A stretch of DNA of 64,000 nucleotides from an uncultured Opitutaceae bacterium (lineage in GTDB: Bacteria; Verrucomicrobiota; Verrucomicrobiia; Opitutales; Opitutaceae): contig CBRAFO010000007.1 in NCBI GenBank assembly GCA_967755175.1, positions 5,633 through 69,632 of the forward strand. Reading direction: 5' to 3'. A model generated the notes under the pieces. The model searched no databases, was not told the origin of the DNA, and saw nothing but the letters and a program-made list of their open reading frames with translations. Positions 1 to 64,000 of the stretch are shown here, piece by piece. How positions within the stretch are numbered: the stretch's first letter is position 1; every line of letters starts with the position of its first letter. Made by a program: the position numbers and the translations under genes.

Positions 1-354
1 TTTAACGCGCTGCGCGCCGGTGCCGGCGGCTATCTGCTCAAGCGTTCTCGGCCGGAGGAATTGCTGAAAGCCATCGAGGAGGTGCAGGCCGGTGGAGCGC
101 CCATGTCCTCGAACATCGCACGGTTGGTCGTTTCTCATTTTCATCGAATCCGCCAGCCTGCGAGTGAGGTGGAAAAGCTCACGCCGCGCGAGCGCGAGGT
201 GCTCGACGAGCTGGCCAAAGGGCTCCTTTACAAGGAAGTCGCCGAGCGCTTGGGGATCAGTCGCAGCACGATGAACAGTCACATCGAGGCGATCTATCGG
301 AAGCTGCACGTGCAGACTCGCGCCGAAGCGGTGCTCAAGCTGCACCCTCGGTAG
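1..354 (+). CDS. NarL/FixJ-family response regulator, 5' end outside window
   Basis: Frame open from base 1 (ALRAGAGGYLLK, receiver end); LuxR HTH LTPREREVLDELAKGLLYKEVAERLGIS..TMNSHIEAIYRKL. Confidence 0.92.
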   Translation, partial: FNALRAGAGGYLLKRSRPEELLKAIEEVQAGGAPMSSNIARLVVSHFHRIRQPASEVEKLTPREREVLDELAKGLLYKEVAERLGISRSTMNSHIEAIYRKLHVQTRAEAVLKLHPR

Positions 355-602
355 GCGAAGGGCGAAACGTGGTGCGGGAGCGGATACTCCGCGATTCGAT
401 TACCCGCTGGAAATTGATCCTCGATGCAGGGGGATGTGGAGGCCGTGCCGGATAAACATCCGATAGGCGATCCGTCCATCGATATGGTTTAATGGCACCG
501 TTCAGGTTCACCCCTGAACAACGGCTTTCGTGCTCATTGTGCCCGGAGCCGGATCTCGCCCCTGACGCACCTCTGCTCCCCCCACGTTTATCTTATTTCT
601 CC

Positions 603-2363
603 ATGAATCGCGCTACACCCGCTCGTCTTGTTTCTCGCCGCCTTTTGTCGGCTACGCTCTTGGCCGCTATGCTGGCGGCTTCCACCGCTCATGCCGCGAC
701 TGATACTTGGACGGGCTCCGCAGGTAGCACGGACTGGGCTACGACCAGCAACTGGGATACCGCAGCCATCGCCAGCGGTGATTCCTTGGTGTTTACCAGC
801 GCGAATGCCAGCGCCTCGACCACGCTGACGGACACGCTGGCGACATCGACCAACATCGCGGGGATCACCTTCAACTCCGGCGCGCTCGGCTACACGATGA
901 CGGGCAATGCGTTCAACCTCACCGGCGTCATCACCAATAATGCCAGCGGGGTCGAAGAGACGTTCAATAACAACATCGTTCTTGCTTCTGCCGGCACTTG
1001 GGGGGTGGCGTCGGGCACCACGACAACGTTCAATGGCAATCTGAGCCTGAGTGGTATCGGCACAATCCTCTTGGGTGGCACTACTACTGCGACGAGCGGC
1101 GGCACGATCAACTTGAATGGCACGAACACCCTGAGCTTCAGCGGTGGAACTTTCCGAGCTTTGATTTTACAGGGAACGGGCACGACCTTGAATGTCGGTA
1201 ACGGCAGTAATAGCGCCTCGCTCACCATCAGTGCGTCAACCGCCAATTCGGGGTATTTCAACGTCTTAGGCACAAGCACATTGAATGTTAAGAGTGGTGC
1301 TTCCGTGACCGTAAACGGCACTTCGAACGCGACCACCCCAACCTCGGGCATCGGAAATGCCACCGGCTTGGGCGCCACGGTTAATGTGGACGGAACTCTT
1401 ACTTACGGCACGGGCACCGGTCTGGCGATTGGTGCCACGGGCGGCAGCAACGCGCTGAATGTCAATAGCGGCGGTATTCTTAACCTGAACGGCACGGCCA
1501 GAACCATCACGATTGCGGCGGACGGTGCGTTAAACGTCGCCGGAACTGTCAATAGCAGCCAAGGCACTTGGGCCGGCACGGGTAAGCTGGTATTCCAAGG
1601 CGGAACGTTCAAAGCGACGGCAGCGCAAACCCTCGGGTCCACGCTGGCCATCAGCACGACCTCCGCTAGTTCAACCGTCAATACGAACGGCTTCGCCGTT
1701 TCTATCGGCAGCGGGATCACTGGTTCGGGTGGTCTCATTAAGGCTGGCTCGGGCACGCTCACGCTCTCCGGATCCAACGGCTACACCGGTGCCACCGCGA
1801 TTAACGCCGGCACCCTTTTGGTCACTGGCAGTCTCGCTTCAGGCAGCGCAGTCAGCGTCGCCTCGGGTGCTACCTTGCAAGGCACGGGCACGATCAACGG
1901 TGCCACCACGATCGCCAGCGGCGGCATCCTGGCGGCAGGCACGAGCTCAAGTTCCATTGGCACGCTTACCTTCGGCAGCACGCTCGACACCACGGGCGCC
2001 ACCGTCTCGCTCAAGCTCAACAGCACTGGGGGGACGTTTGATCTGCTCACGTCGTCGGGCGCGGTCACCTTGGGCTCGGCCACCTTGTCGTTGAGCGACA
2101 TCGGCAGCGGCTCTTGGTCTGGAACCTCCAGTGCTTTTAGCATCCTGCACGGCGCTTCCATTGCCGGAACCTTCTCAGGGCTTTCGGATGGTTCGTCGAT
2201 CACGGTCGGCTCCAACAGCTACACGATCAACTACACGAGCACCGACGTCACCCTTACGGCCTCCGCCATCCCCGAGCCCGCCACCTACGCGGCGATCTTG
2301 GGTGGCCTCGCCTGGGTCGGCGCGGTTGTCCATCGCCGCCGTCGCACGCAGATCTGTTCATAA
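603..2363 (+). CDS. PEP-CTERM surface protein with autotransporter-associated beta-strand repeat
   Basis: Signal peptide from ATG 603; G/S/T/N-rich passenger; GLIKAGSGTLTLSGSNGYTGATAINAGTL repeat; IPEPATYAAILGGLAWVGAVVHRRRR C-terminus (PEP at 2271-2279). Confidence 0.92.
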   Translation: MNRATPARLVSRRLLSATLLAAMLAASTAHAATDTWTGSAGSTDWATTSNWDTAAIASGDSLVFTSANASASTTLTDTLATSTNIAGITFNSGALGYTMTGNAFNLTGVITNNASGVEETFNNNIVLASAGTWGVASGTTTTFNGNLSLSGIGTILLGGTTTATSGGTINLNGTNTLSFSGGTFRALILQGTGTTLNVGNGSNSASLTISASTANSGYFNVLGTSTLNVKSGASVTVNGTSNATTPTSGIGNATGLGATVNVDGTLTYGTGTGLAIGATGGSNALNVNSGGILNLNGTARTITIAADGALNVAGTVNSSQGTWAGTGKLVFQGGTFKATAAQTLGSTLAISTTSASSTVNTNGFAVSIGSGITGSGGLIKAGSGTLTLSGSNGYTGATAINAGTLLVTGSLASGSAVSVASGATLQGTGTINGATTIASGGILAAGTSSSSIGTLTFGSTLDTTGATVSLKLNSTGGTFDLLTSSGAVTLGSATLSLSDIGSGSWSGTSSAFSILHGASIAGTFSGLSDGSSITVGSNSYTINYTSTDVTLTASAIPEPATYAAILGGLAWVGAVVHRRRRTQICS

Positions 2364-2401
2364 TCCTAATCGCTGGAGCAGCTAAACCATCCTCCATCCT
2401 C

Positions 2402-2429
2402 AGGCAGCGCGAATCATCCCGCGCTGCCT
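2402..2429 (+). terminator. 10-bp stem hairpin, possible terminator
   Basis: aggcagcgcg-aatcatcc-cgcgctgcct after the PEP-CTERM gene; U-tract weak. Confidence 0.35.
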
Positions 2430-2436
2430 TGTGCGT

Positions 2437-2922
2437 ATGAGCGATAAGTTCACCAACGGAGCCGAGTGGCAGCGGATGCTGGAGCGGCTGCTTGGCCTGT
2501 GCGATTCGCTCGGCGAAGCGGCGGAGACGATCTCCTTTGTCTGGCAGCCGAGGTCGCTGGTGACTTGGTCGCAGGAGCAATCGTGGCAGGCATGGCGCCA
2601 GGAGGAGGTTCAGTATATCGAGGATATTCATGCGGCCGCACGGGAGCTGGTGCAGACCGACAAGCTGGTCGATCCCACCCCGGAAGTTCTGTATTTCTTG
2701 GGTGTGCGATTCCTGGCGGCCATTCGGCACCTAGAGTCGGTTTATGCACTGTCGATAGATAGGCCGGTGAGCCTGTTGCCTTTTCCTCCGGTCTCGGCGG
2801 ACGCCTACGCCGAATGGCTGTTGACTGAGTGGGGCGACGATCATGCCGGCACGATCGCTTTTCCTGAGGGAGTTTGCGTGAGCAGGACTCCCGACCCCGA
2901 AGCATTAGCTTCCCGCCGCTAA
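2437..2922 (+). CDS. hypothetical protein
   Basis: ~160-aa ORF filling the gap on the operon strand; no recognisable motif; start GTG 2431 or ATG 2437. Confidence 0.55.
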   Translation: MSDKFTNGAEWQRMLERLLGLCDSLGEAAETISFVWQPRSLVTWSQEQSWQAWRQEEVQYIEDIHAAARELVQTDKLVDPTPEVLYFLGVRFLAAIRHLESVYALSIDRPVSLLPFPPVSADAYAEWLLTEWGDDHAGTIAFPEGVCVSRTPDPEALASRR

Positions 2923-2979
2923 CCCCTCCGTCGGTCCCCCGCCGCAGCCTCTTTTGCGCGGCCAAAAAATCCCCAAACC

Positions 2980-5900
2980 ATGTTTGTTGGCTTAAAAAAA
3001 CGCCTCTCCGTTGGTCGTTATCGGGCGCGTTCCGATCGAAGTGGCTTCGCTTTGTTGATCACGATCACGCTGCTGGCGTTTCTCGTGCTGCTGCTCGTAG
3101 GCCTCGCCAGCTTGACCCGGGTGGAAACCCAAGTGGCGGGTAACAGCCAGCAACTCTCCCAAGCCCGCCAAAACGCGCTGATGGCGCTGAACATCGCCCT
3201 TGGTCAGTTGCAGAAATACGCCGGCCCGGATCAACGCGTGACGGCCACCGCGGATCTGGCGACCGGCACCGCTAACGATGGCAGCCCTATTGCCAATGGT
3301 GCCAGCCTCAGCACTACGGTCGGATCGACGAAATACTGGGACACTGGAACCACAAAAACCAGTAACGGCCTAAGCGTAGTCCAAGCCGGCACCCGTTATT
3401 GGACCGGCGTCTGGGGCAACGCGGATTGCTCCACCCCCGTCAAAAATAGTGGCAATATCTACGAAAAAACGCCCCGACCGGTGCTGCTCAGCTGGTTGGT
3501 GAGCGGCAACGAAAGCGCCACCTTTGCCGCCTATACGAGCACGAGTAATACGGCGCCCTACTATTCGTTCGGGCAGATCAAGACGGTAGGGGCTTTGATC
3601 GGCACCATGCCGTCGGGGACCGATTCTGTTTCGAGCAGTGCGGCGGTTTCACCGGTTCTGTCGTCCACCGGCACCAACGCCACCACCGCAACCACGGCAC
3701 TTAAGCTTAATAATCAGGATGCCATCCTTCTCGTCGGCCCCGGCACTGCCGGAACGGCGGCCCATCCGACCACGGGTGAAGCCGCCATTGATCGCTATGT
3801 CGTGGCTCCCCTTGTCCCCTTAAACTCTTTGGTGCCTGGCCTGACTGGGTCCCAGCCCATCGGCCGCTATGCCTTTTGGGTCGGCGACGAAGGCGTGAAA
3901 GCCCGCATCAACCTCACCGATCGGTATTCAGACAAGGGCAACGCAACCACCCTGGACGAGGCCCGCTATCGCCTCATGACCCCGCCGCGCAGTGGTATGG
4001 AGGTCGTAGGCGATTTCTCCAACTCGACCTATGCCGCGCAAACGCAGGCGACCACCCTGAGCAAGAACACGGCCGATCGGATACTGGCGGTCCCGCAGGC
4101 TGCTCTTCTCGATAGCAACCACATCACCAGCGACACGCTGACACCGCGTTTTCATGACTTCACCACTGCGTCGGTCGGGATCGCGACCGACACCTACAGC
4201 GGCGGCCTGCGCCACGACCTGACCTACGAACTGGAAAAGTCCACCCTCGGCACTTGGACTGGCACCAACGGCCAAGCCGCGGGAGCAGGCCTGGGGATAC
4301 TGCCTGATGTGGATAATTATAGTCCGCTTATGCAGACCCTCAGCACCGCAAATAAGCGCGTGCCACGCTGGGATATCCTACACTCCTTCTATAATCTACC
4401 TACCGCCGCCAACAATAGCCTCACTGGGGCGTCCGGTGATTATCTGGAGATCCGCCCCTCGACGGCCACCGACATGGGCATCCTGCCCGTGGTGGTAAAA
4501 ATGCGCCTGGTGTTCGGTGCCGTCGCCAATGCCACGGCGACCGCGTCCACCGCAGTCACGCCGAGTCTGCCCGCCACTACCTACCGCATGCTGATCAGCC
4601 CGCTGGTTGTATTGGCCAATCCTTACACCGTGGCGCTGAAAGCATCCTCGGGCATTAATCTGAAGATCTATAACGACACCCGATTAACGGACGCCAACCA
4701 GTTCAGGTTCGGAAGTTCCAACGCCAAAAACAAGGTGTTCAGTGGTGGCGGCCCGCTGGATGGCACCATTCTCAAAATCCCCGCGTTCAACTTGGCCGCA
4801 GGTAAATCGGCTGTGTTTTATGTGAGCGGTGCGAAGGCCGTGCCGAGCGTAGGCACGAATATCAACATGACCCAGATGACGGGATCTCCGCCCAACGGGA
4901 CCGGCTTCACCGATTACCTTTACCACGATTACGGCAGTTACTCCCAGTCCGGCGGCAGCGTTCAATTCCGTGCATGGGAAACGTATAATAACTCGAATGT
5001 CATCGTGGAATTCAACCTGGGCACTCCGGGCGCCAATCAGATCCTCCAAATGGTGGGCGGGGTGAACCCCAATCGAGCTTCCGGCTCATATCCCAGCCTT
5101 GGTCTTCCAACCAACGACGTCACCAAATGTAGCAACGAGGCTGTCTGCATGTATGAGTGGCGATACACCACGCCGGGCGACATCCAGCCCTATGCATCCA
5201 CAGCGGTTGCTGGTGTGGTGCATACGACCGCTCGCGGCTTGGCCGATTTTAATCCCCGGGCGGGCTACTATCGCGTCAATAACAAGAACATCGGGGCTCC
5301 TCCGTATGTTCAGTTTTACGGGGCGGGCGGAAGCACCACTGCGGTCCTCACGGCATTTAAAACGAATCTGGTGACTCCTTATTGGGGACGCGCCACCACG
5401 ACTGACAACAACAACACCGTCTCCTCAGCGCTCCTGTTCGACGTTCCGCGGAAAACATCCGCCTCGGCCATTCGCCTTGGTTCTTTGGGTGCCCTGCAAC
5501 ATGCCAATCTGGCGGCCGAGGACGTTCCCACTGCGGCCAACTTCCCGGGAGAATTTGGCGTGGCCGCCGCCTCCGTTTCCTACCTGCCGCCCAACCCGGG
5601 ACACCAGCCCGCCTATATTTTGGGCAACTCGTATGCCAGCGTCTTGGTCGCTCGCGATAAAGTCAGAGAGAGCCGGGACGATCTGAGGGCCGGTGGCGGC
5701 CCCAGCCTCCCCGATGTTACCACATCCACCGCTTACTACGACATGAGCTACCTGCTCAATGCGACGGTCTGGGATGGTTACTTCTTTTCGTCCGTCATCC
5801 AGTCCACCTCCCCTTATACCACCGCAAACCCTCGCTACAGCCTCATCGATTCAGCCAGCCTCACGACTACGGATGTGAATGGCTCAAAAGTGGCCGGGCA

Positions 5901-6786
5901 TCTCAACATCAACGGTGCTTTTAATATCAACTCTACGTCGGTGGACGCCTGGACGGCGTTCCTCGGCGGGATGAAGAACCTGCCGTCGATCCCTGGACTG
6001 GGCCCCTCCGCTTCCTCCAATTCTGCCACAGTCTATCCGCGCAGCCTTTGGCAAAACACCGCCGCGCAAACCACGCCGACCGGCACCGGCGACGATTCCT
6101 TCAGCGGTTATCATCAGCTCAGCGACGCCGATGTCAGCGCCCTCGCGAAAAAGATCGTCCAACAGGTGCGACTCCGCGGCCCGTTCGTCTCCTTGGGGCA
6201 ATTCGTAAACCGTATTCTGGTCACGGCCAGTGCTGACGCCTCGGGCGGTCTGGGTCAGGCCGGAGCCTTGCAGAAGGCCATTGATAACGCCGAATTGAAT
6301 GTGACCGACACCCCGTCGAAAGGATTTTCGGCTCTGAAGGCCACTGCGGACAAATCCAACATCCCCTCAGTGGACGACTCGTCCGCAGTGACCGACATGG
6401 ACGGGCGCGGGGCCTTCTCCACGTTTAGTGATGGCGCAAAGGCCGGCGTTCCCACCCAGCTGCAGCGTTCGACGGGTATACCAGGGTGGCTCATGCAGGC
6501 CGATGTGTTGCAGGCCATCGGGCCGGTGATCTCAGCTCGGTCGGATACCTTCGTCATTCGCACCTACGGTGACGTCATGAATCCCGTCGTGGACACCACT
6601 ACGCCGGTCGCCCGCGCTTGGTGCGAGGCGGTGGTGCAGCGCGTTCCCGACTATATGGACAGCTCGCAATCCGCGGACACCAACTTGTCCACGGCCGCAG
6701 CATCGGCGGCTACAACCACCAACCAGACATTTGGACGCCGATTCAAGGTCGTTTCCTTCCGCTGGCTGAGTGCAAACGACATCTGA
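2980..6786 (+). CDS. Giant PilX/GspK-like pseudopilin (Verru_Chthon cassette protein A-like)
   Basis: Prepilin site SG|FALLITITLLAFLVLLL (no Glu5); ARQNALMALNIALGQLQKYAGPDQRVTA; C-terminal RSDTFVIRTYGD..ARAWCEAVVQR..FGRRFKVVSFRWL. Confidence 0.8.
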   Translation: MFVGLKKRLSVGRYRARSDRSGFALLITITLLAFLVLLLVGLASLTRVETQVAGNSQQLSQARQNALMALNIALGQLQKYAGPDQRVTATADLATGTANDGSPIANGASLSTTVGSTKYWDTGTTKTSNGLSVVQAGTRYWTGVWGNADCSTPVKNSGNIYEKTPRPVLLSWLVSGNESATFAAYTSTSNTAPYYSFGQIKTVGALIGTMPSGTDSVSSSAAVSPVLSSTGTNATTATTALKLNNQDAILLVGPGTAGTAAHPTTGEAAIDRYVVAPLVPLNSLVPGLTGSQPIGRYAFWVGDEGVKARINLTDRYSDKGNATTLDEARYRLMTPPRSGMEVVGDFSNSTYAAQTQATTLSKNTADRILAVPQAALLDSNHITSDTLTPRFHDFTTASVGIATDTYSGGLRHDLTYELEKSTLGTWTGTNGQAAGAGLGILPDVDNYSPLMQTLSTANKRVPRWDILHSFYNLPTAANNSLTGASGDYLEIRPSTATDMGILPVVVKMRLVFGAVANATATASTAVTPSLPATTYRMLISPLVVLANPYTVALKASSGINLKIYNDTRLTDANQFRFGSSNAKNKVFSGGGPLDGTILKIPAFNLAAGKSAVFYVSGAKAVPSVGTNINMTQMTGSPPNGTGFTDYLYHDYGSYSQSGGSVQFRAWETYNNSNVIVEFNLGTPGANQILQMVGGVNPNRASGSYPSLGLPTNDVTKCSNEAVCMYEWRYTTPGDIQPYASTAVAGVVHTTARGLADFNPRAGYYRVNNKNIGAPPYVQFYGAGGSTTAVLTAFKTNLVTPYWGRATTTDNNNTVSSALLFDVPRKTSASAIRLGSLGALQHANLAAEDVPTAANFPGEFGVAAASVSYLPPNPGHQPAYILGNSYASVLVARDKVRESRDDLRAGGGPSLPDVTTSTAYYDMSYLLNATVWDGYFFSSVIQSTSPYTTANPRYSLIDSASLTTTDVNGSKVAGHLNINGAFNINSTSVDAWTAFLGGMKNLPSIPGLGPSASSNSATVYPRSLWQNTAAQTTPTGTGDDSFSGYHQLSDADVSALAKKIVQQVRLRGPFVSLGQFVNRILVTASADASGGLGQAGALQKAIDNAELNVTDTPSKGFSALKATADKSNIPSVDDSSAVTDMDGRGAFSTFSDGAKAGVPTQLQRSTGIPGWLMQADVLQAIGPVISARSDTFVIRTYGDVMNPVVDTTTPVARAWCEAVVQRVPDYMDSSQSADTNLSTAAASAATTTNQTFGRRFKVVSFRWLSANDI

Positions 6787-6790
6787 TCCC

Positions 6791-7486
6791 ATGAAACTGC
6801 TTTTGCGCCTTTTCTTCACCCTGTTGGCCCTTGTCTTTTGGCTATCGGCTCCGGCGGCCAACGCTGAAGGCGCCCCCCAGCCGATGGTCTCCGTGAAGTT
6901 CACCGTGATCGGATGGAGCGGAGAGCCCTCCACTCCCGCCTATAAACAGGAGGGCAAGCTTCGGAGTCTCGAGATGCTTCCGTTCGTGCGTTCCAAGCCT
7001 TATGACTATAACGGCCCGGCGGAAATGGAGCTCTATTCCCCGGATGCCAAGGACGAGAAGGTGGGCACGGTGGTTTTCCCGGTCGGACCGAAGCGCTTCA
7101 CCGTGCTAATCGGCGGTCAACCCGGCCACTACCAAACGCGTGTCATCGCGGACGATGAGACGACCTTTCCGATAGGGAGCGCGCGGGTTTTAAATCTCAC
7201 GTCTACTCGCATGCTATTCCGTTACAATCAGGCCCATGCGATCACGATTGATGCTGGGAAGCACGCGATCCTGCGCCCTCGGGAGGATTTGCAGCTCGTC
7301 GCCGAAACGGCGTTTGAGCGGAACGGGAAATGGCGCCGCAGCAATGACGACTTCATCTACGTGCCGTCCGACGGGCAGACCTCGGTCTTCTACTTTGAAA
7401 ACGACTCCAGCTATTTTAAGTCGATCGATGGAGGTTCCCGCGAGGTCCAGATGCTGATCCTCCTCGAAAAGCCGGCCCCCATGTAG
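6791..7486 (+). CDS. Secreted hypothetical protein, partner of the pseudopilin-like gene
   Basis: Signal peptide MKLLLRLFFTLLALVFWLSAPAANA; starts 4 bp after upstream stop. Confidence 0.75.
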   Translation: MKLLLRLFFTLLALVFWLSAPAANAEGAPQPMVSVKFTVIGWSGEPSTPAYKQEGKLRSLEMLPFVRSKPYDYNGPAEMELYSPDAKDEKVGTVVFPVGPKRFTVLIGGQPGHYQTRVIADDETTFPIGSARVLNLTSTRMLFRYNQAHAITIDAGKHAILRPREDLQLVAETAFERNGKWRRSNDDFIYVPSDGQTSVFYFENDSSYFKSIDGGSREVQMLILLEKPAPM

Positions 7487-7542
7487 CCGGGCGAGCGGAC
7501 GCAAACAGCCTCCGACGTAACGCCCCAATCCCCACCCCCGTC

Positions 7543-10500
7543 ATGATTGCCCGCCCCATGCATCGTCCGCGTCCCGGAGCGCTTTTTCTCCTCGGCTCCC
7601 TGCTCCTTGCCGCTGCGTCGATGCAGGCGCATCCGCTCACCTCGAACGCGACGATGTCGTATTCGTCGAGCCTGCCATCGGGCGGGGCTACGAGCATTTC
7701 CAACTGGAGCGGAGCGGCCTTTGACGCGGCGAACATCGGCGGCTCCGGAACCAACGCCGATGGCAGCCCCAACAATGGCACGGCCAACGACGCCTCGACT
7801 TACGTGGCCAACGGCCTGCCCGCCCAAGGCCAGGTGTTTACGACCGGCAGTAATGCCAACGGCTACGATGTGACCGGTTTCACGGTGCGGATGACCGGCT
7901 ACACCAGCAACACGGCCACGAGTGCAAACTACACCTCGTGGGATCTCAACGCCTACAACGGTCCGATCATCGCGGAGATTGGGAAAGTGAGCGGGACGAC
8001 GACGTATGCCACGATTTTTAAGGAGTATTATATCGCCGGTGGCGTCGGGAGTCCGGGAGCGGGAAGCAGCGCGAACGGGCCGGGAACCTACATCACGTTC
8101 AACCTGCCATCGCCCGTGCATCTGGAGCCGAACACGACCTACGGGTTCGACTTGGTAATTGGCGATGGCAGCAACTCCTTCGAGTGGCTGGGGACGAGCA
8201 CGGATCCATATTCCGGAGGGACCGCCTACACGCGTAGTGGAGCTACGATTACGCCGCTCAGTGGAGACCGCGTGTTCATGGTGAATATGACGGCGTCGGC
8301 CGCAGCCTATACGCCGTTTGTGCATCCGGGCGCATTGCACACTCAGGCGGACTTCGACCGCATGACGACCAAGGTCGGCACGAGCACGGAGCCGTGGATT
8401 TCGGACTACACCACCTTGACCAACAGCCCGTATGCGCAGACCTCGTGGTCGCCCTACGACACGGACTACATCAACCGCGGTGGTTCGGCGGCGAATAACT
8501 ACACGCGTTCGCAGCAGGACGCTCAGGCCATCTACGAGTTGGCGCTGCGCTGGAAGCTCACGGGCAACACCGCCTATGCCGATCGTGCGGTGGTGATCGC
8601 GAACGTCTGGTCCGGCCTGCTGGGCGTGACGGGCGATACCAATCAAGCGCTCGCGGGAGGCATCTGCGGTTACCTGTTCGGAACCGGCGGGGAACTGTTG
8701 AGCACCTACTCGGGTTGGGCGGCGGCGGACAAGCAGGCTTACAAGGACATGATGATGCGGGTGTTTTATCCCGCGAATTTCGGTTTTCTTTGGCTGCACT
8801 TCGGCACGCCGACGAGCAAAGGCGGCAACACGCATTACCGGTTGAACTGGGACGCGGCCAACATCGCATCGATGGCGGCGATCGGCATCCTGTGCGACAA
8901 CAAGGCGGTCTATCAGCAGGCGTTGAACTTCTTCAAATACGGTCCGAGCAACGGGCGGGTGGAGCGCGCCGTCTGGTATATCCACCCCGACGGGATGGGC
9001 CAGACCGAGGAAATCGGACGCGACCAGCCGCACAACATGGACGGGTGGTATTCCTTTTCGCTGCTCTGCCAGATGGCGTGGAATCAGGGCGACGACCTTT
9101 TCGGCTACGACAACAATCGCGTGCTGCGGGCGTTCGAGATGAACGCGAAATACAACCTCGGATACGGCGTGTCCTGGGTTTACCACCGGAACACGGATTT
9201 GAGCTACACGGAGACCGTGGCCGACGGGAGCGCGTTTCTCCCGCTGTATGAGCTGGTTTACAACCACTACGCGAACGTGAAGGGCATCGATGCGCCTTAC
9301 AGCAAACTGGCGATGGCCGCGCTGCGACCGGAGCCGCGACCGGACACGAGCATTCACCCTTCTCAAGTGGACTGGCTCGGGCTGGGCAGCCTGACGTTTG
9401 CGCGGGATGCCATCGCGACCGGGACGGCTCCGAGCGGGCTGGCGGCAAATTGGAGCAAGAACCAAGTCGGGCTCTATTGGTGGGGAACGGCCACAGCGAC
9501 CGGCTACAACATCAAGCGCAGCACCACCAGCGGCGGTCCTTATACGACCCTGGCCACGACGGGGACGTTGAATCTCAACTACAGCGACACGAGCGTGGCC
9601 AATAGCGGCACCTACTACTATGTCGTTTCCGCCAACACGCCGTCGGGAGAAACGGCCAATAGCGCCGAGGTGATGGTGACGCATGCCCTGGTCTCACAAT
9701 ACACCTTCGAAAATACGTTCAATGACGTGATCGGAACGCGGCATGCCACCGCGATCGGCGGATCGACCGGGGCGACCGGTTTTGCGACGGGCAAGAGTGG
9801 GCAGGCAGCGAGTTTCGATGGAGTGGACGACTATGTGCAGCTCCCGGTTGGCAGCGGAAACTATCAGGACATCACGATCGCGGCGTGGGTGTATTGGAAT
9901 GGCGGCAATGCCTGGCAGCGCGTCTTCGATTTCGGGAGCGAGATCGAGAAATACATGATGCTCACCGTGAAAGACGGCTCGGGCAAACTGGACTTTCAGA
10001 TGACGACTTCGCGCGGCACCGATGGCACGCTGACGCTCGTCGGCCCGACGATGCCGACCGCCACCTGGACGCACGTCGCGATCACGCTCAATGGAGACAC
10101 GGCGACGATGTATGTGAACGGACTCCCTGTCGCCTCCGCCACGGCGGACAAGGTGGACCCGCTCTTCGGCCAGCCCTTCTGCTATCTGGGAAAGAGCATG
10201 TGGAACGGCGATCCGCTCTTCAGCGGGCGGATCGACGATTTTCGCATCTATAACTATGCCCTTACCGGTTCCTCGGTTTATACGTTGTGGGGTGGGGGAG
10301 GGACGAACAGCGCGCCTGCGTTTACCAGCAATCCCATCACGAAACCCGGCGCCACCGAGGACACCGCCTACACCGGCTCGACTCTCGCCGGCGATGCCAC
10401 GGATGCGAACGGCGGCACGCTCACCTTCGCAAAAGTCACCGGTCCCTCGTGGCTCACCATTGCGAGCACCGGTGCGCTCAGCGGCACGCCCACCAACAGC

Positions 10501-13500
10501 GATGTGGGCGTCAGCACTTTTGTCGTCCGCGTCACCGACTCCTCTGGTGCGACCGATGACGCGAACCTCACCATAACGGTCACCAATGTGAACGACGCGC
10601 CGACGTGGAACGCGAACCCCACCGCCAAGCTCTCCGTCACCCAAAACATCGCCTATAGCGGAACGCTGGCGAGCGACGCCTCCGATGTGGATGTCGGCGA
10701 TACGATCTCCTTCAGCAAAGTCAGCGGCCCCTCCTGGTTGGCGGTTGCGTCCGACGGCACGCTCTCCGGCACGCCCACCTCGGCCAATGTCGGCGTGAAC
10801 AGTTTCGTCGTGCGTGTGACCGACAGCCACGGTGCGTCCAACGACGCGACCCTCACGATCTCGGTCCTAGCGCCCGCCCTGCAAACTCGCCTCCTCCTTG
10901 ACGGCTCCTCCTCTGACAGCTTGGGCGCAACCACCGCGACCCTGAGCGGCACCGCCTCGTATGGAGCCGGCGTGCTCAACCAAGCCCTCCTCCTCGACGG
11001 CACCACCAACTATCTCACGCTCGGCACGCTTTCCGGGATGGCATACAGCGATTTCACGGTCGCCACTTGGATTTATTGGAACGGCGGAAACGCCTGGCAG
11101 CGCATCTTCGATTTTGGCAACGGCACCGACGAATACATTTACCTTACGCCCTCCACGGGTTCGGCCATGCGTTTCCTCATCCGGGAAAACGGCGTGGATC
11201 AATACGTGGACACCGCTCCGATGCCCATGAACCAGTGGGTGCATGTCGCGGTTACCCTCAACGGCAGCACCGCCACGATCTACGTGAATGGCGTGGCCAA
11301 GGCGTCCAACACCGCCGTTACCAACGAACCGGCAAACATCGATTTCTCACTGAACTATATCGGTGGGAGCCATCTCTCATCCGATCCGCTTCTTAATGGG
11401 CGGATCGACGACTTCCGGCTCTACAACTACGCGCTCAGCGCCTCGGAAGTCGCCGCACTGTTGAGCGGCATTCCCGCGCTCACGCCGACAGGCCTCCTTG
11501 CCGTTCCCGCGTCCAGCAAAGTCACGCTGACCTGGAACACCAGCGCCACGGCGCAGAGCTACAGCGTCAAGCGCGGCACCACCAGCGGCGGGTCCTACAC
11601 CACCATCGCCTCGGGTCTGACCGCCACCAGCTACACGGACACGACTAGCCTCTCCGTCGGCGTCACCTACTACTACGTCGTCTCGGCTACCAACTCCCTC
11701 GGGGAAAGCGCCGACTCCGATGAAGACAGTGTCGTCCTTTCCGATCTTATTGCCTACCTCAAGTTGAACGAGGCCTCCGGCACCACCGCCGCCGACTCCA
11801 GCGGCAATGGTTTCGACGCCACGCTCGTCAAGACCCCGACATGGACCTCCGGCCTCTATGGGAACGCGGTGAACCTGGCATCCGCGTCCAGCCAGTATTT
11901 GACGCTACCTTCCGGAGTGATGAACGGTCAGACCAACTTCACGATCAGCGCTTGGGTGAAACCGGCAACTTTCGCCACGTGGGCGCGTGTCTTCGACTTC
12001 GGCACAGGAACTACGAACTACATGTTCCTGACCACCCAATACACCAGCACCTCGCCAAACGGCGCCAAGCCGCGCTTTGCCATCCGCACCGCCTCCGTAA
12101 GCGAGCAGGGAATCAACAGCACCATCGCCCTCACCGCTGGCTCGTGGAACCACGTTGCCATCACGCTCTCCGGAAGCACAGCCACGCTGTATGTGAACGG
12201 CGCCGTCGCCGGAACGAACTCGGCGATGACGCTCACACCCTCGAGTCTCGGAGCCACCACGCTGAATTATATCGGAAAATCGCAATTCTCCGCCGACGCC
12301 TATCTGAACGGCGCGGTCGATGAGTTCCGCATCTACAACCGCGCGCTCACTGCGGCGGAAGTGCTCACCCAAGCCACTCCCGCCGTCACCGTTCCGGCCG
12401 GCCTGACCGCTGTTCCGAATGACGGCTACGTGGCCTTGAACTGGACTCAAACCGACGCGGCCACCTCCTACACCGTTAAACGCGCCACCGTCAGCGGCGG
12501 ACCCTACACCACGGTCACAAACGGCTCGGCCGTGACCGCCACCACCTTCCTCGACACCGGCCTGACCAACGGCACCACTTATTATTACGTGGTCAGCGCC
12601 ACCAACTGGCTCGGCTCAAGCGCCGACTCCTCAGAAGCGTTCGGCATTCCCTACGCGATTTCCTGGTTCGGCCAGGATATTGGCGCCGTGGCCGCCACGG
12701 GAAGCAGCAGCTACTCGACCGGAACCTACACGGTGATCGGTTCCGGGGCCGATATCTGGGGCACGGCGGACGAGTTTTATTTCCGCAGCATGCTGGTCGG
12801 TGGTGACTGCAGCATCACCGCTCGGGTGGTGAGCGTGCAAAACACCAACGTCTGGGCCAAAGCCGGCGTGATGATTCGGAGTTCGCTGGCGGCCAACGCT
12901 TCGAACGCCACCGTCTTGGTCGCCCCGACGACCGCTAACGGCGTCACATGGCAGACGCGGACGACCGACGGTGGAACCTCCGCCAGCACCAACACCACCG
13001 GCATTGCTCCCTCTTATTGGGTGCGATTGGTCCGAGCCGGCAGCACGCTCCAAGGCTACCGCTCGGCGGACGGAGCGACCTGGGTTTCCACCGGCAGCGC
13101 GACCATTGCCATGAACACCAATGTTTACATGGGACTGGCCGTGACCAGCCACGCCGACGGCACGCTCTGCACGGCGACCTTCGATAACGTCACTCTGGTC
13201 TGGCTCCCCGCCGCTCCCGCCGCCCTCACGGCTACCGCTGGCTACCAAACCGCGTCACTCAGCTGGACTGCTTCCGACGGTGCGACTTCCTACAACATCA
13301 AGCGCGCGCTCGTCAGCGGAGGACCTTACACCGTCGTGGCCACGGGGGTAAGTGCGCTCAGTTACGTGGACGCCAATCTCACGGGCGGCACGACTTACTA
13401 TTATGTGGTCTCACCCGTGAACGCGGCCGGCGAAGGTGCCGATTCGCCGGAGGCATCCGTCACGCCCATGAGCCCCAGCCTGACCGTCACTTTCAACTCC

Positions 13501-15303
13501 GTCGCCGCGCAAGACGGCTATATTCGCGAGTCCAGTGAGACGAGCAACGTGGGAGGCACGATCACTTCAACCAGCCTCCGCATCGGCGACGACTCGTCGG
13601 ACCGGCAATACAAGGCGATCCTTTCGTTTGATACCTCCTCTATTCCCGACGACGCGACCGTCATCTCGGCGACCCTGAAGATGCGGCGCTCAGGAGGCAG
13701 CGGAACCGATCCATTCACGACCCACGGGTCATGTTATGTTGATGTCAAATCGGGCAGCGGCTACTCCGCGAGCACCACCTTGGAAGCCGGGGATTTTCAA
13801 GCTGCGGCCGATGCCGCCGCTGTGGCGACGATGAGCGATGCCGCCTCCACGGGGGCTTGGTCCACCGGCACCCTGAACACGGCCGGCCGGGGATTGATCA
13901 ACAAGACAGGCACCACGCAGCTTCGCGTTTACTTCTCTCTGGACGACAACGACGACCTCGGAAACGACTACGTGAGCTTCAACTCGGGCGAGGATTCCGC
14001 CAGCGGCTATGCGCCGGTGCTGGAGGTGATCTATACCCAGGATGCTCCGAGCACGCTGCCCAAGGTTCTCCTGCATTTCGATGAGACCAGCGGCACGACC
14101 GCCACGGATTCATCGGGTTATGGCTGGGCCGGAACTCTGGTGAACGGTCCCACGTGGACGACCGGTAAATTCGCCAGCGCCGTAAGCTTAGACGGCACTG
14201 ATGATCACGTCACCTTGCCCGCCGGCGTCGTCAGCACGCTCAACGACTGCACGATCTCCGCTTGGGTGAAGCTGAACAGCGCGACTGCCTGGACGCGCAT
14301 TTTCGATTTCGGCACCGGCACGTCGAATTACATGTTCCTGACGCCCACCAACGGCTCCGGCGTTCGCTTCGCGATTAAGACCACGCCTTCCGTTGAACAA
14401 GTGATCACGGGTAACGTCGCGATCTCCTCCGGCACCTGGACGCACGTGGCCGTGGTCCTCTCCGGCTCGACCGGGACTCTCTACGTCAACGGCGTGTCCG
14501 TGGGCACCAACACCGCGATGACGCTCAAGCCCTCCAGCCTCGGTGCCACGACGTTGAACTACCTCGGTAGGTCGCAGTTCTCCGCCGATCCGTATCTCAA
14601 CGGCGCGATCGATGAGTTCCAGATCCACGGCTACGCGATGAGCGTCTCCGAGATCACCGCGCTCGCCACGCCGCCAGCGGCCCCCGCCGGGCTCACTGCC
14701 ACCGCCGGCGACGCTCAAGTCGCGATTGTTTGGACTGCCGCGACGCGCGCCACCGGCTACAACCTCAAGCGCGCCACCACCAGCGGCGGCTCTTATACGA
14801 CGGCGGCCTCCGGCGTGACGACGACTGCGTTCAGTGACTCCGGACTGACCAACGGCACGACCTATTATTACGTCGTCAGTGCGATCAACGCCATCGGCGA
14901 GAGCGCCAATTCCACGGAAACCAGCGCACGGCCGCTCTCCGCTGTGCAAACGTGGCGGCAAACCTATTTCGGCACGATCGACAATACTGGCACCGCCGCC
15001 GACACGTCTGACCCGGATGGCGATGGTTGGACCAACGCCCAGGAATTCATCACCGGCACCGATCCCACGAACGCCTCCAGCACGCTGAAAATCAGCCAGC
15101 TCCAAGTCGGTGTAAACGACATCGTCGTGAGTTTCCAAACCGTGCTCGGAAAGACCTACCGTATCGAACGCTCCGATACCCTAGCGACGGGCTCATGGAC
15201 GACCGTGCAGGCGAACATTGCCGGCACCGGTAGCACGGTGCAGGTCACCGACGCCAATGGAGCGCTCCAGCCCAAGCGCTTCTACCGGCTCGTCGTGCCG
15301 TAG
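7543..15303 (+). CDS. 2586-aa modular secreted protein: unknown N-domain, alginate-lyase-fold domain, 5 FN3, 4 LamG, 2 Ig/He_PIG-like, ConA/DUF1349-like, DNRLRE-like, C-terminal sorting-like domain
   Basis: FVHPGALHT..DFDRM, NWD, GRDQPH, YELVYNHY lyase motifs; W.R.FDFG..YM.L LamG repeats; KR.T.SGG.Y..YYYVVSA FN3 repeats; DPDGDGWTNAQEF..FYRL end. Confidence 0.85.
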   Translation: MIARPMHRPRPGALFLLGSLLLAAASMQAHPLTSNATMSYSSSLPSGGATSISNWSGAAFDAANIGGSGTNADGSPNNGTANDASTYVANGLPAQGQVFTTGSNANGYDVTGFTVRMTGYTSNTATSANYTSWDLNAYNGPIIAEIGKVSGTTTYATIFKEYYIAGGVGSPGAGSSANGPGTYITFNLPSPVHLEPNTTYGFDLVIGDGSNSFEWLGTSTDPYSGGTAYTRSGATITPLSGDRVFMVNMTASAAAYTPFVHPGALHTQADFDRMTTKVGTSTEPWISDYTTLTNSPYAQTSWSPYDTDYINRGGSAANNYTRSQQDAQAIYELALRWKLTGNTAYADRAVVIANVWSGLLGVTGDTNQALAGGICGYLFGTGGELLSTYSGWAAADKQAYKDMMMRVFYPANFGFLWLHFGTPTSKGGNTHYRLNWDAANIASMAAIGILCDNKAVYQQALNFFKYGPSNGRVERAVWYIHPDGMGQTEEIGRDQPHNMDGWYSFSLLCQMAWNQGDDLFGYDNNRVLRAFEMNAKYNLGYGVSWVYHRNTDLSYTETVADGSAFLPLYELVYNHYANVKGIDAPYSKLAMAALRPEPRPDTSIHPSQVDWLGLGSLTFARDAIATGTAPSGLAANWSKNQVGLYWWGTATATGYNIKRSTTSGGPYTTLATTGTLNLNYSDTSVANSGTYYYVVSANTPSGETANSAEVMVTHALVSQYTFENTFNDVIGTRHATAIGGSTGATGFATGKSGQAASFDGVDDYVQLPVGSGNYQDITIAAWVYWNGGNAWQRVFDFGSEIEKYMMLTVKDGSGKLDFQMTTSRGTDGTLTLVGPTMPTATWTHVAITLNGDTATMYVNGLPVASATADKVDPLFGQPFCYLGKSMWNGDPLFSGRIDDFRIYNYALTGSSVYTLWGGGGTNSAPAFTSNPITKPGATEDTAYTGSTLAGDATDANGGTLTFAKVTGPSWLTIASTGALSGTPTNSDVGVSTFVVRVTDSSGATDDANLTITVTNVNDAPTWNANPTAKLSVTQNIAYSGTLASDASDVDVGDTISFSKVSGPSWLAVASDGTLSGTPTSANVGVNSFVVRVTDSHGASNDATLTISVLAPALQTRLLLDGSSSDSLGATTATLSGTASYGAGVLNQALLLDGTTNYLTLGTLSGMAYSDFTVATWIYWNGGNAWQRIFDFGNGTDEYIYLTPSTGSAMRFLIRENGVDQYVDTAPMPMNQWVHVAVTLNGSTATIYVNGVAKASNTAVTNEPANIDFSLNYIGGSHLSSDPLLNGRIDDFRLYNYALSASEVAALLSGIPALTPTGLLAVPASSKVTLTWNTSATAQSYSVKRGTTSGGSYTTIASGLTATSYTDTTSLSVGVTYYYVVSATNSLGESADSDEDSVVLSDLIAYLKLNEASGTTAADSSGNGFDATLVKTPTWTSGLYGNAVNLASASSQYLTLPSGVMNGQTNFTISAWVKPATFATWARVFDFGTGTTNYMFLTTQYTSTSPNGAKPRFAIRTASVSEQGINSTIALTAGSWNHVAITLSGSTATLYVNGAVAGTNSAMTLTPSSLGATTLNYIGKSQFSADAYLNGAVDEFRIYNRALTAAEVLTQATPAVTVPAGLTAVPNDGYVALNWTQTDAATSYTVKRATVSGGPYTTVTNGSAVTATTFLDTGLTNGTTYYYVVSATNWLGSSADSSEAFGIPYAISWFGQDIGAVAATGSSSYSTGTYTVIGSGADIWGTADEFYFRSMLVGGDCSITARVVSVQNTNVWAKAGVMIRSSLAANASNATVLVAPTTANGVTWQTRTTDGGTSASTNTTGIAPSYWVRLVRAGSTLQGYRSADGATWVSTGSATIAMNTNVYMGLAVTSHADGTLCTATFDNVTLVWLPAAPAALTATAGYQTASLSWTASDGATSYNIKRALVSGGPYTVVATGVSALSYVDANLTGGTTYYYVVSPVNAAGEGADSPEASVTPMSPSLTVTFNSVAAQDGYIRESSETSNVGGTITSTSLRIGDDSSDRQYKAILSFDTSSIPDDATVISATLKMRRSGGSGTDPFTTHGSCYVDVKSGSGYSASTTLEAGDFQAAADAAAVATMSDAASTGAWSTGTLNTAGRGLINKTGTTQLRVYFSLDDNDDLGNDYVSFNSGEDSASGYAPVLEVIYTQDAPSTLPKVLLHFDETSGTTATDSSGYGWAGTLVNGPTWTTGKFASAVSLDGTDDHVTLPAGVVSTLNDCTISAWVKLNSATAWTRIFDFGTGTSNYMFLTPTNGSGVRFAIKTTPSVEQVITGNVAISSGTWTHVAVVLSGSTGTLYVNGVSVGTNTAMTLKPSSLGATTLNYLGRSQFSADPYLNGAIDEFQIHGYAMSVSEITALATPPAAPAGLTATAGDAQVAIVWTAATRATGYNLKRATTSGGSYTTAASGVTTTAFSDSGLTNGTTYYYVVSAINAIGESANSTETSARPLSAVQTWRQTYFGTIDNTGTAADTSDPDGDGWTNAQEFITGTDPTNASSTLKISQLQVGVNDIVVSFQTVLGKTYRIERSDTLATGSWTTVQANIAGTGSTVQVTDANGALQPKRFYRLVVP

Positions 15304-15393
15304 CGCCGCCCTGGGCCCCCGAGCCCTCCCACCTTTTTTCCGCAAACGGCCCCCGCTGTCTGCGGATTGCTTCCCCCTAACCCCCATACCCCC

Positions 15394-18300
15394 ATGAATG
15401 CCTGCCCCACGCAAGGTTCGCGCCCCCGCGCGCGTTTCCTCCTCGGCGCCCTGCTCGCCTTGCTCTCTCCGCTAGCCTCCGCCGCCACGCTTACCTTCAG
15501 CACGTCCGCTCCGACTGGCGGTGCGGCTAGCACCTCCAACTGGACTGGCGCTACCTTCGACGCCGACAACGTTGGCGGCAGCGGCACCAATGCCAACGGC
15601 AGCCCCAACAACGGGTCGGCCAACGACGGCACCACCTACGTCGCCGCCGACCGCCCGGCCCAGGGACAGACCTTCACGACCGGCTCAAATGTCGGCGGCT
15701 ACACCCTCAGCGCCATCACGGTGCGCATGCAGGGCTACACCAACAATACCGCCAGCGGCTCCAACATCGGCGGCTACGATCTCAACGACACCAGTTCCAC
15801 TTTTCGTATCCGTGTCGGTCGCCTCAGCGGCACCACCTTCATTCCGCTCACTCAGGAAACCGCCGCCGCCGGCGGCACGGGAAATCCTGGTGCGGGCGCC
15901 ACGGCCAACGGCCCCGGCACCTATCTCACCTTCACGCTCAAGGCGCCCATCGTCCTTGCGCCCAACACCACCTACGCCTTCGACCTCGGCACCTCTGCCG
16001 ACCTCTTCGAGTGGCTCGGAATCCGCGACGCCGCCACCGGTGGCAACCCTTACGCGGGCGGCACCGCCTATACGTCCGGCGCCAGTGGAGTGGCCGCAGG
16101 CACGATTACCACCCAGGCCGGTGAACGCGTTTTCCAAGTTGATCTGACCACCTACACCGCGCCCGCCGCCGGCACCTTCGTTCACCCCGGCCTCCTGCAC
16201 ACCGCCGCCGATTTCGAGCGCATGCGCACCAAGGTGGCGCTCGGCCAGGAGCCGTGGGCGACTGCCTACGCGAACCTCGCCGCGAGCTGGATGGGCTCGC
16301 AGACCGCTTGGACTCCGCGTGCCCAGGCCACCATCATTCGCGGTGACACCAACAACACGACGCTCGTCGCCAACGACATCGTCGTCGCCTACGGCTCGAT
16401 CCTGCGCTGGAAAATCTCCGGCGACATCGCCTACGCCGATAACGCGGTCAATATTTGTAACAAGTGGAGTTCGACCCTCACCGGTCTCGACGGCGACACT
16501 AACATCGCGCTGATCAGCCTTAACGCCTACCAGTTCGCCATCGTCGGCGAAATGCTGCGCACCTACCCCGGCTGGTCATCCACCGATTTCGCGGCCTTCC
16601 AGACGATGATGAAGGGCATCTTTTACCAGAACGCTAACAACTTCCTGACGACTCACTGGGGCACCTGTTACTCGCACTACTGGGCCAACTGGGACCTCGC
16701 CACGATCAACGCGATCTACGCCATCGGCGTGCTCTGCGATGACTCCACTCTCACCAACCAGGCACTCACTTATTTTTACGACGGCGTCGGGGCCGGCTGC
16801 ATCGATCGCCTGGTGAATTTCCTCCACCCCGGCTATCTCGGCCAGGTCCAGGAAACCGGACGCGACCAAGGCCACTGCACCCTGGATATCTCGCTCATCG
16901 GACCCTTTTGCGAAATGGCCTGGGATCAAGGTATCGACCTCTACAGCTACAACAACAACCGCGTCCTCGCCGGCGCCGAATACGTCGCCAAATACAACCT
17001 TAACAGTGACGTCCCCTTCGCCGTTTACGGCAATTGCGAAGGATGGCGCATGACCGCGCCCTCCGACGCCAGTCGCGGCACCCAGCGCCCCGGCTGGGAT
17101 CTGCTCTACAACCACTACGTCAACCGCAAGGGCCTCGCCGCTCCCTACACCAAGGCCTTCGCCGACCAGATGCGCCCCAGCGGTTACTACAACATGGACC
17201 AGCCGCCCTTTGACACGCTCACCGCCACGCTCGATCCCATCGCCACCGGCGCTAATCCCAGTGGGCTGACCTCCATCGTCACCGCGCAGCAGCCCGTCCT
17301 CTCCTGGTGGGGCTCCGCCTACGCCACGAGCTACAACGTCAAACGCGCCACCACCTCGGGCGGCAGCTACACGACCATCGCCACCGGTGTGACCACCAAC
17401 ACCTACACCGACACCTCGGTCGTCACCGGCACGACCTACTACTACGTCGTCTCCGCCACCACCGCCTCCGGTGAGACGGGTAACTCCAACGAGACCTCCG
17501 CCATCATCGGCACCTCACTGGTTGCCCGGTTGAAATTCGACGAGACCAGCGGCACCTCGGCCGCTGACTCCACCGGCAACGGCTGGACCGGCACCCTCGT
17601 CAACACCCCGACCTGGTCCACCGGCAACATTGGCAACGCCGTCTCCCTCGCCAGCGCCTCCAGCCAATACGTGACCCTCCCGTCCGGCGTGGTCTCCGAC
17701 CTCTCCGACTTCAGCATCTCCACTTGGGTTTACCTGAACTCCGTGAGCACCTGGGCGCGCATTTTTGATTTCGGCACCGGCGCCGAACGCTATCTGTATC
17801 TCTGCCCCAAGGCCGGCTCCGGCAAGGTGCGCTTCGCCATCTCCAACTCCGGCAACTACGGAGAGGAAGGTATCGACGGCGATGCCGCCCTTCCTTCAGG
17901 GCAGTGGGTCCACGTGGCCGTCACCCTGAGCGGCACCACCGGATCCCTCTACGTCAACGGCCGGCTCGTCGGACAGACCACCGGCATGGCCTTCGCCCCC
18001 AAGCGCCTCCCATCGACCAGCCTCAACTACATCGGCAAGTCGCAGTTCTCCGATCCCTATCTCAATGGAAAGGTGGATGACTTCCGCATCTACCGCGGCG
18101 CGCTTACTCTCGCCGATGTCCAGACCCTCGCCGCCACCGGCATCGCCCACCTGAAGTTCGACGAAACCACCGGCACCACCGCCATCGACTCCACCCGAAA
18201 CGGCTGGACCGGCACCCTCGTCAACGGACCGACCTGGACCACCGGCACTCTTGCCAATGCGGTCTCCTTCGACGGTTCCAACGACTACGTGACCCTCCCT

Positions 18301-20196
18301 GCGGGCGTCGTGAACGGGCTCACCACCTGCACGCTCACCAGTTGGGTTTATCTCAACTCCGTCACCGCGTGGACCCGCGTCTTTGACTTCGGCACCGGCA
18401 CGACGAACTACATGTTCCTCACACCGAAGAACGGCTCCCCCAATAAGGTGCGCTTCGCCATCCGCACGGCGTCCACCTCCGAGCAGGTCATCGACAGCAC
18501 TTCGGCAATCACCGCCGCCGGCTGGCACCACGTCGCCGTGACCCTCAACGGCGCCACCGGCACGCTCTATGTGGACGGCGCGCAAGCAGGGCAGAACACT
18601 GCAATGACGCTCAACCCGTCCTCGCTCGGCTCGACCACCCTGAACTACCTCGGGAAGTCCCAGTTCTCCGCCGATCCCTACCTCAATGGCAAAGTGGACG
18701 ACTTCCACATCTACGGCACCGTCCTCACCGCCGCTCAGATCTCCAGCCTCTACGCCGGGCTCGCCAATCCTACGGTGACGGTCACCGCCGGCGACACTCA
18801 GAACGCTCTCAGCTGGACCGCCGTCACCAACGCCACCACCTACCTCGTCATGCGCTCCACTGTTTCCGGCGGCCCTTACACCGTCGTCGCCAGCGGCCTC
18901 ACCGGCACGAGCTACACCGACACCGGTCTGACCAACGGCGTCACGTATTACTACGTCGTCATCGCGCAAAACTCCTTCGCCCAAAGCTCCGGCTCGACCC
19001 AGACGAGCGGCTACCCCGTGCCGCCCGTCCCCGCCGCACCCACTGGCCTAGGAGGCATCGGCTGGAACGGCGCGGTGGATCTCAGTTGGACAGCCTCCAG
19101 CACCGCGACCGCCTACAACGTCAAACGCGCCACCACCTCCGGCGGCAGCTACACCACGCTCGCCAGCGGTGTGACGACGACCACCTACTCCGACACCACC
19201 GCGGTGGACGGCACCACCTACTACTACGTCGTCTCCGGCACCAACCTCGGTGGCGAAAGTTCGAATTCCGCCGAAGCCTCCGTGATCTTCACCCAGCCGA
19301 AAGCCTGGCTGAAGTTCGACGAGACCAGTGGCACCTCCGCGGCCGACGCGTCGGGCAACAGTTGGACCGGCACCCTCGTCAACGGCCCGACATGGAGCGC
19401 CGGCCGCAGCAACAACACCGTCGATCTGGACGGCTCCAACGACTACGTGACCCTGCCATCCGGCGTGGTGAACGGCCTCACCACGTGCACGCTCATGGCT
19501 TGGGTGGACCTGGACGCGATTGCGAACTGGGCGCGCGTCTTCGATTTCGGCACGGGCACGACCAACTACATGTTCCTCACCGTGAAAAACGGCTCCGCCG
19601 GCAAGGTGCGCTTTGCCATTCGCACCGCATCGGTGCCCGAGCAGGTCATTGATGGCACAGCGTTGCCCATCGGCGGTTGGCATCATGTGGCCATTACGCT
19701 CAATGGCGCAACCGGCACGCTCTATTTGGATGGCGTGCAGGCGGGCCAGAACACCGTGATGACGCTTACGCCTTCGAGCCTTGGAAACACCACGCTCAAC
19801 TATATCGGCAAGTCGCAGTTCAGCGCCGATCCGTATCTGACGGGCCGTGTGGACGAGTTCCGCATCTATAGCCGCGTCCTGAGTGCCACGGAGATCGCCT
19901 CGCTCATTGCGACCAGTCCGGCCGGCTTGGTTTCCGCGCCCGCCACGCTCACCGCGACCGCCGGCACCACCCAGGTGGCGCTGAGCTGGGGATCGGTATC
20001 CACCGCCACGAGCTATGACGTGATGCGCGCGACCGCCAGCGGCGGCCTCTACACGGCCGTGACCACTGGACTCACGACCACGAGTTATACCGACACCGGG
20101 CTCACCACCGGCACGACCTACTACTACGTGATCATTGCGCGCAGCTCGACCAGTGAGAGCCCCAACTCTCCCGTCGCTTCCGCCACCGCGCAGTAA
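15394..20196 (+). CDS. Paralogous modular secreted protein: unknown N-domain, alginate-lyase-fold domain, 4 FN3, 3 LamG
   Basis: FVHPGLLHT..DFERM, HYWANWD, QETGRDQGH, RPGWDLLYNHY; repeats as in upstream paralog; ATG 15394 precedes signal peptide. Confidence 0.85.
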   Translation: MNACPTQGSRPRARFLLGALLALLSPLASAATLTFSTSAPTGGAASTSNWTGATFDADNVGGSGTNANGSPNNGSANDGTTYVAADRPAQGQTFTTGSNVGGYTLSAITVRMQGYTNNTASGSNIGGYDLNDTSSTFRIRVGRLSGTTFIPLTQETAAAGGTGNPGAGATANGPGTYLTFTLKAPIVLAPNTTYAFDLGTSADLFEWLGIRDAATGGNPYAGGTAYTSGASGVAAGTITTQAGERVFQVDLTTYTAPAAGTFVHPGLLHTAADFERMRTKVALGQEPWATAYANLAASWMGSQTAWTPRAQATIIRGDTNNTTLVANDIVVAYGSILRWKISGDIAYADNAVNICNKWSSTLTGLDGDTNIALISLNAYQFAIVGEMLRTYPGWSSTDFAAFQTMMKGIFYQNANNFLTTHWGTCYSHYWANWDLATINAIYAIGVLCDDSTLTNQALTYFYDGVGAGCIDRLVNFLHPGYLGQVQETGRDQGHCTLDISLIGPFCEMAWDQGIDLYSYNNNRVLAGAEYVAKYNLNSDVPFAVYGNCEGWRMTAPSDASRGTQRPGWDLLYNHYVNRKGLAAPYTKAFADQMRPSGYYNMDQPPFDTLTATLDPIATGANPSGLTSIVTAQQPVLSWWGSAYATSYNVKRATTSGGSYTTIATGVTTNTYTDTSVVTGTTYYYVVSATTASGETGNSNETSAIIGTSLVARLKFDETSGTSAADSTGNGWTGTLVNTPTWSTGNIGNAVSLASASSQYVTLPSGVVSDLSDFSISTWVYLNSVSTWARIFDFGTGAERYLYLCPKAGSGKVRFAISNSGNYGEEGIDGDAALPSGQWVHVAVTLSGTTGSLYVNGRLVGQTTGMAFAPKRLPSTSLNYIGKSQFSDPYLNGKVDDFRIYRGALTLADVQTLAATGIAHLKFDETTGTTAIDSTRNGWTGTLVNGPTWTTGTLANAVSFDGSNDYVTLPAGVVNGLTTCTLTSWVYLNSVTAWTRVFDFGTGTTNYMFLTPKNGSPNKVRFAIRTASTSEQVIDSTSAITAAGWHHVAVTLNGATGTLYVDGAQAGQNTAMTLNPSSLGSTTLNYLGKSQFSADPYLNGKVDDFHIYGTVLTAAQISSLYAGLANPTVTVTAGDTQNALSWTAVTNATTYLVMRSTVSGGPYTVVASGLTGTSYTDTGLTNGVTYYYVVIAQNSFAQSSGSTQTSGYPVPPVPAAPTGLGGIGWNGAVDLSWTASSTATAYNVKRATTSGGSYTTLASGVTTTTYSDTTAVDGTTYYYVVSGTNLGGESSNSAEASVIFTQPKAWLKFDETSGTSAADASGNSWTGTLVNGPTWSAGRSNNTVDLDGSNDYVTLPSGVVNGLTTCTLMAWVDLDAIANWARVFDFGTGTTNYMFLTVKNGSAGKVRFAIRTASVPEQVIDGTALPIGGWHHVAITLNGATGTLYLDGVQAGQNTVMTLTPSSLGNTTLNYIGKSQFSADPYLTGRVDEFRIYSRVLSATEIASLIATSPAGLVSAPATLTATAGTTQVALSWGSVSTATSYDVMRATASGGLYTAVTTGLTTTSYTDTGLTTGTTYYYVIIARSSTSESPNSPVASATAQ

Positions 20197-20204
20197 ATAC
20201 GCGC

Positions 20205-20239
20205 AGCCCGCCACTCGACTCCGTGTGGCGGGCTTTTTT
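20205..20239 (+). terminator. Rho-independent terminator
   Basis: agcccgccac-N10-gtggcgggct followed by a T run, just after stop 20196. Confidence 0.85.
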
Positions 20240-20461
20240 CGTCAAAGTGTCACCGGCGCCCCCCGCCGGCGAACCAGCGGCTCATGATCGCCCACCGACA
20301 AACATCATCGGTGACGAGATCGGCGCCCCGCCCGTCCGGGCCGGTGGTTGCCTCTCAGTTTCATTCCTGAAAGATCATGAAAACTAACAAAACACGGCCA
20401 GTCCCCATGAATCGCCGCCTCCATGGATCGCCGTCCTCCCGACCAAGGCGGGGGGGATCGG

Positions 20462-20487
20462 GTAGGGCGCGGACTCCGCTCCGCGCC
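20462..20487 (+). repeat. GTAG-type REP-like palindrome (single copy seen)
   Basis: GTAG followed directly by ggcgcgga-ctccgc-tccgcgcc perfect 8-bp stem, intergenic. Confidence 0.4.
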
Positions 20488-20565
20488 TTCCCTCATTCCT
20501 CACCGCCACGGCCCGACTACTGCTGCCCTGTTGCCAACCTCGTCCAAGCCGTTCAACTTCTCTCC

Positions 20566-20799
20566 ATGCCCATCACACTCGACGCAATTGTTGAAGAGAC
20601 CCGTCAATGGCCCGACGACGTGGTGGCTGAATTGATCGACCGCATCGTGATCGCCAAACACGGAGGTATTGACGCCCAGCATGCCGAATCATGGGCCAAG
20701 ATCGCCCAATCCCGCCTAGCCGAAGCCGAGCGTGATCCCTCGGTGCTGGTGCCCGGAGACGTGGTGAGCGCCCGCATCCGCAAGATTGTCGGACTGTGA
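20566..20799 (+). CDS. Addiction-module antitoxin
   Basis: 77-aa ORF from ATG 20566 (..AELIDRI..SW..IAQSRLAE..VPGDVVSARIRK); GTGA overlap with toxin gene. Confidence 0.75.
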   Translation: MPITLDAIVEETRQWPDDVVAELIDRIVIAKHGGIDAQHAESWAKIAQSRLAEAERDPSVLVPGDVVSARIRKIVGL

Positions 20800-21089
20800 A
20801 ACCGCACCACCTCCACCGTGAAGCCGAGGAGGAATATGTGGTTGCCGCTGAACACTACGCGCGCATCAGCCCGGCGCTGGGTATTCGTTTTTACGAAGAA
20901 ATCGAACGCCTGATCGCGGAAGTGCGTGCACGTCCGACCCTCTATCGCAGGCATATCGGCGACATCCGACGCCACTTTTCGACAGCATTTCCTTATGGGG
21001 TGCTCTATCACAACCGGCCGGATCACGTTTGGATTCTCGCCGTGATTCCGATGCGTCGTGCGCCTGATTATTGGCTACACCGCCTGTAG
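20796..21089 (+). CDS. RelE/ParE-family toxin
   Basis: LHREAEEEYVVAAEHY..LGIRFYEEI..P.LY..RRHF..FPYGVLY..VWILAV.PMRR.PDYW. Confidence 0.85.
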   Translation: MKPHHLHREAEEEYVVAAEHYARISPALGIRFYEEIERLIAEVRARPTLYRRHIGDIRRHFSTAFPYGVLYHNRPDHVWILAVIPMRRAPDYWLHRL

Positions 21090-21227
21090 ACTGGGTTACG
21101 TAATTTTCAGGCGATGCGGATTTCTTCGTGGCACCTCCGTCCCCATCTTCCGGCAACTGCCTGCTGGGTGGAGATGCATGACGTCTTCGGCTTGGCCTCA
21201 TGGATCGCCGAGGTTATGCACAGGGAC

Positions 21228-22256
21228 TCAGCCGCTGGTTTTCTGCGGCAGAGTTTTCCCATCCACCCAACGCCCTTCGACCAGGAGGTCGCGGCAGATC
21301 TGGGGGATACCACAATCGTTGTCGTTGATGAGTGAGATGGCGGCGAGCATCGCGGTCCGCCCAATTTCCTTCGGGTTCTGGTCAATCCCCGCGTCGATCG
21401 GCGTGTCGAGCACGGTGGTCGTCGCCAGACCGATGTCCTCCGGCACCCGGTATCCGGCCACCGCGATCATTTGCTCCAAACATCCCACTTCCGTGAGGAT
21501 CGCGTCGGGCTTCGTTTTTTTGAGCCAGGCGGTGAACTTCGTCTGGTGTGCTTCGATCCCCGGCCGCTCGATAAAGAAGGGAGGCACTTGCTCCTTCGCG
21601 GGAACGTCTTTTTGGGCCCACTGAAACCCGGCACCGAACATAATGGCCTGCGCGCCTCCGCCGACGAACGCGATCCGTCGGTAGCCCAGTTGCCTCATTC
21701 GCGTGAAAGCGGTGACTCCGTTGATCGCCTGCGCGCTGCCCACCAGATGGAAGCGAACGTCGTCAACCCGTCCGCCAAACCCGACCACGGAGAAGCGTTT
21801 CCAGTTAAAATTCTGCCAATCGATGGGGAAGGAGCGATGGGGCGCGATGAGTATGCCTTGGATGTTTCGAGTCAGTAGAATCTCCTCCAAGCGTGGCAGC
21901 GTCATCGCCCCGCCGAGCACGAACTCTTCGAGCCGGTAGCCATACTCCTCCGCACAGGCCGCGGCCCCGAGCCAGTAGTGATCAAACTCGATCCATGCAC
22001 GCAGCTTTTTTGGCTCGGGCCATACATTGAGCCACGCGATCACCGCATGCTTCGACCGGGGCGACTTCCGTTTTCGATACTGCGAAAGCGCGGATAACAT
22101 GGGGTCCGGCTGATAACCCATCTCGGCAGCCTTTCGCAGGACCTCGTCGCGGCGCACCTTCGGGATACTCGGGTCATGTTTCAACGCCATCGTCACGGTC
22201 GAGCGCGCCAAGCCGAGTGCGCGGGCCAGATCTTTTTGGGTAACACGCTTTTCCAT
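21228..22256 (-). CDS. LacI-family transcriptional regulator
   Basis: N-terminal HTH VTQKDLARALGLARSTVTMALK..AEMGYQPDP; sugar-binding-type C-domain; divergent from GH51. Confidence 0.9.
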   Translation of the reverse strand: MEKRVTQKDLARALGLARSTVTMALKHDPSIPKVRRDEVLRKAAEMGYQPDPMLSALSQYRKRKSPRSKHAVIAWLNVWPEPKKLRAWIEFDHYWLGAAACAEEYGYRLEEFVLGGAMTLPRLEEILLTRNIQGILIAPHRSFPIDWQNFNWKRFSVVGFGGRVDDVRFHLVGSAQAINGVTAFTRMRQLGYRRIAFVGGGAQAIMFGAGFQWAQKDVPAKEQVPPFFIERPGIEAHQTKFTAWLKKTKPDAILTEVGCLEQMIAVAGYRVPEDIGLATTTVLDTPIDAGIDQNPKEIGRTAMLAAISLINDNDCGIPQICRDLLVEGRWVDGKTLPQKTSG

Positions 22257-22300
22257 GATCAATCCTTTCTCGGAGCACAATCGATGGGTGGCAATCGTTC

Positions 22301-22316
22301 ACTGACCTGAGTCAGT
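22301..22316. promoter_or_regulatory. Candidate operator palindrome
   Basis: ACTGAC-ctga-GTCAGT in the divergent LacI/GH51 intergenic region. Confidence 0.3.
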
Positions 22317-22449
22317 AGCGCCGCATTTGAACCCCCGTTTGATTTAGGAAGAATGCTCCCACCCCTGAGGTTGGGCCCTCTCTCCGTCGCCCAAACCCCG
22401 CCCCATTGTCCCTGCCTTCACCCTCCGATCGAGACATTCCCGCATTCCC

Positions 22450-24405
22450 ATGAAGCTTCCTTCTCCCATTCTCTTCGTCTCCTCGTTGCTCGCTTTCGGG
22501 TTGTCGGGGCTTCACGCGCAACCAACCACCGTGACCGTGCAAGCCGGCGCCCCCGGCAAGCCCATCAGTCCCGATCTCGTCGGCATCTTCTTTGAAGATC
22601 TCAACTATGCCGCCGACGGTGGCCTCTACGCCGAACTGATTCAGAATCGCTCCTTTGATTACTCGTCCCCCGACCACAAGGACTGGACCTCCCTGACCGC
22701 GTGGCAACTCGCCCAGCGCGAAGGCGGCCAAGGCTCGGTTACCATCGAAACCGAGTCGCCCCTCAACGCGCAAAACCCGACCTATGCCGTGCTCTCCGTC
22801 GCTGCCGCCGGTCGCGGTGTCGGTCTGATCAACGAGGGTTTCGACGGCATCCCCGTGAAAGCCGGTGAGACTTACAACGTCTCGCTGTTCGCCCGCAAAC
22901 TCACCGGCTCGGCCGCCCCGCTCAGTGTTCGCCTCGAAAGCAAAACCGGCGCGCTCCTGGCCGAAGCAACCCTTCCGGCGCCGACCACCGATTGGAAACA
23001 AGTCTCCACCACCCTCAAGCCCGCGACCACCAACGCCGACGCCCGCCTCGTCGTGCTGGCCACCGGACCAGGGAAACTCGCGCTCGACATGGTTTCGCTC
23101 TTCCCCGCGAAAACCTTCCACAGCCGTTCCAACGGACTCCGCGCCGACCTCGCTCAAGTGGTCGCCGACTTGCACCCGAAGTTCATGCGCTTCCCCGGCG
23201 GCTGCCTCGTCCACGGCGATGGACTCGACAACATCTACAATTGGAAAAATACCATCGGCCCCGTCGAACAACGCAAAGGCCAGTCCAACATCTGGCGCTA
23301 CCACCAGACCGTCGGCCTCGGCTACTTTGAGTATTTCCAGTTCTGCGAAGACATCGGAGCCAAGCCACTCCCCGTCGTAGCCGCCGGCGTCTGCTGCCAG
23401 AACTCCAACCACACTCGCGGCACCGGGCAGCAGGGGCTGCCGCTCGACGCGATGCCCGCCTATATCCAGGACGTGCTCGACCTGATCGAGTTTGCCAACG
23501 GCCCCGCCTCGTCCACCTGGGGCGCCAAGCGTGCCGCCGCCGGCCATCCCGAGCCGTTCCACCTGAAATACCTCGGCGTCGGCAATGAGGACCACATCAC
23601 ACCGGTCTTCAAAGAACGGTTCCACCTGATCTACGACGCCGTGAAGGCGAAGCACCCCGAGATCACCGTCATCGGCACGGTCGGCCCGGCCTCAGACGGC
23701 GATGATTTCGTCAACGGCTGCAAAATAGCCGACGAGCTCCGCGTCCCCATAGTGGATGAACATTACTACAAGCGCCCGCAGTGGTTCTGGGACAATCTCA
23801 CTCGCTACGACACCTACGACCGCACCAAGTCCAAAGTCTATCTCGGCGAATACGCCGCCCACGACGACAAGCGCCGCAGCACCCTGCGCTCCGCCCTCGC
23901 CGAGGCCGCCTACCTCACTAGCCTTGAGCGAAACGGCGACGTCGTCCCCTTCGCCTCCTACGCGCCCCTGATCGCGCGCAAAGGCCACACCCAGTGGAGC
24001 CCCGACATGATCTATTTCACCGGCACGGAGGTTTTTCTCACGATTAACTACCATGTGCAGCAGTTGTTCAGCGTGAACAGCGGCGACGCCTGGCTGACGA
24101 CCACCCTGAGCCAGCCTGCGACGCCATCGCGTTTCGCCGCTTCCGCCGTGCGGGACAGCCAGACCGGCGACCTCATCCTGAAATTCGTTAACGGCGACAA
24201 CGCCGCCCGCCCGCTGCACATCGATCTCGTCGGCGCGAAAAAACTCACCGCCACCGCCGTGAAGACGGTCCTTGCGGCCTCCGACGTGGATACGATCGAC
24301 GCAGAGGCCGTGCAGCCGAAGACCTCGCCGATCACCATCGCTCCGACGTTCGACTACGAGGCCCCGGCAAACTCCCTCACCGTGATCCGCATCCACACCC
24401 GTTGA
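22450..24405 (+). CDS. abfA: GH51 alpha-L-arabinofuranosidase
   Basis: GIFFEDLNYAADGGLYAELIQNRSF, RFPGGC, GVGNED acid/base, YLGEYA nucleophile; signal peptide. Confidence 0.92.
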   Translation: MKLPSPILFVSSLLAFGLSGLHAQPTTVTVQAGAPGKPISPDLVGIFFEDLNYAADGGLYAELIQNRSFDYSSPDHKDWTSLTAWQLAQREGGQGSVTIETESPLNAQNPTYAVLSVAAAGRGVGLINEGFDGIPVKAGETYNVSLFARKLTGSAAPLSVRLESKTGALLAEATLPAPTTDWKQVSTTLKPATTNADARLVVLATGPGKLALDMVSLFPAKTFHSRSNGLRADLAQVVADLHPKFMRFPGGCLVHGDGLDNIYNWKNTIGPVEQRKGQSNIWRYHQTVGLGYFEYFQFCEDIGAKPLPVVAAGVCCQNSNHTRGTGQQGLPLDAMPAYIQDVLDLIEFANGPASSTWGAKRAAAGHPEPFHLKYLGVGNEDHITPVFKERFHLIYDAVKAKHPEITVIGTVGPASDGDDFVNGCKIADELRVPIVDEHYYKRPQWFWDNLTRYDTYDRTKSKVYLGEYAAHDDKRRSTLRSALAEAAYLTSLERNGDVVPFASYAPLIARKGHTQWSPDMIYFTGTEVFLTINYHVQQLFSVNSGDAWLTTTLSQPATPSRFAASAVRDSQTGDLILKFVNGDNAARPLHIDLVGAKKLTATAVKTVLAASDVDTIDAEAVQPKTSPITIAPTFDYEAPANSLTVIRIHTR

Positions 24406-24440
24406 TGGATTTCATACCCGTCCGTCCACGCACCCGAACA

Positions 24441-25949
24441 ATGATCCGCCACGCCCTCCTCCTCAGCGCCACCCTCCTCATGACGACTGGACTCTCCTCC
24501 CTTCACGCGACCGCGCCCACAGCCGCAGCCGCGCCCGCAGAGTTCACGCCATCGAACTCCCGCCCCACCGTCATCCTTCGCGGCGACTACGCCGACCCCA
24601 CGATCCTGCGAGACGGTGACGATTATTACCTGACGCATTCGCCGTTCCTCTACGCGCCAGGTTTCCTCATCTGGCACTCGAAGGACCTCGTGCATTGGAA
24701 ACCCGTCTGCCGCGCCATGACCAAGGTCGTCGGTTCGGCCATGGCGCCCGACCTCGTTAAATTCAAAGACAAATTCTACATCTACTTCCCCGCCGCCCAA
24801 CGCAACTGGGTGATCTGGGCCAAAGACATTTGCGGTCCGTGGAGCGACCCCGTCCGCCTCGACGTCAACTACATCGACCCCGGCCACGTCGTGGACGAGA
24901 AGGGCCAGCGCTGGCTCTTCCTCTCCGAGGGCTATCGCGTCCGCCTCTCCGACGACGGTCTCGCGGTGGTCGGACAAAAAGAAAAGATCTATTCCGGCTG
25001 GGACTACCCGGCCACCTGGAAGACCGAAGGCAAGTTCCTCGAATCCCCCAAACTCATTCGCAAGGACGGCTGGTTCCACATGATCTCGGCCGAAGGGGGC
25101 ACCGCCGGTCCCGCCACCAGCCACATGGTGATCACCGCCCGGTCCAAGAGCCTCGACGGCCCTTGGGAAAACTCGCCGCACAATCCCATCGTTCACACGT
25201 GGAGCGCCGACGAACCCTGGTGGTCGAAAGGCCACGGCACCCTCATCGACGACGGCCATGACCATTGGTGGATCGTTTACCACGCCTACGAAAACGGCGC
25301 CTATCCGCTCGGCCGCCAGACCCTCATCGAACCCGTTCAATGGACGTCCGACGGCTGGATCGACGCCGCGCCCAACGCGCCTCGCCTGCCGGAGGCCGTC
25401 CAAGACATGCCGCTATCCGACGACTTCGCCGGCCCCGCCCTCGGCCTGCAATGGACCACGTGGCGCGACTACAATCCTGCAGACATCACCCTCAAAAGTA
25501 ACAGCCTCTATCTCCGCGCCAAAGGCACCACGCCCGCCGACGCCCGCCTGCTGCTCACCACCGCCACGGACTCCGCCTACACGATCCAGACCGAAGTCAC
25601 CGTCGCCCCCGGAAGCACCGGAGGACTCATTCTCTTCTACAGCGAAAAAGCCTTCGTGGGCATCACCTCCGATGGCCACGGCTTCACCGTCCACGAAGAC
25701 GCCAAGCGCACCAGCCGCCACGATGGCTCTCCGGGCAACCACTGGTTCCTGAAAATCGTCAATGACGGCAAAACCTGCGCCCTGCTCGCCAGCCGCGACG
25801 GCAAAGCCTGGGAGACCATCCAGTCCGGCATCGACGTCTCCAACCTGCACCACAACCGCTTCAAAGGTTTCTTCGCCCTGCGCCCCGGCTTGATGGCCGC
25901 CGGCACCGGCGATGTCCGCTTCGACCGCTTCAGCTATAACCCGCTATGA
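24441..25949 (+). CDS. GH43 xylosidase/arabinosidase with C-terminal beta-sandwich
   Basis: GDYADPTILR, IDPGH, LESPKL, GHGTL, SDDF..LGLQW. Confidence 0.9.
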   Translation: MIRHALLLSATLLMTTGLSSLHATAPTAAAAPAEFTPSNSRPTVILRGDYADPTILRDGDDYYLTHSPFLYAPGFLIWHSKDLVHWKPVCRAMTKVVGSAMAPDLVKFKDKFYIYFPAAQRNWVIWAKDICGPWSDPVRLDVNYIDPGHVVDEKGQRWLFLSEGYRVRLSDDGLAVVGQKEKIYSGWDYPATWKTEGKFLESPKLIRKDGWFHMISAEGGTAGPATSHMVITARSKSLDGPWENSPHNPIVHTWSADEPWWSKGHGTLIDDGHDHWWIVYHAYENGAYPLGRQTLIEPVQWTSDGWIDAAPNAPRLPEAVQDMPLSDDFAGPALGLQWTTWRDYNPADITLKSNSLYLRAKGTTPADARLLLTTATDSAYTIQTEVTVAPGSTGGLILFYSEKAFVGITSDGHGFTVHEDAKRTSRHDGSPGNHWFLKIVNDGKTCALLASRDGKAWETIQSGIDVSNLHHNRFKGFFALRPGLMAAGTGDVRFDRFSYNPL

Positions 25950-28201
25950 TTTCGAAAATTCACTCCATCATTTTTTCGGCGCTCTGCGTCGTCCTCCTAA
26001 TAAACGCCGTCCGGGCGGAAGACGCGCGTCCTTTCTCGAATCCCACTCGCATCCGCTATGACGCGCAGTGTCTGATGATCGAAGGAAAGGACACCTTCAT
26101 CTACAGCGGAGCCTTCCATTACTTCCGATGCCCGAAGGAACTCTGGCGGGACCGTTTTCAAAAAATAAAGGACGCCGGATTCAATACGGTTGAAACCTAC
26201 ACCCCATGGAACTGGCACGAATTCGAGATGCCCGATTCTCCTGAAGATTTTTCCAAAGTCACCGGCCTGCAGGATCTCGACGATTGGCTAACGATGGCCG
26301 AGCAGTTCGGCCTTTATGTTATTGTTCGGCCCGGCCCCTACATTTGTGCGGAGTGGGACAACGGTGGATTCCCCCTGTGGCTAAGCGCCCTTAAATCGCC
26401 GGGATCGTTGCGCTCGGACGATCCGGTTTTTCTCCGTTGGACCAAGCACTGGTATGACGCGATATGCCCGATCATCGCCAAACACCAGATCACGCGCCAG
26501 GCGTCAGGCCGCCCCGGCGTGATTTTTGTGCAATTGGAAAATGAATACGATTCGGCGAAATTTTCCGATCAAATCAAAATCAACCAGCTCAAGGCCCTCG
26601 CCGGTTTTGCACGGGCCGACGGCATCGACGTCCCCTTCATCACCTGCTGGACCAAACAAGTGCGAGGCTCCGCCGATCCCGTGCTTCGGCAGATGTTCGA
26701 TTCCTGTAATTTTTATCCGCGCTGGAACGTTTACGGACAGCTCAAGACGGGCATTGAGAAGTTGCGCCAGGAACAGCCCGACGCGCCCCTTGCCACGACC
26801 GAATTGCAGGGCGGCTGGCTTTCCGTGGTCGGGGGCAAGCTGAGCGAACGCCAGGACGGCCTGACGGCCGCACAAATCCAAAACATCACGCTCTTTGCGT
26901 GGCAGCAGGGAAATACGATCACCAACTATTACATGCTGTTTGGCGGCACCAACTTTGACGACTGGGGCGGACGCAGTATCACGACCACCTACGACTACGG
27001 TGCTCCCATTCGTGAAAACGGAGGCGTGGGCGACCGGTATCAACGTGTCTGGGCGCTTGGCCAGATGATCCGTGAACACGGTTCTAAACTCGCCCGCGCC
27101 CGCCCGGTGCAAATCCAGGCGAAAGCCACGGACAGTGACGTCCAAATTGCCGAGCGTCGCGCCAGCGATGGCAGCCGCTATATTTTCGTGCGCACGGACG
27201 ATCATAAAAATCATCATAGTGGCGTCGTGCACGTGAGCGAGGAAGGCGGGGAGACCTTCTCGTTCGACTATAAGCTCGAACCGTTCGGTTCGCTTGTGCT
27301 TTGGCTTCCGCCCGGCGTGACCGACGCCCGCCAAGGCGAATGGCTGCCAAAACCAGCGCCGGAAATCAAACGACCCAACGGCCTGCCCGCGCCTGTGCAG
27401 TTGCGCGAAGCACAGCGGCTCACGGATCCGTTGCCGTCCACTTGGACGCCGCTCGCGCCCAATGAACCGATCGAGGCGCACGGCGTGTTTAACAGCCATT
27501 CTGTTTATTACAAAATATCCGCCGATCCCGGTGCGACCGTGAGCATCAAGGTGCTGCCGGGCGATGCCCTCATCGGCAGCGAAGGCGGAGACCTGCTGCC
27601 CGCGGTTGTGGGGAAGAACAACGGCCATTTTGCTTTCACGCTGCCCCCCGGCAAACAGGAGCTGATCGTGCTCCATGAAAAGCTTGGCCATCGGAACGGA
27701 CCCACAAACATGGAAAAAGGAGGCAGCTACGGTCTTCACTCCATCGAAGGTGCGCGTGCCGGTGAGCCAATCCGCTTTGCAACAGGAGGAGCGCTGGGCG
27801 TCGAACGAGAGGTCGGCGAAGCTCTTTCGCGTGAGAGCGGCAAAGTCGGCGCTGGCTGGGAATCTGTGCCCATTGACCCAAACGCGGCGCCGGCTCCCAG
27901 CGCGTTGCTGACGTGGTATCGGATGCAGTTTACATTACCCGCGCAAGAACCCGGCGTGTGGGTGCCTTGGCACTTGCACCTGGAGGCGGAAGGCAACGGC
28001 TTTGTCTATGTGAACGGCCGCTGCATCGGCCGCTACTGGCAGGTCGGTCCACAGCGTGATTTTTATATTCCGGAAACCTGGCTGAACTTTGGCCCCGGCA
28101 AGACCAACATCGTCACGCTGAATCTGCGTCCACGCGACAAAGGCGTCGCGGTCAAAGCCGTGCAGATCGTTCCGGATGCGTCTTACGCGGAGTTCCGCTG
28201 A
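25946..28201 (+). CDS. GH35 beta-galactosidase family
   Basis: IYSGAFHYFR, VETYTPWNWHE, RPGPYICAEWDNGGFP, QLENEY, TELQGGW, NYYMLFGGTNF, YDYGAPI. Confidence 0.9.
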   Translation: MISKIHSIIFSALCVVLLINAVRAEDARPFSNPTRIRYDAQCLMIEGKDTFIYSGAFHYFRCPKELWRDRFQKIKDAGFNTVETYTPWNWHEFEMPDSPEDFSKVTGLQDLDDWLTMAEQFGLYVIVRPGPYICAEWDNGGFPLWLSALKSPGSLRSDDPVFLRWTKHWYDAICPIIAKHQITRQASGRPGVIFVQLENEYDSAKFSDQIKINQLKALAGFARADGIDVPFITCWTKQVRGSADPVLRQMFDSCNFYPRWNVYGQLKTGIEKLRQEQPDAPLATTELQGGWLSVVGGKLSERQDGLTAAQIQNITLFAWQQGNTITNYYMLFGGTNFDDWGGRSITTTYDYGAPIRENGGVGDRYQRVWALGQMIREHGSKLARARPVQIQAKATDSDVQIAERRASDGSRYIFVRTDDHKNHHSGVVHVSEEGGETFSFDYKLEPFGSLVLWLPPGVTDARQGEWLPKPAPEIKRPNGLPAPVQLREAQRLTDPLPSTWTPLAPNEPIEAHGVFNSHSVYYKISADPGATVSIKVLPGDALIGSEGGDLLPAVVGKNNGHFAFTLPPGKQELIVLHEKLGHRNGPTNMEKGGSYGLHSIEGARAGEPIRFATGGALGVEREVGEALSRESGKVGAGWESVPIDPNAAPAPSALLTWYRMQFTLPAQEPGVWVPWHLHLEAEGNGFVYVNGRCIGRYWQVGPQRDFYIPETWLNFGPGKTNIVTLNLRPRDKGVAVKAVQIVPDASYAEFR

Positions 28202-28276
28202 TCCCTCCGCACCTGCTCTACCGCACCTCTGGCCGCAATCTGCCGCCAACTCGATCACCCCCTCTTGCCCATTTCA

Positions 28277-29326
28277 ATGAAACACATCCTCGGCCTTGTC
28301 CCTCTTCTGGCCCTCTATCTGACCTCCGCACTTATGGCGTCCGCCCACGTGCCCAAGGAATCCGAACTCGGGGCCTACCTGCTCGTTTATTTCCATGACG
28401 AGACCCACAGCCTGCACATGGCGCTCAGTTCCGACGGTTATAGCTTCACCGCGCTGAACGACGACAAACCCATCCTCGACGGCAAGGAGATCGCCGAGCA
28501 GAAGGGCATTCGCGATCCCCACATCATGCGAGGCCCCGACAGCGCCTTCTATCTCGCGATGACCGACCTGCACCTCTTCGCGCAAAAGGAAGGCATGCGC
28601 TCCACCCTATGGGAACGCGACAAGAGCTACGGCTGGGGCAACAACCGTGGCCTCGTCTTCATGAAGTCAACGGATCTAATCAACTGGTCGCGCTCGAACG
28701 TCCGCGTCGATAAGGCCTTCCCCGGTCTCGCCGAGATCGGCTGCGCCTGGGCGCCCGAAACCGTTTACGACGCGCAGCAGAAAAAGCTGATGGTTCATTT
28801 CACGATGCGCTTCGGCAACGGCCGCAACCGACTCTACTACTCCTACGTGGACGACGCGTTCACGAAGCTCGAGACCGAGCCCAAGCTGCTGTTCGAGTAT
28901 CCCAAAGACATCTCCTACATCGACGGCGACATCACCCAAGTCGGCGACAAGTTCCACCTCTTCTACGTCCCTCACGACGGCACGCCCGGCATTAAGCAAG
29001 CCGTCTCCGAGTGGCTCACGTCGGGCTACGTTTATAATCCCGCCCCGTGCGATCCCGAGCCCAAGGCCTGCGAGGCACCCAACGTCTGGAAGCGCATCGG
29101 TCAGAACAAATGGGTGCTCATGTATGACATCTACGGCATCGAACCGCACAACTTCGGCTTCAGCGAAACGACCGACTTCAAAACCTTCACCAACATCGGC
29201 CACTTCAACGAGGGCGTCATGAAGACGGTCAACTTCACCACCGCGCCCAAGCATGGCGCCGTCATCGCGCTCACCCCCGCCGAGGCCCGCAAACTCGCCG
29301 ACCACTGGAAGCTCACGTCCTACTAG
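28277..29326 (+). CDS. GH43-type five-bladed propeller hydrolase
   Basis: GIRDPHIMRGPD, CAWAPE, YIDGDI, CEAP, KHGAVI; signal peptide. Confidence 0.85.
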   Translation: MKHILGLVPLLALYLTSALMASAHVPKESELGAYLLVYFHDETHSLHMALSSDGYSFTALNDDKPILDGKEIAEQKGIRDPHIMRGPDSAFYLAMTDLHLFAQKEGMRSTLWERDKSYGWGNNRGLVFMKSTDLINWSRSNVRVDKAFPGLAEIGCAWAPETVYDAQQKKLMVHFTMRFGNGRNRLYYSYVDDAFTKLETEPKLLFEYPKDISYIDGDITQVGDKFHLFYVPHDGTPGIKQAVSEWLTSGYVYNPAPCDPEPKACEAPNVWKRIGQNKWVLMYDIYGIEPHNFGFSETTDFKTFTNIGHFNEGVMKTVNFTTAPKHGAVIALTPAEARKLADHWKLTSY

Positions 29327-29331
29327 CGCCC

Positions 29332-31710
29332 ATGAACTACGTCGTGCCTTTGAAACACACCGGGAAAACCTTCGCGTTTGCCGCGATTGCGAGCCTCGCG
29401 ACGCGGCTGCTCCTGCTCTCGCCGGCCATCGGTGCGCCCACGATCGTGAACGTGGATGGCAACGGCCCGTCCCGAGCCTTCTACGGCATCGGCCTGGTGA
29501 ATTCCAGCGGCACGTCGAAACTGCTCCAGGATTATCCCGCCGACCAGCAAAGCGACATCCTCGATCTTTTGTTTAAGCCCAAATTCGGAGCCAGTTTGCA
29601 GCTGGTGAAAAACGAAATCGGGGCGGACAGCAATTCGTCCAGCGGCACCGAGCCCTCCCACTGGCGGAATCCGTCCGACACGCCCGCCGCGCGGGGGGTC
29701 AACTTCTGGATAGCCCGCCAAGCCAAAGCGAGAAACCCCGCCATGCAGTTCGCAGCGTTGCGCTGGGCGACTCCCGCCTGGGTCAAGGATGACGCAGCCA
29801 AGAGCAAGTATCTGACCTCGTTTCTCGATCTGATGTCGGCCAACGGAACCCCCGTGGATTTCATCGGACCCGGCATCAATGAAGACGACTACACGGCGCC
29901 GCTGGGGACCTTCATCAAAAACACCTTCAAGCCGGCCCTCGATGCGGGAGGTTACACGTCGAAGATCGTCATCGCGGATGACGTTAAGAAGCTGTGGGGC
30001 CCCGCACCGGCGGTGAACGAGGACCCGGCGCTAAAGGCTGCCATTTTCGCCCTGTCCGCGCACTACACCGACACAAGCAGCGAGGCCGCAAAAAGCTCCG
30101 GCATCCCTCTTTTCAACGCCGAAAGCGACACCGGCATGATGGACTGGACCCGAGGCATCTGGGTTGCCCGGCGCATCGCCACCGCCCTGTCCACCGGCAA
30201 ACAATCCATGTGGCTCTTTCAGCCGGCGTTGGACTGCGTGTATGAAAACATCCGGTTTCAGCGCAAAGGCATCCTCACCGCGAATGCTCCCTGGTCCGGC
30301 CACTACGAGGTTCATCCGGACGTGTGGCTCACCGCCCAGTTCACGCAATTCACGGACGTCGGTTGGCGCATCTTGGACACCGGCTCCGGCGCCAGCGATG
30401 GCAACAACGCCTACGTCACGTTCAAAGACCCGCGCTCCGGCGCTTACAGCATCGTCATCGTCAATGGCGGCTCCCGCGACGCGGCCTACACTTTCAACAC
30501 CGCGAATGTGTCGGACGCCGCGCTCCACGTCTGGACCACCGACGAGCAGGCGCAGTTTGTGCAAAAGCCCTCCATCACCCCGCGGCAACGCACGTTCAAC
30601 GTCACGGTGCCCGCCCGATCCGTTTACTCGCTGACCACCACGGAAGGGCAGCAAAAGGGGCAACCCGCCCGCGCCATTCCCGCACCCAAACACCTCGCGT
30701 TGCCCTACACCGATGACTTTTCCACCGGCTATGTGGACGGCGACCAGCCGAGATATTTTCACGACCAGAACGGAGCATTCGAAATCGTTGACGACAGCGC
30801 AGGCGGCCGGGTGTTGAAACAGGTGATCACGACCCTGCCGAGCGGTTGGTGGAAGGGAAACAACCAGCCGCCGTTCACGGTCATGGGCGGACTGGAGTTC
30901 GCCAATTACTCGGTGGGCACCGACGTGAAAATCCCCGACGCCTCCGCATCTGCGGGCGTGGCCGCGCGCGTCAGCCAGATCGACCCGATGGGCACCGCCC
31001 GCACGCAGCCCGAGGGGTATTTACTCTGGCTCGACGGCTCGGGTCGTTGGGTCCTGCAAAGATCAACCGACGCCACCGTCACGGTCCTGTCCTCCGGCGC
31101 GCTCGCCGGTTACGACAACAGCCGCTGGTATCACCTCAAGCTCGTCGTTAATGGCCAGACCATCGCAGGCCACATCGACGGCGCACAGCTGGCGTCGGTC
31201 ACCGACGACACGTTCTCCTCGGGAAACATCGCCCTGGTGACCGATACCACCGACAAAAACGCGTGGCCGAACGTCCTGTTTAAAAACCTCCGCATCGAGG
31301 CGACCGACCCCGCGACCCCGGCCTTTGTGGAGCAGAGGGACGACGAAGACCGCTCGGTCTTCTCGTATTCCAAGGAGGGCTGGAAACATGCCGGTGGCAT
31401 CAACGCCAGCCAAACCAACTTCAAGAGAACCCGCAGCATTGCGGAGAAAGCCGGAGCGACCTTGGAGTTTTCCTTCAGCGGCCCCCAAGTGAGCCTCGTC
31501 GGCGTGAAGAACAAGGGCGGCGGAAAAGCCGACGTGTATATCGATGATGTTCGGCACGCCACGATCGATACCGCTTCGCCTGTGGCCCAAAACAGGACCG
31601 CGCTGTTCAGCGCTTACGGACTGAAGCCGGGCCGTCATACATTCCGCCTCGTCGTCAACTCAGGCCCCCTCACGGTCGATCTGGCCGAAGCCCAAGGATT
31701 CAACCGCTAA
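29332..31710 (+). CDS. GH59 galactocerebrosidase-like enzyme with extra C-terminal beta-domains
   Basis: SKLLQDYP..ILDLLFKPKFGASLQLVKNEIGAD.NSSSGTEPSH; AQFTQF..GWR.L; N-terminal signal. Confidence 0.85.
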   Translation: MNYVVPLKHTGKTFAFAAIASLATRLLLLSPAIGAPTIVNVDGNGPSRAFYGIGLVNSSGTSKLLQDYPADQQSDILDLLFKPKFGASLQLVKNEIGADSNSSSGTEPSHWRNPSDTPAARGVNFWIARQAKARNPAMQFAALRWATPAWVKDDAAKSKYLTSFLDLMSANGTPVDFIGPGINEDDYTAPLGTFIKNTFKPALDAGGYTSKIVIADDVKKLWGPAPAVNEDPALKAAIFALSAHYTDTSSEAAKSSGIPLFNAESDTGMMDWTRGIWVARRIATALSTGKQSMWLFQPALDCVYENIRFQRKGILTANAPWSGHYEVHPDVWLTAQFTQFTDVGWRILDTGSGASDGNNAYVTFKDPRSGAYSIVIVNGGSRDAAYTFNTANVSDAALHVWTTDEQAQFVQKPSITPRQRTFNVTVPARSVYSLTTTEGQQKGQPARAIPAPKHLALPYTDDFSTGYVDGDQPRYFHDQNGAFEIVDDSAGGRVLKQVITTLPSGWWKGNNQPPFTVMGGLEFANYSVGTDVKIPDASASAGVAARVSQIDPMGTARTQPEGYLLWLDGSGRWVLQRSTDATVTVLSSGALAGYDNSRWYHLKLVVNGQTIAGHIDGAQLASVTDDTFSSGNIALVTDTTDKNAWPNVLFKNLRIEATDPATPAFVEQRDDEDRSVFSYSKEGWKHAGGINASQTNFKRTRSIAEKAGATLEFSFSGPQVSLVGVKNKGGGKADVYIDDVRHATIDTASPVAQNRTALFSAYGLKPGRHTFRLVVNSGPLTVDLAEAQGFNR

Positions 31711-31783
31711 ATCGCTCGCATGAGCATCCGGCCGGAGCCTCAGGTCGTTCTGATTCCGCACCCAATAATCCCGCCATCAAACT

Positions 31784-31815
31784 CGGCGTGGCGATCAACC
31801 ACGCCGGCTTTTTTT
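31784..31815 (+). terminator. Rho-independent terminator
   Basis: cggcgtgg-cgatcaa-ccacgccg then gc and T7. Confidence 0.75.
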
Positions 31816-31856
31816 CGCGCAACTGAGCCTCACTGCCTGGCAATACCGCTTTCGAA

Positions 31857-33668
31857 ATGCCCCCCACCCGAAAACGCTTGGTCGAAAAATCGCGCACTCC
31901 CTGGTTTGCATTATTCATGTATGCGACCTTCGCGTTGGCCGCGCTGGCCTGCGTGGGCTTCGTCGCCGCCACGATCTATTTCAAGGAGCCGCCCCAGCAA
32001 GTGTGGGCGAGAATCGTGACAACGTTCGAAACCTTGATCGCCGGTGAATCTCCGGTTGCCGCTCCGGCGGTTCCGCCTCCTACGCCGTCCGACCTCGCGC
32101 CGGAGTCTGATCCCGAATTCGTGTCCATGCCGGAGCCCGAACCGATGCCGGAGCCCGTGCCGGAATCTCCGCCGGTGGAAGCCCCGTCCGAGAAGCCGGT
32201 CGCCGCCGTCGATGCATTGGTGTGGCTTGCGCAAAACCGGCATCGCTGGCCTCGCGAGATCGCGCTGCTGGAGCCGGCCGAGTTTACGATTCTTGATGCG
32301 GGCCAAGTCGTCGGCTCGACGACGGTCCCCGCCGGCAGGCGTGTGCGTCTGCTCGCGATCGACTCAGGCATCATCACGATCGGGCAGGGGACGTTGTCAC
32401 GACGCGTGCTGGTGGAAACCACCGATCTGCGCCAGCGAGCCGAGGCCATCATGGCGGCGCCTGCGCCCCAACTTTACTCGATTGCAAAGCCCCAGCCCTC
32501 ATCGACTCCTGCGGCTCCTCCCGTCGTCGCTTCATCAGCGGGGTTCGTGCATCCGGGCATGTTGCACAACGAGGATGACTTCCTGCGGATGCGCAACCAC
32601 CTCGGCCGTGAGCCGTGGAAATCCGGCTGGGAAAGGCTCATCACGAACCGGCATTGTTCGCTGGAATGGAAACCGGCTGCGGTGGAAGTCGTCATCCGCG
32701 GAACGGCACCTTGGCTAAAAGAACCGCAAAATTACGGTCGGTTGTTTCATGACGCAGCCGCGGCCTATGCCTGCGCGCTCCGTTGGAAAGTTTCCGGGGA
32801 TCGCGCCTATGCCGAAAAAGCGATTGAGATTCTCAACGCGTGGTCAGCCGTGCTGAAACGCGTAACCGGCAGCAGCGATGCGGCGCTGGCTGCGGGCCTG
32901 CAAGGCTACCAATTCGCCAATGCGGGCGAAATCATGCGCACTTACAAAGGCTGGAAACCGGCAGAGTTCGAGCGCTTCAAAAAAATGATGTCGGGCGTGT
33001 TTCTCCCGTTCAACTTGGTCTTCCTCAAAGAGCACTTCAAACGAAGCGACGACCATTACTGGGCAAACTGGGACCTGGCGAACATGGCTTCCGTCATGGC
33101 GATCGGAATCCTTTGCGATGACCGGACCACCTACGAAAAGGCGGTGACCTACTTCAAATTCGGGAAGGGCAACGGGGCCATCGAAAATGCCGTTTACTAC
33201 GTTCACCCCGGCAACCTGGGCCAATGGCAGGAGTCTGGGCGTGACCAAGGGCATACCACCATGGGCGTTCCCATCATGGCCACCATTTGTGAAATGGCCT
33301 GGAAGCAGGGCGATGACCTTTATGGATACGACAACAACCGGTTCCTCGCCGGCTGCGAATACATCGCCAAATACAACCTCGGTGAAGAGGTCCCCTACAA
33401 AGAATACCGCGGGAGCACCGAGGTCAGTCCCGCCGGACGCGGCATGCTTCGGCCGGGCTGGGAACTGGTTTATAACCATTACGTGATTCGCAAGGGCCTC
33501 TCCGCTCCGTGGTCTATCAAGATGGCGGAAAAAGTTCGCCCCGAGGGTGGCGGAGAGGGACCGAACAGCGGTGGATACGACCAGTTGGGCTATGGCACGT
33601 TGACCGCCACGCTCGATAAGCAGACCACCGCGCCGAAGGCTTTCGGACAACGGAACAGCCAACCGTGA
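31857..33668 (+). CDS. Membrane-anchored alginate-lyase-fold protein
   Basis: N-terminal TM helix, Pro/Glu linker, small beta domain, then FVHPGMLH..D..RM, HYWANWD, QESGRDQGH, RPGWELVYNHY. Confidence 0.85.
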   Translation: MPPTRKRLVEKSRTPWFALFMYATFALAALACVGFVAATIYFKEPPQQVWARIVTTFETLIAGESPVAAPAVPPPTPSDLAPESDPEFVSMPEPEPMPEPVPESPPVEAPSEKPVAAVDALVWLAQNRHRWPREIALLEPAEFTILDAGQVVGSTTVPAGRRVRLLAIDSGIITIGQGTLSRRVLVETTDLRQRAEAIMAAPAPQLYSIAKPQPSSTPAAPPVVASSAGFVHPGMLHNEDDFLRMRNHLGREPWKSGWERLITNRHCSLEWKPAAVEVVIRGTAPWLKEPQNYGRLFHDAAAAYACALRWKVSGDRAYAEKAIEILNAWSAVLKRVTGSSDAALAAGLQGYQFANAGEIMRTYKGWKPAEFERFKKMMSGVFLPFNLVFLKEHFKRSDDHYWANWDLANMASVMAIGILCDDRTTYEKAVTYFKFGKGNGAIENAVYYVHPGNLGQWQESGRDQGHTTMGVPIMATICEMAWKQGDDLYGYDNNRFLAGCEYIAKYNLGEEVPYKEYRGSTEVSPAGRGMLRPGWELVYNHYVIRKGLSAPWSIKMAEKVRPEGGGEGPNSGGYDQLGYGTLTATLDKQTTAPKAFGQRNSQP

Positions 33669-33710
33669 GAAACCCAGCTACAACCGGCATATCTTCCGAC
33701 CACCCCTTTC

Positions 33711-35756
33711 ATGTTAAAGAAAATCATGACTTTTGTTTCGGTTCTGTTCGCCACCTCCGCCGTGGTTGCGGCCCCCGGCGGCTACCTCCTCGTCACCTTC
33801 GGCAGCGAAAAAAGCGCGCCCGACGAGCAGATCTATTTCAACCTCAGTCGCGACGGACGGGCGTGGCAGTCCCTCAGCCCCGCCAAGCCCGTCCTCGTCA
33901 GCGAGATTGGAACCAGAGGTGCGCGTGATCCCTTCCTCGTCCGCTCGCCCGACGGACAAAAGACCTATCTCATCGCCACCGACCTTTCGATCCAGCGGAG
34001 ACCCGGCTGGAGGCGCGCCGTCACCACCGGCAGCCGCTCCATTCTTGTCTGGGAGTCCGCCGACCTCGTGAAGTGGTCCGGGCCCCGCCTCGTCAAGGTC
34101 GCGCCCGATCACGCCGGCTGCACCTGGGCACCCGAGGCGATCTACGACGAGGAAAACGGCGACTACTTCGTTTACTGGGCCTCGACCAACGCCAGCGACG
34201 ACTTCACCAAGCACCGCATCTGGGCCGCCCGCACCAAAGATTTCGTCTCCTTTGGCGAACCCTTCATCTTTCTCGAACGCGACTACCCCGTCATCGATAC
34301 CACCATTGTGCGCGAGAACGGACGCTACTACCGCTTTTCCAAAAACGAGAGCCGACGCACCATCTTCCTCGAAACGAGCGCGAAACTTGCCGGCCTCTGG
34401 ACCGACATCCCCGGCTTCTCCCTTCAAAACGCCGTGGGCTACGAAGGCCCCGCCTGCTACGCGCTTCAACCCAGCGCAGACGGTCGCCCGGGCTCGTGGT
34501 GCCTGCTCGTTGACTACTACGCCAAAAAGAGCGGCTACACGGCTTTCGTTACCCACGACCTCGCCGGCGGCAAATTCGAGCCTGCCCCCGACGTCACGTT
34601 CTCGGTCAAAACCCCGCATGGCTCCGTGCTCGTGATCACCGAAGAAGAGTTCGCCCGCGTGCAAGCTGCCTATGCGCCGCCACCCACTCCTGCGCCCGCT
34701 CCCGCTCCCGCGTCTGCGTCTGCGCGTGCTCCTGCGCTTACTCCCGTTCCCGTCGTCGCAGCTCCCGTCGTAGCCGCCCCTGCCACCGATCTGCTTTCGT
34801 GGAGCAATCCGATCGTCCCACAGCGCGCCGATCCGCACGTTGCCCTTCAGTCCGACGGCTATTATTACTTCACCGCCACCGTTCCCGAATACGACTGCAT
34901 CGAGCTTCGGCGTGCGCGCAGCCTCAGCGGCCTCGCCACGGCCGTGCCCAAGGTAATCTGGCGCAAACACGTCGACGGTCCTATGAGCGCGAGCATTTGG
35001 GCCCCCGAGCTCCATTTCATCGACGGCAAGTGGTATATCTATTTCTCCGCCGGCGAAGCGGGAAAAAACTGGAAGTCCATCTGCCCCTACGTCCTTGAAG
35101 GCGAGGGTGCCAACCCGCTTGAAGCCCGCTGGACCGAAAAAGGCCGGTTCAAGCTCGGCTGGGAATCCTTCTCCCTCGACGGCACCACGTTTGCCCACCG
35201 CGGAGTGCGCTACTTTGTCTGGACGCAGGTGGAGTTGGGCGTGCAGGGCACCAACATCTACATTTCCCGCATGGACACCCCGTGGTCCATTACCGGCCCG
35301 ATTACCTGCCTGAGCCGGCCCGACCACGAATGGGAACGCCGCGGCCACTGGGTCAACGAGGGCCCCTCCGTGTTCGTGAAAAATGGACGTGTCTGGCTGA
35401 GCTACTCTGCCAGCGCCACCGACGCCAACTACTGCCTCGGCCTCCTCTCCGCCTCCGGAGACTCCGATCTCCTACGCGCGGATTCGTGGGCGAAATCCCC
35501 CGCGCCCGTCTTCCACAGCGACGCCGCCGCGAGCCAGTTCGGCCCGGGTCACAACAGCTTCACCACCACGCCCGACGGAAAGACCGACATCTTCGTGTAT
35601 CACTCGCGTAATTACGAAAAGATCCAGGGCGACCCGCTCAAAAACCACGACCGCGCCACTCGCGCGCAGGTTATCCACTGGCGAGCCGACGGCACGCCGG
35701 ACTTCGGCACCCCCGTGCCCGACGGCGTTTACCGTCCTGATTTATCCAAGTTATGA
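33711..35756 (+). CDS. Two-domain GH43-GH43 fusion
   Basis: Domain 1 GARDPFL/CTWAPE/VIDTT/YEGP; Pro/Ala linker; domain 2 QRADPHV/IWAPE/SLDGT/VNEGP/GPGHNSF (arabinofuranosidase-type). Confidence 0.88.
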   Translation: MLKKIMTFVSVLFATSAVVAAPGGYLLVTFGSEKSAPDEQIYFNLSRDGRAWQSLSPAKPVLVSEIGTRGARDPFLVRSPDGQKTYLIATDLSIQRRPGWRRAVTTGSRSILVWESADLVKWSGPRLVKVAPDHAGCTWAPEAIYDEENGDYFVYWASTNASDDFTKHRIWAARTKDFVSFGEPFIFLERDYPVIDTTIVRENGRYYRFSKNESRRTIFLETSAKLAGLWTDIPGFSLQNAVGYEGPACYALQPSADGRPGSWCLLVDYYAKKSGYTAFVTHDLAGGKFEPAPDVTFSVKTPHGSVLVITEEEFARVQAAYAPPPTPAPAPAPASASARAPALTPVPVVAAPVVAAPATDLLSWSNPIVPQRADPHVALQSDGYYYFTATVPEYDCIELRRARSLSGLATAVPKVIWRKHVDGPMSASIWAPELHFIDGKWYIYFSAGEAGKNWKSICPYVLEGEGANPLEARWTEKGRFKLGWESFSLDGTTFAHRGVRYFVWTQVELGVQGTNIYISRMDTPWSITGPITCLSRPDHEWERRGHWVNEGPSVFVKNGRVWLSYSASATDANYCLGLLSASGDSDLLRADSWAKSPAPVFHSDAAASQFGPGHNSFTTTPDGKTDIFVYHSRNYEKIQGDPLKNHDRATRAQVIHWRADGTPDFGTPVPDGVYRPDLSKL

Positions 35757-37219
35757 ACTCCCGCTCCCCTTTCGGAAACCGGCTCGGTGCGATCATCGCC
35801 CTGAGCTTCGCAGTCGGACTTTGCGCCTATTCCGCCCGCGGGGCAGCGGACGCGAAGCCAGGCGGGGTCGCCGTCGGCATCCTTCCGGCCGACAAAGATG
35901 CCCAGCGAGAATTCCCCCACGCCCTCATTCCCGATATGCTCGCAGACCCGAGCATCGTGGACATCGACGGCACCTTCTACTGTTATGCCACCACCGACGG
36001 CATGGGCAAAGGACTCGCCACCTCCGGACTCCCGGTGGTCTGGAAATCCAAGGACTTCCTCAACTGGAGCTTTGAAGGCTCGATTTTCCCGCCCGGCTTT
36101 GACGTCAAATATTGGGCGCCGAGCGCGCCCGTGAAAAAGGACGGCCGCTATTATCTGTTCCCTACGCTCGACAATCGGGTCACCGCCGTCGTGAGCGATT
36201 CGCTGGAGGGGCCCTTTCTCACGTTGGACGGAAAAGAAGTCCGCAAGGGTTCCGGCTGGAGCCAGTTTCCCACCTACTTAAAGCATCCGATCGATGCCGA
36301 AGTTTTCCGCGAAGACGACGGCCAATACTACATGGTGCTTTCGAGGCGCATGATCGCCAAAATGAACCGGGATTTCACCGCGTTCGATGGCGCCCCCATC
36401 GAAATCAAAACGAAACGCGGCGGATATTCGGAAGGCCCCGCCGTGTTTAAACGCAACGGCATCTACTACTACCTCTACACGTTGGGCGGCGGTGATGTTT
36501 ACCAATACGCCTACATGATGAGCCGCAAGTCGGTGCTGGGGCCGTGGGAAGGGCCGGAACAAGACATCATCGCCACCACTGACCATAAGCAGGGGATCTT
36601 CGGCCCCGGACACGGCTGCTTCTTCAATCTCCAGGGTTCGTCGCGTTGGTTCTTCGTTCATCTCGACTACGGCCGCGCCAGCACGAACCGCCAGATCGTG
36701 GCCGTGGAGATGCACTTCAACCCCGATGGCACGATCCAGCCGATCCAACTGTCCCTCCATGGAGTGGGGGCGATCCGCACCGATTCTCACTACGACCATC
36801 CCAACCTCGCGCTGGGTGCCACCGCGACCGCTTCCTCCACTCTGGCCGATTTCCGCGTTCCGCCCGGCGCCGATCCGACACTGAACCGGATTGAAATCTT
36901 CTCGCCCGCTAACGCACTGGATGGCTCGAACGGCAGCCGCTGGATGGCCAGCGAGACCGACACCAAAGCCTGGTATCAGCTCGACCTCGGCAAGGTCTGC
37001 AAGGTCGAGCGAACCGAACTCTATTTCGTCAAACCCACCGTCGGTCACGCCTATCGCCTCGAATCATCCATCGACGGGAAAACCTGGAACCCCTGCGGCG
37101 GCCACGAAGACATCAACGTGAAGTCCCCGCACACCGATACCGCGATCGGTCAAGCGCGCTACCTGAAGCTTACGTTGCTCCAAGGCACGCCGGGTCTCTG
37201 GGAGTTCCGCGTCTATTGA
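35753..37219 (+). CDS. GH43 with C-terminal F5/8 type C (CBM32-like) domain
   Basis: LADPSI, WAPS, PIDAEVF, SEGP, GPGHG; NLALG..A.ASS..NALDGSNGSRW..WYQLDLG. Confidence 0.85.
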   Translation: MNSRSPFGNRLGAIIALSFAVGLCAYSARGAADAKPGGVAVGILPADKDAQREFPHALIPDMLADPSIVDIDGTFYCYATTDGMGKGLATSGLPVVWKSKDFLNWSFEGSIFPPGFDVKYWAPSAPVKKDGRYYLFPTLDNRVTAVVSDSLEGPFLTLDGKEVRKGSGWSQFPTYLKHPIDAEVFREDDGQYYMVLSRRMIAKMNRDFTAFDGAPIEIKTKRGGYSEGPAVFKRNGIYYYLYTLGGGDVYQYAYMMSRKSVLGPWEGPEQDIIATTDHKQGIFGPGHGCFFNLQGSSRWFFVHLDYGRASTNRQIVAVEMHFNPDGTIQPIQLSLHGVGAIRTDSHYDHPNLALGATATASSTLADFRVPPGADPTLNRIEIFSPANALDGSNGSRWMASETDTKAWYQLDLGKVCKVERTELYFVKPTVGHAYRLESSIDGKTWNPCGGHEDINVKSPHTDTAIGQARYLKLTLLQGTPGLWEFRVY

Positions 37220-37268
37220 TGCGCCTGCCCCTGACAAAAAATAAATGGCAGGTTCTGCGGCCGGATTC

Positions 37269-37292
37269 CGCTCCTTAGTAAGGAGCGCTTTT
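37269..37292 (+). terminator. Terminator-like hairpin
   Basis: cgctcctt-agt-aaggagcg then ctttt. Confidence 0.45.
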
Positions 37293-37329
37293 GCGTTATG
37301 CGATCTACTCATTTCCCAATCCCACTTCC

Positions 37330-38744
37330 ATGAACCCACACCTCACCAAGCTCCGAATCAGTCGTCTTGCGCTTGGCTTGGCGCTCCTCACCACGGGTGC
37401 AGCGGCCGCGCCCACCGGTCTCGATCCCGCCGGCCAGCTTCAGCTCGCCAGTGAACTCGCCTCCGCCAAGCCGGAGTCCTTCGCTTTCACCCAGCTCCAA
37501 AACGGCGTCCAGTTGCGCCTCGGCGAGGTGGTCAAAAACGTCCTCTTCTACGGGCCCGACATCGTGCGCGTGAACGCCAGCTTGGGCCAGACCTACACGA
37601 AGCAGCCCAGCCTCGTCGTCGTTCTCACGCCGTCGGCCGTGCCGCTCAAACTTGCTGATTCACCCGCAAGCCTCGAAATCTCCACCGCCAGTCTGCGCGT
37701 GGTGGCTGATAAAAAAACTGGCGCGCCCACCTTCCTCCGTGCCGACGGCACGATCATCACCCGCGAGCGCGCCGACCGTCCCGCTGAGATCAAGCAGGTG
37801 ACCATTTCCGACGCGCCCACCTATAACGTGAAGCAAACCTTCACACTCACGCCCGACGAATCGCTCTACGGCCTCGGCCAATACAACCAACGCTACACCG
37901 ACTACTGCGGCCAGGAAGTCCTCATGGTCCAGACCAACATCGGCATCGTCGTGCCGCTCCTCGTCTCGACCAAGCGCTACGGCATCATGTGGGACATCTA
38001 TTCCAAGAGCATCTTCAAGGACGACGCCAACGGAGCTTCGTTCTGGGCCGAGAGCGCTCCCGCCGGCGTCGATTATTACTTCATTGCTGGCCAGATGATG
38101 GACGGCGTCATCGCCGGTTATCGCCAGCTCACCGGCGCCGCACCCATGTTCCCCTAGTCCGCCTTCGGACTCTGGATGAGCAAGGAGCGTTACAAGACGC
38201 AGGCCTGCGTCTCGCATGGAAGACACCCGATCTGCTCTCCGTTGCCAGCGCCTCGGTCAACGACACCGTCGAGACCCAACTGCCCACCGGCGCCGATTGG
38301 TATGATTTCTGGACCAACGAACGCTTCACCGGCGGCCGGAAAGTCGCGAAGGCCTGCCCGTTGGACGTCTTCCCGTTGTATGTGCGCGCGGGCTCCATCC
38401 TCCCGATGAGCCCCGTGATGAACTACGTTACCGAGAAGCCGGATGCGCCCTACGAACTCCGCGTTTATCCTGGAGCCAACTCCACGTTCACGATCTACGA
38501 AGACGACAACGAGACTTACAACTACGAGAAGGGTGCCTACGCCACGATTCCCGTCCGCTGGAACGAGCAAACCCGCACGCTCACCATCGGCGCACGCAAA
38601 GGATCGTTCCCCGGCCTGGTGAACGCGCGCCAACTTCACGTCGTGCTCGCCGGCTCTGGGCAGGCCCAGGGCATCGGTGAAGCCGCGCCTGCCGCCGGTC
38701 AAACCGTCCGCTACACCGGTGATGAAATCACGCTGAAGTTCTGA
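37330..38744 (+). pseudogene. GH31 alpha-xylosidase-like pseudogene (nonsense codon plus large internal deletion)
   Basis: N-domains intact to APMFP, then TAG at 38155-38157 and in-frame SAFGLWMSKERYKTQ; at ~38202 it jumps frame to the C-terminal LPTGADWYDFW..PLYVRAGSI..YEDDNETYNYEKG; catalytic barrel absent. Confidence 0.85.
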
Positions 38745-38833
38745 TCCCTTCTGAAAAAGACGGCCATCGGGGGAGCACGATCCACGACTTGAAATCCGCG
38801 TTAGTTCGTCACGTTTCGGGGCCGCCTGCGGCC

Positions 38834-38851
38834 CGTTATGGCCACATAACG
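38834..38851. repeat. Inverted repeat CGTTATG-gcca-CATAACG
   Basis: Perfect 7-bp arms; the same CATAACGAC core recurs at 39273 and 39318. Confidence 0.5.
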
Positions 38852-39267
38852 ACATTTCAGTGGAAGTTAGATGGGGTAGTCGCCGCCTGATGCGCTCGAT
38901 GACAAGCCGCTGAGTGGTGTTTTCAGGCGTCGGTCTGAAAGCTACGCCGGCGGCGAACACCGCTTTCAGCAGCATTGCCATCGGCACTAGGTGACATGGT
39001 GAAAGTGTGAGGGTGGCTCCGAGGTCCCAAGACCTGGTCGCGTGTGATGATGAATCTGACCCGATCATGCTCTTTTGAGGGGCCGTTTCTTACAAAGAAG
39101 AATTTTTGAAGCCAGTGATGTAAGAATCGGCTCATGTGTTTTTGTCCGCCTGCACTGGTGGATCTGTAGATTTATTTCATATGTAACGATACATAAGTAG
39201 CTAACTCAGCGGATATCAGGGGTGGCGCACTGGTGAATTTAGCTCTGAACGGGTGTGTAAGACGGTC

Positions 39268-39400
39268 GAAGTCATAACGACAAAACGGCAGCTTTTTTGA
39301 CGCGGCATGGAAGAAGTCATAACGACCGCGGGACGAAGCCATGCCTATCGATTTACACCTGTAAATTTTTGTGAATAAAATGGACGAAGCGATGCCGATC
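39268..39400 (+). repeat. Two direct-repeat pairs in AT-rich spacer
   Basis: GAAGTCATAACGAC at 39268 and 39313 (14/14); GGACGAAGC(C/G)ATGCC(T/G)ATC at 39331 and 39382 (17/19). Confidence 0.6.
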
Positions 39401-39763
39401 ATGGCCCCCAATCCATGACCACGACCCTACATTCCTCTCTTTACGATGGAGTAATGGCAGTTGCATTTTTATTAAAATAACCTTGCGGCGTAATGAAACG
39501 ATTTTGCATGGTATGTATTCGTTGACCTTATATGCGATCATACCCCGCGTTTTCTGTTATTTGTGAAATGCTTACATAGCGTGCTCATTCGTAAGCAGGC
39601 ATATTTACGGCCATAGGAGTCTGGCATCGGCTATGAATATGACCTGCGCCGCCTCCTCACGGGAGGCTTGGTCATCTCGGAAACCGCGCTCCGGAAAACT
39701 CGCGACTCAGTGACCCAAACCCCGACTCGTTCCAGATCCCCCATTCATTTTTTTCACCACCCC

Positions 39764-41695
39764 ATGACATCATCCCCCACAGTCGGCACTCCCGGTAAAA
39801 TCGTTCGTGCTGCCATCCATCCCGCGATCGGCATCGCCCGGGTCGGCAACAGCCCCGAGGAGTTCTACATCGGCCCTGAAGTCGCCGAGCCCGCTCCGAA
39901 GCCGCCCGGCTTTTACAAGGACGGCACGGGCGCGCTTAAACGCGAAGCCGCGCTCTTCCGCGTCTATGGTTATGATGCCGCTGGCAACGTCGTCGCCGAA
40001 CTCAACGCCGCCAACGCCGACATCACCTGGACCGCCCACCTCGCGAACGAGAAAGCCGCTTGGTATCAGTTCCAGATCGCCCTCGACATCCCTGAGGCGA
40101 ATCTCCCGCCGCCCGCCATCGATCCCTCGCTTCGGCGCAACTCCAACTTCTACGGCCCGGCCCGCCGCGAACTGGTCATCGATCCCGGCGCGATCTCGAT
40201 CCACGGCGCCAGCCAGTCCGGCGCCAGCTACCGGTTTGATCGCGGGCGCTTCTGCGGGAAACCGGTTTACCTGGGCGAACTCCGCACCGATGCGGCCGGC
40301 CACCTCATCGTCCTCGGCGGGCACGGGCACTCCGCATCCTATGACGGCAAACCCGCGGTCACCTTCGCGAACAACGATGGCTGGCATGACGATGTCGCCG
40401 ATGGCCCGGTCACCGCGACGGTCAAGATCGACGGACACGTAATCCCCTGCGAAGGCGCCTGGGTCGCGGTCGCCCCGCCCAACTACGCCCCCGATCTCGT
40501 GACCGTGCGCACGATGTATGACCTGCTCCTCGCGCTCTTCGTGGACGCCGCTTGGCTAACTGCGCCCGCGACCGTGTCGTTCACGAACGACATCTTGCCC
40601 ATCCTCCAACGCCTCTCCGGACTCGAGTGGGTCAACTCCGGCTTTGCGACGGGCTTCGGCTGGGGTTCGCGCCAGTATTTCGGCGACCCGGTCTATTTGA
40701 GGAAGCTTTCGCAAAAGCCGACGACCGCTCCCGACGGCACCGTTAACGACGAGTTCGGCGAGCTGCGCCGGCAGATCAATAACTCCTTCCGCGTTTACGA
40801 ACGCGACGGCATGTCGCCCGTTCCCTGGCCCTGGATTTATGGCGACGCGATGAGCATCCCCGCGTCCTCTCCGCGCCAATACAACGCGCTCTCCTCTTTG
40901 CAAATGGGCCTGCTCGCACGCTGGGTGAAGGGCGATTTTGTGGACGACTACGGCACGACGCCTCCGCCGCCCCGCAACATCGCTCAGGTGCCGCTCGCGC
41001 AACAGCCCGCCATGCTCGACCGCGCCGCCCTCACGTTCTGTCTGGCCGATGCGTTTCATCCCGGTTGCGAGATCACCTGGCCGATCCGCCAGCTCTCGAT
41101 GTTCTCTGCGCCTTTTCGCATTCGTCACCGTCCGCCAGGCGAACCGGAGCCCGACTATGGTCCGCAACTCACACCCGCCATCGCGCTCAGCCCCGGCGGA
41201 CCCGTTTACGCACAGGGCCCCGGCGGACTTTCGCGTTGGATGGCGGTGCCTTGGCAGACGGACACGGCGAGTTGCCAAAGCGGTTACGACAGCGCCTACG
41301 ATCCGCTCATCCCGACCTTCTGGGCCGCGCGCGTTCCCAACCAGGTGCTCACCCAGGAGGATTATCAGATCGCCACCGATCCCGCGCGTCCTCAGGCCGA
41401 GCGCCTTCGCGCCTTTAACAACCGCCCCAAGTGGATGCGTGTTCTCGCGAAAAACTATAAGGTTTATATCAACCAAATGGTTTCCGACTTCGGCAAGATG
41501 GGCGTGGTCGAGACGCATGCCAATCACGGCGACCCGCTGCTGCCGCCCTTGATCCTCGTCGAATCGAAACCCGGCGCGATTCCGGCACCTCCGGCCACCT
41601 CGCTGAAGTCGGCTTCGTTAACCGCAGCCGTGCCTGCCGAGACCTCCGGCGTCCACGAGGCACCGTCGGACAAGATCCACCGGCTCCATCGCTGA
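39764..41695 (+). CDS. lodA: LodA/GoxA-family CTQ-dependent amino-acid oxidase
   Basis: IHPAIGIARVGNS, GWHDDVADGPV, APPNYAPD, AFHPGCEITW, PWQTDTASC..FWAARVP; symbol is family-level only, substrate unknown. Confidence 0.92.
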   Translation: MTSSPTVGTPGKIVRAAIHPAIGIARVGNSPEEFYIGPEVAEPAPKPPGFYKDGTGALKREAALFRVYGYDAAGNVVAELNAANADITWTAHLANEKAAWYQFQIALDIPEANLPPPAIDPSLRRNSNFYGPARRELVIDPGAISIHGASQSGASYRFDRGRFCGKPVYLGELRTDAAGHLIVLGGHGHSASYDGKPAVTFANNDGWHDDVADGPVTATVKIDGHVIPCEGAWVAVAPPNYAPDLVTVRTMYDLLLALFVDAAWLTAPATVSFTNDILPILQRLSGLEWVNSGFATGFGWGSRQYFGDPVYLRKLSQKPTTAPDGTVNDEFGELRRQINNSFRVYERDGMSPVPWPWIYGDAMSIPASSPRQYNALSSLQMGLLARWVKGDFVDDYGTTPPPPRNIAQVPLAQQPAMLDRAALTFCLADAFHPGCEITWPIRQLSMFSAPFRIRHRPPGEPEPDYGPQLTPAIALSPGGPVYAQGPGGLSRWMAVPWQTDTASCQSGYDSAYDPLIPTFWAARVPNQVLTQEDYQIATDPARPQAERLRAFNNRPKWMRVLAKNYKVYINQMVSDFGKMGVVETHANHGDPLLPPLILVESKPGAIPAPPATSLKSASLTAAVPAETSGVHEAPSDKIHRLHR

Positions 41696-41704
41696 ACGTT
41701 TCGC

Positions 41705-42877
41705 GTGTCCACCGTTTCCTCCACCTATGACGCCGTCGTGATCGGCGGCGGCCCTGCCGGGTCGGCCGCCGCACTCACGCTTGCGCGTGCCTGCTGGCGC
41801 GTGTTGCTGGCGGAGACAGTGAGCACGGTGCCCTTTAAAATCGGCGAGTCACTCCCGCCGGCGGTGCGTCCGCTGCTCCGTGATCTGGGCATTGATTCAT
41901 GGATGCTCACCAACGACCACCTCCCGGGTCCCGGCACGGTCGCAGTCTGGGGCGGAGACACGCCGGTGGAGCGTGATTTCATCCGCGATCCCCACGGCTC
42001 CGGTTGGCATCTGGACCGCCCCAAATTCGACGTTGATCTCCGCGCAACCGCCCGGGCGGCGGGAGCCGACGTGCGGACCGGCTGTGCCTGCATTGGCGCC
42101 GCCCGGGGCACGCCGTCCGCGCACTCGGACTGGGACCTTCGGTTCACGGCGGAGGGTGGGGTGTTTCAGGTCTCCACGCCTTGGGTAATCGACGCCACGG
42201 GACGCCGTGCCCTCATTGCCGAACAAAACGGCGCTCCGGGCGAACGTGACGACGCGTTGGTTGCTTTCTGCGCCGTTCTGCCGGCCTCATCGAAAACGAC
42301 CGACGCGCGCTCCTGGGTCGAGTCCGTGGAGGACGGTTGGTGGTATGTGACGCGCCTGCCCGACCACCGTCGACTCGTGGCGTTTTTTACCGACGACGAT
42401 CTGCCGGCCGCTCGCGAAGTGAGCACGACCGCTGGGCTGACCCGCCGTTTGGCCGACACTCGCCATGTGGGTTCCGTCGCTGGCTTAACCGGTGACGATT
42501 CAATGGACCGCGTGCGGCGCTTTCCGGCCGGCAGTGTGTCACGGCGTGTGTTTTCCGGCGAGGGCTGGCTCGCGGTCGGCGACGCTTCGCTGGCGTTTGA
42601 TCCGCTGTCGTCGCAGGGAATTTTCCATGCGCTCTACACGGGGTTGCGCGGCGCGCAGGCGGTGATCTCCCGCGCCGGTGGCAACGACACTGCGTTGTCC
42701 ACTTGGGATGACCGCTTGCGTTCGATTCACGCCGCCTACCACAACCACCTCGCTCAATGCTACCGGGCCGAGACGCGTTGGGCAGAGTCCCCGTTTTGGC
42801 AGCGTCGCCACGACTCAGGCGCAGTCGGTGCGCTTCGCACGGAAACCTCTGCAGCCGATCTGTCCGCAGCTTTTTGA
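41705..42877 (+). CDS. lodB: LodB/GoxB-family flavoprotein (CTQ maturation)
   Basis: DAVVIGGGPAG, KIGESLPP, GWHLDR..FD, VIDATGR, AVGDA..AFDPLSSQG; 9 bp after lodA. Confidence 0.9.
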   Translation: MSTVSSTYDAVVIGGGPAGSAAALTLARACWRVLLAETVSTVPFKIGESLPPAVRPLLRDLGIDSWMLTNDHLPGPGTVAVWGGDTPVERDFIRDPHGSGWHLDRPKFDVDLRATARAAGADVRTGCACIGAARGTPSAHSDWDLRFTAEGGVFQVSTPWVIDATGRRALIAEQNGAPGERDDALVAFCAVLPASSKTTDARSWVESVEDGWWYVTRLPDHRRLVAFFTDDDLPAAREVSTTAGLTRRLADTRHVGSVAGLTGDDSMDRVRRFPAGSVSRRVFSGEGWLAVGDASLAFDPLSSQGIFHALYTGLRGAQAVISRAGGNDTALSTWDDRLRSIHAAYHNHLAQCYRAETRWAESPFWQRRHDSGAVGALRTETSAADLSAAF

Positions 42878-42918
42878 TTTTCCCTTTCCTCGCTTCACTC
42901 GCACCCCGTCCCACTCCT

Positions 42919-45900
42919 ATGAAACCACGTCCCCGCCGTTCCTTCGGCCCATCCTTGGTGATGTCCTGTTTGTTCGCCTGTTTTGCCTCGGTGGCAGCTC
43001 AGGCTGTCGCGGCTGAATCGAGTTCCCCCACGACCGTTTTTGCCGATGTCGTGGCGCTGGATCAGCCGTTCATGTTCAACCGCCTCGGCGCGGCGCAGCC
43101 CCAGGGCATGATCTTCGCGCTGGCCGGCGACATCGTTCCGATGGAGGCGGGGCAGGGGATCTCGCCCGGCAATGTCATGCTGCGAAAAGACAAACGCGCC
43201 CGCCCGCTCGTGCTGCGCGTCAACGCCGGCCAGTTCCTCGAAATTCGTTTCACCAATCTCCTCGCGCCGCAGCCCGTTAATCCGGCCACCAGTGGTGCGA
43301 TCACTTCGCTGCAACCGGTCACTCGCTCGGCCGGCGTGCACATCACCGGCATGGAACTCGTTTCGGTGACGTTGCCCAACGGCCAGGTTCAGCCCGGTAT
43401 CGCCAGCGACGCCACCTGGGTGGGCGTCAACCCCGACAGCCTCGCCGCGCCCGGCCAGCAACGCATCTATAAATACTACGCGAAGGCCGAGGGCACGTTC
43501 ATGCTCTACAGCGCGGGCGGCGATTGGGCCGGCCAGTTGCAGGCCGGTTTGTTCGGCGCCGCCACGGTGGAGCCGACCCATGCGCAGTGGTATCGCAGCC
43601 AGGTCACCCACGACGACCTCGAACTCGCCGCCTATCGCGTTGAGCCGACCAAGGACGGACGTCTGCGAGTTCCCGGCCGCGACGATCTTACGTTCCAACG
43701 CAAGACCGACCGCGACGGCAAACCGCTCACCGTCACTACCGAAGACGGCGAATTGAACCTCTGGAGTTTCTGGACGCCCGATTCCTATCAGCTGGGTGAG
43801 CAAAAGACGGACGTGATCATCCGCCGTGACCGCGTCTTCACGCCCGACGGTCGCCCGCTGGTCGATTACAACGCGGTCTATCCTGCCGGCCATCCGCGTG
43901 CCGGCCTGCCCATCCTGCTCATGACCCGCAGCCTCGCCGACGGCCGCGACGAATTGATCTCCAGCGACCTCACCGCGATCATTACCGGCCCGGGTGGCGG
44001 CAATTTTCCATTCACCGAAAATGGCCCTGGCTTTACGCAGAATCCGACTTACCCGGGCCGTCGTGAACCGTTCCGTGAGCTCACCATCATGTATCACGAG
44101 AGCTTCGGCACCGTGCAGGCGTTTCAGCAGTTCAACAACCCGCAGCCGCTCGCCGCCGTGCTCGGCGCCGGCACCGATAACTTCGCGATCAACTACGGCT
44201 CCGCCGGCATCGGCGCAGAGGTGCTCGCCAGCCGTCTCGGCGTCGGTCCGATGGGCGCCAAGGAGTCCGTCGATCTCAAGTTCGAGGAGTTTTTCCTGAG
44301 TTCCTGGGCCTGCGGCGATCCCGCCATGGTCGTGGACGTTCCCGCCAACGCGCCCAACCAGACCGTGACCGATCCGGCCACCGGTTCGCAGCAGATCAAC
44401 TCGCTCATCACCAACGGCAATGCCGCCGCGTTTAAGCCGCTCTCGGGCAAGAAAGCCACCAAGGCCTACTATCCCGACGACCCCTCCAACGTTTACCACA
44501 GCTACATCCGCGACCGCGTGACGATGCGCGTGCTTCACACCGGCGGCGGCATCACCCACGTGCATCACTTGCACGCGCACCAATGGCTGCGTTCGCCCAA
44601 CAGCGACGACGGTCACTACCTCGACAGCCAGATGATCACCCCGGGCTCCGCCTACACGATGGAGATCGCCCACAACGGCAGCGGTAACCTCAACGAAACC
44701 GTCGGCGATTCGATTTTCCACTGTCACTTTTATCCGCACTTCGCCAGCGGCATGTGGGCGCTGTGGCGCACCCATGATGTCTTCGAATCCGGCACCCGTC
44801 TCGACCGCGATGGTCGTCCGCTCCCCGGTTGGAACCGCGCGCTGCCCGATGGCGAGATCGTGGCCGGAACGCCGATTCCCGCCGTCGTGCCGATGCCCAC
44901 GCTGGCCATGGCCCCGGCGCCCGCCCCCGTGCGTCTTATCGACAACGGTCGTCGCGTTGAAGTCCGCCCCAAGATCCCCGCCGACCGCCACCACGAAGCC
45001 TTCTACGACAGTCCGGGGTTTCCGTTCTTCGTGCCCGGCGTCTCCGGACACCGCGCTCCGCATCCGCCTCTCGACATGGCTTGGGAAGAATCCGCCCCCG
45101 GCGTTCCCTCCCACGATAAAGACGGCAAGCTGATCTACCTGGATGGCGGCCTTCCTCGTCACCAGGTGCTCGACGGCACCATCGTCCACGAACTGCACAC
45201 GCGCTGGGATTTCAGCAAAGACTTCCTCGTCCGCGACAAGTCCGGCAAACCCATCGCCGGCGGCCTGATCGCCTTCGAACTCCCCGAGGATGGCACCGCC
45301 ATCGAGAAAGCCGCGATGGCCGCGACTTCGACTCGCACCCGCGCCTCGGTTCTCCCCAACGGCGACCCCGGCAACTTTACGCTCAACGGCCTGCCTCCCG
45401 CCCACGGCGCGCCCTTTGCCAACCCCAGCGTCGATGAGAACGGCAACGCCCAGATCAACGTCCGCCGTTATCAAGGCGCCGCGATCCAGACCGACGCCGT
45501 GCTCAACAAGCAGGGGTGGCACTTCCCGCAGCAGCGCATCATCACGCTCTGGCAGGACGTGAAGCCCACCATCAGCGGTGACCGCGCTCCGCAGCCCTTC
45601 TTCTTCCGCGCCAACACCGGCGAGACGGTCGAATTCTGGCACACCAATCTCGTGCCCGATTACTACGATCTCGACGACTTCCAGGTGCGCACCCCGACCG
45701 ACATCATCGGTCAACACATCCACCTCGTGAAGTTCGACGTGCTCGCCTCCGACGGCGCTGGCAACGGCTTCAACTACGAAGACGGCACCTTCAGCCCCGA
45801 CGAGGTCCGCACCCGCATCGACGCGCTCAACCTCTCCGGCGGTCTCCACGTCTTCGATCCCCGCACGCAGTTTGCGGGCAAGAAGCAGCGCACACTCACC

Positions 45901-48900
45901 GCAAAACCCGCCCCGGCTGTTTTCGGTTCCGCTCCAGCCGGACAAGACTGGGCGGGCGCGCAGACCACCATTCAGCGCTGGGGCATCGATCCCGTGGTTA
46001 ACAACCTCGGCGAAGATCGCACCCTCCGCACGGTCTTCACGCACGACCATTTCGGACCCTCGACCCACCAGCAGGCCGGCCTCTACGGCGGCCTGCTCGT
46101 CGAACCCCAAGGCTCCAAATGGTATGACCCCATCGCCGGCGGTCTTCTCTACGACACGACGAAGCGCAGCGACGGCGGCCCTACCTTGTGGCAGGCCAAC
46201 ATCGTCACGGCCAACCCGGTCGACAGCTACCGCGAGTTCGCCATCGAGTTCGGCGACTTCCAACTCGCCTATGGCCCCGGCAGTCCCTCGAAGCCCGGCA
46301 CGCCCAGCACCCCGCTCTTCACCACAACCACCACCTCCACCTTCCCGGTTCCCCTCAAACCGGGCAAGGTCACGGCCGCCGTCGCATCAATCTTTGCGAC
46401 CAACGGCGTCGTGTTCGCCAACGACCACGCGATCCTTGAACAAGGCAAGACGTCCGGCGAGTGGCTGTTGACCTATCGTCCGGCGAAGGACGTTGCGGAG
46501 CGCTATCGTCTGGTGCCCACCACCGCCACCGCGAGCCCCGCGCTCTACGCGGTGTATCCGCTGGATCAGCCGCACTCGTGGGTATCGTCCACGTTTGCGA
46601 TCAACCCTGCGCCGGTTGACGCCAACAATCAGGTGAGCGGTGCGCCTTATCCCACGCTCATCAGCGTGCCCACGCCCGGCACCTTCTCGCTCAACTACCG
46701 CAACGAGCCGATTCCCTCCCGCGTGTGGGACCCCGTGAAGCAACAGCCCGCCGCCGGCACCGCCGGCGACTTGTCGTTTGCCTACGCCTCGATTCCGCGC
46801 GCCGATGTCCGCCTGAATCAGCAGCCGATTCCGGGCACGGCGATCAATCCCTCCGACCCGACCAGCTTCACGTTCCCGGCTAACATCAACCCGACCGTCA
46901 ACGGCCCGACGACCTCGGTTGGCGACCTCGGCAAGGTGCAGCCCACCGATCCGTTCACCCCGATGTTCCGCGCCTACGCCGGCGACAAGGTTCAGGTGCG
47001 CACCCTCGTGGGAGCGCATCAAAACCCGCACTTCTTAAGCATCGACGGCGTCAGCTGGCTCTTCGAACCCGGCAATGAAAACTCCGGCTATCGCAACAAC
47101 CAGCCGATGGGCATCTCCGAGCACTTCGAGATGAACTTCACGCTGCCGCGCGCCACCGAATCGACCGCCCTCCCGTTCGCCGATCATCGCTACGAGGCGA
47201 GCGCCGGTGTCGATGGCGTCACCAACGGCATCTGGGGCATCCTCCGTTCCTACCAACAACAGGTTCCGGAGCTCGTTCCGCTGCCCAACAACACTCCGCC
47301 CGCCAACGCGCCGCTGGTTGCCGAGATCAAACCTCCAGCCAACGCCAAAATCCGCCGTATCCACGTCGTGGCCACGACGGTGCAGCAGGCGACGGGCGGA
47401 GGATTGGTCTATAACTCCCGCGGACAAACGACTGCGCTCAATCCCGCTCAGATCAACACCGCGCTGCCGATCACCGATCCCGACGCCTTGATCTATGTGC
47501 GCGCCGAGGACCTTGATCCGACCACCGGCAAGTTGATCCATCCGGGGCGCATCGAGCCGCTCATCCTGCGCGCCGCCGCCGGCGAGTGGATCGAACTCAC
47601 CCTCACGAATAACTTCCAGCCGTCCGCGCAGCCGGAAATCTTCGCGACCCCCGTCGCCGCGTCGTCTCCCTTCGGACAGGGTCCTGTCGCCGCCGTCCCG
47701 CCGATCACGTTGCTCACCTCGCCCAATGTCGGCCTCAATCCGCAGGTCGTCGGCTACGACATTACCCGAGCCAATGGCGTGAACGTCGGCTTCAACCCGA
47801 CCGTCACCGTCGCGCCCGGCCAGACGTCCAAGCCGGTCTATTGGTATGCCGGTGCGCTCACCGTCGCGCAGGATGGCAGCTTCGTTGCTACTCCGATAGA
47901 GTTTGGCGCCATCAACCTCACGCCGTCCGACCCGCTCCAGCAGCATACGTTGGGCTTGGTTGGCGGACTCGTGATTGAACCGGTGGGATCGACCTGGACG
48001 GAAGACGTTAACCAACGCGCATCCGCCACCGTCACCAAGGCCGATGGCACCACGTTCCGCGACTTCGTCATGATCTGCCAGGACGACGTCACGCTCACCA
48101 ACGCCGCCGGCGCCCACACCGTGAACTACGGCACCGAGCCGATCGCCTACCGATATCCGACGTCGTATTTCCCCATCGTGAATGGCGGTCCGAACTTCGC
48201 GGGTGCCGATGTCACCCAAGCCACCGCGAATTCGCTGGTCGCGGCCGATCCTCAAACGCCGATCTATGTGGCCGGCGCAGGCACTCCGGTGCGCTTCCGT
48301 ATGCTCCATCCCGCCAACGCGGCCGGGGCCGACGGCGAGGTGCTCACGATCGATGGCCATGTCTTCCAGGAAGAGCCGTTTACCGACAACAGCCGCGTGA
48401 TCGGCGACAACCCGCGTTCCCAGTGGTTTGGCGCCCGCGGCGGCCATGGTGCGCGTGATCGTTTCGATCTCGTGCTCCCCAGCGCCGGCGGCGACCACCG
48501 GGTGCCCGGCGACTACCTCTACCGCTCGCTCATCGCCCTCGGCGGCGGCGACCAGGCCGACGGCGAGTGGGGCCTCTTCCGCGTCACCGCGCCGGGCAAG
48601 GATGCCGTCATCATCAAGCAGGCCGCAGTCAACGGCTCGCTCACGCTGTCCGGTGCCAACTCGGTAAACCCCGCCACGGGCACCTTCGCGAAAACCATTT
48701 CGGTTTACGCGGGTGGTTCGACTTCCGGAACGCCGCTGGCCACTGCCAACGTCGATCCACTCACCGGCGCGTGGAGTGTGACTCAGGCGCTCACTGGCGC
48801 GGCTCCGGCCAAGCTGAGCGTGCTCTCGTCCGACGGTGGTTTGGCCACGGTCGATATCAAAGCCCCGGGTGGATTGCTAAAAGCTGCGGTGTCTGCGCCT

Positions 48901-49005
48901 GCCGAGCCCGCGCGTGAGCCTTCGCCGAAGCTTAAGCTCTACAAAAAGCGGCACGACCAGCGGTCTCGTCCGCCTGAAGCTGCCCAAGTCATCAAGAGCG
49001 AATAA
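42919..49005 (+). CDS. mnxG: MnxG-like large multicopper oxidase (~2028 aa)
   Basis: HVHHLHAHQW, HCHFYPHFASGM, QHIHLVKFD, THDHFGPSTHQQAGLYG; RRSF Tat-like leader; symbol reflects family resemblance, not function. Confidence 0.85.
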   Translation: MKPRPRRSFGPSLVMSCLFACFASVAAQAVAAESSSPTTVFADVVALDQPFMFNRLGAAQPQGMIFALAGDIVPMEAGQGISPGNVMLRKDKRARPLVLRVNAGQFLEIRFTNLLAPQPVNPATSGAITSLQPVTRSAGVHITGMELVSVTLPNGQVQPGIASDATWVGVNPDSLAAPGQQRIYKYYAKAEGTFMLYSAGGDWAGQLQAGLFGAATVEPTHAQWYRSQVTHDDLELAAYRVEPTKDGRLRVPGRDDLTFQRKTDRDGKPLTVTTEDGELNLWSFWTPDSYQLGEQKTDVIIRRDRVFTPDGRPLVDYNAVYPAGHPRAGLPILLMTRSLADGRDELISSDLTAIITGPGGGNFPFTENGPGFTQNPTYPGRREPFRELTIMYHESFGTVQAFQQFNNPQPLAAVLGAGTDNFAINYGSAGIGAEVLASRLGVGPMGAKESVDLKFEEFFLSSWACGDPAMVVDVPANAPNQTVTDPATGSQQINSLITNGNAAAFKPLSGKKATKAYYPDDPSNVYHSYIRDRVTMRVLHTGGGITHVHHLHAHQWLRSPNSDDGHYLDSQMITPGSAYTMEIAHNGSGNLNETVGDSIFHCHFYPHFASGMWALWRTHDVFESGTRLDRDGRPLPGWNRALPDGEIVAGTPIPAVVPMPTLAMAPAPAPVRLIDNGRRVEVRPKIPADRHHEAFYDSPGFPFFVPGVSGHRAPHPPLDMAWEESAPGVPSHDKDGKLIYLDGGLPRHQVLDGTIVHELHTRWDFSKDFLVRDKSGKPIAGGLIAFELPEDGTAIEKAAMAATSTRTRASVLPNGDPGNFTLNGLPPAHGAPFANPSVDENGNAQINVRRYQGAAIQTDAVLNKQGWHFPQQRIITLWQDVKPTISGDRAPQPFFFRANTGETVEFWHTNLVPDYYDLDDFQVRTPTDIIGQHIHLVKFDVLASDGAGNGFNYEDGTFSPDEVRTRIDALNLSGGLHVFDPRTQFAGKKQRTLTAKPAPAVFGSAPAGQDWAGAQTTIQRWGIDPVVNNLGEDRTLRTVFTHDHFGPSTHQQAGLYGGLLVEPQGSKWYDPIAGGLLYDTTKRSDGGPTLWQANIVTANPVDSYREFAIEFGDFQLAYGPGSPSKPGTPSTPLFTTTTTSTFPVPLKPGKVTAAVASIFATNGVVFANDHAILEQGKTSGEWLLTYRPAKDVAERYRLVPTTATASPALYAVYPLDQPHSWVSSTFAINPAPVDANNQVSGAPYPTLISVPTPGTFSLNYRNEPIPSRVWDPVKQQPAAGTAGDLSFAYASIPRADVRLNQQPIPGTAINPSDPTSFTFPANINPTVNGPTTSVGDLGKVQPTDPFTPMFRAYAGDKVQVRTLVGAHQNPHFLSIDGVSWLFEPGNENSGYRNNQPMGISEHFEMNFTLPRATESTALPFADHRYEASAGVDGVTNGIWGILRSYQQQVPELVPLPNNTPPANAPLVAEIKPPANAKIRRIHVVATTVQQATGGGLVYNSRGQTTALNPAQINTALPITDPDALIYVRAEDLDPTTGKLIHPGRIEPLILRAAAGEWIELTLTNNFQPSAQPEIFATPVAASSPFGQGPVAAVPPITLLTSPNVGLNPQVVGYDITRANGVNVGFNPTVTVAPGQTSKPVYWYAGALTVAQDGSFVATPIEFGAINLTPSDPLQQHTLGLVGGLVIEPVGSTWTEDVNQRASATVTKADGTTFRDFVMICQDDVTLTNAAGAHTVNYGTEPIAYRYPTSYFPIVNGGPNFAGADVTQATANSLVAADPQTPIYVAGAGTPVRFRMLHPANAAGADGEVLTIDGHVFQEEPFTDNSRVIGDNPRSQWFGARGGHGARDRFDLVLPSAGGDHRVPGDYLYRSLIALGGGDQADGEWGLFRVTAPGKDAVIIKQAAVNGSLTLSGANSVNPATGTFAKTISVYAGGSTSGTPLATANVDPLTGAWSVTQALTGAAPAKLSVLSSDGGLATVDIKAPGGLLKAAVSAPAEPAREPSPKLKLYKKRHDQRSRPPEAAQVIKSE

Positions 49006-50928
49006 ATGAAGTATTCGTTCTCGGTTCACGCACGCGCGGCTCGTCTGTGCGCCCTCTGTCTGGTGTGCATGGCGCTCGCGATCACGGGGGGGCGCCTCCG
49101 GGCGGAGACCACTCCGTCCGGCGGGCGCGTGGTGCATGAAGGCGTGGCGGTCGAATGCGCGCTCCTGCCCGCCGGCGCCTCGACCACCGCGCCGCGTGAA
49201 GGCGAGTCGGCGCGCGTTCGGTTTAGCATCACCGATACCACCACGGGCCAGCCGCTCACGCGGCTGAGCCCGGCCGTTTGGCTTAGCCGTCTCGGGACCG
49301 GCGGGGCCACTCCGCAGACGTGCGCCGAAAAGATCCGTGAGTTTCTGGGCGGAAGCATTTTTGCCAAAGCCGACGTGGATTTAAACACGTTCCGCGTCCT
49401 CGCCCTCAACGACGATGCGACCATCACCGTGGTCGATCCCCTCTTTGGCTTCGGCGGCACCAAGCTGCTCGCGCTGGTGCCGCTCGCCAGTCCCGGAGCG
49501 GACTGGGCGCTGAGCGCGGATGGTGCCCGGTTGTTCGTGACCCAACCCAAAGCCGGACGTGTCGCGGTCGTGGACACCGCAACCTGGGCCGTCGCCGCGA
49601 ACCTCGTCGTGGAAGGCTCGCCCGGACGCGTGGCACTTCAGCCCGATGGACATTATCTGTGGGTGGCACGCGAGGGCGGCGTCACCGTTATCACGGTCGG
49701 CGAGGGTGCGCCGGCCGTCTCTGCAACCATCGACACCGGCAGCGGCGAGCACGACATCGTTTTCTCGGCCGACAATCGTTGGGCCTTCGTGACCAATGCC
49801 ACCGCACAAACATTGTCGGTGATCGATATCCGTCGCCTCCAAAAAGTCCGCGACCTCCCGCTGGATGGGCACCCGTCCGCGCTCGCGTATTCCCGTTTGA
49901 GCGACGCCGTATATATCACGGATTCCGCCAAGGGAGAGATACTGGTGGTCGATGCGGCCAAGCACACCCTGGCCGCGCGCATTCCCGCGACACCGGGAGT
50001 GGAGAACCTGCGTTTCGCCCCCGGAGACCGTTTTGGTTTCGCGCTCAATCCGACCGGCAATCGTGTGCACATCCTGGATGCCGCGACCAACCGCATCATC
50101 CAGTCCGCCGCCGTGGACGGAGCGCCGGAGCAGGTCGCGTTTTCTGGCGACATGGCCTTCATTCGGCGCCGCGACACGGCTTCCGTTGGAATGATTCCGC
50201 TCAAGGAAATCGGAGCCGATGGCAAGCCCGTGGCGTTGGCCGAGTTCGCCGGAGGTGAGGCGGCCTTCGGCGGACGCACCTCGCTGGCCGACGGCCTGAT
50301 GGCGGCACCGGGCGAAAGCGCGGTGGTCGTGGCGAATCCGAAGGACAAGGCGATCTATTACTACATGGTCGGCGCGGCCGCTCCCATGGGAAATTTTGGC
50401 AATTACGACCGCGTGCCTCGCGCGGTCATGGTCGTGGACCGCAGTGTGCGCGAAGTGACTTCCGGTGTCTATGAGACCGCCGTCACCCTGCCTGCGGCCG
50501 GCGCGTATGACCTGGTGTTTTTCCTCAATGCGCCGCGCATCGCCCATTGCTTTAAGTTGGAGATTCCGGCGAATCCCGACCTGCCGCTTGCGCACAAAGG
50601 CACCGGCGTTCGGCTCGAACTGGTTTCCCCCGGCAAGCTGGTCGCCGGGGCGAAGGCACGCGTGGTTTTGCGGCTCAAATTCCCGCCCGGAGCGACCCAA
50701 GCCGCACCCACTGACCTCGGCTTTCGTATCATGCTCGCTCCGGGAGTCTGGAATCGGCGCAAGTCCGCCGAGTATGCGGCCGACGGCACGGCTGGCTTCG
50801 AATTCACGCCGCCGGAGGCCGGCATGTATTACATCTATGCCGAAGCTCCCTCGCTCGGCCTCGCTTTAAACCAAGCGCCCGTTCTCATTCTTGAAGCAGG
50901 TGAGCCGGTTTCTTCGCCCACGCCATGA
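49006..50928 (+). CDS. Secreted YVTN/cytochrome-d1-like beta-propeller protein
   Basis: Repeated blades (V.V.D....V...P..., WAFVTN, LSVIDI); signal peptide; abuts MCO stop (TAAATG). Confidence 0.8.
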   Translation: MKYSFSVHARAARLCALCLVCMALAITGGRLRAETTPSGGRVVHEGVAVECALLPAGASTTAPREGESARVRFSITDTTTGQPLTRLSPAVWLSRLGTGGATPQTCAEKIREFLGGSIFAKADVDLNTFRVLALNDDATITVVDPLFGFGGTKLLALVPLASPGADWALSADGARLFVTQPKAGRVAVVDTATWAVAANLVVEGSPGRVALQPDGHYLWVAREGGVTVITVGEGAPAVSATIDTGSGEHDIVFSADNRWAFVTNATAQTLSVIDIRRLQKVRDLPLDGHPSALAYSRLSDAVYITDSAKGEILVVDAAKHTLAARIPATPGVENLRFAPGDRFGFALNPTGNRVHILDAATNRIIQSAAVDGAPEQVAFSGDMAFIRRRDTASVGMIPLKEIGADGKPVALAEFAGGEAAFGGRTSLADGLMAAPGESAVVVANPKDKAIYYYMVGAAAPMGNFGNYDRVPRAVMVVDRSVREVTSGVYETAVTLPAAGAYDLVFFLNAPRIAHCFKLEIPANPDLPLAHKGTGVRLELVSPGKLVAGAKARVVLRLKFPPGATQAAPTDLGFRIMLAPGVWNRRKSAEYAADGTAGFEFTPPEAGMYYIYAEAPSLGLALNQAPVLILEAGEPVSSPTP

Positions 50929-52043
50929 TCCTTACGTCTTTCAAGCGCCTGTGTTTCGCGGTCATCGCCGTTGCCGCGTTCTTAGCGAATGCGCGTGCGG
51001 TGGATCCGATTCCCGACGTCGCGTTGCAGGATCAGAACGGTCGCCCGGTTAAGTTTTATACCGATTTGGTGAAGGGCAGGGTGGTGGCGGTGAATTTTAT
51101 CTTCACCCGTTGCACCACGGTGTGTCCGCAACTCGGCGTGAGCTCGGTCGCGCTCGCGCGACACCTGGCCGCTGCGTCGGGTGGCACGCCTCCGCCCCAA
51201 ATCATCTCGATCAGCATCGATCCGGAAACCGACACGCCGGAGCGGTTGCGGACGTGGAGCGAGCATTTCGGCACCGCGCCGGGATGGACGCTCCTCACCG
51301 GGTCCCGCCACGAAATCGACATGCTGCTCAAGGCGCTGCAGGCCTACACTCCGGATAAAAACCTCCACAGTTCGACGTTCTTCCTCGGTAACGACGCGAC
51401 TGGCGAGTGGAAGCGTGTCAGTGGTTCCGCGACTCCGGCGGCGCTGGCCGAGGCACTCAAGCAACTCGCCGGGCCGTCCGCGGCAACTCCTACGGTGGCG
51501 GAGACGAAGACGCCCGCGCCTGAACCGGTTTCGAACGCTTCGACGGCGGGAGCGGCGGCGGCGCGTTATTTTCCCGATACGCCGTTGATCAACCAGCGCG
51601 GTGAGACGGTCCGTTTTTATAGCGATCTGCTGAAAGGAAAAGTCGTGGTGATCAGCACGATTTTCGCCGATTGCGGCGGGGCATGTCCGCTCATCGTCGA
51701 GCGTTTTGCCAAGTTGCAGGCCAAGCTTGGCGACCGGGTTGGTCGCGACGTCACGTTGATCTCCATCTCCGTCGATCCGGTCAACGACACGCCGGAGCGA
51801 CTGCTCGCCTACGCCCAACATGCGGGCGCCAAGCCCGGCTGGCACTTTCTCACGGGCGAAAAGGCCAATGTGGACCTCGTGCTGAAAAAGCTCGGCCAAT
51901 ACGTGGAGTCGCGCGACGCACACTCGAACATCATCATCATCGGCAACGAGCCGACCGGACTCTGGAAAAAAGCCTTCGGCCTCTCCTCGGCCGATGACAT
52001 CATCGAGATCGTCGAGGGCGTCTTGAAGGATGACCGCACGTGA
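50925..52043 (+). CDS. Tandem SCO1/SenC copper chaperone
   Basis: FTRCTTVCP and FADCGGACP CxxxC motifs, each with ISISIDP/ISISVDP..DTPERL, W..LTG and a distal His. Confidence 0.9.
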   Translation: MILTSFKRLCFAVIAVAAFLANARAVDPIPDVALQDQNGRPVKFYTDLVKGRVVAVNFIFTRCTTVCPQLGVSSVALARHLAAASGGTPPPQIISISIDPETDTPERLRTWSEHFGTAPGWTLLTGSRHEIDMLLKALQAYTPDKNLHSSTFFLGNDATGEWKRVSGSATPAALAEALKQLAGPSAATPTVAETKTPAPEPVSNASTAGAAAARYFPDTPLINQRGETVRFYSDLLKGKVVVISTIFADCGGACPLIVERFAKLQAKLGDRVGRDVTLISISVDPVNDTPERLLAYAQHAGAKPGWHFLTGEKANVDLVLKKLGQYVESRDAHSNIIIIGNEPTGLWKKAFGLSSADDIIEIVEGVLKDDRT

Positions 52044-53439
52044 GCCGGCAGGTTGCGCGGTTATGATTCTGCTGGCGTCTCTCCTGCTGGCAGTCGCGCC
52101 CGCTCGCGCCGACGCCGATGGCGCTGCCGCCGCGCGCGGCCGGCGGATCTACCGCGAAGGCATCGCTCCCGACGGGCGGACCGTGGGTGCAATCAGTGGC
52201 ACCGCCGGGCTGGCGCTGCCGCCGGCGTTTGCGGCCTGCGTCCATTGCCACGGCGACGACGGACGAGGCAAGACCGAGGCGGGCCGTTTCGTGCCGGATA
52301 TTCGTGGCGAGACGCTCGACGTGCCCTACGTGTCGACTTTGCCGGACGGCCGTCATCGGTCACCCTACAACGGGACGAGGTTTTATACCGCGTTGACCGA
52401 AGGTCTCGATCCCTCGGGTCATCCGCTCGACGCCACGATGCCGCGTTATCGCCTGTCCGAACGGGAGGCGGCGGACCTTCTGGCTTATTTAAAAACCATC
52501 GGGCTTCGGTCCGATGAAGGTGTGACCGACGACATTATCCGAGTTGGTCTTATAATACCGATCGATCCTGCGCAGGCGGAGTCCGCGCACAGCGATCGCC
52601 AGGTCATCGCCGCTTGTTTCGACGAGATGAATCAGGCGGGAGGAATTCACCGCCGGAAAATCGAATTGGCGGATGTAGACACGAAGGCGGCAAGTTCTCC
52701 TCCCGTGCTGGTGCTGTTGACGGATGAGTTGACGGCCGCCACGCCGGTGCCAGCCCAGGTTCCGCTGCTCTGCATAACCGCTGAAGACCGGCGCGATACA
52801 GCGGGCGATGGGCAGAAGGTGTTTTCCCTTTTCCCCGGCACGGCGGAGCGCAAGCAGGCGTTGGTGAACTATGCGAAGGCGCATGATTTGGGCGCGCCGG
52901 TCGTCATTCCCGCTGACGTGAGCGACAACACGTTGAAGGTGTGGCGCGACGCCGGAGTAAAGGCGGTGCTATTGTCGTCTCTGGCGGCTTCGACTTCGCC
53001 GCTGTCCGATTTCGGCGCGCGAGCGCGAGCGCTGGGGTGGGAGCCGGGGCAATTGTGGCTCGAACGTCCGGCCACGACGGTTATCGATGCGAAGGCGTTT
53101 GTGGTGGAGCCGGTGGTATTGTCGATGCTCTCCGCCGATGCGCAGGCGGACTACCTTCGCTGGGCCGCGTTGCGCGGCCTGCCGGTGAGTGATCTCAAAC
53201 GACAATTCACACTCGTGTCGTCGGCTCGTCTGCTGGGCGAGGCTTTGAAAGGCGCCGGACGCGAATTGAGCCGGGAGAAGCTCGTAACCGCGCTGGAGGG
53301 AATCCGTTCATTTCAGCCCGGGTTGATGTCCCCGCTAAGCTTTAGCGAGCGTCGTCATACGGCGACCAATGGCGTCTACGTGGTCCCGCTCTCGACAGGA
53401 GCGACGACGCCCGCACCCGAATGGGTTCCCGTCGATTGA
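52030..53439 (+). CDS. c-type cytochrome fused to a periplasmic-binding-protein-like domain
   Basis: Signal peptide, CVHCH, DATMPRY; then EGVTDDIIRVG..EMNQAGGIHRRKIEL..SREKLVTALE (type I/BCAA SBP pattern). Confidence 0.82.
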   Translation: MTAREPAGCAVMILLASLLLAVAPARADADGAAAARGRRIYREGIAPDGRTVGAISGTAGLALPPAFAACVHCHGDDGRGKTEAGRFVPDIRGETLDVPYVSTLPDGRHRSPYNGTRFYTALTEGLDPSGHPLDATMPRYRLSEREAADLLAYLKTIGLRSDEGVTDDIIRVGLIIPIDPAQAESAHSDRQVIAACFDEMNQAGGIHRRKIELADVDTKAASSPPVLVLLTDELTAATPVPAQVPLLCITAEDRRDTAGDGQKVFSLFPGTAERKQALVNYAKAHDLGAPVVIPADVSDNTLKVWRDAGVKAVLLSSLAASTSPLSDFGARARALGWEPGQLWLERPATTVIDAKAFVVEPVVLSMLSADAQADYLRWAALRGLPVSDLKRQFTLVSSARLLGEALKGAGRELSREKLVTALEGIRSFQPGLMSPLSFSERRHTATNGVYVVPLSTGATTPAPEWVPVD

Positions 53440-53461
53440 GCTATGATCACACGCTCTGCTC

Positions 53462-53661
53462 TCATGTCGGCTGTGCAGGACCGTGCGCATGGATGTGTTT
53501 GCCACGGTTGTCCGTCCAGGTTTCACCCGGGTTGATCAGCGCGGGCGACTTGGATGACGCGCCGACGGCAGCATTTGGGACGGCCGAAACGAGAGGTGCG
53601 GCACCCAATAGCGAAATCAAAAGCAAGACGGCCGCCCGTTTGGACGGGAGCCGAAAACCAT
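53462..53661 (-). pseudogene. Truncated GH43_24-like gene remnant
   Basis: Signal peptide RAAVLLLISLLGAAPLVSA then INPGETWTDNRGKHIHAHG, matching the GH43_24 N-terminal motif; breaks at 53480; ATG 53661 is one base out of frame. Confidence 0.7.
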
Positions 53662-53760
53662 TCGGTTGCGGAAAATGAAAAACGCGGACTACGCGACAGG
53701 AGGAAACACATGGGAGGCTGGAGGAAAAAACGGGCCACAAGGAAAGACGCTGACGGGGCG

Positions 53761-54828
53761 TCAGGGAACGGAGCTCTGCACGGCCGTCGCCGGGCGCGAG
53801 GGCCATTTGGCGCGGAGGGCGGCGAGTTCGCTCCGGGTGATGTTCAGGATGCCGCCGTGGCGCTTTTCGCCGGCGCCAAACGAATAGGCGTCGGACGGGA
53901 GCAGCTTGAAGCCGCTCGGGTCGTCGAAGTTCGTGATAACGACCGGGAAATATCCCCCCTTGCCGGGTTTATCGACGAGGAGGGCCCACTTCTGCTCCTG
54001 GTTGAACTGGAAGAGAGCCGGGCCCTCGACCTGTCGGCCGGTGTAGCCGAGGCGGGCGATGTCGCCGATGCGCTGCCAAGGGCCAGTGAGGGAATCAGCG
54101 CCTTCGAACGTGATCTGGGTATCGCGCGAAGCGCGATAAAAGCGGTGCTTCTGCCCCTTCACCTGGATGATTTGCGTATCGATGATGTCGCCGGCGTTCA
54201 CCCCGGAGCCGTTGCGCTCGATGTAGAGCTCGGGCGGTGTGAAGGAGCGAAAGTCCTTGGTGCGGGCGTAATAGATGCGGGCCTCATTACCGCCGTCGCG
54301 CGGAGAGATCGTGGTCCAGTAAACGAAGTAGTCGCCCGTGCTCTCGTCGTAGATCGCCTCGGGAGCCCAGGCGCAGCCGGCTCCGGGGATCGCGCTCGCG
54401 ACATCAACCATCCAAGACGCGGACCAGTTCACGAGGTCGGTCGATTCCCAGAAGACCAGAGAGGTGCTGCCATGAGTTGCAGCGGCTTTCCAGCTCTTGC
54501 CGTTGGCGATGCGGAGATCGGTGGCGAGCAGGTAGAACTTTTTCCCGTCGGGCGAGCGGATGATCGATGGATCGCGCACCCCTTTGTCGCCGAGCGCGGA
54601 GACGAGGACGGGCTCGGAGTTGTTGAGGTCGGTCCAGTGGAGGCCGTCCTCACTCACGGAAAAGTAGATCTGCTCGCCGCGCGCAGACTGGCCGGTGAAG
54701 TGGACCAACAGATACGCGCTCGCCGGCTCGGACGGAGCGGCGGTGCAGGTGCCGCCCCCCGCAAAAACGAGGGCGGCGAAGGTCGCGCAAGCCGAGAGCA
54801 GGCGGATGGCAGAGGAAACGAGGGACAT
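53761..54828 (-). CDS. GH43-type five-bladed propeller hydrolase
   Basis: GVRDPSIIRSPDG, CAWAPE, IIDT, VEGP, RHGGIL; paralog of 28277 and of the N-domain of 33711. Confidence 0.87.
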   Translation of the reverse strand: MSLVSSAIRLLSACATFAALVFAGGGTCTAAPSEPASAYLLVHFTGQSARGEQIYFSVSEDGLHWTDLNNSEPVLVSALGDKGVRDPSIIRSPDGKKFYLLATDLRIANGKSWKAAATHGSTSLVFWESTDLVNWSASWMVDVASAIPGAGCAWAPEAIYDESTGDYFVYWTTISPRDGGNEARIYYARTKDFRSFTPPELYIERNGSGVNAGDIIDTQIIQVKGQKHRFYRASRDTQITFEGADSLTGPWQRIGDIARLGYTGRQVEGPALFQFNQEQKWALLVDKPGKGGYFPVVITNFDDPSGFKLLPSDAYSFGAGEKRHGGILNITRSELAALRAKWPSRPATAVQSSVP

Positions 54829-54997
54829 AGTTATTGAGGAAGAAATTTATTGAATGGGAAGGCGGTGGTAACCGTCTAGGATGGGGCGCGGAGGGCCGTC
54901 GGGGGGAGCACCGGCCGGCTTTGTCAAAAGTCGAGGTATGACGTCTTTGGTTCGGCTTTAAAGTCCGGGCGCTGTAGTTTGACGAGGTAAATGCGGA

Positions 54998-57331
54998 TCA
55001 GTTGGAGCTCTCGATCCGATCGCTCACGCGAAAGTAATCGAAGTCCACGCAACCTCCGAGATATCGCGTCGAGTAATAGAATAGACCGAAGCGATAACCC
55101 ATGAAGTGTGGCCAGTCGTAGACCATCTGTAGGGTATCGCCGATACGCGTCCAACGCTTGCCATCGAGGCTGTAGTAAAATGCGGCCTTGTCGGTTTTTT
55201 CGCGGAAGTCGCAGTCCACCTTTAGATATACGCGAACCGCGTCTAGCGGCAGCGTTTCGATCACCTTGCCGAAGGCGTCGTCCTTTTTCTCGGCTCGCTG
55301 CATGACCAGGTATTTTTTCAAGCCCTGCTGTTTCACGCCGACGAAGCCGTATTGGTTCTGATAGGAAGAGAGGCCGGCAACGTCGCCGTCGTTCATGTTG
55401 CGAATCTCGATCGCGGTCTCGGCTGAACTGGTCGGGCCGAAGGTGCGCTGGGTAAGCGTGTTTCTTGCCTCGTGAATGTGGCGCGAGATAGAACCGGATT
55501 TCAGGCGCAAGAACCCGGGACGTTCGGTGAGCGACCAGAGGTTGTTGTTCGGATTGTGATTCCACTGCCACTGGAGCTTCAGATTGGAGCCATTGTAGCC
55601 ATATTCGTTAGCCGCTAGGCGATCGGTCAGCGCATCCTCGACAAGGACAACATTATCAATCGACAGATCAAAAAGATGCTTCGCCTTGTTCTCATCGGCG
55701 GAGAGATCTCCAATCGGTCCCCATGCACTTTCGATAAAGAAAATCGAATGCTGGATGTCGGCAGCGACTGGCACGGTGAAGCGACCCGAGACAGGGGTCC
55801 ACTGGCCCTTTTTCACTGCTTGATCTTGAATGACGATGAACGCGTCGCCGTTGCGGACGGTAAGACGGATGACGCGGTCGTCAGCCACCACCACGCGTTG
55901 GCCCGAAGCATCCGTGTAGTCGTCATATTTCACACGAACCGAGGCCGTGTAGCTGGCACCTGGCTTGAGCTTGCCGCTAATATTTTGGACCGGGCCGGCG
56001 ATGAAGGACTCTCGACGCTTTACCTGCAGGACCCGGTTGCCGTCGCTTTCGCGCATGATGCCGAGTTTAGCGAGGTGCTCGCCGCCGTTGACGCTCCACA
56101 AGTCCGCGGTGTCCGATTCGAAGTCACTGCCTGCAATCAGGTTCGCCGTGGCGGAAGCGGAGGCGAGTTGGTTCAGTTCGGAATGTGAAATTCCGGCAGT
56201 GATGCCAGTGCCCAGCTCCTTATCCGAAAACAGGTGACGCACCGGGCCGTTGTTAAACTCGTCGGACTCGACGATGTTGGTTTTGGGCGCTTGGGCTTTG
56301 CCGGGCAAGGGCAGGATCTCGTCCACGCTCGCTCCATCGTGGCCGAGCACCGGCCAGCCATCAGCCGTCCACTCGACGGGAATGAGCACCGGGATCCGCC
56401 CAACCGCGCCGGTATCCTGGAAAAGCAGCGCATACCACTTCCCGTCGGGCGTATCGACCAAACCGCCTTGGGCGACACCGGAGGACGGCAGGACGATTTT
56501 GCCGTTCTTGTCCTTGATATCGCCCGAGAAGATCTTGCGCGCCTCCCAAGAGGACGGGTCGTTGATGTCCTTGCCGCGCCAGATGCTTTCGACCCGCCGC
56601 TCGCGAAGCTCGATCACCGGGAGGTAATAATAATCGCCTCGCTTGAAAGCATGCGCTCCCTCGACCCAGTTCTTGTTCCCATCGTGACTCATGGGCTTTT
56701 TCCAGAACTTTTCCGGACCGAGCGTCACTTTATAAGTCTTCGGCTCGACAAACATCTGGCGGTAGTGATGGCCGTCCTGCCCGTAGAACACGTAACGGTT
56801 CTCTCCGTCGAGGATCAGCCCGGGGTCGTAGCATTTATCAACTACATCGCAGCGCCACTGGCCCTTCTCTATGTTGTCGGTCGAAAAGATGTAGGACTGA
56901 TTGGTGGTGTTGCAGGCGTTGATAACAAAAAAACGTTTCAGTTTTTCGTCGTAACGGATGTTGGAGGCCCACGAGCCACTCGCGTAGTCGTTCTTGCCGT
57001 TTTTGAGCGAGAAGGCATCGCTGCGGTCAATCTGGGCGTAACAGTAACTCGCAAGCTCCCAATTCACCAAGTCCTTGGACTTCATGACCGGAATGCCCGG
57101 CGACATGTGCATGGTGGTGCTCACCATGTAGTAGGTGTCACCGGCGCGGGTCACGCAGAGGTCGGGCACGTCGGCGTAAATGACCGGATTGGAGAAGGTG
57201 CCATCGCCGCGGTCGGAAACGGGAAACGCCTGCGCGTCGGCAGGAGCAAAAAAACAACCCACGGTCACCGCAAGTGCCAGCGAGGAAACGACCGGGTCAC
57301 CGATCTTGAGGAATGAAAATATTGAACGCAT
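54998..57331 (-). CDS. GH43 xylosidase-like with inserted CBM4/9/22-like domain
   Basis: NPVIYADVPD, STTMHMSPG, YDP, VEGAH, AQGGL; ~220-aa insert between SDEFN and LQWQWNHNP. Confidence 0.87.
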   Translation of the reverse strand: MRSIFSFLKIGDPVVSSLALAVTVGCFFAPADAQAFPVSDRGDGTFSNPVIYADVPDLCVTRAGDTYYMVSTTMHMSPGIPVMKSKDLVNWELASYCYAQIDRSDAFSLKNGKNDYASGSWASNIRYDEKLKRFFVINACNTTNQSYIFSTDNIEKGQWRCDVVDKCYDPGLILDGENRYVFYGQDGHHYRQMFVEPKTYKVTLGPEKFWKKPMSHDGNKNWVEGAHAFKRGDYYYLPVIELRERRVESIWRGKDINDPSSWEARKIFSGDIKDKNGKIVLPSSGVAQGGLVDTPDGKWYALLFQDTGAVGRIPVLIPVEWTADGWPVLGHDGASVDEILPLPGKAQAPKTNIVESDEFNNGPVRHLFSDKELGTGITAGISHSELNQLASASATANLIAGSDFESDTADLWSVNGGEHLAKLGIMRESDGNRVLQVKRRESFIAGPVQNISGKLKPGASYTASVRVKYDDYTDASGQRVVVADDRVIRLTVRNGDAFIVIQDQAVKKGQWTPVSGRFTVPVAADIQHSIFFIESAWGPIGDLSADENKAKHLFDLSIDNVVLVEDALTDRLAANEYGYNGSNLKLQWQWNHNPNNNLWSLTERPGFLRLKSGSISRHIHEARNTLTQRTFGPTSSAETAIEIRNMNDGDVAGLSSYQNQYGFVGVKQQGLKKYLVMQRAEKKDDAFGKVIETLPLDAVRVYLKVDCDFREKTDKAAFYYSLDGKRWTRIGDTLQMVYDWPHFMGYRFGLFYYSTRYLGGCVDFDYFRVSDRIESSN

Positions 57332-57365
57332 AGGGATAGGGCGGGCGGATGGGGCAGGCCGTTGG

Positions 57366-58967
57366 TCAGCTACCGTCTTTCGTCCCTTGCCCGATCCGGT
57401 AGTAGTCGAAGTCCACTCGGCCGCCGGCGGTCTTGGTCGAATAATAGAAGAGGGCGAAGCGATAACCCATGAAGTGCGGAACGGTGTATTTAAGGGCCGA
57501 GGGGCGACCGATAGGGGTCCATGATTTGCCGTCGAGGCTGTAGGAGAAGCGCGCGAGTTCAGGCGCGGGCGCGAATTCGCATTCGACCTTGAGGTGAACG
57601 GTTTTGCCGGAGAGGGGGACGGAGGCGATTTCCTCGGGAGTGTCGGAGTCGGCGCTCACCATGACGAGAGAGCGGGTGCTTCCGCTCATCTTTACGCCCA
57701 CAAAACCATAGCGTTTCTGAAATGCGGCGATGCCGGCATAGTCGCCGTCTTTCATGCCGCTCACGTCGATGCTGGTGGCCGCGGAACTGCTAGGACCAAA
57801 GGTGCGCTGGGTGAGGGTATTCCTGGCCTCTGGCAGGGTGGAAACGACCCGGTTGGTGATGATGCTCAGGTAGCCCGGGCGCGCGGTGAGCGACCAGTAA
57901 CGAGGCTCGGGATTGTGATTCCATTGCCAGGCGAGGGGCAGGTTGGGGTCGCCGGGCCGGCGGTTGAATTCGTCGGAGGCGACGATGCCGGAGGCACCGG
58001 AGGCGCCCTGTCCGCCAGCGGGGATATTGAGCATCATGGGCGCCTTGCCGTCTTCGCCGAGAACGGGCCAGCCGTCTTTCCACGTCACGGGCACGAGGTA
58101 AGGGACGCGACCGACGGAGTCGTTGTCCTTGAAAACGTAGGCATACCATTTGCCTTCCGGGGTGTCGATCAGGCCGCCCTGGGCGATACCGCGATCATCG
58201 AGCACGATGCGACCCTCATAGGGACCGGTGAGTGTGTCGGCGCGGTGGACGATGACGGTGCGCGCCCAGCGGGTCCCGGGCGAGGCGATGTTAACGAGGT
58301 AGTAGCGGCCGTTGATCTTGAAAAGCTGCGTGCCCTCGCCTTTGAGCCCTCCCTGGTCGGCGCCGAAGACGGCGTTGACGTTTTCGACGAGCACTTTGTG
58401 CACGCCGTCGGGCTTGATTCCGGAGAGATCGGATTTCAGCTCGGAGATTTCGATGCGAGCGTTCCCATAAACCAGATAGACGCGACCGTCGTCGTCGAAA
58501 AACAGGCTGTGGTCACCGATCGCGGGTTCGAAACTCGTCTCTTTCCACGGGCCGTGATCCGGATCGCGCGTGCTGTAGAAGTGGGTGCGTCCGCTAGTGG
58601 CGGAGAAAGTCGAGGTATAGAACACGCCGTCGTGGTAACGCAGGCTGCTGGCCCACGAGCCGGCACCGTAGGCGTTTTTGCCGTTTTCGAGGCGCATGGC
58701 TTCGTTGTCGGCGAGGGTTTCATAGGCGTAGGAGGCCATGCGCCAATTGACCAGGTCCGTGGACTTCATGATCGGGAGGCCCGGGCTCATGTGCATCGTC
58801 GTGCTGCTCATGTAGTAGGTTTTCCCTACACGCATGATGGCGATGTCCGGGACGTCGGCCCAGATAAGGGGGTTATGAGCAGGATCCGCTGGTGCCGCCG
58901 GAAGCGGCGGAGACGCGACGGAGGCGAGGACGAGACTCACCAAGAGGGAAAGGATCGGGCGGTTCAT
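57366..58967 (-). CDS. GH43 xylosidase-like with C-terminal beta-sandwich
   Basis: NPLIWADVPD, STTMHMSPG, GEGTQ, IAQGGL, SDEFN..LAWQWNHNP. Confidence 0.9.
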   Translation of the reverse strand: MNRPILSLLVSLVLASVASPPLPAAPADPAHNPLIWADVPDIAIMRVGKTYYMSSTTMHMSPGLPIMKSTDLVNWRMASYAYETLADNEAMRLENGKNAYGAGSWASSLRYHDGVFYTSTFSATSGRTHFYSTRDPDHGPWKETSFEPAIGDHSLFFDDDGRVYLVYGNARIEISELKSDLSGIKPDGVHKVLVENVNAVFGADQGGLKGEGTQLFKINGRYYLVNIASPGTRWARTVIVHRADTLTGPYEGRIVLDDRGIAQGGLIDTPEGKWYAYVFKDNDSVGRVPYLVPVTWKDGWPVLGEDGKAPMMLNIPAGGQGASGASGIVASDEFNRRPGDPNLPLAWQWNHNPEPRYWSLTARPGYLSIITNRVVSTLPEARNTLTQRTFGPSSSAATSIDVSGMKDGDYAGIAAFQKRYGFVGVKMSGSTRSLVMVSADSDTPEEIASVPLSGKTVHLKVECEFAPAPELARFSYSLDGKSWTPIGRPSALKYTVPHFMGYRFALFYYSTKTAGGRVDFDYYRIGQGTKDGS

Positions 58968-59052
58968 AGTAGCGGCTGCGAAGAGGAAGAGAGTGGGGGA
59001 ATCACGAATTTTATTGATACTGCTGAGCCGTGGACATGAGGGCTACCACGCT

Positions 59053-60657
59053 TCAGTAGGCGTCAGCATCGCTGATGAGCTTGAACGTGGCATCGCTCTT
59101 GTCGGCGCTGTTGGTGGCCGAAGTGATAATCTCGGTCGTCAGTTTGCCCGTCACCGCCGAGCACCGGAGATAACGGGACGGATCGGCGAGCGACTGGAAA
59201 GCCGTCAGCTTTTTATCCGACGGCACCGGAATTGTTTTAAAGGTCGCACGCCGGCGGAAGTCCACGCTGGCGTCGTTCTTTTCCAAAGCGACGGCATCGC
59301 CTTTCACGGTGAGATAATAGCCCGGATGGGTCACCGACTGCATCGACACCGTGCCGAGCGTGGCCTCGTCGGTCAACCCCTGGGTGACGTCCCAGCGGAA
59401 GGCTCGGTCATCGGCCGGCAAGGTGTCCAACTTCACGTCGAAACCAAGGAAGGTAATATAGTGATCCGCCTGACGGCCCGACTGAATACGAACGGCCCCG
59501 CCAAGCGGTCCGGTCGAGGTGATGAATGATCGCGCGATTGTGCCGTCGGCGTTGTAGCTCATCTTCTCCACGCAAACCGAGCGCCGGCTCTGGCCGCCCG
59601 TCGGCTGGGCGGCGCTGTGGTAGAAGACATACCACTGTCCCTTGAACTCAATGACCGCTGGATGGCTCGTGTCGGAATTGAAATCTCCCTGGCTTCCGTC
59701 GGGGCGACGATTCTCGTTTAGGATAACACCCTTATATTGCCAAGGACCGCGCGGACTGTCGGACATCGCGTAAGCCACCTGCTGGGGCATGCTCATGGCG
59801 TCCACGAGGTAGTATTTTCCTTTCGCTTTATATAGCCAGGGAGCTTCCCCAAATCCACATCCGGGGGGACGATCCTTGATTTCGATCCTCGAAAAAATGT
59901 CCGCGCCTTCGGTTATCTTCCCGTCTCCGTTGAGGTCCTTTAACGAAATCATATCCTCGTTGAGCAAGGCGTAGTGCAACGTGCTATTACCCCAATAAAG
60001 GTAGGCCTGACCATCGTCGTCCACGAAGACGGTCGGGTCTATATCCTCAATGCTGTCCTCGGGACCGCCTGTGGTAATCGCGTTATCAAACAGCGGACCG
60101 CCGATCGCATCGACAAACGGCCCGGTTGGTCGATCCGACACCGCCACAGCTACGCTGTAACCGTGGCCACCCGGACGTCCTGTCGTGGAATATAAAAAAT
60201 ACTTCCCGTGCCGCTTAACCACTTGGCAAGCCCAAGCCGTGCCCCCCGCGGCCCAGGCAAAATCGGTGACCTTCATAACGACCCTTTCGTATTTCCAGTC
60301 CACCATGTCCTTGGTCGAGTAGCAGACCCACTCGTTCATGCTATACCAGCCACCGATGGCCGCCTCGTCGCGTCCGGCATAAACGTAGAGCGTATCGCCC
60401 TCCACCAGCGCGGCGGGATCGGCCGTGAAGAGCGGATTGCCCTCATCATCGCGCTTCAGAACCGGGTTGTAACTCTCGCGTTTCAACGGATGGCCGACCG
60501 GCGGCACGTTCACGTTAAACACCTTCGTGGCGGTGACGCCGTCTTTGCCGATGCCTCCCGCGGCTTGCGCGGAAATCGGAGCAGTCGTAGCTGCCAGCAA
60601 GGCGCAAAGGGACGTGAGGATGACCGGAGAAAGATGACGGAAAAACAGATTGTTCAT
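59053..60657 (-). CDS. GH43 with C-terminal CBM42/AbfB-like domain
   Basis: FTADPAAL, AWAC, DIDPTVFVDDDGQAYLYWGN, FGEAPW; SMQSVTHPGYYL..FRRRATF..FQSL..P.RYLR. Confidence 0.85.
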   Translation of the reverse strand: MNNLFFRHLSPVILTSLCALLAATTAPISAQAAGGIGKDGVTATKVFNVNVPPVGHPLKRESYNPVLKRDDEGNPLFTADPAALVEGDTLYVYAGRDEAAIGGWYSMNEWVCYSTKDMVDWKYERVVMKVTDFAWAAGGTAWACQVVKRHGKYFLYSTTGRPGGHGYSVAVAVSDRPTGPFVDAIGGPLFDNAITTGGPEDSIEDIDPTVFVDDDGQAYLYWGNSTLHYALLNEDMISLKDLNGDGKITEGADIFSRIEIKDRPPGCGFGEAPWLYKAKGKYYLVDAMSMPQQVAYAMSDSPRGPWQYKGVILNENRRPDGSQGDFNSDTSHPAVIEFKGQWYVFYHSAAQPTGGQSRRSVCVEKMSYNADGTIARSFITSTGPLGGAVRIQSGRQADHYITFLGFDVKLDTLPADDRAFRWDVTQGLTDEATLGTVSMQSVTHPGYYLTVKGDAVALEKNDASVDFRRRATFKTIPVPSDKKLTAFQSLADPSRYLRCSAVTGKLTTEIITSATNSADKSDATFKLISDADAY

Positions 60658-60737
60658 GCGAAGAAAAGGCACCGGGCCGAAACTCGGACCCGGTGCTTTG
60701 GGTAATGTGGTGAGGGTGTATGCGCCGCCTGAATAGA

Positions 60738-62668
60738 TCAACGGGGTTGCAGGGTCAGGACCACCACGCTGGTCGGCGGAAGGGTGTAGGTGAACGAGGA
60801 GGCGGTGCCGTTCAGTGTCGTGACGACGGGCACCACATTTTTCGGATGGTCGATGGAGTTGGTGTCATCGGGCTTTGCCGAGAGGGTGGTCACCGTGGTC
60901 TTCGATTTTAACGCGGAGACGCCCTTGAGCTGGAAGGACAGCGTCTGGGGAGTGGCCTCGGGATTCACCAGCTTGAGGAAGATCTCCCCGGTCTTGCTGT
61001 CGCGCGTGGCGCAGCCCTGGACGGGGGATTCCGAGGAGGTGACCGTCAGGAACTCATCGCCGACGTTACGGCTGAACATGCCGAACGCATAGTAGCTCGG
61101 CGAACCGAAAGACGTAAGCGCGTCGTAGCCGATCAGGTTCGGACGCCACTGCCAGGCGCCGGGGTTCACGTTGGCCAACATCGGCGCGTAGCAGTGCATC
61201 TTGACGATGTCTGCATTGCGCTCCATCGCGGCCATGAACACGGCGTCGCCGATGGCGGCCTTCATCGAGGGAGTGGGCGCCATTTTTTTTGCGGCCTCGT
61301 TCCAAGGCGGCACGGCCGAGTCTTCGTGCGCCGCCCATTCACCGAGGAAAACCTCAGGGCCCTTACGGTCCAGGTCCTTTCCGTAATCAGCCGATTTTCT
61401 GAGGTAAGTCTCGGCGCTGCTGTAGTCGTGCCAGTCGCCCATATCGGGCTTACGTCCATCGTGTTTGGCCGTAGGAATGGTCGAGATCAGCTTCAGCCGA
61501 GGATACTTGGCCTTGATGGCATCGGAGAACTGCGCGTAGCGACCGTCGTAGGTGTTCGCCTTGTCAAAGAAGTCTTCATTGCCGATTTCGACGTAGTTAA
61601 GATTAAACGGCTTGGGGTGGCCATCCTTGGCGCGGCGCGCGCCCCACGGGGTGGTGGTGTCTCCGATCACGTATTCGATCTCGTCCAGGGCTTCCTGCAC
61701 AAAGGGTTCCAAGTCGGGTCCCGGTTTGACGTATGCTCCCCAAAGCGAATAGCCGGCGTAAACGCCGAGAACCGGTTCGGCCCCCATGTCCTCGGTCCAT
61801 TGAAGAAATTCCAGGAAGCCCATGCCGTCGCTCGAACGGTAGTTCCATGAACCGTTGTGCCCGGGTCGGTTTTCGATCGGACCGAGCATTTTTTTCCATG
61901 GAAACCGATCTTCAATCCTGTAGCCTTGCACGTAGTTGCCGCCGGGGAAGCGAAGGAATTTGGGGCGGAGGTCCACCATCATTTGCATGAGGTCCTTGCG
62001 GAGGCCGTTCGGGCGGTCGTTCCAGGTCGGCGGGAACAGCGAGACGAGGTTGAGCCAGACCGTGCCCGGCCGGTCCTGCGTGATTTGAAAACGCGCCTTC
62101 GCGGTGGGCGCGACTTTGTCGGTCGCGAGCGTCACTTCGAACTTCGTCCATTTTGGCGTCAGTCCCGAGAGGGTTTTCGCGGCAAAGACTTGGCGTCCGT
62201 CGTCACTCACGATGGACACCGTGAGCGGGCCGGAGAACCCGGCTTCCGCCCGCGCCCACAGCGAGGCGCGGTAATGGGTTCGGGGATGCACGGGGATGCC
62301 CCAGTAGCCGGTGTTTGCGACACCCGCGGGACTCTGCTTAGACGCTTGGGTGACCGTGAGCCGCAGGCTGGTCGGGAGCTGGTCGTTGAGGGGATCCGCG
62401 GAGTCGAGCGCGATGGTCGCGACCGACGGATCGTCCGCCACCACCACCAGTGCACCGGCGTGTCGGCGTTGTCGCGGAACGCACGGTTTTGAATCAGTTC
62501 CGCGTAGAGACCGCCATCGTAGGAATGGTTGATCTCCTCGGTCATCAGGCCGTAGAGACGCGGGCTCACGTCCCCGGCCGAACGGGTGGCGTCAATCGTG
62601 AAACTTGGACCGGCGATCAGTGCGGCGGCGGAGGCGAATAGGAGTGCGAAGGTGCGGATTGGATTCAT
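60738..62668 (-). pseudogene. GH51 arabinofuranosidase split by a 1-bp frameshift (or sequencing error)
   Basis: N-part YGLMTEEINHSYDGGLYAELIQNRAF in ORF 62207-62695; remainder (RFPGGN, EIGNED, FLGEWA) in ORF 60738-62447; switch in the (TGG)4 run at ~62438-62450. Confidence 0.85.
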
Positions 62669-62691
62669 TGGGATTTTCGAAAAGGGGCGGT

Positions 62692-62784
62692 TCATTGCGA
62701 CTTGCCGCCCGTGAAAACAAAGGCGGCGAGAGTCGCGCAGGCGGAGAACAGGCGGAGGGTGGATGATAGGGGTGATGCAATCAT
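62692..62784 (-). pseudogene. 30-aa orphan signal-peptide remnant
   Basis: MIASPLSSTLRLFSACATLAAFVFTGGKSQ*; 15/21 identical to the signal peptide of the 54828 GH43. Confidence 0.6.
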
Positions 62785-62968
62785 GAGGACGGGATTTGTT
62801 GAAAAGAAAGGAGGCGGGAATCCGCCGGACATGGGGCCGCCGAGGTCAGCGGGGCACGCCGGCGGATCACCCGCGCGCGGGAGGGGTCGATGTTATGGCT
62901 TCAGGGATAAGGTGGCGGTGAGGCGGTCCAAAACTCGCCCGACCCCTTCGGATAAGTTACGATGCGGA

Positions 62969-63994
62969 TCAGTTGACGTGTCGCGTCGTGTTGCCGTCGC
63001 GCCAGACGCCATCGACGTGGACCGTGCGCGGGGCCGCGAGCAGTCCGCGCTCGTTGCGCTGGAGTCGCCCGATGAGCATGTCCACGGAGGCCTCGCCGAT
63101 ATCGCGCGTGCGCTCGTCGATGCCGGACATGCCGACGGGCGCACAACCGAGTTCCAACGCGGCGACGCCGAGTTCCTCGGGCACGGCGGCCACTTCACGG
63201 ATGACGCGCAACATGTAGTCCGCGCTGGAGAGCAGCACGGCATCCGGTCGTTCCTTCCGCAGCCAAGCTCGCACAATTTCGGGCGTCGTATCATCGCCGT
63301 GGAGCATCAGCGGAGCCACCCGTCTTTCCGGGGGTAGCTGATTGAGCTTCACGAGATTCGCCGCCTCGTATTGGTGCTCACAGCGGATGTTCAGGACGGG
63401 GTTGTCGAGAAAACCGATGCGCTGGTAACCTCGGGCTTCCAGCACTGCCCACGCGCGGTTGAAGTTGTGAAAGTAATCGATGCAGGTGCGAGAGAGTCCG
63501 AGCGTCGAGACCGATAAGTCGGTGGTAACCGCGGCGAAATTTTCCCATCGGGTGAATCGACTTGGGCCGGTATGGAGTTTGGGCGCGAGAATCAGGCCGT
63601 GGATACCGCGGGTGACGAGGATTTGGTTCAATCGTTCCGGCGGCGTGTCATGGGCTCCTACGCGAAACTCCTCAATCAGATAACCGCGTCGTTTGGCCTG
63701 CGACTCCATCCCCGCCCACATGGCCTGAAAAATCGGGTAGTTGCGCCAGTTCCAGTGCGCTTCGGGCTCGTTAAGCACGGCGAGCACGGTATCGCGTCGC
63801 GTGGCATGGAGGCGCGACATCAGAAGCGAGATCAACGGGTCGGGCTGGTAGCCCAGCTCGCTCGCGGCCTTGAGCACTCGCTCTTTGGTGGCGGTCGCGA
63901 TCTCCGGGTGGTTGCGCATGGCCATCGATACGGTCGATCGGCCAAGCCCCACTTTGCGGGCAATATCGGCCATGGTGATGAGGCGGGCAGGCAT
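62969..63994 (-). CDS. LacI-family transcriptional regulator
   Basis: ITMADIARKVGLGRSTVSMAMR..ASELGYQPDP; paralog of 21228-22256. Confidence 0.9.
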   Translation of the reverse strand: MPARLITMADIARKVGLGRSTVSMAMRNHPEIATATKERVLKAASELGYQPDPLISLLMSRLHATRRDTVLAVLNEPEAHWNWRNYPIFQAMWAGMESQAKRRGYLIEEFRVGAHDTPPERLNQILVTRGIHGLILAPKLHTGPSRFTRWENFAAVTTDLSVSTLGLSRTCIDYFHNFNRAWAVLEARGYQRIGFLDNPVLNIRCEHQYEAANLVKLNQLPPERRVAPLMLHGDDTTPEIVRAWLRKERPDAVLLSSADYMLRVIREVAAVPEELGVAALELGCAPVGMSGIDERTRDIGEASVDMLIGRLQRNERGLLAAPRTVHVDGVWRDGNTTRHVN

Positions 63995-64000
63995 TTCTGA

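What the first reader, a model, noticed from the sequence alone, without database searches (positions are those of the whole stretch)
39764..53439. Six-gene operon coupling a CTQ amino-acid oxidase (LodAB) to an MnxG-type multicopper oxidase module
Seen: lodA, lodB, MCO, propeller, SCO-SCO and cytochrome c/SBP on one strand with gaps of 9, 41 and 0 bp, then 4- and 14-bp overlaps, so probably one transcript. Known: LodA/GoxA oxidise amino acids and release H2O2. MnxG-type MCOs oxidise Mn(II), and in Pseudomonas putida GB-1 lie with SCO1/SenC and beta-propeller genes. I am not aware of the two being described as one unit. Inference, three options: (a) oxidase plus Mn(III)/laccase chemistry attacking lignin or phenolic cross-links to open plant glycans for the flanking hydrolases; (b) a Mn redox cycle using or controlling H2O2; (c) the MCO processes the LodA product into a metabolite.
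Basis: partly seen in the sequence, partly recalled or inferred. Interest (0 to 1): 0.9.

Follow-up and report, generated by a model that had tools for sequence, protein, structure and literature searches.

The report
CTQ oxidase genes fused to MnxG-type operon
A soil bacterium carries a quinone-cofactor amine oxidase and its maturase directly in front of a complete manganese-oxidase-type copper operon; the same pairing recurs in several unrelated bacteria in different gene orders, so the two probably work together, though most copies of either module live apart and how they cooperate is untested.

Summary
Six + strand genes (39764-53439) have gaps of 9, 41, 0, -4 and -14 bp: LodA-like CTQ oxidase, LodB maturase, a 2028-aa MnxG-like multicopper oxidase (MCO), a YVTN beta-propeller, a double SCO1 and a cytochrome c/SBP fusion.

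It is a composite of two autonomous cassettes. The last four genes have the gene order of the Pseudomonas putida GB-1 mnxG operon and occur alone in most relatives. lodAB belongs to the uncharacterised group III and also mostly occurs alone: 77 of 80 genome loci have no such MCO within 10 kb.

The junction is still not an accident. LodA-family genes of three different subgroups sit next to, divergent from, or inside MnxG-type modules in at least four separate MCO clades. Close relatives shuffle the same parts: tyrosinase, LodA-ID, DsbD-like/cupredoxin, a 472-aa secreted protein and DJ-1/PfpI.

A LodA-MCO-tyrosinase link was published in 2015, but with an ordinary 700-aa MCO. I found no paper on the MnxG-type version, so this is a new variant of a known kind.

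The mechanism is inferred only. LodA lacks a signal peptide while the MCO module is exported, which favours coupling through diffusible products (H2O2, Mn). The link to the flanking glycoside hydrolases is not supported.

The parts
39069..39763 (+). 695-bp AT-rich upstream intergenic region; probable promoter region of the cluster
   Evidence: GC is 0.49 at 39200-39799 against 0.63-0.68 inside the cluster. One sigma-70-like match (10 of 12) lies at 39352-39381, but the count in the region is no higher than in shuffles.
39764..41695 (+). lodA-like gene: group III LodA/GoxA-family CTQ-dependent oxidase, 643 aa, no signal peptide
   Evidence: Pfam LodA_N 2.5e-86 and LodA_C 2e-38. NCBIfam GoxA 410 bits (cut-off 750) and LodA 183 bits (cut-off 600). 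D500, C504 and W520 are invariant in 15 homologues, and D500 aligns with GoxA Asp678. 49-55% identity to group III members on Azospirillum and Ralstonia replicons.
41705..42877 (+). lodB-like gene: FAD-dependent maturase for the CTQ cofactor, 390 aa, no signal peptide
   Evidence: NCBIfam GoxB 248 bits, LodB 235 bits and QhpG 178 bits, all below their equivalog cut-offs; Pfam Trp_halogenase and FAD_binding_3. It follows lodA in nearly all 80 surveyed loci.
42919..49005 (+). MnxG-like giant multicopper oxidase, 2028 aa, Sec signal peptide
   Evidence: NCBIfam NF041487 MnxG E=0, 1138 bits (cut-off 3100). Copper motifs H547xxH550xH552, H601-C-H603xxxH607xxxxM612, H933xH935 and H1042xH1044 are all invariant in 12 homologues. 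N-terminus MKPRPRRSFGPSLVMSCLFACFASVAAQAVAA.
49006..50928 (+). YVTN/YncE-type beta-propeller protein, 640 aa, signal peptide
   Evidence: Pfam YNCE and Cytochrom_D1; NCBIfam beta_rpt_yvtn. Same position as in the P. putida mnxG operon. Present next to the MCO in 52 of 80 metagenome loci.
50925..52043 (+). Tandem SCO1/SenC-SCO1/SenC copper chaperone, 372 aa, signal peptide or anchor
   Evidence: Two SCO1-SenC stretches. CTTVC at residue 63 and CGGAC at residue 250. P. putida has two separate SCO1 genes at this position.
52030..53439 (+). Cytochrome c domain fused to a Peripla_BP_6 solute-binding domain, 469 aa, signal peptide
   Evidence: Pfam Cytochrom_C 2e-06 and Peripla_BP_6 1.5e-14. CVHCH at residue 70. 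The equivalent gene in the P. putida mnxG operon is annotated 'amino acid/amide ABC transporter SBP, cytochrome c domain'.

Best explanation
The locus is a composite operon made of two autonomous cassettes.

Cassette 1 (shown): a group III LodA-family quinoprotein and its flavoprotein maturase LodB. Neither has an export signal.

Cassette 2 (shown): a complete MnxG-type module with the gene order of the P. putida GB-1 Mn(II)-oxidase operon. It comprises the giant MCO, a YVTN propeller, two SCO1 copper chaperones (here fused) and a cytochrome c/SBP protein. All four carry signal peptides.

Junction (shown): the short junction (41 bp here, 33 bp in L083) has no terminator-like site in the window, and the pairing has arisen or been kept in at least four MCO clades and in four gene orders. 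In one of these, lodAB sits inside the MCO module with overlapping genes. In the window's own clade the cassettes belong to a shuffling 'oxidase island' that also holds tyrosinase, a second (group ID-like) LodA, a DsbD-like/cupredoxin protein, a 472-aa secreted protein and DJ-1/PfpI.

Mechanism (inferred). LodB completes the CTQ cofactor in the cytoplasm. LodA oxidises a primary amine or amino acid with O2 to an aldehyde, NH3 and H2O2; the substrate is probably neither lysine nor glycine. The exported MCO receives copper from the SCO1 pair and oxidises Mn(II), or another one-electron donor, at the cell surface. The two halves are most likely coupled through diffusible species rather than by protein contact. 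Mn(III)/Mn oxide made by the MCO consumes the peroxide made by LodA, and the MCO re-oxidises the resulting Mn(II). The producer is thereby shielded, or a Mn redox cycle is driven. I put about 0.65 on the link being functional rather than accidental, and about 0.35 on this particular coupling.
For: - Gene identities, gaps and signal peptides.
- Synteny with the P. putida mnxG operon: (PMC11409713, Table 4). The same four-gene module stands alone in Undibacterium (L086), L087, L091 and Indioceanicola (L174).
- Recurrent linkage, same order: lodAB-III then MCO in L001 and L083.
- Recurrent linkage, second order: tyrosinase - LodA-ID - small gene - LodB - DsbD_2 - MCO (79% identical to the window's MCO) in L089.
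- Recurrent linkage, third order: MCO module divergent from tyrosinase - LodA-ID - LodB - LodA-III - LodB in alphaproteobacterial L059 and L065.
- Recurrent linkage, fourth order: MCO - propeller - LodA::PF14518 - LodB - SCO - cyt c/SBP with overlapping ORFs in L100 and L127.
- The NJ tree of the MCO core places linked MCOs in at least four clades, interleaved with unlinked ones.
- H2O2 handling is a recurring theme of group III. Many homologues at 58-62% identity carry an N-terminal extension of about 350 aa, described as catalase-like in PMC4417212 and annotated 'catalase' in Ralstonia.
- From established knowledge, not tested here: LodA and GoxA release H2O2; P. putida MnxG oxidises Mn(II); Mn(III/IV) oxides decompose H2O2.
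Against: - The link is a minority state: 77 of 80 group-III lodAB loci and about 77 of 80 MnxG-type loci are unlinked. An 85%-identical LodA (L081) lacks the MCO.
- Both key proteins fall below the NCBIfam equivalog cut-offs, so neither amino-acid oxidase activity nor Mn(II) oxidase activity is established.
- LodA has no export signal while the MCO module is exported.
- H2O2 reduces Mn(III/IV), so pairing the two would work against Mn oxide deposition.
- The Mn/H2O2 idea does not explain the tyrosinase and DJ-1/PfpI genes in sister loci, or the ordinary MCO in group ID operons. Those point rather to quinone/aldehyde chemistry.
- Co-transcription is untested.
Confidence: 0.35

Rival explanations
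1. Co-location without chemical coupling. Two mobile, self-sufficient cassettes share regulation or logistics because all are O2-dependent and copper-requiring. MCO and tyrosinase are copper enzymes, the first Trp hydroxylation in LodA CTQ biogenesis is copper-dependent, and SCO1 and the DsbD-like/cupredoxin protein are copper or redox helpers. Selection is for co-expression under the same conditions (copper-replete, oxic, stationary phase or biofilm), not for a shared substrate.
For: Both cassettes occur alone far more often than together. No other neighbour of group-III lodAB recurs in more than 7 of 80 loci, which fits a mobile cassette. Copper dependence of the initial Trp hydroxylation in LodA is stated in PMC7876137, citing Williamson 2017. 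In Marinomonas mediterranea, LodA, a tyrosinase and an MCO are co-regulated although unlinked (PMC4417212). SCO1 and DsbD_2/Cupredoxin_1 genes sit in the islands.
Against: lodAB is embedded between the propeller and SCO1 genes with overlapping ORFs in L100 and L127, a tighter integration than co-regulation alone usually produces. The SCO1 proteins are exported, whereas LodA and LodB have no signal peptide, so shared copper delivery crosses compartments. Three different LodA subgroups have been recruited independently.
Confidence: 0.27
2. Joint quinone/aldehyde chemistry, close to the reader's option (c). LodA-type oxidases make reactive aldehydes from amines. The MCO, and tyrosinase where present, make quinones or radicals from phenolics. 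Together they build or remodel a cross-linked or melanin-like extracellular polymer, or a small metabolite, and DJ-1/PfpI protects the cell from reactive carbonyls.
For: Tyrosinase and DJ-1/PfpI recur with LodA and MCO genes in L089, L090, L123, L172, L059 and the classical Rhizobium group ID operon L175. An ordinary MCO and a MnxG-type MCO occupy equivalent positions in ID-type operons, which suggests that generic MCO activity is what matters. PMC4417212 already proposed a functional relationship between these oxidases.
Against: The window itself has no tyrosinase, no LodA-ID, no DJ-1 and no DsbD-like gene. No substrate or product is known for any group ID or group III enzyme. The MnxG-type family's only characterised activity is Mn(II) oxidation.
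Confidence: 0.2
3. Reader's option (a). The cluster serves the surrounding glycan-degradation genes by attacking lignin or phenolic cross-links with Mn(III), laccase-type chemistry or H2O2.
For: The window is packed with GH43, GH51-like, GH35, GH59, polysaccharide lyase and LacI genes. Mn-oxidising pseudomonads have been isolated from compost, and a role in plant-waste breakdown has been suggested (PMC11409713 abstract).
Against: The context is not conserved. L083 has a giant adhesin-like gene upstream, L089 has Fic and SIR2 genes, L090 has FeoAB and MFS genes, and L081 has RapA and DsbD genes. In the window the left neighbour is a GH31 gene broken into two fragments that lack the catalytic domain, followed by an AT-rich 695-bp spacer, and GC rises from about 0.55-0.60 to about 0.65. 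This looks like insertion into the glycan locus rather than part of it.
Confidence: 0.08
4. Direct electron transfer. The LodA-like protein works as a dehydrogenase rather than an oxidase and passes electrons to the cytochrome c domain or the type-1 copper of the MCO, which reduces O2 to water. This would resemble tryptophylquinone dehydrogenases that use cupredoxins and c-type cytochromes.
For: From established knowledge: TTQ and CTQ dehydrogenases (MADH, AADH, QHNDH) donate electrons to amicyanin, azurin or cytochrome c. The module supplies cupredoxin-fold copper sites and a c-type heme. lodAB is embedded inside the module in L100 and L127.
Against: No LodA in any of these loci has a signal peptide, while the MCO, propeller, SCO1 and cytochrome proteins do. 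The characterised family members LodA and GoxA are true oxidases. The MCO module works without LodA in most genomes.
Confidence: 0.07

Closest known systems
Pseudomonas putida GB-1 mnxG operon (Mn(II) oxidase MnxG, YVTN propeller, SCO1, SCO1, SBP with cytochrome c domain, SurA-like)
   Same: Same gene order for the last four window genes. The giant MCO is homologous to MnxG (NCBIfam NF041487, E=0) and has all four copper motifs. All products are exported.
   Different: The MCO scores 1138 bits against an equivalog cut-off of 3100. The two SCO1 genes are fused into one. There is no SurA-like sixth gene. lodAB precedes the MCO, whereas the table of the six-gene P. putida operon lists no lodAB. 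Mn oxidation is untested here.
Group ID lodA operons of Campillo-Brocal et al. 2015 (MCO - tyrosinase - lodA - small gene - lodB, e.g. Bradyrhizobium japonicum USDA6; Rhizobium ruizarguesonis p4 seen here)
   Same: A LodA-family oxidase and its LodB share an operon with a multicopper oxidase. The 2015 authors already inferred a functional relationship. Sister loci of the window (L089, L001, L090) carry an ID-like cassette directly upstream of the MnxG-type MCO.
   Different: The MCO there is an ordinary protein of about 700 aa without the propeller/SCO1/cytochrome module. The window's LodA is group III, not ID. The window has no small gene between lodA and lodB and no tyrosinase.
Marinomonas mediterranea LodA/LodB (lysine epsilon-oxidase) and GoxA/GoxB (glycine oxidase)
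   Same: Same two-domain fold family, conserved CTQ Asp, Cys and Trp positions, and a dedicated downstream flavoprotein maturase.
   Different: Only E of about 1e-35 to the solved structures, and below both equivalog cut-offs. It belongs to group III, for which no substrate is known; the M. mediterranea group III paralogue has neither lysine nor glycine oxidase activity.
Tryptophylquinone dehydrogenase electron-transfer chains (MADH-amicyanin-cytochrome c551i; QHNDH)
   Same: A tryptophylquinone enzyme is encoded beside cupredoxin-fold copper proteins and a c-type cytochrome.
   Different: Those enzymes are periplasmic dehydrogenases with dedicated small cupredoxins. Here the quinoprotein lacks an export signal, and its characterised relatives are H2O2-forming oxidases.

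Membership tests
LodA/GoxA family of CTQ-dependent oxidases | LodA_N and LodA_C domains | tested here: met
   PF17990 2.5e-86 (full length, 1-213 of 213) and PF18417 2e-38.
LodA/GoxA family of CTQ-dependent oxidases | Conserved Cys and Trp that form CTQ, plus the nearby conserved Asp | tested here: met
   D500, C504 and W520 are invariant in 15 homologues. The motif WQTDTASC aligns with GoxA WQSDAASC, and D500 aligns with GoxA Asp678 (Asp678 is named in PMC7876137). Cofactor formation itself was not tested.
LodA/GoxA family of CTQ-dependent oxidases | Dedicated LodB/GoxB-type flavoprotein gene immediately downstream | tested here: met
   Nine-bp gap. NCBIfam GoxB 1.6e-73 and LodB 1.8e-69. The same arrangement is seen in most of the 80 loci.
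LodA/GoxA family of CTQ-dependent oxidases | Equivalog of lysine 6-oxidase LodA or glycine oxidase GoxA (substrate assignment) | tested here: not met
   GoxA model 410 bits against a cut-off of 750; LodA model 183 bits against 600. The best matches are group III members.
LodA/GoxA family of CTQ-dependent oxidases | Amine oxidation with release of H2O2 | not testable with these tools
   Needs an enzyme assay.
P. putida-type MnxG Mn(II) oxidase operon | Giant (about 1900-2000 aa) MCO homologous to MnxG | tested here: inconclusive
   NF041487 E=0 with 1138 bits in 6 stretches, but the equivalog cut-off is 3100. It is a homologue, not a demonstrated orthologue.
P. putida-type MnxG Mn(II) oxidase operon | Complete set of MCO copper ligand motifs (HxH, HxH, HxxHxH, HCHxxxHxxxxM) | tested here: met
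   H933xH935, H1042xH1044, H547xxH550xH552 and H601CH603xxxH607xxxxM612 are all invariant in 12 homologues at 50-84% identity.
P. putida-type MnxG Mn(II) oxidase operon | Downstream YVTN propeller, two SCO1/SenC units and an SBP with a cytochrome c domain, in that order | tested here: met
   Searches compared with PMC11409713 Table 4. The two SCO1 units are fused here.
P. putida-type MnxG Mn(II) oxidase operon | SurA-domain sixth gene | tested here: not met
   The operon ends at 53439 and the next real gene is a convergent GH43-like gene.
P. putida-type MnxG Mn(II) oxidase operon | Mn(II) oxidation activity | not testable with these tools
   Needs a leucoberbelin blue assay and deletion mutants.
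Group ID lodA-tyrosinase-MCO operon (Campillo-Brocal 2015) | Small gene of 138-146 aa between lodA and lodB | tested here: not met
   The lodA-lodB gap is 9 bp, and tblastn with the L089 small protein finds nothing in the window. The small gene is present in relatives L089 and L172 and in Rhizobium L175.
Group ID lodA-tyrosinase-MCO operon (Campillo-Brocal 2015) | Tyrosinase gene in the operon | tested here: not met
   No tyrosinase match anywhere in the 64-kb window.
Group ID lodA-tyrosinase-MCO operon (Campillo-Brocal 2015) | A multicopper oxidase gene in the same operon as lodAB | tested here: met
   The MCO lies 41 bp downstream of lodB. It is of the MnxG type (2028 aa), not the 700-aa type seen in L175.

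The most novel reading that the evidence does not exclude
The LodA-family quinoprotein and the MnxG-type module form one respiratory-style oxidase system. The CTQ enzyme acts as an amine dehydrogenase whose electrons pass, through the cytochrome c/SBP protein or directly, to the type-1 copper of the giant MCO, which reduces O2 to water without releasing H2O2. If so, the physiological electron donor of at least some 'Mn oxidase' MnxG-type enzymes would be a protein partner rather than Mn(II).
Probability: 0.07. Interest if true: 0.85.

Novelty: new variant of a known kind. Interest (0 to 1): 0.55.

Why it matters
Two long-standing gaps meet here. No substrate or role is known for group III (or group ID) LodA-like quinoproteins, even though this subgroup keeps 50-60% identity across very different phyla. 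The physiological purpose of MnxG-type Mn oxidases and their propeller, SCO1 and cytochrome/SBP partners is also unsettled.

A recurrent, multi-architecture genomic link between the two gives concrete and cheap experiments for both questions. These include H2O2 balance with and without Mn(II) in single mutants, and a test of electron transfer between the purified proteins. The finding also extends the 2015 observation of LodA-MCO-tyrosinase operons to a second, unrelated class of MCO. That suggests an MCO partner is a general requirement of some LodA-family enzymes.

If the link proves to be only regulatory, the finding reduces to a description of a modular 'copper oxidase island' in soil Verrucomicrobiota-like bacteria and Alphaproteobacteria.

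Tried and rejected
- RNA evidence for co-transcription: no RNA runs hold the stretch. The window matches only soil-metagenome DNA runs.
- Promoter and terminator scan: counts equal the shuffle expectation and nothing lies between lodB and the MCO. This is uninformative for an organism whose promoter type is unknown.
- Flanking repeats that would mark a mobile element around 37-55.5 kb: only short matches of chance level.
- A conserved third partner of group-III lodAB: clustering ORFs from 80 loci gave no neighbour family in more than 7 loci apart from antisense shadows.
- Other H2O2-forming oxidases next to unlinked MnxG-type modules, which would have supported the peroxide idea: recurrent neighbours were instead SCO1/HMBD, PhyH dioxygenases, a 700-aa unknown protein, histidine kinases, glycosyltransferases, a luciferase-like monooxygenase and methyltransferases.
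- Homology between the + strand ORF 53554-54837 and the 432-aa gene after lodB in L081: none. The window ORF is a shadow of a - strand GH43-like gene.
- Remnants of tyrosinase, LodA-ID, DsbD_2 or the 472-aa gene in the window: none.
- Plasmid records with a MnxG-like MCO (Indioceanicola and others): no LodA within 12 kb of the best one.
- Literature searches for mnxG + 'lysine oxidase' and for 'LodA-like' + manganese returned nothing. The library lacks most subscription journals, so this is weak evidence of absence.
- I did not run structure prediction or the representative-protein search, because neither would separate the competing mechanisms.

Full report
**1. What is in the sequence**

- Gene 1 (39764-41695, 643 aa) has full-length LodA_N and LodA_C domains. 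It hits the NCBIfam GoxA and LodA models below their equivalog cut-offs: 410 bits against 750, and 183 against 600.
- Gene 2 (41705-42877) is a LodB/GoxB/QhpG-type flavoprotein.
- Gene 3 is best started at the ATG at 42919. That start gives a 2028-aa protein with a Sec signal peptide. It matches the NCBIfam MnxG model with E=0 but 1138 bits against a cut-off of 3100.
- Gene 3 has the full set of multicopper-oxidase ligand motifs: H547xxH550xH552, H601CH603xxxH607xxxxM612, H933xH935 and H1042xH1044. All are invariant in 12 homologues at 50-84% identity.
- Genes 4-6 are a YVTN/YncE propeller, a tandem SCO1/SenC protein with two CxxxC motifs, and a CxxCH cytochrome c domain fused to a Peripla_BP_6 solute-binding domain. 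All three have signal peptides.
- LodA and LodB have no signal peptide.
- The + strand ORF after the cluster (53554-54837) is a shadow of a - strand GH43-like gene at 53761-54828. The cluster therefore ends against a convergent gene.
- No terminator-like site separates lodB from the MCO, but the scan is at background level and the promoter type is unknown.
- The window matches only soil-metagenome DNA runs, and no RNA run holds it. Co-transcription is therefore inferred from spacing only.

**2. The last four genes are a known module**

The P. putida GB-1 mnxG operon is listed as mnxG, YVTN propeller, SCO1/SenC, SCO1/SenC, amino acid/amide SBP with a cytochrome c domain, and a SurA-domain protein (PMC11409713). 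The window has the same order, with the two SCO1 genes fused and no SurA gene.

The module stands alone, without any lodA, in several places:
- an Undibacterium genome (L086, MCO 65% identical);
- L087 and the soil contig L091;
- an Indioceanicola megaplasmid;
- most of 80 metagenome loci found with an MCO alignment. There a propeller accompanies the MCO in 52 loci, SCO1 in 37 and cyt c/SBP in 27. These counts are limited by contig ends.

**3. lodAB is also an autonomous cassette, of group III**

The window LodA is 49-55% identical to proteins that Campillo-Brocal et al. (PMC4417212) placed in group III. These include the 999-aa protein of Azospirillum lipoferum 4B plasmid AZO_p5, the Ralstonia solanacearum Po82 megaplasmid protein, and Kitasatospora and Streptomyces proteins. 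It matches the solved LodA and GoxA structures only at E of about 1e-35.

The CTQ positions are conserved. D500, C504 and W520 are invariant, and D500 aligns with GoxA Asp678.

Group III has no characterised member. The M. mediterranea group III paralogue accounts for neither lysine nor glycine oxidase activity. Many homologues at 58-62% identity carry an N-terminal extension of about 350 aa. The 2015 paper describes this extension as catalase-like.

In 80 species-representative genome loci (50-86% identity), lodB follows lodA almost everywhere. No other neighbour family recurs in more than 7 loci. Only 3 of the 80 loci have a MnxG-like MCO within 10 kb.

**4. The junction is nevertheless recurrent**

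Four gene orders link a LodA-family gene to a MnxG-type module.

(a) Same order as the window: L001 (LodA 86% identical) and L083 (LodA 79%, MCO 61%, from an 8-Mb contig). Matching contig lengths suggest two further contigs carry both genes: P0008 with P0126, and P0013 with P0140.

(b) L089, whose MCO is 79% identical to the window's, has a different LodA upstream. That LodA is 29-35% identical to the window's and is group I-like by NCBIfam. It sits in the arrangement tyrosinase - LodA - 145-aa gene - LodB - DsbD_2 - MCO - propeller - SCO1.
- L090 shows the 3' part of that cassette, then DsbD_2/cupredoxin, a 472-aa secreted protein, the MCO module and DJ-1/PfpI.
- L001 combines both: LodB-ID, DsbD_2/cupredoxin, the 472-aa gene, LodA-III, LodB-III, MCO.
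- L081 has the 473-aa gene plus lodAB-III and no MCO.
- L172 has tyrosinase - LodA-ID - small gene - LodB - LodA-III (75% identical) - LodB - DJ-1 and no MCO.

(c) In two alphaproteobacterial MAGs the MCO module is divergent from the lodA genes. L059 carries tyrosinase - LodA-ID - LodB - LodA-III - LodB. In L065 only LodA-III was detected beside the divergent MCO module. Their LodA proteins are 94% identical, so this counts as one event.

(d) In L100 and L127 (72% identical to each other) a 1265-1277-aa LodA fused to a PF14518 iron-enzyme domain, followed by its LodB, lies between the propeller and SCO1 genes. Start and stop codons touch or overlap. L123 has a LodB-like gene, DJ-1/PfpI and the small gene downstream of the MCO and propeller.

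A neighbour-joining tree of the MCO core puts the LodA-linked MCOs in at least four separate clades. Within the window's clade they interleave with unlinked ones (L086, L087, L091).

As a rough calculation of my own: a random position puts two loci within 10 kb of each other in about 0.4% of 5-Mb genomes that carry both. Four or more independent junctions among about 160 surveyed loci, three recruited LodA subgroups, and an embedded architecture are therefore not what chance predicts.

**5. What was already known**

The 2015 survey reported that group ID lodA operons also contain tyrosinase and MCO genes. It noted that M. mediterranea co-regulates LodA with a tyrosinase and an MCO, and it proposed a functional relationship.

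I looked at such an operon on Rhizobium ruizarguesonis plasmid p4. It reads ordinary 700-aa MCO - tyrosinase - LodA (883 aa) - 138-aa gene - LodB, with DJ-1/PfpI opposite. The LodA-MCO theme is therefore published. What appears new is a MnxG-type partner with its accessory genes, group III and PF14518-fusion LodAs as partners, and occurrence in Verrucomicrobiota-like genomes, which had no lodA in 2014. Full-text searches for mnxG with 'lysine oxidase', and for 'LodA-like' with manganese, found nothing. The library is incomplete, so this is weak evidence.

**6. How it most likely works**

Shown:
- the gene content;
- the export signals;
- the conserved cofactor and copper ligands;
- the tight spacing;
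- the recurrent linkage.

Inferred:
- LodB completes CTQ in the cytoplasm.
- LodA oxidises an amine to an aldehyde, NH3 and H2O2.
- The exported MCO, metallated through SCO1, oxidises Mn(II) or another one-electron donor.

LodA has no export signal while the MCO module is exported. I therefore favour coupling through diffusible species: Mn(III)/Mn oxide as a sink for LodA-derived peroxide, with the MCO re-oxidising Mn(II). The catalase-like fusions in other group III proteins show that peroxide handling is a recurrent concern of this subgroup.

I put about 0.65 on the link being functional and about 0.35 on this specific mechanism. The rivals are:
- co-location for shared copper or O2 regulation only (0.27). 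It is supported by the autonomy of both cassettes and by the copper dependence of CTQ biogenesis;
- joint quinone/aldehyde chemistry with tyrosinase and DJ-1 (0.20). This best explains the sister loci, but those genes are absent from the window;
- help for the flanking hydrolases (0.08);
- direct electron transfer from the quinoprotein to the cytochrome or MCO (0.07).

**7. The glycan context**

The window around the cluster is rich in GH43, GH51-like, GH35, GH59, lyase and LacI genes. Relatives carry the cluster in unrelated surroundings.

In the window the left neighbour is a GH31 gene split into an N-terminal fragment (37291-38157) and a C-terminal fragment (37989-38744), with no catalytic domain. 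A 695-bp spacer at 49% GC follows. GC is about 0.65 inside the cluster against 0.54-0.62 on either side. This fits insertion into a glycan-utilisation region, not membership of it. No flanking repeats were found.

**8. Verdict**

The link is real and recurrent but facultative, and it was partly anticipated in 2015. The lignin option is unsupported.
- Novelty: a new variant of a known kind.
- Interest is moderate to good (0.55). The finding offers a testable handle on two uncharacterised systems, but no mechanism is shown.

Noticed in passing
window 37291-38744: A GH31 gene appears broken. One ORF has only the N-terminal Gal_mutarotas_2 domain (37291-38157). An overlapping ORF in another frame has only the GH31 C-terminal and DUF5110 domains (37989-38744). 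The catalytic domain is missing. It lies directly left of the oxidase cluster and may mark a rearrangement or insertion scar.
   Followed up: partly
window 53554-54837 (+) and 53761-54828 (-): The 427-aa + strand ORF after the cluster has no family hits, and its only similarity is antisense to a GH43 gene at 33783-34400. The 355-aa - strand ORF inside it has GH43 and GH32N hits. The real gene is therefore on the - strand, convergent with the cluster.
   Followed up: yes
L090 2626-4044; L081 8516-9937; L082 1623-3044; L001 2093-3511: A 472-473-aa secreted protein with no Pfam or NCBIfam hit is 90-96% conserved among these loci. It travels with the oxidase island, upstream of lodA-III or of the MnxG-type MCO. 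It is absent from the window.
   Followed up: partly
L090 14397-15083; L123 15978-16730 (-); L172 16938-17627; L175 18134-18691 (-): A DJ-1/PfpI-family gene recurs beside LodA/MCO clusters in Verrucomicrobiota-like, unknown and Rhizobium loci. A possible role is protection against reactive carbonyls.
   Followed up: partly
L127 9871-13668; L100 8410-12243: LodA fused C-terminally to a PF14518 (Haem_oxygenas_2, iron-containing redox enzyme) domain, 1265-1277 aa, encoded inside a MnxG-type module. L127 also has a phosphatidylserine decarboxylase-like gene just upstream of the MCO.
   Followed up: partly
L123 12579-14708: A 709-aa protein with no family hits and no detectable LodA similarity lies immediately upstream of a LodB-like flavoprotein. 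It could be a very divergent quinoprotein or a different LodB substrate.
   Followed up: no
L125 12758-14860 and 23 other MCO loci (e.g. L123 9813-11876 -): A protein of about 700 aa with unknown function recurs near MnxG-like MCO genes in 24 of the 87 MCO loci clustered. PhyH dioxygenases (21 loci), glycosyltransferases, methyltransferases and a luciferase-like monooxygenase also recur there. This suggests a different, glycosylation- or hydroxylation-related context for these MCOs in other lineages.
   Followed up: partly
L173 2069-2905: A Lysyl_oxidase (PF01186) gene lies about 5 kb upstream of a tyrosinase - LodA-ID - LodB cluster in a 1.25-Mb contig.
   Followed up: no
window 7543-15303 and 15367-20196: Two very large + strand ORFs. 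One is 2586 aa and was not scanned. The other is 1609 aa with three Laminin_G_3 domains, an alginate-lyase-like domain and fn3. A PATR-repeat protein lies at 492-2363. These features are typical of Verrucomicrobiota/Planctomycetota-like surface proteins.
   Followed up: no
L086 996-1952: In Undibacterium a MauG-type di-heme peroxidase gene and three sensor kinase/response regulator genes lie upstream of the unlinked MnxG-type module.
   Followed up: no

Follow-up and report, generated by a model that had tools for sequence, protein, structure and literature searches.

The question raised by this locus is whether a bacterium of the Opitutaceae, a family not known for metal cycling, encodes an enzyme that oxidises Mn(II). 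In the window, which is the whole stretch of 64,000 nucleotides that was analysed, an uninterrupted reading frame of 6087 nt specifies a multicopper oxidase resembling MnxG. The gene lies in a tight block, in which the intergenic gaps from lodA to the cytochrome fusion are, in order, 9, 41, 0, -4 and -14 nt, the propeller gene beginning one base past the mnxG stop:

39668..41695, + strand: LodA/GoxA-like CTQ quinoprotein oxidase, which opens the block (LodA_N 2.5e-86, LodA_C 2e-38)
41705..42877, + strand: LodB/GoxB-like flavoprotein maturase (GoxB 248 bits, LodB 235 bits, both under the cut-off)
42919..49005, + strand: mnxG-like gene for a giant exported multicopper oxidase, 2028 aa (open reading frame and translation, NF041487, 9bxa_A)
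49006..50928, + strand: YVTN/lactonase-type beta-propeller, 640 aa (Pfam YNCE and Cytochrom_D1; TIGR02276 repeat)
50925..52043, + strand: fused double SCO1/SenC copper chaperone with signal peptide, 372 aa (Pfam SCO1-SenC in two stretches)
52030..53439, + strand: exported fusion of a mono-haem cytochrome c with a periplasmic-binding-protein fold, 469 aa (Pfam Cytochrom_C, Peripla_BP_6)

The suspected verrucomicrobial origin of the DNA is confirmed by the TatC of the host, which shares 86% identity with its Rariglobus hedericola counterpart and places the host in the Opitutaceae. The oxidase is most probably a secreted, catalytically competent long-form (Pseudomonas-type) MnxG in a conserved module, with Mn(II) as its likeliest substrate; the probability that we attach to this reading of the sequence is roughly 0.58.

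Copper ligands of the oxidase

A complete MnxG-style ligand set had been proposed in the preliminary description, and each of the four motifs is found at the coordinate claimed for it:

44554..44586, + strand: HxxHxH motif THVHHLHAHQW, with one T1 His and trinuclear-cluster His (aligned with THVFHYHVHQW of Bacillus MnxG)
44719..44754, + strand: HCHFYPHFASGM, the HCHxxxHxxxxM motif, with the T1 Cys, His and Met and two T3 His (motif position, family alignment)
45712..45738, + strand: QHIHLVKFD, first HxH, which lies in the next cupredoxin domain and belongs to the trinuclear cluster (aligns with HIHFVKFD of Bacillus MnxG)
46039..46074, + strand: THDHFGPSTHQQ, second HxH, trinuclear cluster (aligns with FHDHLFANSHQQ of Bacillus MnxG)

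The first motif reads H547-V-H549-H550-L-H552-A-H554, with the HxxHxH starting at 44557. The second, H601-C602-H603-x3-H607-x4-M612, holds the sole HCH of the whole protein, so that the oxidase has a single T1 site; its H607 aligns with residue 340 of 9bxa, which is mutated in the deposited H340A structure. The two HxH motifs are H933-I-H935 (at 45715) and H1042-D-H1044 (at 46042). In a 59-sequence family alignment that includes one Bacillus-type MnxG, H547, H550, H552, H601, C602, H603, H607, M612, H933, H935, H1042 and H1044 are invariant (59/59), and H549 and H554 are each conserved in 57. The proposal of one complete T1 site and one trinuclear set thus holds, all 14 ligand residues being conserved in at least 57 of the 59 sequences. 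The T1 site (His, Cys, His, Met) and the eight trinuclear His occupy adjacent domains in the order expected of MnxG: as had been noted, the T1 residues and HxxHxH precede the two HxH, which agrees residue for residue with Bacillus MnxG and not with laccase. Judged by alignment, the copper motifs are not chance matches.

Four further segments distinguish the protein:

46249..46400, + strand: Thr/Pro/Ser-rich linker, in an insertion without Bacillus-type counterpart (residues 1122-1217; composition, insertion mapping)
47029..47049, + strand: HFLSIDG, degenerate copper-motif position in a later cupredoxin domain (Bacillus-type MnxG has HSFNLH in the same columns)
48340..48360, + strand: VLTIDGH, degenerate motif (DGH here versus HGH in Bacillus-type MnxG, Indioceanicola and the verrucomicrobial homologue P0066)
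48568..48855, + strand: all-beta C-terminal extension with a basic tail after it (residues 1895-1994 are without equivalent in Bacillus-type MnxG)

The later cupredoxin motifs are degenerate, as had been recognised: they carry IDG and DGH where Bacillus-type MnxG and several long-form relatives have His (LH., HGH). A Thr/Pro-rich segment exists as well, but its span had been drawn too wide; Thr, Pro and Ser together make up 44-53% over approximately 46249-46400, 35% over the full 46270-46560 and 23% across the entire oxidase. The C-terminal extension is the sole well-modelled C-terminal block (pLDDT ~80-89, strands throughout), and a Pfam search with it gave no family matches.

Relationship to the MnxG family

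The profile NF041487 ('manganese-oxidizing multicopper oxidase MnxG', Pseudomonas MnxG) has a curated equivalog cut-off of 3100 bits. The oxidase matches it in six ordered stretches spanning model positions 5-1894 of 1894, and hence shows the colinear full-length architecture, but with 1139 bits; by this measure it is a distant subfamily member of MnxG and not an equivalog. Other non-Pseudomonas long-form relatives that were tested score between 905 and 1683 bits, and a Bacillus-type MnxG scores 341 bits.

A phmmer search of all PDB sequences returned a single match, 9bxa_A (Bacillus MnxG, E 1.2e-78), with the copper motifs aligned, and none to laccase, CueO or ceruloplasmin at E<=1. Pfam Cu-oxidase domains are sub-threshold on the oxidase. 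The structure models are poor; the best fold match of the modelled C-terminal half is again 9bxa, with weaker matches to ceruloplasmin, factor V/VIII and two-domain laccases. Assignment to the MnxG type, as originally suggested, is therefore well founded, given this sole PDB match, the colinearity with NF041487 and the intact ligand set; homology and ligands are both directly demonstrated.

In a tree with the Bacillus-type MnxG L032 (1629 bits to 9bxa) as outgroup and built without Pseudomonas MnxG or McoA, the oxidase falls inside the long-form family. The highest NF041487 scorers lie outside its clade: Indioceanicola (1407 bits) is in or near the basal branches, and P0329 (1683 bits) is most similar to Indioceanicola. 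A single verrucomicrobial clade, a group named after the tree was seen, is rejected (delta lnL 313, p-AU 1.8e-52).

The downstream module

Beyond the oxidase itself, its neighbours, on which the preliminary description did not draw, are conserved. The propeller follows the oxidase in loci of at least five phyla, the cytochrome/binding-protein fusion is likewise kept downstream of it in other phyla, and the module after the oxidase recurs in Verrucomicrobiota, Acidobacteriota, Bacteroidota, Planctomycetota and Proteobacteria. The double SCO1/SenC protein has two CxxxC motifs (C63TTVC and C250GGAC), and the cytochrome fusion carries its haem motif, CVHCH, at residue 70. In the P. putida operon, the YVTN propeller is the second gene and the cytochrome/binding protein the fifth (PMC11409713), with two separate SCO1 genes at the corresponding position (PMC11409713, PMC13689576); measured against Table 4 of PMC11409713, the locus keeps four of the five partner functions, in unchanged order.

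Substrate and proposed mechanism

Both characterised relatives, to which the Opitutaceae oxidase is homologous, oxidise Mn(II), as established by genetics for P. putida MnxG and by biochemistry and structure for Bacillus MnxG (PMC13689576). By analogy we infer Mn(II) oxidation for the Opitutaceae oxidase, which is reasonable and has slightly better than even odds. The literature searched contained no report of Mn oxidation by a verrucomicrobium. We know of no Mn-specific residues. Points against the manganese reading are the score far under the equivalog cut-off, the position of the top NF041487 scorers outside the clade of the oxidase, and the fifth His motif, which other members have and which is degenerate here. 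The missing SurA-like gene, adjacent regulators and sigma-54 site also count against it.

The enzyme could operate in the following manner: A 32-residue signal peptide would direct the protein to the periplasm, most likely via Sec, where the co-encoded double SCO1/SenC protein may provide copper, as its intact CxxxC motifs and the conserved linkage suggest. The substrate, most probably Mn(II), would pass single electrons to the type-1 copper, whose ligands are presumably His547, Cys602, His607 and Met612, as assigned by the canonical motif. From there, electrons would travel via the His601-Cys602-His603 triad to a trinuclear cluster held by His550, His552, His601, His603, His933, His935, His1042 and His1044. 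Sitting, like its Bacillus MnxG counterpart, between two neighbouring cupredoxin domains, this cluster would reduce O2 to water, and Mn(III)/Mn(IV) would subsequently precipitate as oxide.

A functional MnxG-family oxidase might instead act physiologically on something other than Mn(II). Candidate substrates are Fe(II) and Cu(I), phenolics, siderophore-like molecules, and whatever the LodA-like oxidase produces or partners with; in the last case, the lodAB-mnxG block would constitute one extracellular oxidative pathway. The score under the equivalog cut-off fits this alternative, as does the size and phylogenetic scatter of the family, which comprises 754 clusters at 50% identity in many phyla and has members in Candidatus Methanoperedens and the Geobacteraceae, anaerobe lineages that are not known for aerobic Mn oxidation; one substrate across the family is therefore not assured. 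The lodAB pair immediately 5' of mnxG, with gaps of 9 and 41 nt, also speaks for such a substrate; the linkage recurs in two clades, that of the Opitutaceae oxidase and one of Acidobacteriota (L009, L012, L015, L018, L021, L025, L035), and an earlier paper took the occurrence of ordinary multicopper oxidases in LodA-like operons as a hint of a functional link (PMC4417212). However, the only two family members of known function oxidise Mn(II), the core four-gene module is not accompanied by lodAB in most lineages, among them Undibacterium inside the sister clade, and the sequence features point to no alternative substrate. A different substrate is thus possible but on the unlikely side.

Leader and export route

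The oxidase translation opens with MKPRPRRSF, and its leader comprises one feature:

42919..43014, + strand: signal peptide, residues 1-32, with Arg-rich n-region RPRRS, hydrophobic core and AVA/AE cleavage-like site (read from sequence; site placed by the AxA rule)

The preliminary description considered this leader Tat-like. Its RPRRSF is indeed present (42928-42945), but the Tat character is not upheld. Tat export would mean that the oxidase folds in the cytoplasm, possibly already taking up copper there, before TatABC carries it across the membrane. In line with this, the RR pair is followed by S-F in a 32-residue leader whose core is mildly hydrophobic with Gly, Ser and Cys, it is also found in seven of the nine nearest homologues, and the genome encodes TatC (174.8 bits, above its cut-off). 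Yet the leader offers only P-R-R-S-F-G versus the consensus S/T-R-R-x-F-L-K, and the Tat-signal profiles TIGR01409 and PF10518 do not match it even at E<=10. Conservation argues against Tat, too: RR occurs in just 17 of 120 homologues, P0004, a 79% identical relative, has CR in its place, and the hydrophobic positions past RR are not kept among close relatives. The periplasmic SCO1 chaperones moreover argue for copper loading after export, and MnxG of the P. putida model is exported by Sec (PMC13689576). Tat export is accordingly doubtful, at perhaps one chance in four, and we infer Sec as the route of the proposed MnxG.

The upstream lodAB pair and the origin of the locus

The conserved lodAB pair is the most unusual feature of the locus. 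The lodA product scores 410 bits against the GoxA model, under the cut-off of 750, and the real start of lodA may be downstream of the listed TTG. At low odds, the joined lodAB-mnxG operons, kept in the verrucomicrobial clade of the oxidase and in one Acidobacteriota clade, may make up one hitherto undescribed extracellular redox system rather than a pair of enzymes without functional ties. H2O2 and an aldehyde, made by a CTQ oxidase of amines or amino acids, would then arise beside a Mn-oxidising copper enzyme, and peroxide could cycle with Mn(III)/Mn oxide, perhaps in attack on recalcitrant plant polymers or as an antimicrobial. The linkage is in any case a concrete, testable pointer to a partner activity. 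The gene that follows the module is a GH43 on the - strand, and the host is a GH43-rich polysaccharide degrader.

A sample of 300 further genomes from the phylum, one of them from the same genus, did not contain the oxidase gene, and this patchy distribution suggests that the gene was acquired horizontally along with lodAB. A groundwater MAG is the source of one of the closest homologues. Absence from those 300 genomes and the two degenerate later motifs might suggest that the oxidase is a relic without activity, a pseudo-enzyme or a transferred gene in decay, but this is highly improbable in view of the unbroken frame, the intact and invariant T1 and trinuclear ligands, the 78-92% identity to relatives in several MAGs, the intact partner genes with their CxxxC and CxxCH motifs, and a GC3 similar to that of flanking genes.

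Implications

If Mn(II) oxidation holds true, the Opitutaceae, which are polysaccharide degraders of freshwater, groundwater and soil, would join the manganese-oxidising bacteria, and more organisms would have to be considered for Mn removal filters and natural Mn oxide formation. Systems of this kind are known and very widespread, and what would be new for the phylum is solely experimental: automatic annotation at NCBI already gives a Verrucomicrobiota MAG homologue the name 'manganese oxidase', and IMG does so for a 79%-identical metagenome protein. Judging by its hundreds of clusters at 50% identity, the Pseudomonas-type mnxG module is much commoner than one would expect from published work on cultured Mn oxidisers, a point that is not in itself new, and Pseudomonas is the only genus in which its function has been put to the test.

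Comparison with known systems

MnxG of P. putida GB-1 (PputGB1_2447) has 1944 aa compared to 2028 aa here, and both proteins carry an N-terminal signal peptide; compared through NF041487, the Opitutaceae oxidase is colinear with the whole model, at a score far below its cut-off. The two loci share the order YVTN propeller, SCO1/SenC, SCO1/SenC, cytochrome c binding protein (PMC11409713, PMC8218464), with the two SCO1 genes of P. putida fused into one here. The putative six-gene operon of P. putida contains a SurA-domain gene, whereas no SurA-like sixth gene is present in the Opitutaceae locus, and mnxG is the first gene in Pseudomonas but directly preceded by lodAB here. Control by sigma-54 and MnxS/MnxR typifies the P. 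putida system; in contrast, no sigma-54 consensus is found upstream of lodA or mnxG (28 matches window-wide versus 26.7 by chance), and no MnxS1/S2/R-type kinase or regulator is adjacent to the locus.

The 1227-aa MnxG of Bacillus sp. PL-12 (9bxa) has T1 and HxxHxH in one domain and the two HxH in the next, as here, and all ligands align. The Opitutaceae oxidase is ~800 residues longer, has ten or more insertions and carries an extension of 130 residues at the C-terminus, and its later His motifs are degenerate whereas the Bacillus enzyme keeps them. The Bacillus Mnx complex (MnxE3F3) has small MnxE/MnxF subunits, in contrast to the Opitutaceae gene, whose neighbours are all assigned to other functions, among them the propeller, SCO1 and cytochrome proteins. 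The Bacillus enzyme belongs to the spore exosporium, whereas the Opitutaceae protein would reside in the periplasm of a diderm or be secreted by it. Three-domain laccases/CueO and six-domain ceruloplasmin are likewise cupredoxin proteins with one T1 site and one trinuclear cluster, but in reversed order, since HxxHxH and HCH precede the two HxH in the Opitutaceae oxidase. Within the phylum, P0066 ('MAG: manganese oxidase [Verrucomicrobiota bacterium]') and the Chthoniobacterales protein P0105 are members of the same family, of similar length and with all ligands kept, but they are just 47-52% identical to the Opitutaceae oxidase and belong to another subfamily.

Copper ligands of the oxidase

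The copper motifs of the mnxG-like oxidase were located by a regular-expression scan, which returned the same positions as the preliminary description:

42757-49005, + strand, long frame with the preferred start ATG at 42919 (2028 residues)
44557, + strand, HxxHxH (H547/H550/H552, inside THVHHLHAHQW)
44719-44754, + strand, HCHxxxHxxxxM, with the sole HCH of the protein
45715, + strand, HIH
46042, + strand, HDH
47029, + strand, HFLSIDG
48340, + strand, VLTIDGH

In an alignment of 59 family members, one Bacillus-type MnxG among them, H547, H550, H552, H601, C602, H603, H607, M612, H933, H935, H1042 and H1044 are invariant, while H549 and H554 are retained in 57 members each; C602 is one of five cysteines in the protein. 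Judged from sequence, these motifs are not a chance occurrence. The two later motifs are degenerate in the clade of the window oxidase, reading IDG and DGH in place of the 'LH.' and HGH of Bacillus-type and some long-form (Pseudomonas-type) proteins. Taken together, the invariant ligands and the degenerate later motifs mean that the protein has a single type-1 site and a single trinuclear set, both complete, as initially proposed. Individual ligands are assigned to copper from the canonical motif rule for multicopper oxidases and from alignment with the Bacillus sp. PL-12 enzyme (PDB 9bxa) rather than from a model of the window oxidase itself. A Thr/Pro/Ser-rich stretch is also present, but it is limited to about 46249-46400 and does not fill the whole of 46270-46560, as had been described.

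Family placement

Pfam Cu-oxidase domains yielded sub-threshold scores only. The NCBIfam equivalog model of Pseudomonas-type MnxG, NF041487 (1894 positions, 'manganese-oxidizing multicopper oxidase MnxG'), is colinear with the protein over model positions 5-1894, at 1139 bits versus a curated cut-off of 3100. Among all PDB chains, phmmer returned 9bxa_A as the sole match (E 1.2e-78), the copper motifs of the two proteins corresponding residue for residue, and found no match to laccase, CueO or ceruloplasmin at E<=1. H607 aligns with position 340 of 9bxa, which is Ala in that entry, titled 'Mnx H340A complex' according to the fold search; this search used the C-half model alone and counts as weak support, the predicted structures of the two halves being poor (mean pLDDT 42 and 52, from 11-sequence alignments). 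A Bacillus cereus plasmid protein, a true Bacillus-type MnxG, reaches 1629 bits to 9bxa and only 341 bits on NF041487. The colinear match, the sole PDB match and the low score of the Bacillus-type protein on the model together identify the window oxidase as a long-form, Pseudomonas-like MnxG relative. The identification as MnxG thus stands at the level of the family; given its score, the protein is not an equivalog of P. putida MnxG. Compared with Bacillus-type MnxG, it is lengthened by at least ten insertions and by a C-terminal beta extension of roughly 130 residues.

Export

Read from the start at 42919, the leader is MKPRPRRSFGPSLVMSCLFACFASVAAQAVA, followed by AE after a cleavage-like site, an outline common to close homologues. 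It had been called Tat-like, and a profile search finds TatC encoded in the source genome. However, Tat-signal profiles do not match the leader even at E<=10, RR of any kind occurs in only 17 of 120 homologues, CR replaces it in a 79%-identical relative, and the hydrophobic positions after it vary. Tat export is therefore rated unlikely. In the current model for P. putida, MnxG is exported via Sec (PMC13689576), and the periplasmic SCO1 chaperones agree with copper insertion after export. Reading Cys17 as a lipoprotein cysteine was also considered, on sequence alone; since the following residues are hydrophobic and the position of the cysteine shifts among relatives, Cys17 is provisionally assigned to a long signal peptide.

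Source organism, distribution and phylogeny

The rpoB model TIGR02013 matched 14/14 control genomes and gave no match in the source genome (rated 99.6% complete), from whose assembly rpoB may be missing. A 1268-aa protein in the window (2980-6786, + strand) was rejected as a taxonomic marker, as it belongs to a large paralogous family with conserved N- and C-terminal ends of about 100 residues and 52 matched stretches in a same-genus genome. TatC was chosen for these two reasons; its identity of 86% to the Rariglobus hedericola protein and of 82% to those of Opitutaceae MAGs places the source in the family Opitutaceae, and 'probable verrucomicrobium' was right.

The nearest homologues of the oxidase are found in an Opitutaceae groundwater MAG (89-90%) and in MAGs labelled 'uncultured Akkermansia' (78-83%); 300 further genomes drawn evenly from the phylum, one of the same genus included, contained no match at E<=1e-20. 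In trees rooted on Bacillus-type MnxG, with no Pseudomonas MnxG or McoA sequence among the taxa, the clade of the window oxidase has as its sister group one that includes Undibacterium, and an Acidobacteriota clade follows. P0066, a verrucomicrobial protein named 'manganese oxidase' at NCBI, and a Chthoniobacterales protein are placed apart. Constraining all verrucomicrobial sequences to one group, named after the tree had been seen, was 313 log-likelihood units worse (p-AU 1.8e-52). This scattering indicates horizontal spread of the gene. GC content of the block is 64.6% versus 61.2% in the rest of the window; a compositional sign of recent transfer was rejected, as the GC3 of the block overlaps that of flanking genes. 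In an empty-site check, the flanking GH43 gene had no homologue in the same-genus genome.

The MnxG-like family is very large: a word-indexed search placed 3645 of 8000 scored candidates at E<=0.001, and 754 clusters resulted at 50% identity and E<=1e-30. Its range extends to Nitrospirota, Anaerolineae, Myxococcota, Geobacteraceae and even Candidatus Methanoperedens. Twenty cluster representatives were traced to their source; Sorangium, Nitrospira, Planctomycetota, Anaerolineae and Burkholderiales were among them, and Pseudomonas was not. A class-level scan around genome G311 for Pseudomonas-type MnxG found nothing over the model cut-off, and a search for homologues of P0329, the best proxy, returned no Pseudomonas sequence. 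Scores on NF041487 (1407 bits for an Indioceanicola protein, 1683 bits for P0329) suggest that Pseudomonas MnxG lies nearer to this basal group than to the window's clade.

One 1685-aa member, P0428, is recorded from Candidatus Methanoperedens nitroreducens, an anaerobic methanotrophic archaeon, and further members come from Geobacteraceae. In such organisms, a Mn oxidase that reduces O2 is unexpected. An acidobacterial Pyrinomonadaceae MAG (G308, contigs C56, C101 and C107) encodes three MnxG-like paralogues (open frames of 1826, 1939 and 2293 aa), which differ in similarity to the Pseudomonas model.

Gene neighbourhood

The oxidase is the third of six tightly packed genes, with gaps of 9, 41, 0, -4 and -14 nt in order. 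Its neighbours are:

39668-42877, + strand, LodA/GoxA-like CTQ quinoprotein oxidase and LodB/GoxB-like flavoprotein (lodAB), immediately 5' of the oxidase
directly after the oxidase, + strand, YVTN beta-propeller, 640 aa
50925-52043, + strand, fusion of two SCO1/SenC domains, 372 aa, CxxxC in each domain, single signal peptide
next in order, + strand, exported fusion of cytochrome c and a Peripla_BP_6 fold, 469 aa, CVHCH haem motif
53761-54828, - strand, short GH43-like protein

A 427-aa frame (orf427, 53554-54837, + strand) was considered as a SurA-like sixth gene and rejected: it has no family match and is spurious because GH43 is encoded on the opposite strand. The block is embedded in a GH43-rich polysaccharide-degradation region (33711-37219 and 53761-60741), whose GH43 genes number at least six and lie on either side of it.

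A survey of homologue loci with tblastn and gene calling showed the oxidase trailed by the propeller, SCO1 and cytochrome fusion in Verrucomicrobiota (L009), Bacteroidota (L016, L022, L024), Planctomycetota (L020), Undibacterium (L026), Aquimonas (L028), genome G311 (L034) and two MAGs (L012, L018). The ENA label of these two MAGs, 'uncultured Heliomicrobium sp.', is distrusted; in the tree, their oxidases fall among Acidobacteriota sequences. A fused SCO1 of roughly 350-370 aa recurs in L009, L012, L016, L022, L026 and L034; the Aquimonas locus has one 193-aa SCO1 only. The MnxG-like gene of Aquimonas is preceded (5138-7946) by genes for a histidine kinase and for a response regulator dependent on sigma-54, which recall Pseudomonas MnxS/MnxR. 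No such pair lies near the window's mnxG-like gene, and sigma-54 and sigma-70 promoter scans of the window gave no more matches than chance.

The less ordinary element of this locus is the conserved lodAB linkage, which is seen only in the window's clade and in the Acidobacteriota clade next to it (L009, with two lodAB pairs, L012, L015, L018, L021, L025 and L035) and absent at the Undibacterium, Aquimonas, Saprospiraceae and Planctomycetota loci. In a 2015 survey, 0/34 Verrucomicrobia genomes had a lodA-like gene, and ordinary multicopper oxidases were present in some lodA operons (PMC4417212). At L035 (GCA_016307145.1 contig, 9287-11714; a close relative, oxidase P0007, 66% identical), two small ORFs without assignment and a transposase of the IS110 family come after lodA-lodB-mnxG in place of the propeller and SCO1 genes, a layout suggesting that the block is mobile or rearranged.

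Predicted function and comparison with the Pseudomonas operon

The two members of the family with a known function are both Mn(II) oxidases, as established by genetics for P. putida MnxG and by biochemistry and cryo-EM for Bacillus MnxG (PMC13689576). Because the window oxidase shares homology with these two, has lost none of the catalytic ligands and is accompanied by the Pseudomonas helper genes, Mn(II) oxidation is the best single hypothesis, with a probability of roughly 0.55-0.6. It is weakened by the sub-cut-off NF041487 score, the breadth of the family, the tree lacking Pseudomonas MnxG and the proximities suggested by model scores. Full-text literature searches found no published demonstration of Mn oxidation by a verrucomicrobium, and in a 2022 survey the great majority of Mn-oxidase homologues belonged to three other phyla. 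Databases already name homologues 'manganese oxidase', among them one from a Verrucomicrobiota MAG and one at IMG with 79% identity; an MnxG-like oxidase in this phylum is thus known by annotation, and the window adds a further member.

In P. putida GB-1, the operon runs mnxG, YVTN beta-propeller, two successive SCO1/SenC genes, a binding protein with a cytochrome-c domain and a SurA-domain protein (PMC11409713 Table 4; PMC8218464; PMC13689576). From the oxidase onwards, the window has the same order minus the SurA gene, and the two SCO1/SenC genes of Pseudomonas correspond to a single fused protein with two CxxxC motifs.
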